The notes beneath the pieces were generated by a model that was not told the origin of the DNA, made no database searches, and saw only the letters and a program-made list of their open reading frames with translations. Positions 1 to 45,712 of a stretch of 45,712 nucleotides of DNA are shown one piece after another. The translations under genes were made by a program, and so were the position numbers. The stretch spans positions 854 to 46,565 of the forward strand of contig CAZUZI010000003.1 in NCBI GenBank assembly GCA_964625015.1, read 5' to 3'. Each line of letters begins with the position of its first letter. Positions within the stretch are counted from its first letter, which is position 1. This stretch comes from an uncultured Candidatus Saccharibacteria bacterium (lineage in GTDB: Bacteria > Patescibacteriota > Dojkabacteria > SC72).

Positions 1-81
1 ATTAAGAGCTAATGGTGGGGATACCCCGAACAAGAATAGGGATGGTGGTGGTGGTAGTGGTGGAAGAATCGCTCTGTATTA
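1..81 (+). repeat. Intragenic direct repeat, copy 1 (matches 1057-1137; first 55 nt identical)
   Basis: By-eye alignment gives 3 mismatches in 81 nt. The offset is 1056 nt, which is 352 codons, so the repeat is in frame. Confidence 0.85.
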
Positions 82-3000
82 CTCTAATGACACATCTGCT
101 TTTTCAACTCTATCAACGATTGGAGGAAACGTTGGTGATAGTGCACAAGTTGGTGGCGCTGGAACAATCTACAAGAAGTCTGCTAGTGCTACAAATGGAG
201 ACTTAACAATTAAGAATAATTCTATTTGGTCAATAGCTATTAGCAAAATTGCTTTAACACCAATCCCAAATACAAATATTAATAACTTAAGAGTAGAAAG
301 TAATTCTAGTGTTACATATACAAGTACCTTAACAGCTACAATTATTTCAATTGAGGAAAAGTCATACTTTAAAAATGTCGGTACTGTTTCCACCCAAGCA
401 TTAAATATAAATACATCTAGTGTATATGATAATGGTATGGGTTCAACAACAACGTATACATCACTTAACTGGGCAGGAGGTAGTATAGCTGACAATGGTG
501 GTTCCATGAATCTTGTTAGTGGAGGAGGAGATTTAACCATTCCTGCTACATCTACTCTCATAGGAAATACTCCTAGAACATTTACAAACATTACTATCAA
601 CGGTACATTAACTCACGATGCGAACACCACAGAACCAGTAAATAAGATTATATATACATCCTTAAACAACTTTGAATTGACAAGTACAGGAGTAATAAAT
701 CTTGACAGTAAAGGATATGCAGCAGGAGAAGGACCTGGGGCTGGGACAGATGGGCAGTATGGATCTGGTGGTGGTGCATATGGAGGTAATGGTGGAAAAG
801 GTACTACCTATGCAGGAGGTACCGCATATGGAAGTATGACAGAACCAACAGATTTAGGAAGTGGAGGTGGTGTATTTGGACCTTCTGGTGCTGGTGGTGG
901 TGCTATTAAGATAACTGCAGGAGGTACTGCTAAAATTGATGGCTTGATAACTGCAAATGGTGGATATGGTGAAGGTGGATATTGGGAAGATGCTTCTGGT
1001 GGTGGTGCTGGTGGATCAATATGGATTATTGCTAACACTCTTGAAGGAACTGGAATATTAAGAGCTAATGGTGGGGATACCCCGAACAAGAATAGGGATG
1101 GTGGTGGTGGTGGTGGTGGAAGAATTGCCCTGTATTATACAGTTGATAATTTCAATTTTGCTACAATAACAGTTAATGGTGGTACTGCAGGTAATACTGC
1201 CCAACCTGGTGGTGTTGGAACAATATATGAGGGAGGTATACCATCAAATCCTGTAAATCTGACTCAGCTAAAAGCTGATGGTACAATAGGTATAGGAGTA
1301 GGAAGTGGGACAAATGAGAGTAGTATAAAGATAAGAATGCAGATGTCTGATCCTAATGCAACTGATTCACTAACACCGCAAGTAGAGTTTGTTCCATTGG
1401 GAACAACATTTAATAATGTAGCAACAAACAGTGGTACTCCAGTTGGATATTCAGGTAGTGGAGTAACAGGAGAAGTTGAAGTAACAGGACTTGCAGACGG
1501 TAGCTCATATCACTGGCAAGCAAGAGTATGTGATTCAATAAACCTATGTTCTAATTGGGTTAGCTTTGGAAATAATGGAGAAGAGGAAGCCGATGTAAGA
1601 GTTGTAATGAATACTAATCCAAATTCACCTACAATTCCTACATCCTCTTTCTATATAAATGGTCAATATACAAACAACTTACAACCTACATTGGGTTTTG
1701 TTCTTTCTGATCCAAATGCTGTAGATTCAGTGGGATTTGTAATTGAGGTAAGTACTGTTTCTAATTTTAATACAACAATAATAAGCTATACATCTGCAAT
1801 GGCAGCACAAGGGACACAATCATTTACCATAGGACAGGCTGCAGGTGATGGAACATATACAACTGGGAATGCAGGACAAGAACTTGTTACAGGTAACTAT
1901 TACTGGAGAGTAAAAGCAGTAGATGATAAGAATGGTAGCTCAGATTGGAGTGTTGCAACTGGTACACCTTCATTTAAGATTGATCTTTCAAGACCAACAA
2001 ATGCTTCAAATACATATATTAAATCATCTGTATCTGCAACAAATCAATATACATTAACAGATGGTAATATGTGGTTCAGAAGAAATGATTTGTACTTTGC
2101 ATGGGATGAAGCAAATGATAGCCAAGGTATAAAGGGATACTGTTTATATATTGGTCAAAATGCATTAGCAGACCCTGCTACAGAGAAAGGATTACTCGGA
2201 TCTTCCCCTGTTAGTACAACAGGTACAACATGCCAATTTATTACAAATACGACAGAAATAGACTTCTCTAATTCTGCATATAGGAGCTATGAATGGTTAA
2301 CATCTAGTAATGACCCTTACTATTTCAAAGTTAAGGCAATTGATATTGCAAATAATACATATGATGGGCCAGATGATACAAACTATGTTTCTTTCAATTT
2401 TGATAATACTGCACCTCAGAATGTAACTGCTATATCTACACCAAGTATTGCGTTTTCGTCTGCTGCAGATATGTTCTTCAGCTGGAGTACAGGAAATGCA
2501 GGAGCATCTGATGATCAATCTGGTGTATTAGGTTTCCAATATGCGATAAATACAAAAGATACATGGTGGGGTAATACACAGGATGAATTTACTGGATTAA
2601 CATATTCACCAATGGATAGACAACAACCTCTTTATCTTCCTACAGAAGTACAATCTTCAATTCAATTAGGACAAAATACTGTTTACTTTAGGGTTGCAGA
2701 TCAAGCTGGAAATTACTCAGAATTAAGAACAGCAATACTTAACTATGGTGGAGAGGCTCCATCATTCGCACAGGGATCTGAGGTTACTGTAACACCAACA
2801 CAGAATGATACAAATACATTTGCATTTAGTTGGCCAGAGGCAGAGGCTTCTACGGGTAATACTGTTGCAACCTACTATTACATGATTAATACTCCACCTC
2901 CAGTATCATATGCAACGATAACTTCGAATTCGGCTACATACATTGCGACAACAGGTACTTCTATATCTAATTCTGTAATACCTGGATTACGTAAAGGAGC

Positions 3001-4642
3001 AAATACAATATACGTTGCTGTAGTGGATAATGCTGGAAATTACTCTTCTTCAAATGTAATTTCAGCTACATTCTACCTTAACTCTGAAGTACCAGATTCC
3101 CCAACAGATGTTACAGTTGCAGATATCTCTATAAAAGATGTCTCAATATGGAGAGCTGCAGTTGTTTGGGGAGAACCTGAATACAAGGGCACTGGAACAC
3201 TTACATATCATGTATATAGATCTGAAGATGCAACTACTTGGGAAGAGATAGCTACAACTACTGGTCTTACATATGTTGATACTGTTCCAGAATCTAAGGA
3301 GTATTTCTGGAGAGTTGCTTCAACAGATAACTCTGATGAATCAATTGGTAGTCCTTCTGTATCAAATGGAGCATCACTGACACCTAGAGGTAAGTATTTG
3401 GAGCCTCCTACATTAACATCAGGTCCTGCAAGTTCATCAATTTCTACAACAAAGAGTACAATATCATGGACTACAAGTAGAAATTCAGATAGTAAGGTAG
3501 CATTTGGATTGAATAGCAGAGATTACTTTGAATCAGAATCATACAATTCAACAGAGACTACTGAGCATAAAATAGTATTAAGTAATCTAACACCAGGAAC
3601 ACAGTACTACTATACTGCGAAATGGACTGATGAAGATGGTAATACTGGTGAGAGTCAGGAGTTATCATTTGCAACAGAGCCTGCACCAGAGGTTAAGAAT
3701 GTAAGAATTAGTAATAGGGGAGTAAGTAGTTCAATGATTAATTTCACAACAGTTAAGGCAAGTAGTGTTAAGATATATTACGGTGTTTCAACAAGTTTTG
3801 GTGGAGTAAAAGAGATTGCAACATCTAAACTGGAAACCTCATACTCATTACAATTGGATCAATTACAGGATGGTACTAAGTATTACTTTAAGATAAATAC
3901 AATGGATGAAGAGGGTAAGGAATACGAGGGTACAATCTTAGACTTCGAAACATTACCAAGACCAAAGGTGTTTAATATAAAGGTACAACAAGTTGCAAAG
4001 ACAGCACAATCTGCACTTCTTGTATCATGGAATTCTAATACAGATATCTCTTCTGTAGTTACTTACTACCCATCATCTAATCCAAGTATGATGAGAGATA
4101 ACGTTGATTTAGAACTAAAAGCAGGTGAGCATGAGATGTTGATTAAAGGCCTATTCCCAGATACAGAGTACTCTATACAGGTTAGGGGTAATGACATAAT
4201 TGGTAACGAAGCAATTTCAGAGGTAATAAATATTAAAACTTCTAGAGATAGTAGGGCACCACAAATCTCTGCAATGACACTTGAGGGTACAAATGTTAGA
4301 TTAACTGATGGTGGTACGACATCACAGTTAATCGTAAGCTGGAATACTGATGAACCATCTACAAGTCAGGTAGAATATGGAGAGGGTTCTGGAGATAACT
4401 ATAATCAGCTTACACAGGAAGACAAAGATCTTTCATACAATCATGTTGTCATTATTTCTGGCCTTACACCATCGAAGGTGTATCATTTAAGAGCAATATC
4501 TGCAGATTCTGCTGGTAATGTAACTAAATCTATTGATACAGTAACAATAACACCAAAGGCAACTGATAACGCACTCTATCTTGTAATAACAACTCTTAGA
4601 GAAGCATTTGGTTTCATTGATCAGATTGATAATTTAAAGTAA
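2..4642 (+). CDS. Giant secreted/surface protein, 5'-partial: Gly-rich beta-helix-like modules of about 352 aa, then FN3/Ig-like domains and four C-terminal FN3-like repeats
   Basis: I read frame 2 codon by codon and it is open from nt 2 through the tracked ATG at 437, with no stop. The upstream residues continue the same module (LRANGGDTPNKNRDGGGGSGGRIALYY...). Repeated GGxGG tracts are present. Four C-terminal repeats follow the pattern (I/V)SW(T/N)T...V.(F/Y)G...L.PGT.YYY. The stop codon TAA is at 4640-4642. Confidence 0.8.
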   Translation, partial: LRANGGDTPNKNRDGGGGSGGRIALYYSNDTSAFSTLSTIGGNVGDSAQVGGAGTIYKKSASATNGDLTIKNNSIWSIAISKIALTPIPNTNINNLRVESNSSVTYTSTLTATIISIEEKSYFKNVGTVSTQALNINTSSVYDNGMGSTTTYTSLNWAGGSIADNGGSMNLVSGGGDLTIPATSTLIGNTPRTFTNITINGTLTHDANTTEPVNKIIYTSLNNFELTSTGVINLDSKGYAAGEGPGAGTDGQYGSGGGAYGGNGGKGTTYAGGTAYGSMTEPTDLGSGGGVFGPSGAGGGAIKITAGGTAKIDGLITANGGYGEGGYWEDASGGGAGGSIWIIANTLEGTGILRANGGDTPNKNRDGGGGGGGRIALYYTVDNFNFATITVNGGTAGNTAQPGGVGTIYEGGIPSNPVNLTQLKADGTIGIGVGSGTNESSIKIRMQMSDPNATDSLTPQVEFVPLGTTFNNVATNSGTPVGYSGSGVTGEVEVTGLADGSSYHWQARVCDSINLCSNWVSFGNNGEEEADVRVVMNTNPNSPTIPTSSFYINGQYTNNLQPTLGFVLSDPNAVDSVGFVIEVSTVSNFNTTIISYTSAMAAQGTQSFTIGQAAGDGTYTTGNAGQELVTGNYYWRVKAVDDKNGSSDWSVATGTPSFKIDLSRPTNASNTYIKSSVSATNQYTLTDGNMWFRRNDLYFAWDEANDSQGIKGYCLYIGQNALADPATEKGLLGSSPVSTTGTTCQFITNTTEIDFSNSAYRSYEWLTSSNDPYYFKVKAIDIANNTYDGPDDTNYVSFNFDNTAPQNVTAISTPSIAFSSAADMFFSWSTGNAGASDDQSGVLGFQYAINTKDTWWGNTQDEFTGLTYSPMDRQQPLYLPTEVQSSIQLGQNTVYFRVADQAGNYSELRTAILNYGGEAPSFAQGSEVTVTPTQNDTNTFAFSWPEAEASTGNTVATYYYMINTPPPVSYATITSNSATYIATTGTSISNSVIPGLRKGANTIYVAVVDNAGNYSSSNVISATFYLNSEVPDSPTDVTVADISIKDVSIWRAAVVWGEPEYKGTGTLTYHVYRSEDATTWEEIATTTGLTYVDTVPESKEYFWRVASTDNSDESIGSPSVSNGASLTPRGKYLEPPTLTSGPASSSISTTKSTISWTTSRNSDSKVAFGLNSRDYFESESYNSTETTEHKIVLSNLTPGTQYYYTAKWTDEDGNTGESQELSFATEPAPEVKNVRISNRGVSSSMINFTTVKASSVKIYYGVSTSFGGVKEIATSKLETSYSLQLDQLQDGTKYYFKINTMDEEGKEYEGTILDFETLPRPKVFNIKVQQVAKTAQSALLVSWNSNTDISSVVTYYPSSNPSMMRDNVDLELKAGEHEMLIKGLFPDTEYSIQVRGNDIIGNEAISEVINIKTSRDSRAPQISAMTLEGTNVRLTDGGTTSQLIVSWNTDEPSTSQVEYGEGSGDNYNQLTQEDKDLSYNHVVIISGLTPSKVYHLRAISADSAGNVTKSIDTVTITPKATDNALYLVITTLREAFGFIDQIDNLK
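1057..1137 (+). repeat. Intragenic direct repeat, copy 2 (matches 1-81)
   Basis: Same alignment as copy 1. This copy also contains a (GGT)6 tract at 1100-1117 that encodes poly-Gly. Confidence 0.85.
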
Positions 4643-4648
4643 CTAGTT

Positions 4649-5404
4649 ATGAAGAGTGAGATAACAATAAAAGTTGATAATATTGATAAATCATTTAATG
4701 TTGCAGATGGTAAGGTAGATGTGTTAAAGAAAATATCCTTTGATATACTCGATTCTGAATTTGCCATCATATTTGGTCCCTCTGGATGTGGTAAATCTAC
4801 ACTGCTTCACACAATATTAGGATTAGAGCAACCAACTGGAGGTGCAATTACAGTACTTGGTAGAAATGTATATACTAACTATTCTGAAGATAATATGGCA
4901 GAATTTAGGATACATAATATTGGGATGGTATATCAGCAATCAAACTGGATAAAGGCAATTAATGTAGTTGAGAATGTTGCATTTCCTCTCGCTATACTTG
5001 GATATGAGCATACAGAGAGAATAAATAAGGCAAAGAAGCTATTAGATTCTCTTCATTTACTTCCATGGGCAGAATATCATCCATATGAGCTTTCAAGTGG
5101 ACAGCAACAGAAGGCTGCATTAGCTAGAGCATTGATAGGCAACCCTAGAATCATTATTGCTGATGAACCAACAGGTAACCTAGACTACGAAGCAGGAGAG
5201 GAGTTGATTTCTTTGTTTAAGGATCTTTCTACTACACAGGGTAAAACAATATTGATGGTTACACATGATTTAAACTATATTAAACATGCAAACAAAGCAA
5301 TTAGGATGCTTGATGGTGAAGTGGTAGAGATATTTGAACCTAAGAATGGAGAGAGTAGTCATGAAATACTTAAATACAAAACATCTGCAGATTATGTCAA
5401 ATAG
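4649..5404 (+). CDS. ABC transporter ATP-binding protein (MacB/LolD-like)
   Basis: Walker A is GPSGCGKSTLL, the signature is LSSGQQQKAALARAL, and Walker B is IIIADEPTGNLD. The H-loop reads VTHD. It starts 6 nt after the giant protein's stop. Confidence 0.9.
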   Translation: MKSEITIKVDNIDKSFNVADGKVDVLKKISFDILDSEFAIIFGPSGCGKSTLLHTILGLEQPTGGAITVLGRNVYTNYSEDNMAEFRIHNIGMVYQQSNWIKAINVVENVAFPLAILGYEHTERINKAKKLLDSLHLLPWAEYHPYELSSGQQQKAALARALIGNPRIIIADEPTGNLDYEAGEELISLFKDLSTTQGKTILMVTHDLNYIKHANKAIRMLDGEVVEIFEPKNGESSHEILKYKTSADYVK

Positions 5405-6938
5405 AAAAAGTATAAAAGAACATATAGCTGGATTCTTTAGAACAATATCATATATCTTCCTTATAGCTATATATGGAATACTGATTGTGATAAGGCAAAT
5501 TGGTAAAAAAATAAAACCAATTTCTAAGTTAGAACCAGCAATATCCAAATTTATAAGGCTACTTGATAGAACTCCTAAAGGCAATCTATCAAGGGTAGAG
5601 TTAATAACTCTTGCAGTGCAGAATATGAGTGCCAAAAGAAATAGAACTAATGTTACCATTGGTGGTATGGCAGTAGGTATTGCAACTATTGTTTTACTTG
5701 TATCAATAGCATACGGTTTACAGTCTCTTGTTGTTAATAGGGTAGCAAGGTTAGATGAAATGAAACAGGCAGATGTGTCTGTACAACCTGGTAGTAATCT
5801 TTTACTTAATGATAATATCCTAGAGCTATTTACAGGGTTCGAGAATGTAAAGATGTCTCTTCCACAAATTTCTGTAGTGGGTAAGGTGAATTTTAATAAC
5901 TCATCTACAGATATGGCAGCATACGGTGTAACAAAGGAGTATCTTGTTCAATCTGCTATTGCTCCTGTTGTTGGAAAGACTTTTGAAAGTAATGATACAA
6001 AGAATATGTTCCCAGTATTAAAAGATGAAGTCATTATTGGTAATACAGATACTGGAACAAATCTAGAAGAGGGATGGGTAGAGGTACAGGATGAAAGTGA
6101 AGTTGATAACTCACTTACTATCACAAAAGTTACAATGCCTGCTGACATTAAAGAGAGAGAGGCTGTTGTAAACAGGGCATTTCTTAAGGTTTTGAATCTT
6201 TCAGAATCAGATGCTGTGGGAAAAACTTTTTCCGTTTCCTTTATTGCTTCAAGTATATCTCCGAATGGAGGGCAGAAGAGAATAGAGTCTACAGCTGTAG
6301 AGTATGCAATAGTAGGGGTAACCCCAGACGATTTGTCACCTCTCTTCTTTATTCCTTTCATTCATCTTAGATCCATGGGGATTGAGAACTACTCACAGAT
6401 TAAGATAGTTGCTGATAGTGAAGATAATTTAGAGAGTATAAGGACAAGGATTGAGTCTAATGGTTTTCAGACTTCTTCTGTAGTTGATACAGTAACACAA
6501 ATTAATAGTTTGTTTGGTACTATTAGAACAGCACTAGCTATCCTTGGTGCAATTGCACTCTTTGTTGCAGCACTGGGGATGTTTAATACATTAACAGTTT
6601 CTTTACTTGAGAGAACTAGAGAGGTTGGATTACTTAAAGCAATGGGTATGAAAGCTAGTGATGTAAGTGATCTCTTTCTTGCAGAATCAATGATAATGGG
6701 TACAGCAGGTGGCTTCTTAGGTATTGTTGGTGGATTAGGTATCGGTAAGATAATAGAGTTAGGATTGTCTATATATTCCTCTATAAAGGGAATTGGTATG
6801 GTAACAATAGTTGATATGCCGATTGAGTTTACTCTCTTTATAATATTCCTTTCATTCCTTGTTGGAGTATTAACAGGTTTCTATCCTTCTAGAAGAGCTA
6901 CTAAGATATCTGCATTAAATGCATTAAGATACGAGTAA
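5361..6938 (+). CDS. ABC transporter permease, FtsX/MacB type with a large extracytoplasmic domain
   Basis: TM1 is NVTIGGMAVGIATIVLLVSIAYGL, followed by a soluble loop of about 250 aa. The C-terminal FtsX-like region reads LLKAMGMKASDV and is followed by further hydrophobic segments. I chose the start at 5361 because GGAGAG lies 7 nt upstream; 5334 and 5394 are alternatives. Confidence 0.8.
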   Translation: MKYLNTKHLQIMSNRKSIKEHIAGFFRTISYIFLIAIYGILIVIRQIGKKIKPISKLEPAISKFIRLLDRTPKGNLSRVELITLAVQNMSAKRNRTNVTIGGMAVGIATIVLLVSIAYGLQSLVVNRVARLDEMKQADVSVQPGSNLLLNDNILELFTGFENVKMSLPQISVVGKVNFNNSSTDMAAYGVTKEYLVQSAIAPVVGKTFESNDTKNMFPVLKDEVIIGNTDTGTNLEEGWVEVQDESEVDNSLTITKVTMPADIKEREAVVNRAFLKVLNLSESDAVGKTFSVSFIASSISPNGGQKRIESTAVEYAIVGVTPDDLSPLFFIPFIHLRSMGIENYSQIKIVADSEDNLESIRTRIESNGFQTSSVVDTVTQINSLFGTIRTALAILGAIALFVAALGMFNTLTVSLLERTREVGLLKAMGMKASDVSDLFLAESMIMGTAGGFLGIVGGLGIGKIIELGLSIYSSIKGIGMVTIVDMPIEFTLFIIFLSFLVGVLTGFYPSRRATKISALNALRYE

Positions 6939-7868
6939 TTGATCTAATATATATATTACTTCATTACTACTGTTGCATTGCATTAGTTTTGCTCTTAGCT
7001 CACTAGCTCCATCAAATCCATTAATATATGCTCTAAAGAATTTTTTAAGTGAGTTAAAATCCTTTTTCTTTCCCCATACGTCATCGAAAAGTTTTAGATG
7101 ATTCTTAAAAACAGCTATTTTTTCATTGATTGAGATCTCTTTTGTAGACTTACTAAAACACCATGGATTTGTCATAGCTGCCCTTCCAATTAGTACACCA
7201 TCTATCATATATTCGGAGATCTTTTCATTTGCTTCCTGTATAGAGTGTATATCACCATTACCAAATATTAAGGTATTAGGAGATATACTATTCCTTAGAT
7301 TAACTATTTCATTCATGTATGACCAATCTGCATTTATAGAAGATGCTCCTCTTGCAGTTCTCATATGAATAGTTAAGACAGAAAGATTCTGATCTAGTAA
7401 AAAGTATATCCAATCCATATCAATACTGTTAAATCCTAATCTTGTTTTGACTGATATTGGAAGACCACTCTCTTTGACTGAATCGATAATCTCTTTTACA
7501 AGTTCTCTATCTGCAGTTATTAGTGCACTACCTGATAACCCATTAATGACGTTCTTTACAGAACAACCCATGTTAATATCTATACCATCAAAGCCTAAAT
7601 CTTTAACAATCATTGCTGACTTCAAGAAGTTCTTAGGGGTATTACCCCAAAGTTGAGCGATAATGGGATGCTCAGAGCTATCATATTCAAGTCTATGCAT
7701 AACACGATCTTTACCAACACTATTTAATCCATCAACATTTACAAATTCAGTATACAGAAGATCTGGCTTAGACAAAGACATTACAATTCTTCTAAATACT
7801 GTATCGGTTACATCTTCCATAGGGGAGAGTCCAATAATTGGTTTTTTAAGCTTTTCATATATATTCAT
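6924..7868 (-). CDS. tRNA-dihydrouridine synthase (Dus family)
   Basis: Motifs seen are LSPMEDVTDTVFR, FDGIDINMGCS (catalytic Cys context) and GNGDI, consistent with a TIM-barrel flavoenzyme. The tracked start at 7874 is GTG, and an ATG lies two codons in at 7868. Confidence 0.8.
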   Translation of the reverse strand: MNIYEKLKKPIIGLSPMEDVTDTVFRRIVMSLSKPDLLYTEFVNVDGLNSVGKDRVMHRLEYDSSEHPIIAQLWGNTPKNFLKSAMIVKDLGFDGIDINMGCSVKNVINGLSGSALITADRELVKEIIDSVKESGLPISVKTRLGFNSIDMDWIYFLLDQNLSVLTIHMRTARGASSINADWSYMNEIVNLRNSISPNTLIFGNGDIHSIQEANEKISEYMIDGVLIGRAAMTNPWCFSKSTKEISINEKIAVFKNHLKLFDDVWGKKKDFNSLKKFFRAYINGFDGASELRAKLMQCNSSNEVIYILDQLLVS

Positions 7869-7893
7869 AAGCACAATTATACAATGACAAAGC

Positions 7894-7922
7894 TTGAAAT
7901 AATAATGGATTTACAATAAACT
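7894..7922 (+). promoter_or_regulatory. Putative sigma70-type promoter (TTGAAA-17-TAAACT) upstream of the 7946 ORF
   Basis: Hexamers and spacing read directly from the sequence. There is no experimental support. Confidence 0.3.
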
Positions 7923-7945
7923 TACTGTGTATTACTGCCTAAGAT

Positions 7946-8350
7946 ATGGAACAAAAGAATATACTAACAAGTAATGGAGGACAAAAAATCCTCGATGAAA
8001 CAAAGGTCGATAGCTCCCTTGTTATCTTCACATATACACTTAAAGAGTTCTTCTACTGGTGGTATGTACGAATGCTCTACTGGCATCTTAGAATGTTAGG
8101 AAGAATATCTATGGTAGTTGATGATAACCTATCTATATCACTTCTGATAAAGAACTTCTTTTTACCTTGGCATAGGGACTTCTCACTCATTGGGTGGACA
8201 TTTGGTATACTGATAAAGATCATATATCTACCAATAGCAATCTTTACATACTTACTTCTCATTTCAATCTACATAGTAATAATCCTACTATGGTTACTTC
8301 TTCCACCTGCAACACTAGCTTTCATAATTAGATCAATAATAAATATATAA
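7946..8350 (+). CDS. Small integral membrane protein, unknown function
   Basis: It has hydrophobic segments (IGWTFGILIKIIYLPIAIFTYLLLISIYIVIILLWLLL). Its stop TAA overlaps the ATG of the next gene, forming TAATG at 8348-8352. Confidence 0.5.
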   Translation: MEQKNILTSNGGQKILDETKVDSSLVIFTYTLKEFFYWWYVRMLYWHLRMLGRISMVVDDNLSISLLIKNFFLPWHRDFSLIGWTFGILIKIIYLPIAIFTYLLLISIYIVIILLWLLLPPATLAFIIRSIINI

Positions 8351-11067
8351 TGGCAATAGATTACGGATGGCAAAATAGGACCTTAATTGGATACCACTCA
8401 AAAGATAGTGATACATTTGGCGTAGTACAAAAGGAATACCCAATACTTACTAAGGAATCAGACGCACTCTTTCTACTTACAAGAGATCAATTCTTTACAA
8501 TATCCACACCACAAATATCTAATGTATTAACAAACTACCTAAGATATCAGAAATTCTATGATAACCTCAGATTAGTAGCAAATATACTTCTAGTACCAGG
8601 GTTAATAATTGCATTTGGATATTTACTTCGTCAATTCGGTATATTTGATAGCGTAACCATAGTGAAAGATTTCCTTTCTAGCGGAATATCTGACACTCTC
8701 TTTGGTATCTCCCTCTTTAGTGTCTTCATACTTTGGCATGATTACTACAAAGACAAAAGTCACCCAGTACGACTCCCTAAAGCAGAAGCTATTCCATTGA
8801 ATGAACTTGAAGAGATAAAGGCAACTGGTTTCAAATTTGGAAGATATGCACACTTAGAAGCAATAAATTACATAAATGATCTCTCCTTAGAAGCAATCTG
8901 TAGGAATACATCAAATGATAGGGTAAATATACTAACCCTCTTCTCCGAATTAATACAGTATGCTGTCTCACTTGAGATATTTAAGAGGGCAAATATTACT
9001 ATAACGGAAGAGAATCTTGATGAGAGTGGAGTACATAGTGAGACACTACCATCGTACCCATCCACATCCATTAGAAGTTTAATCATATATGCATTAAATG
9101 AAGCACTTCTCACATCATCAAGAGAAATTAGACCAGAACATCTCTTCTTAGCACTTTTTAATGTATTCCCATCTCTTAAAAAATATCTTCTTACTCAGAA
9201 CTCTTCCATAGATATATTAAGAGAAGTAGTAAGATATCAAACATATGAGTTAGAGAAAAAACAGAGCACAAACTATTTCAACCCGAATGTTTCATATTAC
9301 AGAAAAGGAGGAATAGCAGAGAGTTGGATATACGGATATACATTCATATTAAACAAGTTCAGTAAGAATATTAATGAATATATTGCTGGAAATGATGATA
9401 TCTTTGGGATAGGGCATGAGACAGAGATAGAGAATCTTGTCTCAGTCCTAGGAAAAATATCAAACAGGAACGCACTATTAATAGGGGAACCTGGTGTAGG
9501 TAAATCTAGCTTAATACTTGGTATTGCACAAAGGATAAACAGAGGAGATGTACCTGATCAATTAAAAGATAAGAGGATAATACAACTTGATATAAATGGA
9601 TTGATTGCATTCTCATCAAGAGAGAAAAGTGTAGAAGAATTAATTGCAAAAGCAATGAAAGAATTAGAAAACGCAGGAGATACAATCCTGTATATTGATG
9701 AAATGCAAGAACTTATACCCGCAAAGGCCCAAGACTCTGGTCACTCTCTAGCAGGTATACTATTACCATATATACTCAGTAGTAAATTCCCAATAATTGG
9801 TACAGTTAATCATGCTGATTACAAGAAATACTTTTACAGTTCTGAATCTCTAAGACAATCATTTACAAATATAGAAGTAAGTGAGATATCTGCGGATGAT
9901 GCACTTCTCATACTTGAAACAAAGATATATCAGCTAGAAAAAACATTCGGTATATATACAACACTTCCATCATTGATAAGTTCTGTAGAGCTTGCACAGA
10001 GATATATAAAAGAAAAGAATCTGCCAAGTAGTGCAGTCCAATTACTTGAGAGTGCATGTTCATGGGCACAAAGTAGTGGTGTACAAATATTAACAGATGA
10101 ACATGTTGCAAAGGTTATGTCTAATCAGAAAGGTATTTCAATTGCAGGTGTGAATGCAGATGAGAGTACGAAACTAATGAAATTAGAAGAGAATATAAAG
10201 AACAGGGTAATTGGGCAAGATGATGCAGTGAAGGCTATTGTAGAGTCTCTAAGACGCGCACACACGGATATAAGGAACCCTAACAAGCCAATAGGTGTAT
10301 TCCTTTTCATGGGTCCAACCGGTGTAGGTAAAACATATTTAGCAAAGGTTGTTGCAGAGGAGTACTTTGGTGGACAGAGTGAAATGATTAGAGTTGATAT
10401 GTCTGAATATCAAGATATATCAAGTGTAGATAAACTTCTTGGAGAGACTACAAAAGGTAATATACTTGGACAAACTGCGATATCTTTAATAGATAGGATC
10501 AAACTAAATCCATATACCGTAGTCCTTTTTGATGAAATAGAAAAGGCTCATCCTCAAATACTTAATCTCTTCTTACAGATTTTTGACGAAGGGAGATTAA
10601 CAAGTAATCTCGGAGAAGTTGTAGATTTTACAAACAGTATAATCGTATGTACGAGTAACATTGGTAGTTCAATACTCCTTAATTCACTAAGTGACAAGAA
10701 CAGTACATGGGAAGAAGCAAAAGATAGGGCATTAATAGAGTTAAGACAATCAATTAAACCTGAGCTATTAAACAGATTTGATAAGACAATTGTATTCCAC
10801 CCTCATGATATAGATCATCTATCAAGTATTTCAGAAATACTTCTAAGGGAACTCTCAAGTAGATTAGGTGAAAAAAGTATTACACTTACATGGAATCAGT
10901 TAATACCACAGTTAATAGCTAATAAAGCTAATGAACCAGGATTAGGAGCAAGACCAATAAAGAGGTATATACAGGAAAATATTGAAGGTAATATAGCGAA
11001 AGAAATGGTCGAAGGTGGTATACAGCCTGGAGAGGAGATAGAAATCAAAGAGAGTTGGATAATCTAA
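8350..11067 (+). CDS. Membrane-anchored Clp/Hsp100-family double AAA+ ATPase (ClpB/ClpC-like)
   Basis: NBD1 has GEPGVGKSS and ILYIDEMQEL. NBD2 has GPTGVGKTYLAK, VVLFDEIEKAHP and ARPIKR. Clp-N-like repeats follow two N-terminal hydrophobic segments. Confidence 0.85.
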   Translation: MAIDYGWQNRTLIGYHSKDSDTFGVVQKEYPILTKESDALFLLTRDQFFTISTPQISNVLTNYLRYQKFYDNLRLVANILLVPGLIIAFGYLLRQFGIFDSVTIVKDFLSSGISDTLFGISLFSVFILWHDYYKDKSHPVRLPKAEAIPLNELEEIKATGFKFGRYAHLEAINYINDLSLEAICRNTSNDRVNILTLFSELIQYAVSLEIFKRANITITEENLDESGVHSETLPSYPSTSIRSLIIYALNEALLTSSREIRPEHLFLALFNVFPSLKKYLLTQNSSIDILREVVRYQTYELEKKQSTNYFNPNVSYYRKGGIAESWIYGYTFILNKFSKNINEYIAGNDDIFGIGHETEIENLVSVLGKISNRNALLIGEPGVGKSSLILGIAQRINRGDVPDQLKDKRIIQLDINGLIAFSSREKSVEELIAKAMKELENAGDTILYIDEMQELIPAKAQDSGHSLAGILLPYILSSKFPIIGTVNHADYKKYFYSSESLRQSFTNIEVSEISADDALLILETKIYQLEKTFGIYTTLPSLISSVELAQRYIKEKNLPSSAVQLLESACSWAQSSGVQILTDEHVAKVMSNQKGISIAGVNADESTKLMKLEENIKNRVIGQDDAVKAIVESLRRAHTDIRNPNKPIGVFLFMGPTGVGKTYLAKVVAEEYFGGQSEMIRVDMSEYQDISSVDKLLGETTKGNILGQTAISLIDRIKLNPYTVVLFDEIEKAHPQILNLFLQIFDEGRLTSNLGEVVDFTNSIIVCTSNIGSSILLNSLSDKNSTWEEAKDRALIELRQSIKPELLNRFDKTIVFHPHDIDHLSSISEILLRELSSRLGEKSITLTWNQLIPQLIANKANEPGLGARPIKRYIQENIEGNIAKEMVEGGIQPGEEIEIKESWII

Positions 11068-11086
11068 TAAAAGCTTTCCGAAGGGG

Positions 11087-11115
11087 TTGTAAATGAAGAG
11101 ATATTACAATATAAT
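11087..11115 (+). promoter_or_regulatory. Putative sigma70-type promoter (TTGTAA-17-TATAAT) upstream of rpmF
   Basis: Hexamers and the 17-nt spacer are read directly. The -10 element ends 30 nt before the rpmF ATG. Confidence 0.45.
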
Positions 11116-11145
11116 AGCTTTGTTATAAATATAGTTTAAGACAAC

Positions 11146-11328
11146 ATGGGTGCATTACCAAAAAGAAAGATATCAAGAGGTAGAAGAGATAGAAGAAGAG
11201 CAGCAGATGCTCTAAAGACTCCTGTAATATCAAAGTGTCCAAAATGTGGTAGGGTAAAGAGACCTCACTTTGTATGTGAGTTCTGTGGATATTATGGAGA
11301 TGGTAAAGATTTAAAGAAAAATAAATAA
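11146..11328 (+). CDS. rpmF: 50S ribosomal protein L32
   Basis: It has the N-terminal (A)LPKRK(I)SR.RRD.RR motif and the CxxC...CxxC zinc ribbon (CPKCG...CEFCG). Length is 60 aa. Confidence 0.93.
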   Translation: MGALPKRKISRGRRDRRRAADALKTPVISKCPKCGRVKRPHFVCEFCGYYGDGKDLKKNK

Positions 11329-11340
11329 ACAGCTTAAACG

Positions 11341-11781
11341 ATGAAGAAGGCAACTGACCCAAGGCATCTTTCAAGAGAATTAGCACTTCAAACACTCTTT
11401 TCTAAAGATTTTAATAGCAACAGAGAGGGTATAATTGATTTCGATATTGCTACTCTTTCCGCACTAGATGAAATAGATACACATAATACAGAACTGTATA
11501 CAGAAATTGTCAACGGTGTTAAAGAGAAAAGTACAGAGATTGACGAGATAATAGTAAAATTTGCACCTCAATGGCCAATTTCACAAATGAAACTTGTAGA
11601 TTTACAAATACTTCGTATGGCAATATTTGAGGGTTTTATCTCAAAGATAACACCACCTAAAGTTGCTATTGACGAAGCCATTGAAATAGCGAAGGAGTTT
11701 GGGGGAGAAACTAGTAGCAAATTTGTAAATGGTGTCTTAGGTGCAATATATGAAACAAAGAGGAACGAATATGAGCAGTAG
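11341..11781 (+). CDS. nusB: Transcription antitermination factor NusB
   Basis: RELALQTLF is at the N-terminus. Also present are VDLQILRMAIFE and AIDEAIEIAKEFGGETSSKFVNGVLG. Confidence 0.85.
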   Translation: MKKATDPRHLSRELALQTLFSKDFNSNREGIIDFDIATLSALDEIDTHNTELYTEIVNGVKEKSTEIDEIIVKFAPQWPISQMKLVDLQILRMAIFEGFISKITPPKVAIDEAIEIAKEFGGETSSKFVNGVLGAIYETKRNEYEQ

Positions 11782-12469
11782 TAATATCAACAAATTAGAA
11801 ACAAATATAGGTGTAGAATTTAATGATAAATCCCTATTAGAGAAAGCCTTAACTCACAGATCATATCTCAACGAACATAGAAATATACCTGAGAACAACG
11901 AAAGGTTAGAATTTCTTGGTGATGCAGTACTAGAACTAATTGTATCTGATTTTTTGTATACAACATATCCTGATAGACCAGAAGGAGACCTTACAAGTTT
12001 TAGGTCTGCATTAGTAAAAACAGATAGCTTAGCATCATCAGCGAGAGATTTAGGAATAGGCCAATATCTTCATATGTCCAGAGGAGAAGAAGATAGTGGC
12101 GGAAGAGAAAAGGATTACCTTTTAGCAAATACATTTGAAGCTATTCTCGGAGCTATATACTTAGATCATGGATATGATACTTGTAAAGATTTCGTATCTA
12201 AAACACTATTCCCAAAGATAGGAGAGATTGTAGAATACCGATTAGATATTGATAGTAAAACAAAGATGCAAGAGTTAGCACAATCTGTATTTAAACTTAC
12301 ACCGACATATGAAGTGGTTAAGGAGGAAGGACCAGACCATAACAAGATATTTACAGTTGTAGTAAAATTAGACGAGGAGATAGTAGGAGAGGGAGAGGGT
12401 GCAAGTAAACAGAAAGCAGAGGAGAAAGCAGCAAGTGAAGGTATAAAATATATTGAAAACAACAGATAA
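11771..12469 (+). CDS. rnc: Ribonuclease III
   Basis: It has ALTHRSY and the RNase III signature ERLEFLGDAVLEL, plus a C-terminal dsRBD (GPDHNKIFTV...G.GASKQKAEEKAA). AGGA lies 6 nt upstream of the ATG at 11771. The gene overlaps the nusB stop by 11 nt. Confidence 0.9.
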   Translation: MSSSNINKLETNIGVEFNDKSLLEKALTHRSYLNEHRNIPENNERLEFLGDAVLELIVSDFLYTTYPDRPEGDLTSFRSALVKTDSLASSARDLGIGQYLHMSRGEEDSGGREKDYLLANTFEAILGAIYLDHGYDTCKDFVSKTLFPKIGEIVEYRLDIDSKTKMQELAQSVFKLTPTYEVVKEEGPDHNKIFTVVVKLDEEIVGEGEGASKQKAEEKAASEGIKYIENNR

Positions 12470-12471
12470 GC

Positions 12472-12500
12472 TTGAATATTAATTTATCATCTGTTAAAAT
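12472..12500 (+). promoter_or_regulatory. Putative promoter (TTGAAT-17-TAAAAT) upstream of rpsP
   Basis: Hexamers are read directly. The -10 element ends only 9 nt before the ATG, which implies a very short or absent leader. Confidence 0.35.
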
Positions 12501-12509
12501 AACGACGCT

Positions 12510-12809
12510 ATGTTAAAAATCAGATTAAAAAGAATAGGAAAAACAGGACAACCATCTTACAGAATTGTTGTAATGGAGTCCTCTAATCCAAGAGATGGAA
12601 GAGCGGTAGAAGAGATTGGAACATACAATCCAAGAACTAAACCTTCAACTTTCGATATTAACAAAGAGGCTGCTCAGAAGTGGTTAAATAGTGGTGCACA
12701 GCCAACAGACACAGTAGCACAGTATTTTGTTAAGCTTGGTCTTCTCAAATCTTTAAAGAGAGGTTCTAAAAAACCTAGTACAACAAAGAAAACAGTAGAG
12801 GAGAAATAA
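12510..12809 (+). CDS. rpsP: 30S ribosomal protein S16
   Basis: MLKIRLKR.GK...P.YRIVV at the N-terminus and IG.YNP are diagnostic. Confidence 0.93.
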   Translation: MLKIRLKRIGKTGQPSYRIVVMESSNPRDGRAVEEIGTYNPRTKPSTFDINKEAAQKWLNSGAQPTDTVAQYFVKLGLLKSLKRGSKKPSTTKKTVEEK

Positions 12810-12827
12810 CTCATATTACTTCTGAAT

Positions 12828-12855
12828 AAGGCCTTTTAGAGGTCTTTTTCATTTT
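12828..12855 (+). terminator. Weak hairpin plus U-rich tail after rpsP
   Basis: AAGGCC (12828-12833) pairs with GGUCUU (12841-12846), with one G-U pair. TTTCATTTT follows. The stem is short. Confidence 0.3.
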
Positions 12856-12931
12856 ATATATACTTATGGTAAAATTCCTATCGTAGGAGTATAATTCGTT
12901 TATATATATATTAAATTATTTACCCTTAAAA

Positions 12932-13219
12932 ATGAAAGAGTTACTAGTACACATCATCAAGTCCATAGTAAATAATCCAGATGATGTTTCTGTAGAAGAG
13001 AGAGACAGCGTAGATTTCCCAGGATTAACAATACTTACAATTGATGTAAATGAGTCTGACAAAGGAGTAATAATAGGAAGAAAAGGAAGAACTATTAATT
13101 CAATAAGAGATATTGTAACAATTAGTGCGATAAGAAATAACAAGAGAGTAAGAGTCCTTCTTAAAGATGATAGAGGAGAGCATCATAGCGAAGAGGATAT
13201 GCTAAAAGATGAGATCTAA
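12932..13219 (+). CDS. KH-domain RNA-binding protein (YlqC/KhpA-like)
   Basis: It has the KH GxxG loop in the context GVIIGRKGRTINSIRDIV. It is small and sits next to rpsP, as this family usually does. Confidence 0.75.
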   Translation: MKELLVHIIKSIVNNPDDVSVEERDSVDFPGLTILTIDVNESDKGVIIGRKGRTINSIRDIVTISAIRNNKRVRVLLKDDRGEHHSEEDMLKDEI

Positions 13220-13921
13220 TTAAAGATTCTTGGCTTTTTCCTTAAAGATATTCAATATGTCCTGATAATCTGTATATGCCTTGAATGGTCTATATATATT
13301 TGTATCCCCAGCCCTATCAGCCATGTAGTACCCACTTACTATAAGAGATATACTCCACTTCCCAGTAGCTTGATGTACAACCTCAACATTTTGAATTCTC
13401 ATTATGTATGGAGAAACACTCTGCACTTCCTCTAAGAAGGATATAACATTTTCATAATCACCCATGTACGAAATTGGACCTGAGACTCCAGCTCCGCTAT
13501 TTTCAGACGGCAATAGTGTACCGCCCATATCTCCAGCGGACAACTCCCTTATTACCAACCCCTTTGCTCTCGCTAATGTATCAATATAGTAGATGAAATC
13601 AGATACTTTAAGGATCTTAGGTATAACACTTTTTGCCAGTACTACAGTATCATTTAGTTGATTCTCATCTAAAAGTGCAAGCTTATCATCTAAACCACTC
13701 AACTGTTCGATTTTGCTATCCGTTTCTTTAATTTCACTTTGATACCCTAATGCAGAGTTAATCATTGGTACAAAGACAGATATAGATAGAACTAATAGCA
13801 CAACTACTACAGCAATAGGGATTATAAGATCCCCAAAACTTAATCTTGTACTTCTTATCTTCTCATTTATTACTGCCAATTCTTTACTTGTTTTTTCATT
13901 TGTTCTACTTGCTAATGCCAT
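13220..13921 (-). CDS. PilO-like type IV pilus alignment protein
   Basis: It is the last gene after pilM and pilN. It is bitopic, with TM segment IIPIAVVVVLLVLSISVFVPMI, then a coiled-coil stretch and a globular domain. The call rests on topology and position only. Confidence 0.5.
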   Translation of the reverse strand: MALASRTNEKTSKELAVINEKIRSTRLSFGDLIIPIAVVVVLLVLSISVFVPMINSALGYQSEIKETDSKIEQLSGLDDKLALLDENQLNDTVVLAKSVIPKILKVSDFIYYIDTLARAKGLVIRELSAGDMGGTLLPSENSGAGVSGPISYMGDYENVISFLEEVQSVSPYIMRIQNVEVVHQATGKWSISLIVSGYYMADRAGDTNIYRPFKAYTDYQDILNIFKEKAKNL

Positions 13922-13923
13922 AT

Positions 13924-14583
13924 TTACTGATTAAAAAAATTTTTACCATTGAGTACACCCTCAAATGTGAAAGATACATTATTCTCCCCCTTACCAACAG
14001 ATTCTAAATTAATCTTGTTAATATTCGCATCCGTACCTAGAATATACCATAGCTTTGAAACCTGTTCTAAACTAGATGCATATCCAGAGTATGTAAATTC
14101 TAAATTTTCACTAATCATTACACCTCTCATTTCAATACTTCCCGCTTTAACACTAATACCACTTAAAAATTCAATAATTCTCTTATGAGAGAATGCTCCC
14201 TTTCTAACATTTGTATAAAGGACAGCTCTATCTACAATCTCTTCATTTGCAAGTAGGTTATCTATTTGCTGATTAATCTTGTTCTCTATTAATGCTAACT
14301 CTTTCTTCTTTGTATTTAATACCTGTTTAGAAATGATGTTAAAACCAACTACAGCGATAATAACCAAAACAAGAGCAATCAGACTTACAACAGAACCTAT
14401 GTTAACACCACTCTTTGCCTTCTCTACTACAATCTCTTCCTCCGACATCTCTGGCATAAGATTAAGACCTTCACTGATCTCTACATTCTCTTTTGTTTGG
14501 GGTTGAGTACTCGATACAACAGTTGAGTTCACTGTTTCCTTTGTAGCATCTTCTACTTTTTGTTGATTAATTCCATTATTCAT
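13924..14583 (-). CDS. PilN-like type IV pilus alignment protein
   Basis: It is bitopic (VVSLIALVLVIIAVVGFNII) with a coiled coil following. Its start overlaps the pilM stop by 8 nt. The call rests on topology and position. Confidence 0.5.
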   Translation of the reverse strand: MNNGINQQKVEDATKETVNSTVVSSTQPQTKENVEISEGLNLMPEMSEEEIVVEKAKSGVNIGSVVSLIALVLVIIAVVGFNIISKQVLNTKKKELALIENKINQQIDNLLANEEIVDRAVLYTNVRKGAFSHKRIIEFLSGISVKAGSIEMRGVMISENLEFTYSGYASSLEQVSKLWYILGTDANINKINLESVGKGENNVSFTFEGVLNGKNFFNQ

Positions 14584-15604
14584 CTTTTAATGCTAATCCT
14601 ATTGCAACTGAGTATGAAGGCCCACCCTTTGCAATAATATCTTTAAATCTTTCATTAATATTTATGCCAGCCCACGGGTTGGCAACGCTTGCCCTTACAC
14701 CAAGATATTTAGATACAAAGTCTCCCAGTCCTGGGAGTAGGGCACCATCACCATTTAACATATAGTCTACAGGAGATGCACTAGCAGTCTTATTTTTGTA
14801 GAACTCAACACCTCTTTGTACCTCTACAAGTATTGATTCTACAAGAGGGGATAGGGCTCCACTTATTTTACCTTCTAACACGTTTGGTACAACTCCATAG
14901 TTTCTCTTAAACTCTTCTGCTCGACTGTATTCAAAGCTAAATTTGTTAACTATTGCTTGTGTAAGAGAATCAGACCCTATTGCTATACTTTGTGAAAATA
15001 CCAAATATCCATCTGTCATAATACTCATATCTGTACTATTTGCTCCAAAATCAAGCATAACTAAATCCTTTATCTTTGTTGAACGATACATTGCCCTACC
15101 CATTGCAACTGATTCTGTCTCTATTGCAATAAGATCGAGATCTGCCAAATTAGCGATCTCCTGATATATAGATATAATTTTCTTAGGTGCGGCAACAAGT
15201 AATACCCTATATGCATTTTTTTCTTCATTGAACCCTATGATAACAAAACTCATATGTACATCATTTACAGACATTGGTATGTATTGTTTAGCTTCAAAGA
15301 AAACAGCATCTCTAAGCTCTTCTTTCTTAACTCCAGGAAATTCTAAAAATCTTGTAAATACAGAAAACTCTGGAAGTGCCATAACTACATTCCTATTCTT
15401 TATCTTTGAATCGTCGTATAGCTTCTTAAGTACATCTGCCAATTTCTTTTGATCGGCCTTTTCTTCACTGTTGATAACACCTTTTGGAGTAATATGACTA
15501 CCAAGATTGACAAGCTCAGGAGTACCTGTGATATTCTTCAGTTCTACAGCTTTAACGGAATGTGTTCCAAAATCTATTCCGACATGATCCGGCAGTTTAG
15601 CCAT
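14576..15604 (-). CDS. pilM: Type IV pilus assembly protein PilM (actin-like ATPase fold)
   Basis: It has the N-terminal GIDFGTHSVKAVEL phosphate-1 motif and LDFGANSTDM. Its size and position ahead of pilN/O fit the family. Confidence 0.85.
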   Translation of the reverse strand: MAKLPDHVGIDFGTHSVKAVELKNITGTPELVNLGSHITPKGVINSEEKADQKKLADVLKKLYDDSKIKNRNVVMALPEFSVFTRFLEFPGVKKEELRDAVFFEAKQYIPMSVNDVHMSFVIIGFNEEKNAYRVLLVAAPKKIISIYQEIANLADLDLIAIETESVAMGRAMYRSTKIKDLVMLDFGANSTDMSIMTDGYLVFSQSIAIGSDSLTQAIVNKFSFEYSRAEEFKRNYGVVPNVLEGKISGALSPLVESILVEVQRGVEFYKNKTASASPVDYMLNGDGALLPGLGDFVSKYLGVRASVANPWAGININERFKDIIAKGGPSYSVAIGLALKDE

Positions 15605-15648
15605 ATCTTTTGGCAGTTTAAATTATGACTAATATTATAATAGCAAAT

Positions 15649-18600
15649 CTAATACGGTTTGTAACCTATTTCAGTTTGTGTTATATCAATCTGATTTCCA
15701 AATACAAGATTACTAAGTACTGCATACTTAGAGTGATAGTTAACTAGTAGAGCAGGATATATATTTCTGTCTACAAGCTTTAGGCTCCTACCCATATTCA
15801 ATCCACTATTAGAGTATATTCCTCCACCAATATACAATCCATCATATTTTCGATCTCCAAGTTCTGGATCAATTGTTACAGTACCATTCGCAATTATATA
15901 TGCATTTATACGATCATACTGTATTTGACCAGCTGTTGACCTTTGCATACCCTCATTAATTTCTACGTTACCGTTAACTACAAAGATACATGAATCCCTA
16001 TTAACATTGCTATTCAGTATTTCATTGTCTATTGTCAAATCTCCATTAACAAAGAAAAGTGCCTTACTATCACATATAAATGGTGTAGTAGAAGAACCTA
16101 CAGTCAGATTTTCACTGCGTGAGATACATACTGATGCAGAAGGATTGCATCCACCAGCAGTGGTTAAATTACCACTTATTCCTGATACTGGTAACATATC
16201 AATCTTACCCTCTATAGATCTATTACCGTATGCCTTAACCAATTCCGTATACCAATTAGAGATATTACTATTCATCATAAATGGCCTCATATGATATGAC
16301 TGTATCTGACTACTACTATTAAGTGCTGATGGTCCGACACCATTCACTCTGTCTCCAAAAAGTTCTGTTGTAACGTCTGCATATGATGGGTCTAGATTTT
16401 GTAAAACATCAACAGATTCCCATGGATCCCCTTCAATATCCTTTATTTCATAGTTCATTCCATCAGAAGAATATGTGAATCCTCCGTATGTTACAATCCA
16501 ATCTCCTAAAGAATAGGTTAATGCTGGACTAGTGACATTTCCAGCCATATCGAATACAGTTAAATATATGATCAAGCTTCCTCCGTTGTTCTCACCGATA
16601 TCAATCCTAACCCTATCCGAATATGTATTACTACCGACAGAGAGCTTCCTAAATGCATAACCAGTATTGAGATTTCCTATTCCAGTAGCAGGAGCTTCAA
16701 CTAATTCGTGAATGGAATTAACATCAAGAGTCCCACCAACGACATTGCTAATCATAATTGGGGATGGAGTAGGCATACCCATTGATGCATATATATTCCC
16801 TACAACAGCATATACCTCTTTGTCATCTGTTACATCCCATCTCAACTCTAATACAGTGTCATCTACTACAGTAACAGAGAGATTGTTGTTTACTGGACTC
16901 TGTTTATCTATAGTCCATTTACCAACTGGTGCCCACTGCCTTGCGTAAGTTTGTGCAGGAATAGGGGATGTTCTGTATCTAAGTTGACCCTCTTGCCAGT
17001 ATGAACCTATTTTAGAATTTATCTCCGTATTACTTGTATAGTTATCATACGGTGTAAAACTAAATACATCATTTCCCATTAGGTATATATTGTAAAGAAG
17101 TTCGGAAACAGGTTCAAAACCACTTGTATATGTAAAACTTAATTGGAATGGAAGTGTGACACTGTTCCCAGATCTGGTAATACTTGGTAAATTTCTGTTA
17201 CCGATTGTAACTCTAACCATTCTTACTCCACTTGGCCCAGCAATATCAAACCCGTTATTGGAATATACCGCTCTTACCCATTTCGGAATACCGCTTGCAG
17301 GATAACTTGGAACATATGCCACCCACGCGTTATTTTCCCATCTCATCATAAAGCCCCAGCTACCAGCATCTTGTACACTTGGAGGTTGAGATGGATTAAC
17401 ATTGGTATCAATCCATAATGGAGAAGTTATTTCTCCTGTTTGGATCGAATCTCTAAACCATACAGATACAGCCTCAATATCAGTTGCTCCATTAGAATCA
17501 GTATATGTAGCAGTCATGTGTAATGGATCATTTAAATTGTAATTAGACATCCTTATTCCACTCTGAGAATCACTTGAGAATCCATATTCATTCTGAGCAT
17601 CTGGTAGTATCTGTAAACTTGTTGTTGGTTGTGGACTTACCTGTTCATAGCATGCACCAAAATTAGTAGGACCCCCACATGGTACACCTTTTGTACATGA
17701 TCTAAAGTTACTCAATATCATGTTTGGATTAGTTGTTGTTGCCGTATTCGTCAAAGGAAGTGGACAATTTGGTAGAGCACAGTTATTACACCTATCAATG
17801 TAACATGTCCTTCCGCTTGATACTCCACAGTTGTTTGTACATGTTCTAGTTACTGATCCATATCCATAATTTGTTGAGCTATACAAAGGCTCACATACAG
17901 GTGGAGTACACGCTCTACAGTAACATGTATTTGTTTCAGTACCACACTGAGATGGGGAGTTGTTACATGTAAATGTTGTACTTCCATACCCTTGATTGGT
18001 TGTCTCGTACGTAGGTGCACACGCTGCAGGTGTACATAGTGGGGAACAGAGCCTCTGATTGAATACACAAGCTACTTCAGGAATGGAGAGTGGTCTTCCA
18101 TCTATAATGTAGTAACCATTAATTTGCAAATTCTTAGCTAAAGTACCACCATAATTAGCATCATTTACAAAAATACTGCTTGCAGGAAATGTAGTAGTTT
18201 CAGACGTTCTCGCAGTAGTATATGTATTTGTACGAAGAAGTTGATATGTTCCATTTGGACAACTGCCTTGAGTTGTAGCCCATCCAGCAATCTGGGTCGC
18301 AGAACATACAATATTGTTTGTTGTGTTAGGGTTATCAAGGTTATAGAAGGCGTAGAAGAAGGTATTTACATTAGTATTGGCTGTTGAAGTAACGGTAGAA
18401 GATTGACCAGGTTTTAGATATGTACTAGATGTGGTTGCACTACTGCATAGATTTTGACGTTGCCAGTAACAAGTTCTTGTATTTGTTGAAGGAGAACAGC
18501 CGTCCCCCCTTGAACATGATGTCGTAGTCTTGTATGCATCACCTGTATTTGGAGATTCGGCTGAACCAGTTGGACATGCTGGTGGAGTACAATCTGAACA

Positions 18601-18921
18601 ACTAGAACCACCACATGCGCTATCATCTTTTAAAGAACATCTAGAATATGGATTTCCATTCGACTGAAGGACTTTAACACAGAAGTTATTACCATAGTCA
18701 GTACAACATCTAAAGTAGTGCTGTGTCGTATAACAGTTACTAGAATCTCCACAATATCCTCCCCAAGATGGACTGGTAACATCTGACCAACCACATGAAT
18801 AGTTAGTTGCACATCCAGAAGGTTTCGCACATGTTTGAGCATTCACTTTATCAACAAAAACCAGACTCGATAGAGTGAACAGAAAAAACAAAACTAAATA
18901 TATTTTAAATACTCTCTTCAT
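15649..18921 (-). CDS. Large Sec-secreted cysteine-rich protein A (1090 aa), unknown family; paralog of 19969-22536
   Basis: The signal peptide is MKRVFKIYLVLFFLFTLSSLVFVDKVNA/QT. I count 38 Cys between residues 31 and 424. The core of about 650 aa aligns by eye with the 855-aa paralog. The C-terminus is ...TEIGYKPY. Confidence 0.85.
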   Translation of the reverse strand: MKRVFKIYLVLFFLFTLSSLVFVDKVNAQTCAKPSGCATNYSCGWSDVTSPSWGGYCGDSSNCYTTQHYFRCCTDYGNNFCVKVLQSNGNPYSRCSLKDDSACGGSSCSDCTPPACPTGSAESPNTGDAYKTTTSCSRGDGCSPSTNTRTCYWQRQNLCSSATTSSTYLKPGQSSTVTSTANTNVNTFFYAFYNLDNPNTTNNIVCSATQIAGWATTQGSCPNGTYQLLRTNTYTTARTSETTTFPASSIFVNDANYGGTLAKNLQINGYYIIDGRPLSIPEVACVFNQRLCSPLCTPAACAPTYETTNQGYGSTTFTCNNSPSQCGTETNTCYCRACTPPVCEPLYSSTNYGYGSVTRTCTNNCGVSSGRTCYIDRCNNCALPNCPLPLTNTATTTNPNMILSNFRSCTKGVPCGGPTNFGACYEQVSPQPTTSLQILPDAQNEYGFSSDSQSGIRMSNYNLNDPLHMTATYTDSNGATDIEAVSVWFRDSIQTGEITSPLWIDTNVNPSQPPSVQDAGSWGFMMRWENNAWVAYVPSYPASGIPKWVRAVYSNNGFDIAGPSGVRMVRVTIGNRNLPSITRSGNSVTLPFQLSFTYTSGFEPVSELLYNIYLMGNDVFSFTPYDNYTSNTEINSKIGSYWQEGQLRYRTSPIPAQTYARQWAPVGKWTIDKQSPVNNNLSVTVVDDTVLELRWDVTDDKEVYAVVGNIYASMGMPTPSPIMISNVVGGTLDVNSIHELVEAPATGIGNLNTGYAFRKLSVGSNTYSDRVRIDIGENNGGSLIIYLTVFDMAGNVTSPALTYSLGDWIVTYGGFTYSSDGMNYEIKDIEGDPWESVDVLQNLDPSYADVTTELFGDRVNGVGPSALNSSSQIQSYHMRPFMMNSNISNWYTELVKAYGNRSIEGKIDMLPVSGISGNLTTAGGCNPSASVCISRSENLTVGSSTTPFICDSKALFFVNGDLTIDNEILNSNVNRDSCIFVVNGNVEINEGMQRSTAGQIQYDRINAYIIANGTVTIDPELGDRKYDGLYIGGGIYSNSGLNMGRSLKLVDRNIYPALLVNYHSKYAVLSNLVFGNQIDITQTEIGYKPY

Positions 18922-19963
18922 TCTGTATCTCTAAGAAAAGTAACATATTCAAAAGGAAATCCTTTGTACAGTATACTGTAGCATTTGGTGTACAGTATGG
19001 TGTATTTTTACCAAACAGAAAACCCTGTTTTACAAAATCTTCTACATTTGCCAATGCTGCTAGACCTACCTCATTTTTAGAATCATATAGGTATGAGATA
19101 TTAATACTGTTTGTAACAAGATCAGACATATACAACTCCTCTTTAACTTCTGGCTTTAATATTGTTAGTACTTCACTGTCTGAGATTTCATATTCTGAAT
19201 CACAAAACTCATTTAGTATTAAATCCGAAAATAAAGAGAACGCATCTTCCTCTTTTGGAGTATTACAAATGGATTCTTTGATATAAATTTCTATAACATT
19301 TCCCTTATCTAAGAATTTTGCCTTTGAGAGAGCTAAATCTAATGAGATTCTTTTAGACAGTAGCTTGGTTCTTACATTAGACAATCTATCGTTATCACTA
19401 TTTGATTTTGATAAATATACATATTCAGAGAGTAGGGAAGAAACTTCTGTTAAAGAATTTCCTTTATCTACCGTATACTCTGTAATTAGATACTTAATAT
19501 CTTTTTGTAGTTCTTCCTTAAGTTGATCATATTTCAAATTTTGAACTATATATACTCCATTGTATAAAGTAATTCTCTTAAATTCATTATTACAAAAGAA
19601 GAGTAAACACTCCTGTTTATCTGTATATTCAAATGATATGTAAATTAATGATGGTGAAATAGGATTATCTCCAATTAAAATAGTAGGGGTGTATTCACTC
19701 TTTATCTTGTCAAGAGGAATTACTATGTTTTCTTTCTTTTGGTAGAGATTGAATGAAATAGTGTTATTAATATACTCAAGAGAATCGACCCAAACAAAAC
19801 CATATAGCTTTGAGTCTGATTCCGTTAAGAGATTTTTTAGTGAATCATAGTTTGTAATATTTTTTGTATCTTTCTTTATTAGAAATAAAACAACAAAGAT
19901 AAGGAGTAATACTATGATCAAACTCAAAATTGTGATAATAATTGTTTTTTTCTTTCTATTCAT
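18905..19963 (-). CDS. Single-pass membrane protein, cassette partner 2, unknown function
   Basis: The N-terminus is basic and followed by a TM segment (NRKKKTIIITILSLIIVLLLIFVVLFLI). The tracked start at 19969 is GTG, and an ATG lies at 19963. Its 3' end overlaps the start of protein A by 17 nt. Confidence 0.6.
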   Translation of the reverse strand: MNRKKKTIIITILSLIIVLLLIFVVLFLIKKDTKNITNYDSLKNLLTESDSKLYGFVWVDSLEYINNTISFNLYQKKENIVIPLDKIKSEYTPTILIGDNPISPSLIYISFEYTDKQECLLFFCNNEFKRITLYNGVYIVQNLKYDQLKEELQKDIKYLITEYTVDKGNSLTEVSSLLSEYVYLSKSNSDNDRLSNVRTKLLSKRISLDLALSKAKFLDKGNVIEIYIKESICNTPKEEDAFSLFSDLILNEFCDSEYEISDSEVLTILKPEVKEELYMSDLVTNSINISYLYDSKNEVGLAALANVEDFVKQGFLFGKNTPYCTPNATVYCTKDFLLNMLLFLEIQNEESI

Positions 19964-19968
19964 ATCCA

Positions 19969-22536
19969 CTAATACGGCTTAAATCCAACTTCTGTTTTTG
20001 CCATATCTACTGGACTACCAAGTAAAATACTGCTAAATAGTCCGTATTTTGAATGATGATCTATGACTAATGCTGGATATGTATTTCTATAATTTATACC
20101 TAAATATCTATTCATCAAAATACCATTCCTCGATTGTATGCCCCCATTTATATATAGACCATCGTATGAGATATCTGAGTTTATAGTTACACTACCATCA
20201 ACTAAGAAATATCCATTTATTTCATCATATCCCATTTGAGTAGGAGAGGATGTATTCAATCCGTTGTTAATGATTAAATTCCCAGCTACAACAAAGATAC
20301 AGGCATCTTTATTCCTATTACTATTTGCAATACCATTTTGTATTGTTAGATTACCTGATACAAAGAATATTCCTCTTCCATTACAATTGAAGATACTATT
20401 GTTGCCTACAGTTAAGTTACCATTTCTATCAAGGACATTTATTCCACCTGTTCCATAGTTAGAAAGACTACCAACTAGGGTAGGTGTATTAGGTATTCTC
20501 TGAACTCCACTTATACCAGATTCCCTTCTCTCGAATGTACTCTTTAAATCGATATAGAAGTTTACAGGTTTATATCCACGGAACGGATTTACTGCGTATG
20601 ATCTAAGTTCATTGGTTCTTACAAGCTTATTCAGAATTGTACTAGAAGTAGATGCATTACCTGCAAATAACTCACTAGTTAAATCTGCATGCTGTGGTGT
20701 TATCTTTCTAAGAAATACGTATGGATCCCACAATGCTGAATCTTCTACATTCTTTACTGTAAAATCAATACCATTTTCAGAGTATACTAATCCACCGTAT
20801 GTAATAAGCCAATCTTCAAGATCATATAGCCCATATGAAGAACCGTAATTACACGCTCTATCGAATGCTGTTGAATATACAACCAGACTTCCATCACGAT
20901 TGGATTGTGTATTTACACGAATAGATTGTGAGTCGGAAGTTGAGTTAATTCCAACAGACTTCGCTAAATACTGTGAATTAAGATTACCTATGAGATTTAT
21001 GTCTGCAGGAGGATTCAGTAATGTAAATGGTTGAGGAGAAATTGTTTTTGTACCTAAAGCTGTTAGTGTTGTTTCAGAAATTGTGTCTGTTTCTTCAGGA
21101 TTAACTCCTTCAGAAATGTATGCATTAACAACTACAGAGGATAACCCACCCTGATCGTTACTATCCCAGTTGAATCGGAGATATGTCGGATATTCAATTT
21201 GGGAAGAGAGATTCCCTACTGTAGGTGCAGTGAAATCGTAGGACCAATCTCTACTACTATCTGTCCATTTGTTATAGTACCTTATTTGTTCAGCAACATA
21301 TTTCGGTGATGTGGTTATTCCTGCAGGATAGTTATCATATGGTGTAAATCCAAATACATCATTTGCCATAACAAAGACATTATATGAACCGTCAAGTGGT
21401 CTATTTGCTTGAAGTATATTTCTGTAATCAAAACTAAAATCAAATACAACAGTATCCCCTTGTGGCGTAATACTGTTTACAACAACTTCTGCAATATTTT
21501 GACCAGTTGGTCCTTTTATCATAAATCGATTGCTACTATAACTAGCCTTAATCCATTTATTTTGAGTAGAGTCACTTAAAAGGCTTGGAATATAAGGGAC
21601 CCAGTTATTTCCCTCCTTATGCATCAAGAAACCGTAACTCGAATTTGTATATACTCTTCCTGTTTGCCCAGAATTACTGTCCAAATCAATGAAAGATGGA
21701 GTATTTGGTATATCTGTTGTTGTTTTTAACCATATGTATATCGCCTCTATATCATTAGCCCCATCTGCATCCCTATGTGTACTCCTCATTCTAATCGGAT
21801 TATTCATATCTAAACCAGTATAAGTAGAAGATACACATCCTCTGCTATTAGGAATTGAAGATGGCAGTACTTCAAGTGAAGATATTGGGTCTTCTGTACA
21901 ACCAGAATCTCCCATTACACAATCACGAGGTTCATAACAATCTCCATACTTAGTACCTGCACAGCTACCAGTTCTTTCACAAGATCTGTAGTTCGCAAGC
22001 TTAAATTCTTCAAGACCAGTATTTGTTAGTGGGGCAGGACAGTTACCGTAATCACAATCAACACATGGATCTGGAGCTGGACAGTAATATGATATACAGT
22101 TACTTCCATCAGCTCTTTTACATCCAGTATATGTACAAGAGCAACCAGCCTCTGCTAAACATTCCTGTGTTCCACACCCACAAGATAGATCACCTCCGCC
22201 TCCACTACCAACACAGCATCCTTGATATTGCAAATTTTCATCATTAAGACATTCTGTAGGAGAAGTATAGAAATAAATCCCACCATTACAGTTTGCATCA
22301 GTTCCAGAACAAGGATAATATCGTTCAATTCCAGTCAATTCAACACAATATGCCTGTGGAGAGCCATATCTCATCCATACGCCCTCTCCTCCATTAATAC
22401 CACCAAGTGGAGCAGAGCAATATGTACCAGAATCACATACATATGCTAATGCTTCAGTTTTAAAAAGGAATACATAACCAAAAATAGATATAAATACAAC
22501 TAATAGAAGTTTTACAATCTTTATTCCATTATTCAT
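19969..22536 (-). CDS. Large Sec-secreted cysteine-rich protein B (855 aa), unknown family; paralog of 15649-18921
   Basis: The signal peptide is ...FISIFGYVFLFKTEALA/YV. I count 24 Cys between residues 34 and 213. It shares blocks with A, for example YNVFVMANDVFGFTPYDNY and LEDWLITYGG. The C-terminus is ...TEVGFKPY. Confidence 0.85.
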   Translation of the reverse strand: MNNGIKIVKLLLVVFISIFGYVFLFKTEALAYVCDSGTYCSAPLGGINGGEGVWMRYGSPQAYCVELTGIERYYPCSGTDANCNGGIYFYTSPTECLNDENLQYQGCCVGSGGGGDLSCGCGTQECLAEAGCSCTYTGCKRADGSNCISYYCPAPDPCVDCDYGNCPAPLTNTGLEEFKLANYRSCERTGSCAGTKYGDCYEPRDCVMGDSGCTEDPISSLEVLPSSIPNSRGCVSSTYTGLDMNNPIRMRSTHRDADGANDIEAIYIWLKTTTDIPNTPSFIDLDSNSGQTGRVYTNSSYGFLMHKEGNNWVPYIPSLLSDSTQNKWIKASYSSNRFMIKGPTGQNIAEVVVNSITPQGDTVVFDFSFDYRNILQANRPLDGSYNVFVMANDVFGFTPYDNYPAGITTSPKYVAEQIRYYNKWTDSSRDWSYDFTAPTVGNLSSQIEYPTYLRFNWDSNDQGGLSSVVVNAYISEGVNPEETDTISETTLTALGTKTISPQPFTLLNPPADINLIGNLNSQYLAKSVGINSTSDSQSIRVNTQSNRDGSLVVYSTAFDRACNYGSSYGLYDLEDWLITYGGLVYSENGIDFTVKNVEDSALWDPYVFLRKITPQHADLTSELFAGNASTSSTILNKLVRTNELRSYAVNPFRGYKPVNFYIDLKSTFERRESGISGVQRIPNTPTLVGSLSNYGTGGINVLDRNGNLTVGNNSIFNCNGRGIFFVSGNLTIQNGIANSNRNKDACIFVVAGNLIINNGLNTSSPTQMGYDEINGYFLVDGSVTINSDISYDGLYINGGIQSRNGILMNRYLGINYRNTYPALVIDHHSKYGLFSSILLGSPVDMAKTEVGFKPY

Positions 22537-23525
22537 TTTTTTAAAGCAAGGTATAAAATAAAGGATTTAGATATATCACTAGAATTCTGTAAGCTGCTAT
22601 CGACATCCGATACAGTAGGGAATGTATCTTCCGTCATGAAAGGATACATACATATTGGATAATCTGTAACTTGGTCAGTTGAACAAATTGTCTCTAAATT
22701 GACATCTAGAGCAGGTGAAGATTCAGGAATATATATTAGTGAGAGATCTAAACTTAAATTAAGATCAAAGTCGGAATAGTTTGATGCATCAATATTTTTA
22801 ACACCACCATCTTTAACAGAGGGATCTTCTATATATACAAATTTAGTTGTACTTGTTATAAAATCTTTTTCTTTACCATTAAACATTGTAGTGAATCTTA
22901 TATTTAATCTATCACCATCATTGCTTATTTCCTTTATTCTTGCTTTTCTAAAATAGAGATAACCAATACCCTTTTTAGTTTCTGCTACAGAATATCCTTT
23001 ATCAATTGATTTCTCCGTCTCATATGTCATTAATCCACCTAGGTTATAATTGCCTGATAACTTTTTAAGAAGAGAACCAGTTTCATCATCAGTTAATCTG
23101 TTAATTGATATAACCGGAGTATTGAACTCATAGATATTAAACCTTTTCTTATCTGTAAATATTATCTCAACAGGGTATACACTCCCCTTTGCTTTCTCAA
23201 CATCCAACTCCTCTTTATCCCAATTTATAAACCCAATCTTGTTACATATTGGTCTCTCATACAATGTGTTTTTTAAGGATACAAAATACAGAGTAAAACA
23301 TTCTTGATTATTTTCTGTAGTTACCTTCTTAAAGAAGCCTCTACATATATATTTATCAGCAGTATCACTAGATTCCCTTTCACAGTTTTTGTAAAGGTTG
23401 TAATACGAAGTATCTAGTGATGTGCTCTTCTGATAGAAGAAATGGAGGACAACAACAGAGACTAGAAGTAGGAATACTATCACGATTAATGCAAATAATT
23501 TTCTTTTTCTTAGTACTATTTTCAA
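22533..23525 (-). CDS. Single-pass membrane protein, cassette partner 1, unknown function
   Basis: The N-terminus is LRKRKLFALIVIVFLLLVSVVVLHFF. The only available start is TTG at 23525. Its stop overlaps the ATG of protein B (ATGA at 22533-22536). Confidence 0.55.
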   Translation of the reverse strand: MKIVLRKRKLFALIVIVFLLLVSVVVLHFFYQKSTSLDTSYYNLYKNCERESSDTADKYICRGFFKKVTTENNQECFTLYFVSLKNTLYERPICNKIGFINWDKEELDVEKAKGSVYPVEIIFTDKKRFNIYEFNTPVISINRLTDDETGSLLKKLSGNYNLGGLMTYETEKSIDKGYSVAETKKGIGYLYFRKARIKEISNDGDRLNIRFTTMFNGKEKDFITSTTKFVYIEDPSVKDGGVKNIDASNYSDFDLNLSLDLSLIYIPESSPALDVNLETICSTDQVTDYPICMYPFMTEDTFPTVSDVDSSLQNSSDISKSFILYLALKK

Positions 23526-23551
23526 GAATTGAGCAGTATAAAATAAGGTAA

Positions 23552-23938
23552 TTATCCCAAGAATTTATCTAATTCTCTTAACAAACCAGAATAATCTAAA
23601 TCTGCTTTAACTAGATATGATGATGCTCCCATACCAAATGCTTCCTTAATAACAGATTCACTAGTCATATTTGTAAGAATTATTATTGGCATAGAACCAT
23701 ACTTCTCTTCATTGTTCTTAATTGTCTTCAACACCTCTAAACCGTCAACACCGGGCATCATAAGATCGAGTAATACAAGATCTATTTGCCCTAAACCCTT
23801 TGAAAGCATATCTAATCCATGATATCCATCAGGTGCCTTCAGTGGAGTAAATCCTGCCGCCTGAACTATCTCTGCATAGGAGTCTAGCAAAGGTGATTCG
23901 TCTTCTACGATTAGTATCCTTTTCATTTGTGCAGGCAT
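23552..23938 (-). CDS. Stand-alone CheY-like response-regulator receiver domain (PilH/PilG-like by context)
   Basis: ILIVEDE is the acidic pocket and DLVLLDLMMPGVDG is the phospho-Asp context. IIILTN and YLVKA are also present. It is 128 aa with no output domain. AGGA lies 9 nt upstream of the ATG. Confidence 0.85.
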   Translation of the reverse strand: MPAQMKRILIVEDESPLLDSYAEIVQAAGFTPLKAPDGYHGLDMLSKGLGQIDLVLLDLMMPGVDGLEVLKTIKNNEEKYGSMPIIILTNMTSESVIKEAFGMGASSYLVKADLDYSGLLRELDKFLG

Positions 23939-23955
23939 AACTATTTTCCTTTAAT

Positions 23956-24930
23956 TTAATTTTGAGTAGGCTCTAATGTTCCAATATTGTATATTGTATA
24001 GTCAAAAATAGACGAATATCCAACACTATCTGTACCTGGTACCATAATTTGCTTCTCCCTATATGAACCGTAACAGTTTACGGCCGCATTCACTTTCATA
24101 AACGAAAATTTGTATGTAGAACACTCTCCTACAGATGTAGAGACACCAAGAGTAAGATTGAGTGGTATTATTCTTATTTGTTGAAGAGTAGTGCCAGCAG
24201 GCCCAGTTTCTCCCAAATCTATATTCAGAGTATTTCCAGCATTAAGTCCATTAAAGGATGTAGAAGGTGAGGCAATACCACTCAAATCATCACTACTGCA
24301 GGATGTGGAATTAGGAGTAAAACAGTATGCTGTAATATGTTCAGGTGAATACTCTGCAATATTTCCATCTGTATCACTGTAAATTTTCTTTACAGCAAAG
24401 AGAGTGGGTGCATTATCTCTTGCTTCAAACTGGAATGATACACTACATGGACCAGCTCCACTGTATGTATTTCCATCAAGATTTAAAACTCTTGCAGAAC
24501 CGACTCTCACATCAACAAAATCCGAAGATGTTGCGGGAGATATTGTTAGCTTCAATGAAGAACCCTTAGAGGTATCTTCACACCATTGCTGGCCAGTAGT
24601 CGCACTTAGTATTGTTGAATCTATACTGTGTTCATTTAAGAAAGCAATAACCTCATTAATTCCATTAAATTCAAATTTCTTTTCTCCCTCAATAGCATCA
24701 AGTTCTAATGATATATTGTGTAATATCTGAAAATCAGTTCTAACAAAGAGATCCAAAAGACTATCTGCCTGTTCCGAAGCCATTATTGAATCCTTTGTAT
24801 TGATGGCAGATTCTCTGTTTTTTAATGTCCTTGAATATAGAGACGCTCCTAATACTGTTGCAACAACAAGTATGACCATTACAATAGCAATAGCTTGTCC
24901 TGAATACATACTTACTTTGTTATATTTCAT
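23956..24930 (-). CDS. PilX/GspK-like pseudopilin candidate (N-terminal hydrophobic helix without Glu5)
   Basis: The N-terminus is MKYNKVSMYSGQAIAIVMVILVVATVLGASLY. It is the last gene in the minor-pilin row. There is no G/FxxxE motif, so the call is contextual. Confidence 0.45.
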   Translation of the reverse strand: MKYNKVSMYSGQAIAIVMVILVVATVLGASLYSRTLKNRESAINTKDSIMASEQADSLLDLFVRTDFQILHNISLELDAIEGEKKFEFNGINEVIAFLNEHSIDSTILSATTGQQWCEDTSKGSSLKLTISPATSSDFVDVRVGSARVLNLDGNTYSGAGPCSVSFQFEARDNAPTLFAVKKIYSDTDGNIAEYSPEHITAYCFTPNSTSCSSDDLSGIASPSTSFNGLNAGNTLNIDLGETGPAGTTLQQIRIIPLNLTLGVSTSVGECSTYKFSFMKVNAAVNCYGSYREKQIMVPGTDSVGYSSIFDYTIYNIGTLEPTQN

Positions 24931-24950
24931 ATATAAAAATTAACAATTAA

Positions 24951-25649
24951 CTAATACCAAGTCAAACCTTGTGATGAAACTGTAGACTGTCTTGTAATTT
25001 GCCTTTTGATTGAAAGTCCAAAGCTTTCTGGCCAATCCAAAGGTTCGACAGTAGCATCTATTATGAACATGTTATCAGCATCATCACCAATAACTAGGTA
25101 TTCAACAGAGAAATCATCAACAGTAACGGACATATTCTGCAAAACAGATACATATGCATCTGCCCTATTAGGATCGAAGCAATCAGCGTGATTTTCAAGA
25201 CCATACATCGTTGTTTTTAAAAGATATCCTCTCTCTTGGTTAACAGTATTTCTAAAATATCCAATACATGTCCATACATTGTATCCATATGACCTTACAT
25301 GTATTTCATTCGCTGGAGTTCCAACTAGAATAGTGGGATTACTGTACACCTCTCCAACACCAGCTGGGATATCTTCTAAAGAGAGTGTCTGATCATTGAA
25401 ATATCTAACTGCACCAGATTGATACATAGTTATATCAGAGATATTACTTCCAGACAGAGACCTATTCATTAGCTCCATTATGAAGTTAATATCATTTCTT
25501 GCTTGATTCTTACTATTTGAAACAGAGGAAACCTTTATCAATGTAGTTAATGTAGTGGCAACAAGAACCATAATGATACCTAGGATGCCTAATGTTAAGA
25601 GCATTTCTACTAAACTAAATCCATTATATCTTCTCTTTTTCTTTATCAT
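24951..25649 (-). CDS. Minor (pseudo)pilin with a class III signal peptide
   Basis: MIKKKRRYNG/FSLVEMLLTLGILGIIMVL has Gly at -1, Phe at +1 and Glu at +5. There is an ATGA overlap with the upstream gene. Confidence 0.7.
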   Translation of the reverse strand: MIKKKRRYNGFSLVEMLLTLGILGIIMVLVATTLTTLIKVSSVSNSKNQARNDINFIMELMNRSLSGSNISDITMYQSGAVRYFNDQTLSLEDIPAGVGEVYSNPTILVGTPANEIHVRSYGYNVWTCIGYFRNTVNQERGYLLKTTMYGLENHADCFDPNRADAYVSVLQNMSVTVDDFSVEYLVIGDDADNMFIIDATVEPLDWPESFGLSIKRQITRQSTVSSQGLTWY

Positions 25650-26188
25650 AGGTTTATTATTGCAAAGTATTGATAATCTTTAATATCATTAGATGTACTA
25701 AGCAAACCAGAGACTCTGTTAAATCCAATTATCACCTTTATCAGTAACTTGTTAGTAGGAGGATCTCCAGGTCTTCTACTTACAATACACACTACTCGAA
25801 AATAGTCTCCTTCATCATCGCTTACACCATCATTTACAATAGCCTCTGATATGTATGCATTTCTATCAGAAAGTACTGTCGTAGGATCAATATTATATTC
25901 ACCACTTTCATCTCGGTTAAGAGAATAGCAGAGATTTTCACCAAGTGTATCAAATATATTGTTTCCATCTTCTTGTAACCTTTCCCTGTTTGCAATGTTT
26001 TGTACAATTACAGCTGCAGATCTAGCATATTGAGCCTGAGCATCTTCAACATCTAATTTAACTAAATCTCTCATTGCTGCAGTTGCAATATTTATTAAAA
26101 CAGTTGCAACAATACCAGAGACCATAATTGCAATAAGGGATTCTACAAATCCTAAACTTTTATATTTTTTTCTAAAAAGTTTCCTCAT
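25646..26188 (-). CDS. Minor (pseudo)pilin-like protein with an atypical prepilin motif register
   Basis: The N-terminus is MRKLFRKKYKSLGFVESLIAIMVSGIVATVL. It has a basic leader and a hydrophobic helix, but Glu is at +3 relative to the Gly. Confidence 0.55.
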   Translation of the reverse strand: MRKLFRKKYKSLGFVESLIAIMVSGIVATVLINIATAAMRDLVKLDVEDAQAQYARSAAVIVQNIANRERLQEDGNNIFDTLGENLCYSLNRDESGEYNIDPTTVLSDRNAYISEAIVNDGVSDDEGDYFRVVCIVSRRPGDPPTNKLLIKVIIGFNRVSGLLSTSNDIKDYQYFAIINL

Positions 26189-26193
26189 AGTTA

Positions 26194-27198
26194 CTAATAC
26201 AATTGACTACACTGAACTGTAATACATTCAAGACCTAGTTTTGGATCTGATACACAACAATTGGGATCGGTAACGATTGGATCTACTACCGGATCAACAA
26301 CAGGATCTACCACTGGATCAACAACAGGGTCTACTACCGGATCAACATTAGGATCAGTAACTGGTCCGCCAAGGAGATCTTTACCAGAATTTGCTTTATA
26401 TGCTGCGACAATATTTCTAAATATACCTAAAACTTCAGGATCATCCCAGACTGTATGTTTTACGCTACCAGATAAAGGAGAAACACTTATTGTATCTGCC
26501 ATATTACCTCTGTTTCTAAAAATGATAATTCCAAGAGTATTAAATAGGTTCGTTTCACTATCTCTGATTAACGCACCGCTAGCATCATAGTTAATAGGCC
26601 AGCCCTCATTTGTATAAAGGAAAGCCTTACCTGTTACAGCCTCGAAAACAACAAATGAAATATTTGAACTTAGTACTACATCAAAACCCATGTTAATCTT
26701 TCCATCTTCCATACCAGAAAGATTGGTCATATATTTAATTCTGGGTTCTGAATCACAGAAACCACCAGATTCATAATCTTCTTCACTTACAGGTAGAATT
26801 GCGTTATTACCGTGATTATACGTGAGGTCTGAATCTAAATTACCGATATTAATATCAGGATTATACGCAATTATTTCAGTCCTAGTACGAATATTCCCAT
26901 ATTCAGCAAAAGGAGAACACCATTTAAAAAATTTGTAATTACCATTTGAAATATCTCTAAAATCTATCCCTATTCCATATATCCAACCTTCTCCTGGTTT
27001 CCTTTGTAAAAGCATTGCTTTCTGTTGAGCAACACGTATATCCTGCTTAATACTCTCTATATTCTGCCTAACCAAAACAGTATCTCTCATACCACCGAAA
27101 GAGTAGGCTCCTAATGTACCTAGAACAATGATAATCATTAGGACAACTAATACCTCAGCTAGGGTATATCCTAGATATCGGGCAGAATTGTTTGGCAT
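26194..27198 (-). CDS. Large minor pilin with a C-terminal (VDPV)n repeat and a Cys-rich tail
   Basis: MPNNSARYLG/YTLAEVLVVLMIIIVLG has Glu at +5. The C-terminus reads DPNVDPVVDPVVDPVVDPVVDPVVDPIVTDPNCCVSDPKLGLECITVQC. Confidence 0.7.
   Translation of the reverse strand: MPNNSARYLGYTLAEVLVVLMIIIVLGTLGAYSFGGMRDTVLVRQNIESIKQDIRVAQQKAMLLQRKPGEGWIYGIGIDFRDISNGNYKFFKWCSPFAEYGNIRTRTEIIAYNPDINIGNLDSDLTYNHGNNAILPVSEEDYESGGFCDSEPRIKYMTNLSGMEDGKINMGFDVVLSSNISFVVFEAVTGKAFLYTNEGWPINYDASGALIRDSETNLFNTLGIIIFRNRGNMADTISVSPLSGSVKHTVWDDPEVLGIFRNIVAAYKANSGKDLLGGPVTDPNVDPVVDPVVDPVVDPVVDPVVDPIVTDPNCCVSDPKLGLECITVQCSQLY
26264..26362 (-). repeat. In-frame 12-nt tandem repeat (about 7 units plus degenerate flanks) encoding (VDPV)n
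   Basis: On the plus strand the units ggatctactacc and ggatcaacaaca alternate from 26279 to 26362. A degenerate unit lies at 26264-26278. Confidence 0.85.
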
Positions 27199-27245
27199 TC
27201 AACTTTAGAATTAAATAATATATTTAAAGATTAACAAAAAAACAG

Positions 27246-27815
27246 TTAATTGTTAATTGCAAATCCACGATCTAAATACCAATCAGAAACATCAAAGCCA
27301 CGGATAATATTTACATTCTCCGTATCACCGCTCTGTACAGAACCAGATTCCTTTACCTCAAGAGGGTTATCAACTGGTTCATGACCAATTCCATCACCAG
27401 TACAGTAATGCCCTTGACCACTTTCATCGTCTATACCACCAAGAGAGACACACACAATGACGAATTGGCCAGAGACAGGGTCTACGTGATAGTAATAGCT
27501 TGCATCTGTACCGCCATCAAATGCTGTATCTTCAATATATGGCTTCAATACAGCATTACTACCTTTGTATCCTAGTGCTTCTGCAAAGAATTGTTCATCT
27601 ATACATGTACTACAGCTACCAATACTAGGATAGACTCCATTCTCAAGCTTGTACTTAACAAGTGCTGTAAACAATTTATCAGCCATATCCTGATGGTATA
27701 CCCTGTCTGCACGAGCAATAGCATATCTTCCCACACCAATTCCAATGGCAATAAGTATAAGGAGTATTCCCATTACGATTAATACTTCTATCAATGTAAA
27801 TCCTTTATACTTCAT
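27246..27815 (-). CDS. Type IV pilin (paralog 2)
   Basis: The N-terminus is MKYKG/FTLIEVLIVMGILLILIAIGI. It shares blocks with the 28656 pilin, for example CVSLGG...GHYCTG. There is an ATGA overlap with the pilD stop. Confidence 0.8.
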   Translation of the reverse strand: MKYKGFTLIEVLIVMGILLILIAIGIGVGRYAIARADRVYHQDMADKLFTALVKYKLENGVYPSIGSCSTCIDEQFFAEALGYKGSNAVLKPYIEDTAFDGGTDASYYYHVDPVSGQFVIVCVSLGGIDDESGQGHYCTGDGIGHEPVDNPLEVKESGSVQSGDTENVNIIRGFDVSDWYLDRGFAINN

Positions 27816-28576
27816 ATATAAAATATCTTTTCCAAAATTAGTACTAACTGTTGGTTAAATATTAGCATTAATGAGATAGAAATATACATGAGTGGTACTA
27901 GAGGTAATGAGCTTTTTATTGTAGCCTTTTTCAAAAATATAAGTACAAAAGAGTAGAGGAGAGATATAAAAAGAAATGTGTATATAAATGATATGTACAT
28001 TGGTATTGAGAGAAGAAAACCCATTCCAAAAAGTATAAGTAAGTCGCCAATACCAAACGTCTTCTTCATTACTTTGCTCAATATAAGTACAAAGATTGTA
28101 AATACAATAGATACAACGAGTGAATTAGGATATGTAAAGCTGGTATATATAGAATATAAAGTGAAAATGAGAAAAGAGGATAACAAATATACATGAACTA
28201 TTACTTTTGGGACTCCTTTATATATCCTATCAAAATATGACATTACGAATAGAAATACTACTAATACATACATAGTAGAGGATAGTTCAAAATAATAAAT
28301 GCTACCAAGAGATACGCCAAGTAGAAACTCAGTAACTGGATAATAGAATGGTACTTTATATCCACATTTAGAACATTTTCCTTTGAATATAAAATAGGAG
28401 AGTACAGGTATCAGTTCATACCACAATAGTTCCTTTTTACACTTTTCACAATGAGATCCTTTTATAAAAATATCAGGATATTTATATTCATTATCTATTC
28501 TATACAACAAAGCATTGAGGAAACTGGCAAGAATTAACCCAACAATGAATATTACGATAGATATATATAAATGCAT
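27812..28576 (-). CDS. pilD: Prepilin peptidase (A24 family, PilD-like)
   Basis: It is polytopic, with an N-terminal Cys pair motif (CEKCKK...CSKCGY) in the first cytoplasmic loop. It has a GIGD motif (FGIGDLLILFG) consistent with the second catalytic Asp box. It lies between the two pilin genes. Confidence 0.8.
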   Translation of the reverse strand: MHLYISIVIFIVGLILASFLNALLYRIDNEYKYPDIFIKGSHCEKCKKELLWYELIPVLSYFIFKGKCSKCGYKVPFYYPVTEFLLGVSLGSIYYFELSSTMYVLVVFLFVMSYFDRIYKGVPKVIVHVYLLSSFLIFTLYSIYTSFTYPNSLVVSIVFTIFVLILSKVMKKTFGIGDLLILFGMGFLLSIPMYISFIYTFLFISLLYSFVLIFLKKATIKSSLPLVPLMYISISLMLIFNQQLVLILEKIFYI

Positions 28577-28597
28577 AATCCATTATATAGATATACT

Positions 28598-28636
28598 TAC
28601 AAAAGAAAAGCCCAGCTGCTTTTATACAGCTGGGCT
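28598..28636 (-). terminator. Rho-independent terminator downstream of the pilin gene at 28656-29231
   Basis: A perfect 10-bp stem pairs AGCCCAGCTG (28609-28618) with CAGCTGGGCT (28627-28636) around an 8-nt loop. On the minus strand TTTTCTTTTGT follows. Confidence 0.7.
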
Positions 28637-28655
28637 CATCAAATACAACTGTTAA

Positions 28656-29231
28656 TTAATCAAGAGCACTATCTACAAATGCTTCACCATCCCAGTCATT
28701 AATTACAGACCAACCACCAGTTACACCATTTGGATATCCATTAGGTGTTGCAGGAGGTTCAACATTCTTTCCAGTAATTGTTGCCCCTGGACCACCATCA
28801 GCACCAAATGCATTTCCTGTACAGTAGTGGCCTCTTTCTGTTGCATCAACAATACCACCCAATGATACACAGATTAAAACTTCTTGCAGCATATTAGGCT
28901 CTACGTAATAGAAGAATGTTGCTTCTGTACCACCTGTAAACTCTCCCTCAGATAGATATTTGTACAGTAGGCCATTCTCAGCGATTGCAGCAGCTAAAGG
29001 TACACCTCCTGCTACTCCCGTTAACTCTGTAGCACTAGGGAAATTCCTGTTATCTGTATAATATGCCTGTAATGCTGTATATATCTGATCTGCAGCATTC
29101 TGATGTGCTACATCATTAGCTCTATTGATTGCAAATCTACCTGCAGTAATACCTACAGCCATAAGGATGATCAAGATACCCATGACGATAAGCATCTCGA
29201 CAAGTGTAAATGCCGAATATTTTCTATCCAT
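28656..29231 (-). CDS. Type IV pilin (paralog 1; best major-pilin candidate)
   Basis: MDRKYSA/FTLVEMLIVMGILIILMAVGI has Ala rather than Gly at -1 and Glu at +5. It lies directly after pilC and has its own terminator. Confidence 0.8.
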   Translation of the reverse strand: MDRKYSAFTLVEMLIVMGILIILMAVGITAGRFAINRANDVAHQNAADQIYTALQAYYTDNRNFPSATELTGVAGGVPLAAAIAENGLLYKYLSEGEFTGGTEATFFYYVEPNMLQEVLICVSLGGIVDATERGHYCTGNAFGADGGPGATITGKNVEPPATPNGYPNGVTGGWSVINDWDGEAFVDSALD

Positions 29232-29268
29232 AATAAATAAAAATTATTAAATAATTTATATATAAAAA

Positions 29269-30510
29269 TTACACAAACAAATTACTGATGTCAATGATCA
29301 TTGTCATTACATCTGATAATTGGAACATAGGCATATATACTGCTAAGGCAATAAATCCAATCATTAAGCCCATTACAATTAAGAATACAGGCTCAAGAAC
29401 GGTAGACATATTAGATGTTGCAACATCTACTTCATCTTTGTAATACTCAGATACCTTATTCAAAACATTATCCAATTCACCCGTCTCTTCACCAACTGCA
29501 ATCATACTACTAACCAGAAGAGGGAAATATTCACTTCTAGCAATTGGTATAGCGAGAGATCCACCTTTCTCTACATCATTTTTTGACTGCATTATTACTT
29601 CCCTAAACATATCATTACTTAATGATTGAGCCGTTAATTCTAATGCCCTAATGATTGATAAACCACTAGCAAGAAGTAGAGCAAGTATTCTTGTAAATTG
29701 AGCTAATTGCATTTTAGATACTATTGTTCCAACAATAGGGACTTTAAGAATTATCTTATCTTTGTTCCTCTTTCCATTCGCAGTATCTAAATATGCCTTA
29801 CTACCAACAACTAATACAATCAAAATTAAAAGTATTGCCCACCAATATTTAAGTGTAAAATCACTCAATGAAATTAAGAACCTTGTTACCCAAGGTAGTT
29901 CTGCACCGAATTCAGAATATATCTCTGCCATAGAGGGAACAAGAACAAACATAAGCATTACAACAACAGCAACGATGACAACAAGAATAATAATAGGATA
30001 GATTAACGCCCCTTTAAGTTTGTCACCAAGCTTCTTACTCTCTTCTAACTCTACTGCAAGCCTTGTTAGTATTACATCAAGATTACCACTAGATTCACCA
30101 GCTTCTATTAGATTCAAACTAATATCATCAAAAACCTTACCTGCCTGTCTAAATGAATCTGAGAGTGTTATACCAGATTCAACAGATCCTTTTACCTGAG
30201 TTACTATCTTTCTGAATGCAGGATTCTCAATTTGTTGTTCCATAATCTCCAATGCCCTTGTTAATGGTAAACCAGCACTAACCATTGTTGCCATTTGCCT
30301 CATGAAAACGACTTTCTCTTTCATTGGTATTCCACCGATATTGATCTGTGCAAGTTCTTCAAAATCAATTGAAAACTCATCACTTATATTAACAACAAGC
30401 AGACCTCTATCATGAAGTATTTCTGCAACAGCATCCTTATCTCTGGCCTCTATTTTTCCTTTTATTTCCTTACCAGCAGTATCTCTTGCTGAATATCTAA
30501 ATTTTTTCAT
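29269..30510 (-). CDS. pilC: Type IV pilus platform protein PilC (GspF family)
   Basis: It shows a duplicated GspF-type architecture with three TM segments. Conserved stretches are MATMVSAGLPLTRALEI and LLASGLSIIRALE. It is 413 aa. Confidence 0.9.
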   Translation of the reverse strand: MKKFRYSARDTAGKEIKGKIEARDKDAVAEILHDRGLLVVNISDEFSIDFEELAQINIGGIPMKEKVVFMRQMATMVSAGLPLTRALEIMEQQIENPAFRKIVTQVKGSVESGITLSDSFRQAGKVFDDISLNLIEAGESSGNLDVILTRLAVELEESKKLGDKLKGALIYPIIILVVIVAVVVMLMFVLVPSMAEIYSEFGAELPWVTRFLISLSDFTLKYWWAILLILIVLVVGSKAYLDTANGKRNKDKIILKVPIVGTIVSKMQLAQFTRILALLLASGLSIIRALELTAQSLSNDMFREVIMQSKNDVEKGGSLAIPIARSEYFPLLVSSMIAVGEETGELDNVLNKVSEYYKDEVDVATSNMSTVLEPVFLIVMGLMIGFIALAVYMPMFQLSDVMTMIIDISNLFV

Positions 30511-30513
30511 TGA

Positions 30514-32076
30514 TTAGCTTTTTAATAATCTTAATATTTCTTCTGGATATACAGAGTACTCCTGAGCTCTCTGTATAGAGATTACTCCTTCACGAATAAG
30601 GTTAACAAGTGATCTCTCAAGTGAAACCATTCCAACATCAGCACTTGTTCTAATAACATTATCGATCTGATGTGTTTTACCCTCTCTTATTAAGTTTCTT
30701 ACTGCAGGATTTGCAATTAGTATTTCAGACACTGCCCTTCTTCCACCCTTATCAAGTGGTACAAGTCTTTGTGCAACAACTGCCTCAAGTATATTTGATA
30801 ACTGAGACCTTATCTGTGGTTGTTGATTCTCTGGGAATACATCAATTATCCTATCGATTGTTTGTGCAGTATTGTTTGTATGCAGAGTTGCAAAAACAAG
30901 ATGTCCTGTTTCAGCAAGAGTTATTGCTGCTGCAATAGTTTCATAATCTCTCATCTCTCCAACAAGTATGACATCAGGGTCTTGTCTAAGTGCAGACCTT
31001 AAAGCAATACTCCATGAGTGAGTATCATCATTCATTTCTCTTTGATCCACCAGGGATTTTTTACCCTGGAAGACATATTCAACAGGATCCTCAATTGTAA
31101 CAATGTGTGAATATCTAGTAGTGTTTACATCTTCAAGAATTGCAGCAAGAGTAGTACTCTTTCCATGTCCAGTAGGACCAGTAACAAGAATGAGACCTTG
31201 TTTTAGCTGTGCAAATTTATGATATATCTGTGGAAGGAGTAGTTCTTCAATAGTTTTTACTCTTGATGGAATCAACCTAAATGCTGCAGCAAGATTTTTC
31301 ATTGTAAAGTATGCATTTATTCTAAACCTTGCAGACTTATCACCCTGATACAAATATGCTAAATCAATCTCTCTATTAACTTCTAGTAGCTCTTTCTTCT
31401 CATCTGAGAGGATAGGGAGGATCAAATCTTGAGCATCTTGCGGTGTAATAATTTTGTCATTTAGATTTTGTAGTGTACCATCAATCCTAATAATTGGAGG
31501 ATATCCAACACTTATATGCAAATCTGATGCATTCTTCTCTACAGCTAATCGTAGATATTCATCAATATTACTATGACTCATTTCCCCTTGGACTAAAGTA
31601 GGGGATGCATCATCAATCTGGGTATCCATCATTACATCCTTACGAACAGATGGGATATCTTTATTTATTGGTTTACCCAAGTTCTCCTCTTTTGGAGTCC
31701 TCTGCATCGCTCTAGGGATCCTATTTCCTGGCATAATATCATCAAGATTAGAACGTACTACCCCGACTTGATTCTCTGTTGCGATATTGGTTGGAACTGG
31801 TACCGGTTGTGTAGGTAATACGAATTGCGGATCATAATTCTGTTGTACTGGTTCTATTACAGAAGGAGTCGATTGTGTCTGAACAGGTTCTGAAGTAGGG
31901 GCAACAGTACTTGTATTTGTCCCAAGCTGTTTTAGTTGTGCAGCCAAATCACTAAGCATTTGCTCTTCATTTGTAGGAAATGTTGTAGTTTGTGTATTTG
32001 ATTGTGGAGTTACACTATTATTTTGGGCAAAATCAGGATATCCTAATCCTGAATTCTGGGCAGTATTGTTATCCAT
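30514..32076 (-). CDS. pilT: PilT-type retraction ATPase with an N-terminal extension of about 169 aa
   Basis: The core begins at IDEYLRLAVEKNASDLHISVGYPPIIRIDG. Walker A is GPTGHGKSTTL. Also present are PDVILVGEMRD, GHLVFATLHTN and the AIRNLIREGK-like motif PAVRNLIREGK. Confidence 0.9.
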   Translation of the reverse strand: MDNNTAQNSGLGYPDFAQNNSVTPQSNTQTTTFPTNEEQMLSDLAAQLKQLGTNTSTVAPTSEPVQTQSTPSVIEPVQQNYDPQFVLPTQPVPVPTNIATENQVGVVRSNLDDIMPGNRIPRAMQRTPKEENLGKPINKDIPSVRKDVMMDTQIDDASPTLVQGEMSHSNIDEYLRLAVEKNASDLHISVGYPPIIRIDGTLQNLNDKIITPQDAQDLILPILSDEKKELLEVNREIDLAYLYQGDKSARFRINAYFTMKNLAAAFRLIPSRVKTIEELLLPQIYHKFAQLKQGLILVTGPTGHGKSTTLAAILEDVNTTRYSHIVTIEDPVEYVFQGKKSLVDQREMNDDTHSWSIALRSALRQDPDVILVGEMRDYETIAAAITLAETGHLVFATLHTNNTAQTIDRIIDVFPENQQPQIRSQLSNILEAVVAQRLVPLDKGGRRAVSEILIANPAVRNLIREGKTHQIDNVIRTSADVGMVSLERSLVNLIREGVISIQRAQEYSVYPEEILRLLKS

Positions 32077-32097
32077 TCTCCATTATATATACAAAAA

Positions 32098-33903
32098 TTA
32101 TTCTTTGGAAACCCTAAGCACCTCTTCTATACTTGTAATACCCTCAAGAGCTTTTAGGTATCCATCTTGAATCATTGTGATCATTCCATTCTTCTTCGCT
32201 TCATTTTCAATATCTTGTGCTGTAATATTCTCCATTACCATTCTACTTATCTTTTCATTTACATCTAAAACTTCAAATATACCGATACGACCAGAATATC
32301 CAGAACCACCACACCTATCACATCCAGCACCTTTATAAAGATATATTACTGGTTTTCCATCAGGACCTATCTCAGGTGCCTTAAGAACTCCTGATCCATC
32401 TTCAGCCTTCTGTTTTTTAGCAGCTACAACCCTATTCAAGTAGGATACCAGATCAAAATCCTTAATATTTGATAGTGTGGATTGTATATTATCAACTACT
32501 TCAGGTAGAGCAGGGTAAGGTTGTATACAGTATGGACAAACCTTTCTTGGTAATCTTTGTGCTGCAATTGCCCTTATAGTTGAAGCTAAAAGATACGGCT
32601 CGATACCCATATCTAGTAATCTTGGTATTGCTGCAGGTGCACTGTTTGTATGTAGCGTAGAGAGTACTAGGTGACCTGTAAGAGATGCTTGCACTGCAAG
32701 CTCTGCTGTTTCCTCATCTCTAATCTCTCCAACCATTACGATATCCGGATCCTGCCTAAGTACAGATCTTAAACCTACTGCAAATGTTAATCCTACATCT
32801 GCATTTATCTGTATCTGTGTTACACCTGGTACACGTATTTCGACAGGATTCTCTAATGAAATAATATTAACCTTTGGATCATTTACTTTAATTAATGAGC
32901 AAGCCAATGTTCTAGTCTTACCACTTCCAGTAGGTCCAGTTACAAGAACAATACCATTTGTTACTGTAAGTGCATCTAGATATATTTTGTATGCATTTCC
33001 TCTTAAACCTGTAGATTCTAATGTAATACCTGAGGTGTCAGATTCCAAAAGCCTCATAACAACTTTTTCTCCAAATATTGTCGGCATGACAGACACACGG
33101 ATATCAACCTTTGTGTTACTCATCTTTACTTGGAATCTTCCATCCTGTGGAATCCTTTTCTCATCAATTTTTAGATTAGACATAATCTTTATACGAGAAA
33201 CAACTGCAGGACCTAATGTTTTTGGAAGAGTAAGTCTTTCTGTCATAACACCATGTATTCTGAATCTAACCCTTAATCTGTTTTCCATAGGTTCGACATG
33301 AATGTCAGAACTCTTAGAAGTAATCGCATACTGCATTATCGAATTCACAATTCTTGCAACGGGAGCATTTTTTAAATCACTACTGCTAATCAAGCTAGGA
33401 TCCTCACCAGTAATATCCTGAACAGGAACATCGACATCTTCCAAAGCCTCTGTAACCTCAGTGCTCATAACATCACCAATCCTCCTATCAAGTATGTAGT
33501 TGATACTCTCTTCCGTAGTAATATATACCTCTATCTTTGTATTAGGAGGATATCTTCTTTGCAATGCCTGCGTAGCTTGTACATCGAATGGATCAAGCAT
33601 AGCTAGCTTTACTGAGTCGGTACCTCGCTCAAAGGGAACGACGTTGTACTTCTTTAAATTCTCTATTGGAATTTCCGCAATGATACTCTCATCTATCGTA
33701 ATAGCTGTTAAGTCAATATATGGAATCTTAAATATTGCAGATTTAGCTTGAGCTATTGTCAGGTTATCTGCCAACCCAAGTTCTCTAATCAATGCCTCTT
33801 CACTCTTAGGAGTTTTAGTTCTTTCAATCTGCACACGAGTTGCATCCTGCTGACTAATAACGCCACTCTGTTGTAGATATGCTAATAAGGTTGCTTGGGC
33901 CAC
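32098..33903 (-). CDS. pilB: Type IV pilus assembly ATPase PilB (GspE family)
   Basis: Walker A is GPTGSGKTRTL. Also present are PDIVMVGEIRD and GHLVLSTLHTN, plus a tetracysteine motif (CPYC...CDRCGGSGY). The start codon is GTG at 33903. Confidence 0.9.
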   Translation of the reverse strand: MAQATLLAYLQQSGVISQQDATRVQIERTKTPKSEEALIRELGLADNLTIAQAKSAIFKIPYIDLTAITIDESIIAEIPIENLKKYNVVPFERGTDSVKLAMLDPFDVQATQALQRRYPPNTKIEVYITTEESINYILDRRIGDVMSTEVTEALEDVDVPVQDITGEDPSLISSSDLKNAPVARIVNSIMQYAITSKSSDIHVEPMENRLRVRFRIHGVMTERLTLPKTLGPAVVSRIKIMSNLKIDEKRIPQDGRFQVKMSNTKVDIRVSVMPTIFGEKVVMRLLESDTSGITLESTGLRGNAYKIYLDALTVTNGIVLVTGPTGSGKTRTLACSLIKVNDPKVNIISLENPVEIRVPGVTQIQINADVGLTFAVGLRSVLRQDPDIVMVGEIRDEETAELAVQASLTGHLVLSTLHTNSAPAAIPRLLDMGIEPYLLASTIRAIAAQRLPRKVCPYCIQPYPALPEVVDNIQSTLSNIKDFDLVSYLNRVVAAKKQKAEDGSGVLKAPEIGPDGKPVIYLYKGAGCDRCGGSGYSGRIGIFEVLDVNEKISRMVMENITAQDIENEAKKNGMITMIQDGYLKALEGITSIEEVLRVSKE

Positions 33904-33978
33904 CTGGGCAGTTAAAGAATTTACTTGTTAATACAGTGTATATAAAGAGAGTAAAAAATACAAGAACATACACCGAAT

Positions 33979-35034
33979 CTACCTGTCAGAGTAGTATCGG
34001 ATCTTTCTGTATAGATCAAGAAGTTTGACAAAGAAATATCGACCCCTCTTAAGAGGGTAATCAGCTGTCCTTTGATATCGAACTAAATATCCACCAAAAC
34101 CTCTTTTGAAATTTGAATAGCCATATCTTTTACTTGTCGGTTTGTATTTCTCATCAGGAAGTACATCCCATGAATTAAAGTACTTGAATCCCTCTCTTTG
34201 ACCCTGTAGCATACACTCCCATCGAAGATACATAGAGCCTCGAATCTTTCGATGCACACCTGTTTGACAGCTATACAGACAGGAGACCTCATCTCCAAAA
34301 AAAGAGAGTACAAGCATTGCAACAGGCTCGTTCATATAAGAGACAATTGCAAGTCTCATCTCGTCATTCTCTCCTAAATATTTAAGCTGTTTTAGATAGT
34401 AATCAGAATTCTGTATAACAAATTCTTTTTGATCAGAGCTCTTGTTAAGATAGTGGGTGAAAAGCTTCCAATCCGGAAGTTCCTTTGAGAATCGAATTTG
34501 AACACCAGCTCTCTTTGCCTTACGAATATATGTAGGATAGTTTTTATTCATACCGTGCACCTCACACCAATTCATAAACTCTTCCTCTGTTTCACCTACC
34601 AAATCCATCATCCATGGTGTTTCTGGCTGTACATAGTTTACACATCTCTCAAAACCTATCGAAAAAGGTACAGTAGAGATACTCTCCTCCTCCTTTAATT
34701 CTGGATCTATTTTTACAAATATATATTCACTTTCAGAGAAGTAATCCTGAATATTTCTCAATACCTCTGAATACAGATCCCCATCGATCTCACTTAATAT
34801 TGGGCCTCTACTACAGTATACATATTTACCAAATGTCTGTTTTACTACATAGCATGCACATACTGCTAGTAATCTTTCTTCGTCAAAAAAACCTAATCTA
34901 TATGTTTTTCTTCCCAAACCAATCTCTTGAAACATACTCCAATTCCACGATTGCATGAAATTACAATTAGGACTCTTTTTAACAAACTCATCCCAAAGAA
35001 AAGAATCCTGTATTTCTGATATTTTTAATTTCAT
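33979..35034 (-). CDS. FemAB-family peptidoglycan peptide-bridge aminoacyltransferase
   Basis: It has the N-terminal FMQSWNW motif. Its size and paired GNAT-like halves are typical of FemX/FemAB. GAGGAG lies upstream of the ATG. Confidence 0.6.
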   Translation of the reverse strand: MKLKISEIQDSFLWDEFVKKSPNCNFMQSWNWSMFQEIGLGRKTYRLGFFDEERLLAVCACYVVKQTFGKYVYCSRGPILSEIDGDLYSEVLRNIQDYFSESEYIFVKIDPELKEEESISTVPFSIGFERCVNYVQPETPWMMDLVGETEEEFMNWCEVHGMNKNYPTYIRKAKRAGVQIRFSKELPDWKLFTHYLNKSSDQKEFVIQNSDYYLKQLKYLGENDEMRLAIVSYMNEPVAMLVLSFFGDEVSCLYSCQTGVHRKIRGSMYLRWECMLQGQREGFKYFNSWDVLPDEKYKPTSKRYGYSNFKRGFGGYLVRYQRTADYPLKRGRYFFVKLLDLYRKIRYYSDR

Positions 35035-35057
35035 ACTCCTCTTTCTTAAATATATAT

Positions 35058-35759
35058 ATGATACAATTTATCACAATGACATATCTGATTGTAGGAAACA
35101 AAAAAGAAAATATCCAGAGCATATTAAGAACCCTTCTAACAAAGCTGTGGGAAAGAGATATTAATACTGAAGATATTTTTAATACAAACAATCCAGATAT
35201 ACACATACTTAACGGATCTGATATGGGTAGCATTGGTATAGAGGAGGTAAAAATTTTACAGAAAGAAATGATGTTTTCACCATTTAAAGAGAAAGTTCAA
35301 ATTGCATATATTCTTGATGCCGAGAAATTAACGACACAAGCACAGAATTCGTTGCTAAAAACACTTGAAGAGACATCAGAGAGCACCGTATATATACTTG
35401 TTACAGATAACGAGAAGACTCTTTTACCAACTGTCCTATCAAGATGCCTCAAGCTATATACCAATGTAAATGATACAGAAGAGAAAAAAAATACATACCC
35501 TGAAATTTTAGATTCAAGTCTTGTAGACTCTTTCCAAAGGATTGAAAACATATCCAAGGAGAAGGTTGATACAGAAAGGTTTTTGAGCGATTTGGAGCTA
35601 TATTTTCAGCAAGATTTTGAGAGGAAATTGATAGATGGAAATGGTATAATGGGTGTGGAGAGGAATTTAAAAGAGATTGCATTAGCTCAAAAAAGAGTTA
35701 AAGCGAATGGAAATAGAAGGCTAATACTAGAGAATCTCCTCTTACATCTGGTAAAGTAA
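35058..35759 (+). CDS. holB: DNA polymerase III delta-prime subunit (short form)
   Basis: Motifs seen are AQNSLLKTLEE and LLPTVLSRC (sensor/SRC motif). It is 233 aa. An alternative start lies at 35076 (MTYLIVGN). Confidence 0.65.
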   Translation: MIQFITMTYLIVGNKKENIQSILRTLLTKLWERDINTEDIFNTNNPDIHILNGSDMGSIGIEEVKILQKEMMFSPFKEKVQIAYILDAEKLTTQAQNSLLKTLEETSESTVYILVTDNEKTLLPTVLSRCLKLYTNVNDTEEKKNTYPEILDSSLVDSFQRIENISKEKVDTERFLSDLELYFQQDFERKLIDGNGIMGVERNLKEIALAQKRVKANGNRRLILENLLLHLVK

Positions 35760-35760
35760 A

Positions 35761-35788
35761 TTTACCTCTTAACATTTCGCCCTATAAT
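35761..35788 (+). promoter_or_regulatory. Putative promoter (TTTACC-16-TATAAT) upstream of gyrB
   Basis: Hexamers read directly from the sequence. Confidence 0.3.
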
Positions 35789-35852
35789 ATATAGAATAGG
35801 ACTGCGATAGTTTAAGAAATGCATTGAACAGTAATTTGATAGAAAGAGAATA

Positions 35853-37766
35853 ATGACTACAAAGAGTGATTACCAGGCATCAAATATACAAGTACTACAA
35901 GGCTTGGAAGCAATAAGAAAGAGACCTGCAATGTACATTGGGTCTACGGATAAGAATGGGTTACATCATATCTTTACAGAAATACTTGATAACTCCGTTG
36001 ATGAAGCAATAGGAGGATATTGTGACCATATTTGGGTAACATTACACAAAGATGGTTCTCTTTCAGTTAAAGATAATGGTAGAGGAATTCCTGTAGAAGT
36101 ACATGCACAAACAAAGGTGTCAACTCTTGAGACTGTTATGACAAACCTTCACGCGGGAGGTAAGTTTGAAGAGGGTGCATACAAAGTTTCTGGAGGTCTT
36201 CACGGTGTTGGTATGAAGTGTACCAATGCTCTTTCAGAATGGATGATAACTACAGTTAGAAGAGATGGTGGAGTATTTAAACAGGAATACAAGAGAGGTA
36301 TTCCACAAACAAAGGTTGAAAAGATCGGTAATTCAAATGAGACAGGTACAGAACATAGGTTCTTACCTGACGATGAAATCTTTTCGGAAACAGAATTTGA
36401 TTTTAAAGAAATTGTTAGAAAGTGTAGACAGCATGCATATTTAACTGCAGGATTGCGTATTACAGTTAAAAACGAAAAGGTAGAGAAGAACCCTAAGTTT
36501 TTTGAATTGTACTTTGAAGATGGTATTAAATCATATGTTCTCTTTATGAACATTGATGAGAAGGCTGTTAATACTCCTCCTTTCTATGTGAACAAAGAGG
36601 TCGATGGTGTACTCGTAGAATCTGCAATTCAATACACCAACGCAATGGATGAAAATGTAAAGTGCTATACAAACAACATTATAAATCCAGAGGGTGGTAC
36701 ACATCTTTCAGGTTTCAGAACAGCTCTTACAAGTGCTATTAATACATATGCACAGAAGATGGAGATGCTAAAAGGGTTAACTACAACTCTTAGTGGTGAT
36801 GATGTGAGAGAAGGACTGACAGCAGTAATTTCCGTTAAAGTTACAAATCCACAGTTTGAAGGTCAAACAAAAATAAAGTTGAATAACCCTGAGGTAAAGA
36901 ATGCAGTAGCAAAGGTTATTAGAGATGAGTTACTTGTGTACTTTGAAGAACATCCAAAAGAGGCCAAATCGATAATAGATAAGGCAGTTCTCTCATACAA
37001 AGCAAAAGCTGCTGCGAAAGCGGCTCGTGATGCTGTAATTAGGAAGAGTGCTCTAGAAAGTACTGCATTACCGGGAAAGCTAGCAGATTGTATAAGTAGT
37101 CAACCTTCCGAGTGTGAACTATACATTGTAGAGGGTGACTCGGCAGGTGGAAGTGCAAAGCAGGCAAGAGATAGACATACACAAGCTATTCTCCCTATTA
37201 GAGGTAAGATCATTAATACCCATAAGTATAGAGTCGATAGGGTATTAACAAATAATGAGTTTAAAGATATAACAACAGCGTTAGGTGTTGGTATTGGAGA
37301 TTCCCTAGATGTTTCTAAACTAAGATACCACAAAACAATAATCATGAGTGATGCAGATGTTGACGGTCTACACATCACTACACTTGTACTAACTCTTCTA
37401 TACAGATTCTTTAGACCTTTAATAGAGAATGGGTATGTATATGTAGCTCAGCCACCTCTACATAAAGTAGAGATTGGTAAAAAGAAATACTATTTCCTAA
37501 ATGATGATGAGAAGGATGTATTTGTTAGAAAAGCCAAAGCTGCTGGCAAAGTACCTGTTGCAAATAGGTTCAAAGGTTTAGGTGAGATGAATCCTGAACA
37601 GTTATGGGAAACAACAATGAACCCAGAGAATAGGGCATTAAAGAGAGTAAGTATTGAAGATGCAGAGGAAGCTGAAAAGGTATTTGAAATGCTAATGGGT
37701 ACAGAGGTTCCACCTAGAAGAAGATTTATACAGAAATATGCAAAGAGGGCGAATTTAGATATTTAA
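35853..37766 (+). CDS. gyrB: DNA gyrase subunit B
   Basis: Motifs seen are YQASNIQVLQGLEAIRKRPAMYIGST, GLHH...EILDNSVDEA, and the Toprim EL(Y)IVEGDSAGG and IMSDADVDGLHI. The C-terminal RFKGLGEMNPEQLWETTM is also present. Confidence 0.97.
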   Translation: MTTKSDYQASNIQVLQGLEAIRKRPAMYIGSTDKNGLHHIFTEILDNSVDEAIGGYCDHIWVTLHKDGSLSVKDNGRGIPVEVHAQTKVSTLETVMTNLHAGGKFEEGAYKVSGGLHGVGMKCTNALSEWMITTVRRDGGVFKQEYKRGIPQTKVEKIGNSNETGTEHRFLPDDEIFSETEFDFKEIVRKCRQHAYLTAGLRITVKNEKVEKNPKFFELYFEDGIKSYVLFMNIDEKAVNTPPFYVNKEVDGVLVESAIQYTNAMDENVKCYTNNIINPEGGTHLSGFRTALTSAINTYAQKMEMLKGLTTTLSGDDVREGLTAVISVKVTNPQFEGQTKIKLNNPEVKNAVAKVIRDELLVYFEEHPKEAKSIIDKAVLSYKAKAAAKAARDAVIRKSALESTALPGKLADCISSQPSECELYIVEGDSAGGSAKQARDRHTQAILPIRGKIINTHKYRVDRVLTNNEFKDITTALGVGIGDSLDVSKLRYHKTIIMSDADVDGLHITTLVLTLLYRFFRPLIENGYVYVAQPPLHKVEIGKKKYYFLNDDEKDVFVRKAKAAGKVPVANRFKGLGEMNPEQLWETTMNPENRALKRVSIEDAEEAEKVFEMLMGTEVPPRRRFIQKYAKRANLDI

Positions 37767-37784
37767 CTTTTTATCTTTTTAAAT

Positions 37785-38189
37785 ATGGAACAAATGTTAA
37801 GTGGTATGAAATATTTAAATGATAGTGATGAAATGATTAAGCTTATTATAAAGAGAACTGCTGAGAAGAGAACTATTAATAGCGGAAGAATACTTACATT
37901 ACTTGAGAACGATCAGAACCAGGACTTGTACAATATAGTAAACGAACAAATAGTAACTGTAAATGGTGCAAGACTATCAATTAAAGATCTCAAAACATAC
38001 TTAGAGTTAAGTATACATGATGCAGATGGACAGGCACAGGCACCAATTGGTATAAGTACTGATCCTGATGATCCTACAACACAAGTTGTTTCTCAGGAGA
38101 CATACGATGGCTTAAAAGATCTTGCAATTAGCCCATTCAATGCAGAGCAAGAAGCTAAGGCAGAATTAGATAAAAGGAAGATTTACTAA
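37785..38189 (+). CDS. Hypothetical protein between gyrB and gyrA
   Basis: A 134-codon open frame in an AT-rich context fills the gyrB-gyrA gap with 18-nt spacers on each side. I recognise no motif. Confidence 0.5.
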   Translation: MEQMLSGMKYLNDSDEMIKLIIKRTAEKRTINSGRILTLLENDQNQDLYNIVNEQIVTVNGARLSIKDLKTYLELSIHDADGQAQAPIGISTDPDDPTTQVVSQETYDGLKDLAISPFNAEQEAKAELDKRKIY

Positions 38190-38207
38190 TATAAATACTA
38201 GATATTC

Positions 38208-41018
38208 ATGGCAGACGAGAAAGATTTAATAAAGAAAACAGAAGAGAATATTGAAACAGAAAATACAGATTCTTCAATAGATAATTCTGTATTACAAGAA
38301 GAAAGTGACCTAGATTTTAAATCATCCTTTGAGCCTGGAGAAATATCACAAAGATCAATTGTAGATGAAATGAAATCTAACTATCTTGATTACTCTATGT
38401 CTGTCATCGTAGCACGTGCACTTCCAGAGGTTAAAGATGGACTTAAACCATCACAAAGAAGGATTCTTGTTGCAATGAATGATCTTTCTCTTTCTCCTTC
38501 ATCACATTACAGAAAATGTGCAAAGATTGCAGGTGATACATCAGGTAACTATCACCCTCATGGTGAAACTGTTGTATATCCTACACTTGTAAAATTAGCG
38601 CAAGAATTTTCAACTAGATATCCATTAATAGATGGACAGGGTAACTTCGGTAGTATTGATGGAGACCCTCCTGCAGCAATGAGATACACAGAGGCAAGGA
38701 TGGGGAAGATTACTCCTGAACTTCTTAAAGATTTAAACAAGGGTACTGTTACATTCTTACCAAACTATGATGGAACTAGATTAGAACCAACAGTATTACC
38801 TGCACTTTTCCCAAATTTACTTGCAAATGGTACTCAGGGTATTGCAGTTGGTATGGCTACTCAGATTCCTCCTCATAATATTGGAGAACTTGTAGATGCA
38901 CTTCAAGAGATGATTAAGAGAAAGAACATGTGGGAAGGTGTTGCGATATACAATGAATTAAGAAAATCAAAAGAATCTAGAGAGTTAGTACCACAGGTAC
39001 TGAACTCAAAACCAGAAGAATATCTTGAAAACTATGTAAATACAAATGAATTAGATTACGCAAAGGAGATAGCAAAGATAACTGAAAGAATTAAGGAAAG
39101 TGGAGAATCAATATACCCAGAGTTTAAGTCAGATATATCACCAGAGGAGCTAATCAAGATTATACCTGGTCCAGATTTCCCAACAGGTGGAACAATATAT
39201 GACAGAGATGAGATATTAAATGCATACGCAACTGGTAGAGGAAAGATATTACAGAGAGCTCAAGCCTCTATTGTAGAAACACATAATGGTAAATTCCAGA
39301 TTGTTATTACTGAAATACCATACCAGGTTAACAAAGCATATATGATTGAAAAGATTGCAGAATTAGTAAGAGATAAAAAAATTACTGGTATTGCAAATCT
39401 TAGAGATGAATCAAACAAAGATGGTATTAGAGTTGTAATAATACTTAAGAAAGATGCACAGCCTAAAACAGTTTTAAACAAACTGTATAAATATACAGAG
39501 ATGCAGAAAACATTTAATGCAAATATGATTGCATTAGTAGAGCAAGAACCAGTAACTCTTTCTCTCAAGAGAATGTTAGAGCTATTCCTTTCATTCAGAT
39601 TAGTAATAACTATACGAAGATACGAATTTGACTTAGCAGAGGCTAGATATCATGCACATATTTTAGAAGGCTTACTTAAGGCATTAGATGTTCTTGATGA
39701 GGTAATTGCAACTATCCGTGGATCAAAGACCCAAGAGACCGCAAAGACAAACCTTATGGATAAGTTTAAATTTACAGATGTTCAAGCTCAAGCAATATTA
39801 GATATGCAACTTAGGAGATTGGCAGCACTTGAGAGAATGAAATTACAGAATGATTACAAAGAAACAAAAGAAAAGATAGAGGAATACAACGGTATATTAG
39901 ATAGCCAAGATAAAGTATTGGAAATCATTAGTAAGGATTTAGCGGATATTAAAGAAAGATATGGAGATAAAAGGAGAACAAAGGTTGTAAAGGGAAAGAT
40001 AGATGAGATATCAGAAGAAGATCTGGTTGCAAATGAGGAGACATTAATAACAATCACACACTCTGGATATGTTAAGAGAGTACCACCATCCACATATCAG
40101 ACACAGAATAGGGGAGGAAAAGGTGTTTCTGGTGGAGAAACAAAAGAGGGTGATTTCATTGAGCATGTGCTTCTATGCAATACCCATGATGAGCTTCTAC
40201 TTTTCACAAACAAGGGAAGAGTATTCATAACTCGTATATTTGAAATACCTGAGTATGGAAGAACTGCAAAGGGTATTCCATTTATTAACCTTGTACATCT
40301 AGATCAGAACGAAACAATTACCTCTATATTAACCAGAGACCATAAAGGTGGAGTGATGGGTTCTGAAGAAATTCAAGAAGGTCAAGACGATCAAATGATT
40401 GTAGATAAGAAAGATTTCAAATTCTTCATGATGGTCACAAAGAATGGTGTTGTAAAGAAAACAGATTTAGAACAGTTTAGTAAAATTAGAGCAAATGGTC
40501 TAACCGCTATTAAATTGGACCCTACGGATGAATTAATATGGGTCAAACCTACAACAGGAGAGAACGAGGTAATACTTGTTACCGCAGATGGTAAATCTAT
40601 TAGATTTGGTGAAAAGGATGTAAGACCGATGGGTAGAAGTACAAGAGGCGTTACAGCAATGAAGTTCAAATCTGAAACAGATCATATTGTTGGTATGGGT
40701 ATTGTTAGAACAAATGAGAATAGATTGTTCACACTCTCTGAAAGAGGATTTGGGAAAATGACAGAACTAAAAGAGTATCCAAAACATAAGAGGGGAGGTA
40801 CTGGTATATTCACATTCAGAGTTACTTCAAAGACTGGTAAAGTTGCAGTAGCTAGGGTACTTGATCATCCTAAAGCAGAGATTGTTGTAATCAGTGAAAA
40901 ATCAAAAGTAATAAGGTCATCAATAGATTCAATTCCAACTCTCACAAGACAAACAAGTGGCGTAAAAGTTATGAAGATAAGTGATGATGACAGGGTTGCT
41001 ACAATGGCAATTTTGTAA
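38208..41018 (+). CDS. gyrA: DNA gyrase subunit A
   Basis: Motifs seen are YLDYSMSVIVARALPEVKDGLKPSQRRIL, HPHGE, AAMRYTEARM (catalytic Tyr) and PGPDFPTGG. It also has the GyrA-box-like QNRGGKG and beta-pinwheel repeats. Confidence 0.97.
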   Translation: MADEKDLIKKTEENIETENTDSSIDNSVLQEESDLDFKSSFEPGEISQRSIVDEMKSNYLDYSMSVIVARALPEVKDGLKPSQRRILVAMNDLSLSPSSHYRKCAKIAGDTSGNYHPHGETVVYPTLVKLAQEFSTRYPLIDGQGNFGSIDGDPPAAMRYTEARMGKITPELLKDLNKGTVTFLPNYDGTRLEPTVLPALFPNLLANGTQGIAVGMATQIPPHNIGELVDALQEMIKRKNMWEGVAIYNELRKSKESRELVPQVLNSKPEEYLENYVNTNELDYAKEIAKITERIKESGESIYPEFKSDISPEELIKIIPGPDFPTGGTIYDRDEILNAYATGRGKILQRAQASIVETHNGKFQIVITEIPYQVNKAYMIEKIAELVRDKKITGIANLRDESNKDGIRVVIILKKDAQPKTVLNKLYKYTEMQKTFNANMIALVEQEPVTLSLKRMLELFLSFRLVITIRRYEFDLAEARYHAHILEGLLKALDVLDEVIATIRGSKTQETAKTNLMDKFKFTDVQAQAILDMQLRRLAALERMKLQNDYKETKEKIEEYNGILDSQDKVLEIISKDLADIKERYGDKRRTKVVKGKIDEISEEDLVANEETLITITHSGYVKRVPPSTYQTQNRGGKGVSGGETKEGDFIEHVLLCNTHDELLLFTNKGRVFITRIFEIPEYGRTAKGIPFINLVHLDQNETITSILTRDHKGGVMGSEEIQEGQDDQMIVDKKDFKFFMMVTKNGVVKKTDLEQFSKIRANGLTAIKLDPTDELIWVKPTTGENEVILVTADGKSIRFGEKDVRPMGRSTRGVTAMKFKSETDHIVGMGIVRTNENRLFTLSERGFGKMTELKEYPKHKRGGTGIFTFRVTSKTGKVAVARVLDHPKAEIVVISEKSKVIRSSIDSIPTLTRQTSGVKVMKISDDDRVATMAIL

Positions 41019-41022
41019 AGAA

Positions 41023-41051
41023 TTGACACGATGGAGATCAATAATTAGAAT
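41023..41051 (+). promoter_or_regulatory. Putative promoter (TTGACA-17-TAGAAT) immediately after gyrA
   Basis: It has a consensus -35 element and a 17-nt spacer. The -10 element ends 15 nt before the ATG at 41067. Confidence 0.45.
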
Positions 41052-41197
41052 TATTAATAATTTCTAATGACAAAACAATCGAAATAGTACCAGCGAATAG
41101 CAATCATATAGAATATATTAGTCGTAAACTTGCAGATTCATTTACTCAGGCAAACACCCACTTCGGATATTCAAAATACAAGGATGATTACGAATTA

Positions 41198-41515
41198 ATG
41201 CATAAACATGTCGAGAAGAGAATTTTGTCTGAAGATAGTGGATTCCTCTATTTTGTAGCACAAGAGAATGATACTCCAATAGGATTTGTTAATTTAATGG
41301 TAGATGAGCAAAATATTGGGAATATAACGATAATCTCTGGCGAAAGTGATAGTGTAACAAAGGAGCTATTCGAATATAGTATGTCATATTTTAAAAATAC
41401 AAATATAAGTAGAGTTGAATTAGAGATATTTCCAAATGAGAAGTACTTAGAATCCTTAATTAACAATCTCAATGGTGAAGCAATATTAAAAAGATATAAG
41501 ATAAATGCAAAATAA
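41198..41515 (+). CDS. GNAT-fold-like small protein (degenerate); the tracked ORF is probably N-terminally incomplete
   Basis: The pattern FLYFVAQENDTPIGFVNLMVDE...ITII is GNAT-like, but there is no clear R/QxxGxG/A CoA motif. The same frame is open upstream to 41045 without any ATG, GTG or TTG. Confidence 0.35.
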   Translation: MHKHVEKRILSEDSGFLYFVAQENDTPIGFVNLMVDEQNIGNITIISGESDSVTKELFEYSMSYFKNTNISRVELEIFPNEKYLESLINNLNGEAILKRYKINAK

Positions 41516-41583
41516 TAATGACAAACGAATTAACAGGATTCGATGAACTTAACAGTAACTTCTTTAAGAAGCAGTACAAGCTC

Positions 41584-41796
41584 TTACAAGATTCTTTCTT
41601 GTGATTTTTTCTCCTTTAATGACATTGCCATATTAAGACCAGAGAAACTAAGATGAATTATACACTCTTCGTATAAAGGTCCCTTCATCTTTTTCTTCTC
41701 TTTATTATGAAATTTAAGTAGCATCCTATTTATGATCCTCTCATAGCTACTTAATTTCTTAACCATCTCTTGTATTTCTTTCTCTGTATATTTCAT
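41584..41796 (-). CDS. Hypothetical small protein (70 aa)
   Basis: This is an ORF only. It is Lys/Glu-rich and I recognise no motif. Confidence 0.3.
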   Translation of the reverse strand: MKYTEKEIQEMVKKLSSYERIINRMLLKFHNKEKKKMKGPLYEECIIHLSFSGLNMAMSLKEKKSQERIL

Positions 41797-41991
41797 CCTT
41801 CCTTTTTTACATTTAAATACATCTACCCTTTGGAAAACTAGAGAATGTGGTTTGAAGTATTTTTAATATACCAGAGCTGTTTATATATTTCCTGACCGTA
41901 TAGGAGGTATTTTAATCTTGTATTTCTTTGCTATATGTACGCTAAATATACACCTCTACATCAATACTTCTAATTATGATATCCTGAATAT

Positions 41992-42618
41992 ATGTCGAAG
42001 AGAATAAAAAGCATACTAAATATCTATACTGTATTGGGATTCTCACTTCTTTTACTTACACTTGTATTGGTTGCAGTCCCTATCTCGCCATATGTGTGGT
42101 ATAGGATAAATCCCGCAGAAACGGATAGAGAAATCAAAAAGATAACAGTAGATGTAGTAGAAGAGGATATAAAACAAGGAGATGGGAAGAAAAATATACC
42201 AACACTTAACGAAGATTTACCAGAAGGATATCATGTAATAATTAGCTCAATAAACGTTAACTCTCCAGTATCTGATAGTAGGGATTACACAAAAGCATTA
42301 AGAAGTGGATCATGGATAGTACCAGAGTACGGTACTCCAGAAAAAGATGAACTACCAATAATAATTGCTTCTCATCGATTTGGATATGCAAGTTGGAGTA
42401 ATGAATTTAGAAATAGGATATCCTTCTTTAATCTCCCAAAAACAGATATAGGTGATACTGTAAGTATATATTGGAATCAAAGAGAGTATGTTTACAAAAT
42501 ATATGGAAAAGAGGAAAGTACATATATATCTGACTATAATGCAGACTTAATACTGTATACATGTAAATATTTTAATTCTCCGATAAGGATATTTAGATAT
42601 GCGGAAAGGATTAATTAG
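41992..42618 (+). CDS. Sortase-family transpeptidase
   Basis: It has an N-terminal membrane anchor (ILNIYTVLGFSLLLLTLVLVAV). The His motif is IIIASHRFG, the catalytic Cys motif is LILYTC (TLxTC-like), and a downstream Arg is present (IRIFRY). Confidence 0.7.
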   Translation: MSKRIKSILNIYTVLGFSLLLLTLVLVAVPISPYVWYRINPAETDREIKKITVDVVEEDIKQGDGKKNIPTLNEDLPEGYHVIISSINVNSPVSDSRDYTKALRSGSWIVPEYGTPEKDELPIIIASHRFGYASWSNEFRNRISFFNLPKTDIGDTVSIYWNQREYVYKIYGKEESTYISDYNADLILYTCKYFNSPIRIFRYAERIN

Positions 42619-43432
42619 TATCTTTATACTTAAATCTATATCTTTTTTCATTCTTTTTTCATTCTTTGTAATGATATTTCCATCTAAGTTATCTGATTCT
42701 TCAGAAACTATAAATAATGGAAAAAATATTGAAGAAGAAGATGATTTTGAAATAAAGGAACCGAGAGAAACAGATCCAGAAAAAAAACCAGAAGATCGTG
42801 AGACTCCATCATCAGATAATTGGTGGAAATACCCAGAAACAATATATGAGGCAACAAGAGATGGAAACGATTTATTAGTATTAGTAAATAAAAAGTTTAG
42901 ATTACCTAGTACCTATGCACCATCTGATTTAGTTAAAGCAAGTAATTCCGGTATACGAAAAGGAGAAAACTACTATTTAAGAAATATTATCATTCCTGAT
43001 CTAACAGATATGGTAAATGATTCCAAAGCATCAGGAATTGATCTTAGTATCGTAAGTGGCTACAGATCGTACCAAACACAAGTGAGTACATATAACTACT
43101 GGTTAACAAAGAACAGTAACAATATTGAATATGTAGATACATTTTCAGCTAGACCGGGACATAGTCAGCATCAACTTGGTACGGTTATTGATTTCAGTAG
43201 TAATGAAATAGGTGATGTATTAGGGGATTCCTTTGCAAATACAAATGCATATAAATGGTTAACTGAGAATGCATACAGATATGGTTTTGTCATTTCATAT
43301 CCAAAGGGATATGAGAGTATAACTGGGTATAAATATGAGAGTTGGCATTACAGATACATTGGTAAAAGTAATGCCTTAGAGATGAAAAACTCTAAATCAA
43401 TACTTGAAGAGTATTTAAGGAATAAGAATTAA
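42599..43432 (+). CDS. M15-family (VanY-like) D-alanyl-D-alanine carboxypeptidase
   Basis: It has an N-terminal anchor. Motifs seen are SGYRSYQTQ, the zinc ligand motif GHSQHQLGTVIDF and ESWHYRY. Confidence 0.8.
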   Translation: MRKGLISIFILKSISFFILFSFFVMIFPSKLSDSSETINNGKNIEEEDDFEIKEPRETDPEKKPEDRETPSSDNWWKYPETIYEATRDGNDLLVLVNKKFRLPSTYAPSDLVKASNSGIRKGENYYLRNIIIPDLTDMVNDSKASGIDLSIVSGYRSYQTQVSTYNYWLTKNSNNIEYVDTFSARPGHSQHQLGTVIDFSSNEIGDVLGDSFANTNAYKWLTENAYRYGFVISYPKGYESITGYKYESWHYRYIGKSNALEMKNSKSILEEYLRNKN

Positions 43433-43441
43433 TAGTAAGGA

Positions 43442-44161
43442 TTACGATTTCAACCAATCCAATCTGCTTACTTGCTTCTTCTTCTCTTCTTTCTCTTTTT
43501 CTAAGAGTTCGTTATGAGTATTAATGAATGACATTATCTTTTTAAATAGTTCTTTTTCAGAATCATCTAATTTTTCTAATGATTCTGGAACTGGAAGAGG
43601 TTTTTTAGGCGCTCCAAACTTGTAACTACGATCCTGTAAAACGATATCATCTTTATAAAGATCTAAATAGTTAACGATGTCTGCTCCATACTTTGAAAAA
43701 AGAACAGCTCCGCCATGAAATAACAAACCCTCGAAAAGCTCATTTACATTTTGAGCAACTTCATGTTTAAGATTTACAAGATTCTCTTTCAAGAATTTAA
43801 GCCTCTCATCAGAAATAGATCCATATAGTTTGATAGTTTCATCACCATTTCCTCTTATAATTGCAGTAAACATCCCTTGCTCTTCTATTCCCCACATTCC
43901 AGTCTGAATTGCAGTCTCACCATTTTTATCAACAAATTCTTTGAAAGCATGTGGGTATATCTCCCTCAAAGTATCCATTACTTCAACATTTGCTCTTTCT
44001 CCCTCTGTAAGACCTGTTTCATGTTGCTCTCGAAGTTTTTCTTCTACTAGAAGAGCAGTATTTTCTGCATGAGCAATATCCCACGCATCACTAGGGTTAT
44101 TAATTTGGCCATTGTCATTATAAAATGGTTGATTATCAATCTTGTTTGTTTCCTGATCCAT
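43442..44161 (-). CDS. Hypothetical protein
   Basis: This is an ORF only, with no signal peptide. The tracked start at 44170 is TTG and an ATG lies at 44161. Confidence 0.45.
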   Translation of the reverse strand: MDQETNKIDNQPFYNDNGQINNPSDAWDIAHAENTALLVEEKLREQHETGLTEGERANVEVMDTLREIYPHAFKEFVDKNGETAIQTGMWGIEEQGMFTAIIRGNGDETIKLYGSISDERLKFLKENLVNLKHEVAQNVNELFEGLLFHGGAVLFSKYGADIVNYLDLYKDDIVLQDRSYKFGAPKKPLPVPESLEKLDDSEKELFKKIMSFINTHNELLEKEKEEKKKQVSRLDWLKS

Positions 44162-44282
44162 AGAGGGCAATATAATAAGTTTATTAATATTTATAGAATA
44201 TTTAAATAATTAATGTCAACTTATTGGTTTGACAAGTCCTCTCCGCCACGCCCCATAGCATAGACTATACTGCCATATATAT

Positions 44283-44290
44283 GGTATAAT
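44283..44290 (+). promoter_or_regulatory. Extended -10 element (TGGTATAAT) upstream of the 78-aa ORF
   Basis: TGnTATAAT lies 34 nt upstream of the ATG at 44324. A TTGACA at 44229-44234 is too far away to pair with it. Confidence 0.35.
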
Positions 44291-44323
44291 GTTCCTGCAT
44301 TTAATTTAACTAGCCCTTTAAAT

Positions 44324-44560
44324 ATGAGGAAGTTATTAACAGCAATTTTAACTGTAGCTACTCTCTTCCTTATGAATGCGACCAGCACATATGCAGATGG
44401 AAATCCATATGGCCCTTATCAGCCATATCAACCTCATAAACCAGTACCAACAGGTTTTGATGATACATCCATCTTCTATATCGCAGCTGGAGCTGCATTT
44501 GTAATTGGAATGTCTGTACTTGCTACAGTTAAATACCTAAAGGCAAAGCAATCTATCTAA
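44324..44560 (+). CDS. Small secreted protein with an LPXTG-like (VPTG) C-terminal sorting signal
   Basis: The signal peptide is MRKLLTAILTVATLFLMNATSTYA/DG. The mature part is a PY-rich 19-mer, then PVPTG, then a hydrophobic stretch (IFYIAAGAAFVIGMSVLATV) and a basic tail (KYLKAKQSI). Confidence 0.55.
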   Translation: MRKLLTAILTVATLFLMNATSTYADGNPYGPYQPYQPHKPVPTGFDDTSIFYIAAGAAFVIGMSVLATVKYLKAKQSI

Positions 44561-44622
44561 TAGGGTAGATTGCCCCTTTGGGGCTTTAAATGCATAAATA
44601 TTTCATATTTTTATTTACTTGA

Positions 44623-45375
44623 ATGAAACTATCTTTAGTTATACCAACATACAAAAAACAAAGAGAAGTATTGGATCAATTGGAAAGAGTATATGGGTAC
44701 CTTTCTAGAAAGAATCCTGATTTTGAACTCATCTTCGTAATTGATGGGTATGTTGATAATACTAAGGATATTTTAAATACCTATATTAAAGAAAACAGAC
44801 TTAAAAAAGCATCCGTTATTGGATATAGGAAGAATATGGGTAAAGGTTATGCAGTAAGATACGGAATGAAGAAAGCTACAGGTGATATAGTTGGCTTTAT
44901 TGATGCAGATACTGATATACAGATTAGAACACTCCATTATGCACTAAAAGCAATAAAGAGAGATGACGTTATGGCCGTTATCCCTTCTAAGCTACATAGC
45001 GATTCTAATGTAGAAATGACATTTACAAGAGAGATATTCTCATACGGTTTAATACTTGTCAATAAGGTATTCTTAAACTTACCAGAATCTGTTACAGATG
45101 TAGGTTGTGGTCTAAAACTTTTTAATAAAGATTTAATCAAAAGAATATTACCTAGATTAAAGGTAAATAGGTTTGCAATTGACTCTGAAATATTAAATGA
45201 GATTGGTAGAGTAGGGTATACAGTTTCTGTAACACCTTTCTATATGAACAAGAATAGAAGTGAAAGTACTTCTGCAAATATAAAAGAATCTATAAGAATG
45301 TTTAAGGATATACTTTCTATATCTCAAAGTAACAACAGTTTGGTTCTTAATAAGTTAATAAAACTTTACAAATAA
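44623..45375 (+). CDS. Family 2 glycosyltransferase (polyprenyl-phosphate sugar synthase-like)
   Basis: Motifs seen are LSLVIPTYKK, VIDGYVDNT and FIDADTD (DxD), consistent with a GT-A fold. It is 250 aa. Confidence 0.75.
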   Translation: MKLSLVIPTYKKQREVLDQLERVYGYLSRKNPDFELIFVIDGYVDNTKDILNTYIKENRLKKASVIGYRKNMGKGYAVRYGMKKATGDIVGFIDADTDIQIRTLHYALKAIKRDDVMAVIPSKLHSDSNVEMTFTREIFSYGLILVNKVFLNLPESVTDVGCGLKLFNKDLIKRILPRLKVNRFAIDSEILNEIGRVGYTVSVTPFYMNKNRSESTSANIKESIRMFKDILSISQSNNSLVLNKLIKLYK

Positions 45376-45383
45376 TAGGAGTA

Positions 45384-45412
45384 TTGATAAATATTCCAAC
45401 CTATAGTATAAT
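45384..45412 (+). promoter_or_regulatory. Putative orphan promoter (TTGATA-17-TATAAT) with no downstream ORF in the window
   Basis: Hexamers and the 17-nt spacer are read directly. The following 300 nt have no ORF of 60 aa or more in the track. Confidence 0.4.
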
Positions 45413-45712
45413 ATAGATAGATTAATTAAAGATTGCTCTTTAATAAGTAATAAGAATTTCCCACAAGAAATGTGTGCATGAGTATTCATAGATAGAGATT
45501 TATATCTTTAATATGAGTTCTTATGAACTCAGATCTTTAAAAAGTTTCTAAATATATTACATAGATTTATATCTTATATATTTAGAACAAAATAGCGTGT
45601 GATGAAATAGAATAGAGTAGGTATAGTTCTTCCATATTGGTTCACTTACAGTGGATCTAGCTAATTAACATATTTAGTTAGTTTGATCCACTGCTAAGTG
45701 GTGAAATAAAAA

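Follow-up and report, generated by a model that had tools for sequence, protein, structure and literature searches.

A Dojkabacteria-restricted family of Sec-exported modular proteins encoded in type IV pilus operons as candidate pilus-linked adhesins

Introduction

PilY1/PilC proteins are the non-pilin, tip-associated adhesins of the type IVa pili of Pseudomonas, Neisseria and Myxococcus, and PilY1 acts together with minor pilins (PMC8833165). In type IVb pili, a secreted non-pilin hooks the tip minor pilin via a flexible terminal peptide, as in the CofJ-CofB pair of ETEC CFA/III and the TcpF-TcpB pair of V. cholerae TCP (PMC6048534, PMC9565799). Adhesive modules are also carried on the pilus of cells that have no outer membrane, as in PilB (vWA) and PilC (lectin) of S. 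sanguinis and in PilX1 and PilX2 of Saccharibacteria, which are candidate tip adhesins (PMC11623550); the role of PilX2 in host binding is a precedent within the CPR (PMC8179133, PMC11623550).

Here we describe two gene pairs, each encoding a membrane partner and a large secreted protein, in a 45,712-nucleotide stretch of DNA (the window) from an uncultivated, ultra-small CPR bacterium of the Dojkabacteria type. The large proteins resemble PilY1/PilC in being large, Sec-dependent non-pilins encoded beside minor pilins, in having several paralogs per genome with their own minor-pilin partners (three clusters in Myxococcus), and in combining a variable N-terminal adhesive part, with vWA in PilY1 and in some relatives of the proteins studied here, with a conserved C-terminal part for which docking on minor pilins is proposed. 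They differ in that the C-terminal fold is a predicted beta-solenoid rather than a seven-bladed beta-propeller, with kinship neither in sequence nor in fold, in their Cys-rich N-terminal modules and dedicated membrane-anchored partner, and in that the cell has no outer membrane or periplasm. Like CofJ and TcpF, which work through a tip minor pilin, they are operon-encoded, Sec-secreted non-pilins; the short flexible docking peptide of CofJ/TcpF is N-terminal, whereas the candidate here, a conserved and unmodelled tail, would dock from the C-terminus (PMC6048534, PMC9565799). CofJ and TcpF have no membrane-anchored partner and no homology to the present proteins, which are 3-4 times larger and modular. 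Modular pilins fuse the adhesive module to the pilin helix, whereas here it belongs to a polypeptide of its own, which has a Sec signal, and the PilX-like protein comes from another gene. The best reading is that the large proteins have a function analogous to that of PilY1/PilC or CofJ/TcpF.

Results

The cassettes lie in a type IV pilus operon

As the first-pass annotation had described, the genes between the receiver gene and pilM form two pairs, each of an anchor and a large protein. All four ORFs that it had called were found on the minus strand at the same coordinates: partner A (22533-23525, 330 aa), large protein A (19969-22536, 855 aa), partner B (18905-19969, 354 aa from a GTG or 352 aa from an ATG two codons in) and large protein B (15649-18921, 1090 aa). 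In both pairs the 3' end of the partner gene overlaps the start of the large gene, again as annotated: the partner A stop and large A start share ATGA (4-nt overlap), and large B starts at an ATG 17 nt within partner B. Between the pairs, the large A stop shares 1 nt with the partner B start when this is the GTG; 5 nt separate it from the ATG. The neighbouring genes are all on the minus strand. A stand-alone receiver domain (23552-23938; Response_reg E = 3e-20) keeps its position in nearly all related operons as judged by synteny. Directly downstream of the cassettes are PilM (14576-15604; PilM_2 E = 3e-51) and PilN-like and PilO-like proteins (13220-15604 with PilM), of which PilM alone has a family match and the other two are labelled by position and single-TM topology. 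The minor-pilin block comprises four minor (pseudo)pilins of 189, 334, 180 and 232 aa (24951-27815), with prepilin-type N-termini and N_methyl and ComGD/GspH-type matches, and ends with the PilX-like gene (23956-24930, 324 aa). PilD, the major pilin, PilC, a PilT-like protein and PilB (27812-33903) were assigned by Pfam matches. Since PilB and PilT are both encoded, the pilus is likely retractile. Pfam/HMM searches detected neither PilQ nor another envelope-spanning component in the window operon (PMC6744442).

The N-terminal helix of the PilX-like protein is pilin-like but lacks Glu5 (…YSG|QAIAIVMVILVV), and among the pilin-like proteins of the operon this one alone has a mature N-terminus free of glutamate; three others have Glu5, and mp3_180 has a Glu at +3. 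In GspK-type pseudopilins, the lack of Glu5 marks the tip-most subunit. The label "PilX-like" is based on PilX_N matches below threshold: E = 0.029 here, and a match in 4 of 27 family members with a best E of 0.0036.

The large proteins are ancient paralogs with a conserved C-terminus

Large proteins A and B share 35% identity over 742 columns (BLASTP, E = 6e-128), far above chance, which bears out their annotation as paralogs. The alignment takes in the last Cys module and all four of the matching blocks quoted in the annotation; the shared core is real and, at about 700-715 aligned residues, slightly longer than the 640 aa or so proposed. Because orthologs of the window proteins in other genomes are 50-63% identical (50-62% for large B) versus 35% between the two copies, the sequences indicate that the duplication of the large genes is ancient, not recent. 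The description "tandemly duplicated cassette" needs narrowing to the large genes, the only ones with demonstrable kinship.

Both large proteins are ordered as Sec signal, hypervariable Cys-rich modules, Ig-like beta-sandwiches, beta-solenoid and conserved C-terminal tail. Read by eye, the N-termini look Sec-type (…EALA|YV and …VNA|QT); in large A, the signal peptide with its hydrophobic segment (…FKTEALA|YVC) covers residues 1-31 (22444-22536, minus strand, as for all following segments). These appear to be ordinary signal peptides without an N_methyl/prepilin motif, as had been claimed, and a motif scan found no prepilin leader, LPXTG signal or second TM segment in any family member. Identity as a modular pilin was rejected because the prepilin leader is missing.

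The hypervariable Cys-rich region of large A (residues 32-214; 21895-22443) holds 24 Cys, all at or before residue 213, out of 28 in the protein, and that of large B (residues 29-425; 17647-18837) holds 38, at or before residue 424, out of 42; the first-pass annotation had given 38 and 24, correct as numbers but in the opposite gene order. Large A has one conserved Cys module at about residues 152-201 (taken as 156-205 in the conservation analysis). Its residues 23-155 have low pLDDT in the model, and segment 32-155 was 56% unaligned among family members in the conservation analysis. In large B, a module of 37-45 aa, C-T-P-x-x-C … [ST]-C … C … C-Y, occurs four times (residues 111-152, 292-334, 338-374 and 381-425).

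Residues 215-575 of large A (20812-21894) are modelled as a stalk of all-beta Ig-like sandwich domains (AF2 pLDDT mostly 85-96). The best Foldseek matches were tandem beta-sandwiches of the ClfB, SdrD, AgI/II and integrin-leg type, with E down to 2e-7 and low TM-scores (0.1-0.37). MSCRAMM and AgI/II proteins are surface adhesins of monoderm cells, as the large proteins are proposed to be, but the present proteins have no LPXTG or sortase signal, and since TM-scores are low and sequence similarity is absent, the modelled likeness is one of generic fold only. The adjoining segment (residues 576-655; 20572-20811; W-x-I-T-Y-G-G-x-V-Y-S…) is conserved, contains invariant residues and is unmodelled (pLDDT < 50). 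It is followed by a predicted helix and right-handed beta-solenoid (residues 656-840; 20017-20571), with pLDDT mostly 83-98 up to about residue 810 and about 73-76 over the final 30 or so residues. Conservation climbs from the largely unalignable N-terminus to the C-terminal tail (residues 841-855; 19972-20016; …DMAKTEVGFKPY), the best conserved stretch with 65% mean pairwise identity in the conservation analysis. The tail motif (…EVGFKPY) is present in at least 156 of 181 family members, and AF2 left the tail unplaced (pLDDT < 50); it is a candidate docking peptide. Large B ends in the same conserved module (residues 806-1090; 15652-16506), with an unmodelled linker, a beta-solenoid and the tail …TEIGYKPY.

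A family restricted to Dojkabacteria

The large proteins form a previously undescribed, unannotated family that falls into 567 clusters when grouped at 50% identity; all labelled members belong to Candidatus Dojkabacteria. Searches of Pfam, NCBIfam, PDB (by sequence), PHROGs and PADLOC gave no match, in keeping with the first-pass view that they contain no named domain. There was no confident match to an unrelated family either; Foldseek returned generic Ig-like stalks and a weak DUF3494-type solenoid. PilY1 itself was rejected, with neither a beta-propeller nor a Neisseria_PilC/PilY1 Pfam match. Relatives built on the same core carry VWA, Laminin_G_3/Pentaxin, Gly_rich_2 or DUF2341, and the vWA and LamG/pentaxin lectin-type modules fit an adhesin role.

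In partners A and B alike, a single TM segment follows an N-terminus rich in Lys and Arg; the two show no significant similarity to each other (best E = 0.13), so that they are alike in topology and not in sequence, as annotated. Partner A is an N-in single-pass protein (TM at residues 2-34, 6 Cys in the ectodomain) that falls into c0, with 18 members the largest of the partner clusters, and has no match in Pfam, NCBIfam, PHROGs or PADLOC. Partner B, also N-in and single-pass with 6 Cys, is a sequence orphan with no BLAST similarity to the partners of large B orthologs; jackhmmer gave no more than a weak link, probably driven by the TM segment. Across the family, N-in single-pass proteins account for 48 of the 52 collected upstream neighbours; their genes overlap or abut the large-gene start, in most cases through an overlap of stop and start codons. 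At least one large gene lacks an anchor gene immediately upstream, namely the second copy in L002/L007. The partners are hypervariable and fall into more than 12 mutually unrelated families. They are best read as fast-evolving membrane tethers.

Among 60 loci, counted without de-replication by genome so that the counts exceed independent observations, 33 lie in T4P operons, 15 are satellites, 11 are too short to judge and one (L032) is long without a pilus gene. Homologs are therefore not found mostly outside pilus loci. Operons contain 1-3 copies, with one PilX-like gene per 1-3 large proteins. In all 27 genome loci with usable flank the family sits between receiver and pilM, and the distant clades 12 and 18 use the same slot. 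In the 15 satellites, the large gene is directly followed by a paralog of the operon PilX-like protein (phmmer E = 1e-16 to 1e-28 for complete copies, 2e-10 for one contig-truncated copy); those of clade 14 run anchor, large protein, PilX-like amid housekeeping genes. L032 has an anchor and large-protein pair beside T4SS-like genes and lacks pilus genes within 10 kb. Gene context and domain content lead us to infer pilus association, a tip location and adhesion. The locus tally, the absence of an unrelated-family match, the adhesive modules in relatives and the anchor pairing support the pilus-associated adhesin first proposed from the window.

Discussion

We put at roughly 60% the probability that the large proteins are Dojkabacteria-restricted, Sec-exported, non-pilin modular surface proteins that act as interchangeable adhesins with the T4P. 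Because the family is almost always found with pilus genes, they are good candidates for host-gripping proteins. The cassettes would be co-transcribed with the pilus genes; the observed junctions show each pair to be translationally coupled. Sec would export the large protein, the Cys-rich N-terminal modules would be disulfide-bonded extracellularly, and the single-pass partner would keep the protein at the external face of the cell membrane, which matters because a soluble protein would drift off a cell without an outer membrane. The C-terminal module, with its beta-solenoid and flexible …EVGFKPY tail, may then dock on the minor-pilin priming or tip complex, most likely on the Glu5-less PilX-like protein, since the two genes adjoin in satellites. 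Extension by PilB would present the hypervariable N-terminal, lectin-like or vWA end to the host-cell surface, and retraction by PilT, as in T4P generally, would draw the cells together. With 1-3 paralogous cassettes in the operon and others in satellites, receptor specificity could be widened or switched. Counting against this reading are L032, a PilX-like pairing that is not 1:1 because one gene serves 1-3 large proteins, the sub-threshold PilX_N matches, the lack of a recognisable lectin or vWA domain in large proteins A and B, and structural matches that are weak or generic (TM 0.1-0.4; solenoid E = 0.06).

The large protein might instead remain on the cell body, bound to its membrane partner, share no more than its regulation with the pilus, and make tight contact once retraction has drawn the host near. 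A dedicated, translationally coupled single-pass anchor at nearly all copies, the resemblance of the Ig-like stalk to cell-wall adhesins and the pair in L032 agree with this, as does the two-step model of pilus and then close-range surface adhesins proposed for Saccharibacteria (PMC11623550). We regard it as rather unlikely, since it leaves unexplained why 15 satellite loci have their own PilX-like paralog directly downstream and why conservation peaks in the flexible tail when the partners are hypervariable; such a tail makes an improbable contact for more than 12 unrelated partner families. Copy-number variation of 1-3, the hypervariable N-terminus, the gain of vWA, LamG and Gly-rich modules, the presence of satellites apart from the machine and restriction of the family to Dojkabacteria when the T4P machine is CPR-wide would all be unexpected of a non-adhesive part of the CPR pilus machine, such as an assembly starter or a fibre guide through the wall or S-layer without a secretin. 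That role thus seems quite improbable, even with the fixed position between minor pilins/receiver and pilMNO, the priming of assembly by PilY1 in other bacteria (PMC8833165) and the operon's lack of PilQ or another envelope-spanning component (PMC6744442) in its favour.

Highly improbable, in our estimate, is a role as a secreted effector or enzyme (a beta-helix protein that degrades polysaccharides, for instance) whose release the pilus system would assist, as with TcpF or T2SS substrates. A Sec signal within a type IV filament operon and the pilus-dependent secretion of TcpF (PMC9565799) would suit it, and the C-terminal beta-solenoid is a fold common among polysaccharide lyases; yet no HMM or significant fold match to a lyase or hydrolase was found (Pfam negative, pectate lyases only at Foldseek E > 2), a monoderm cell can release a Sec substrate without a pilus, and the dedicated anchor points to retention, not release. 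The best Foldseek matches to the solenoid region, all non-significant, were DUF3494 ice-binding beta-solenoids (5b5h, E = 0.06, TM 0.32/0.40; ice-binding proteins overall E = 0.06-0.4) and ComZ of Thermus (E = 3.2), which share a right-handed beta-solenoid flanked by a helix; Pfam Ice_binding had no match in the large proteins. ComZ is a pilus-tip pilin with an inserted beta-solenoid and, although unlike the present proteins it is itself a pilin, it shows that a solenoid is possible at a pilus tip.

Organization of the pilus gene string

The type IV pilus (T4P) genes of the window form a single long string on the minus strand that stretches between roughly 35.0 and 13.2 kb. In order of transcription they encode PilB (32098-33903), a PilT-like ATPase (30514-32076), PilC (29269-30510), the major pilin (28656-29231), the prepilin peptidase PilD (27812-28576), four minor pilins (24951-27815), a 324-aa PilX-like protein (23956-24930), a stand-alone receiver (23552-23938), two anchor/large-protein pairs (four genes, 15649-23525), PilM (14576-15604), and PilN-like and PilO-like proteins (13220-14583). 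No convincing internal terminator was detected in the string (five terminator-like sites against 3.9 expected by chance), and a promoter scan gave a count no higher than the shuffle expectation. Immediately upstream of pilB, in the same orientation, is a gene of the FemAB family (peptidoglycan interpeptide bridge; 33979-35034). The PilT-like ATPase is 520 aa long with a T2SSE domain spanning only residues 171-447, and thus has an N-terminal extension of about 170 aa. In almost all of the Dojkabacteria pilus operons examined, the receiver holds the same slot between the PilX-like gene and the cassette; one locus with a different order, L038, is described below.

The cassette consists of partner A (330 aa, 22533-23525), large A (855 aa, 19969-22536), partner B (354 aa, 18905-19969), and large B (1090 aa, 15649-18921). 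The reading frames, sizes, and overlaps that the first-pass annotation assigned to these four genes were all correct, as were its cysteine counts for the large proteins. Both junctions are coupled, by an ATGA at partner A/large A and by a 17-nt overlap at partner B/large B. The same annotation described a tandemly duplicated cassette. The large genes are indeed paralogous (35% identity over 742 columns, E = 6e-128) and the two-gene unit proved real and general, but a common origin of the partners could not be demonstrated: partners A and B have no detectable similarity (E = 0.13) and have in common a Lys/Arg-rich N-terminus and a single transmembrane (TM) segment. Duplication is demonstrable for the large genes only; the partner genes diverge or are exchanged very rapidly. 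A recent tandem duplication of the large genes was rejected, since cross-genome orthologs are much closer to each other than large A is to large B; large B orthologs elsewhere have 50-62% identity.

Membrane partners appear to change faster than the large proteins

Among the 52 upstream neighbors of large genes that we collected, 48 span the membrane once, with the N-terminus inside, and are 180-608 aa long. As a rule, the partner stop overlaps the large-protein start or directly adjoins it (gap of -3 to -19 nt), also in the satellites, which are anchor/large-protein/PilX-like gene sets located away from the main pilus operon. Clustering sorted the partners into at least 12 groups with no phmmer link between them, and hhalign between clusters was marginal, with a best probability of 62% (cluster c0 versus c2). 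That all partners constitute one family was not demonstrable, as phmmer, hhalign, and jackhmmer gave marginal links at most, and the jackhmmer link of partner B is probably driven by its TM segment. The largest cluster (18 members) includes partner A and is represented at the first and the second operon position as well as in satellites. Partner B (18905-19969, minus strand) is a sequence orphan; when it was compared with the proteins encoded at 12305-13333 of locus L001 and 16426-17460 of locus L003, the upstream partners of large B orthologs were unrecognizable to it. Judged by these comparisons, the anchors appear to evolve or to be replaced far faster than the adjoining large proteins. In loci L002 and L007, a second large gene follows directly after the first without an anchor gene of its own.

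The large proteins form a new family in Dojkabacteria

None of the four cassette proteins matched a profile in Pfam, NCBIfam, PHROGs, or PADLOC scans; for large A and large B, Pfam gave nothing even at E ≤ 0.1. Sequence searches of the PDB with large A and with a profile of the large-protein C-terminus were also negative. A word-indexed search returned 28 relatives, all unnamed or labeled "hypothetical" (a search of this kind with the C-terminal profile gave just 4 proteins), and an exhaustive profile search returned 567 clusters (50% identity) at E ≤ 1e-3, 214 of them at E ≤ 1e-30. In every clade sampled, the labeled family members come from Candidatus Dojkabacteria, and the window is fully syntenic with Dojkabacteria metagenome-assembled genomes, including the flanking KH, S16, RNase III, NusB, L32, and ClpB genes, which points to a CPR bacterium of the Dojkabacteria type as its source. 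The metagenome scan used a clade-18 alignment. The Dojkabacteria relatives originate from activated-sludge, anaerobic-membrane-bioreactor, and biofilm metagenomes. No earlier description of the family was found in the literature searched. The large proteins are a new protein family, restricted to one lineage that is presently beyond experimental access, and annotation has so far been lacking for this family, for its Cys-rich module, and for the partner and PilX-like families.

A conserved C-terminal end opposes a variable N-terminal end

To describe the architecture of the large proteins, AF2 models were built of the whole of large A (mean pLDDT 73.6) and, separately, of its C-terminal module. 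A signal peptide (residues 1-31) is followed by a Cys-rich region of low confidence (32-214), confidently modeled all-beta sandwiches (215-575), a conserved but unmodeled stretch (576-655), a helix with a right-handed beta-solenoid (656-840; pLDDT mostly 83-98, about 75 over the last 30 residues), and 15 unmodeled terminal residues (pLDDT < 50). By sequence reading, the N-termini of the large proteins are of the Sec type, hydrophobic and with A-x-A sites. In agreement with the earlier statement that they are not modular pilins, neither large A nor large B matched N_methyl, and among 150 full-length members, none carried the prepilin motif G[FYWM][ST][LIM][IVLM]E within its first 60 residues. 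LPXTG is absent from the last 60 residues of every family member, and none has a C-terminal or second TM segment; the proteins end in …GFKPY.

In Foldseek searches with the whole large A model, the sandwiches matched the Ig-like stalks of ClfB, SdrD, and AgI/II and integrin legs, with E down to 1.8e-7. Since the TM-scores were low despite these E values (0.10-0.17 query-normalized, 0.2-0.37 target-normalized), the likeness is a generic fold resemblance, and against PDB and BFVD the whole model gave only generic Ig/Fn3 tandem matches. The C-terminal module had no match at E < 1e-3, on which ground identities as a PilY1 propeller, a polysaccharide lyase, or a phage tail fiber were rejected. The best matches of the solenoid were DUF3494 ice-binding proteins at non-significant E = 0.06-0.4 (top match 5b5h: E = 0.063, TM 0.32/0.40, rmsd 3.2 Å, 154 columns), and Pfam Ice_binding did not match; the fold clearly differs from a beta-propeller. 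Hence no confident match to an unrelated family, which the first-pass annotation had named as an argument against a pilus-associated role, emerged from Foldseek, nor from the profile and PDB sequence searches.

A Cys-rich module of 37-50 aa, C-T-P-x-x-C … [ST]-C … C … C-Y, occurs once in large A and four times in large B, and its regular expression was found in 83 of 159 family members. Conservation climbs from the N- to the C-terminus: 56% of residues 32-155 are unalignable, while mean identity is 55% in the solenoid and 65% in the tail, whose motif …K-x-E-V-G-F-K-P-Y recurs in at least 156 of 181 members. Distantly related members retain the core and bear further modules, namely VWA (members P0107 and P0117), Laminin_G_3/Pentaxin (P0147 and P0089), and DUF2341 (P0134). 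In P0044, an insertion of about 650 aa with Gly_rich_2 sits in a loop of the C-terminal solenoid, between the "…ITI…" strand and "DGLYINGG"; P0047, P0053, and P0061 carry apparently similar insertions by sequence reading, the Pfam scan having been run on P0044 only. P0053 and P0044 are both encoded in locus L029 (5100-14578). A variable, lectin/vWA-decorated distal end and a conserved proximal end are as expected of a modular adhesin that docks through its C-terminus.

The family accompanies pilus genes across loci

All 27 genome-scan loci with usable flanks hold large-protein genes between the receiver and pilM, in one to three copies. Clustering of the C-terminal 300 residues gave five main clades. 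Clade 17 (54 members, including large A and large B) and clade 16 (20 members) belong to the pilus operon, and clade 12 (14 members; L061) and clade 18 (30 members; L062) occupy the same operon slot. Clade 14 (25 members; L033, L034, L043-L056, and L060) is found in satellites, in which a small anchor and a large protein are followed 3-30 nt downstream by a protein of 316-360 aa. The latter is clearly paralogous to the window PilX-like protein (phmmer E = 1e-16 to 1e-28 for complete copies, 2e-10 for one contig-truncated copy), and all copies share the N-terminus K-Y-x-[GA]-Q-A-L-A-I-x-M-V-V-L-V-V. The satellites provide a second, independent link of the large-protein family to a pilin-like protein.

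Among 60 non-duplicate loci, counted per locus and not de-replicated by genome, 33 place the family within the pilus operon, 15 are satellites with a PilX-like gene directly downstream, 11 are too short to judge, and one long locus has no pilus gene. Because of this tally, the concern raised in the first-pass annotation that homologs might lie mostly outside pilus loci does not apply. In this last locus (L032, 8179-17681), which adjoins T4SS-like genes, an anchor (605 aa) and a large protein (1153 aa) stand back-to-back with VirB4/DUF87-TraG, TraC-like, and PrgI-like genes. In L038, and also in L037, the order is pilin, anchor, a 608-aa protein lacking a TM segment at its N-terminus, large protein, PilD, minor pilins, and PilX-like; cassette position therefore varies between lineages.

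The PilX-like gene is the last of the minor-pilin block. Its product has a pilin-like N-terminal helix with no glutamate near the mature N-terminus; three other pilin-like proteins of the operon have Glu5, and the 180-aa minor pilin mp3_180 has a glutamate at +3. PilX_N matched the window protein at E = 0.029 (14.8 bits, below the gathering cut-off of 25.5) and 4 of 27 PilX-like family members at E ≤ 0.05 (best E = 0.0036), and a PDB sequence search with the PilX-like profile found no relative, so that the label is one of resemblance and position only. Among GspK-type pseudopilins, a missing Glu5 is the hallmark of the subunit that is assembled first and sits at the tip; by analogy, the window PilX-like protein may be the tip-most subunit of its pilus.

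A proposed pilus-linked adhesin system

CPR/Patescibacteria presumably live in attachment to other microbes, and the most conserved machine on their surface is the type IV pilus; to our knowledge, hardly any host-recognition molecules have been described beyond a single cultivated Saccharibacteria system. We propose that the large proteins are pilus-associated modular adhesins, with a probability of roughly 60%. This proposal, already put forward from gene position in the first-pass annotation, was supported by every computational test run, the association with the pilus being read from gene context. The analysis shows the position in the operon, the coupled junctions, the paralogy, the context across the family, the layout of the domains, and the gradient of conservation; beyond these, we infer the following course. 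The large protein would be exported by Sec and its disulfides formed extracellularly; MdbA/VKOR-type oxidoreductases are enriched in CPR genomes (PMC6744442). The anchor would then retain it at the membrane, which would be needed because the cell has no periplasm. Solenoid and tail would dock on the minor-pilin tip complex, probably via the PilX-like protein, and PilB-extended pili would display the large protein so that its N-terminal end could bind a host surface before PilT-driven retraction. Several cassettes and satellites might diversify specificity. More tentatively, we envisage a monoderm-specific way of arming T4P with separate, swappable adhesins, handed from a hypervariable tether via the conserved tail …EVGFKPY to a Glu5-less tip pilin, with operon copies and satellites setting host range.

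The anchors would also suit an adhesin complex of the cell body that is merely co-regulated with the pilus. We consider this unlikely, as it leaves unexplained both the PilX-like satellites and a conserved tail facing hypervariable partners. Position inside the operon could also reflect a non-adhesive machine or priming component, but the copy number of the large genes varies and their products have a hypervariable N-terminus and lectin/vWA grafts, which makes such a role improbable. Least probable is a secreted enzyme or effector: the proteins are Sec-type, but no catalytic-family match was found and the anchor speaks for retention.

If pilus-associated adhesins they are, the large proteins work most nearly like PilY1/PilC, non-pilins encoded beside minor pilins with paralog sets (PMC8833165). 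The large proteins are likewise Sec-type non-pilins whose genes come directly after the minor-pilin block and receiver; PilY1/PilC, however, has a C-terminal seven-bladed beta-propeller with a calcium site, whereas the large A model has a beta-solenoid. Lacking the defining propeller, the large proteins fall outside the PilY1/PilC family. PilY1/PilC associates physically with the minor-pilin tip/priming complex; for the large proteins, the candidate counterpart is that a PilX-like paralog is encoded next to the large gene in 15 satellite loci. CofJ and TcpF are also operon-encoded, Sec-secreted non-pilins, and bind the tip minor-pilin trimer (CofJ-CofB, TcpF-TcpB) through a flexible N-terminal peptide (PMC6048534, PMC9565799); in the large proteins, the conserved flexible peptide that would be its counterpart is C-terminal, and PDB searches revealed no sequence homology. 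The Streptococcus sanguinis modular pilins (PMC8179133) are of the pilin-fused type, and the large proteins differ from these and from Saccharibacteria PilX1/PilX2 (PMC11623550) as separate Sec-exported polypeptides; they lack the class III signal and PilD-processed N-terminal pilin helix of modular T4 pilins. Unlike the sortase-anchored MSCRAMM and AgI/II adhesins, they are without a C-terminal LPXTG and its hydrophobic/charged tail; with the tandem DEv-IgG/Ig-like ligand-binding domains of those adhesins, the large A sandwiches share a generic fold similarity.

With a hypervariable exposed end, a conserved presumed docking end, several copies per genome, and a gene-order tie to the pilus, the family provides concrete, testable host-recognition candidates in uncultivated Dojkabacteria and a possible new adhesin-loading mechanism. 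If the proposal is true, this would be a third, structurally unrelated way to put a non-pilin adhesin on T4P, after PilY1/PilC and CofJ/TcpF, and the first to include a membrane tether of its own, a sensible arrangement in a cell without a periplasm. The large-protein family, the Cys-rich module, and the partner and PilX-like families could become profile models for CPR genome annotation.

Other genes of the window

A sortase gene (41992-42618, plus strand) overlaps a VanY D-Ala-D-Ala carboxypeptidase gene (42599-43432, plus strand); its substrate is not the large-protein family, because no member has an LPXTG signal. Antisense ORFs inside the large B gene (16007-16294, plus strand, 95 aa) and the PilX-like gene (24404-24730, plus strand, 108 aa) are probably spurious. 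GyrA (38208-41018, plus strand, 936 aa) matched the DNA_topoisoIV domain in two stretches and may carry an insertion in its catalytic domain. At 437-6938, three plus-strand genes possibly represent another surface protein together with its own exporter: the first encodes a 1401-aa protein with Fn3, Pur_ac_phosph_N, and Big_13-type domains (437-4642), the second an ABC ATPase (4649-5404), and the third an FtsX/MacB-like permease (5334-6938).
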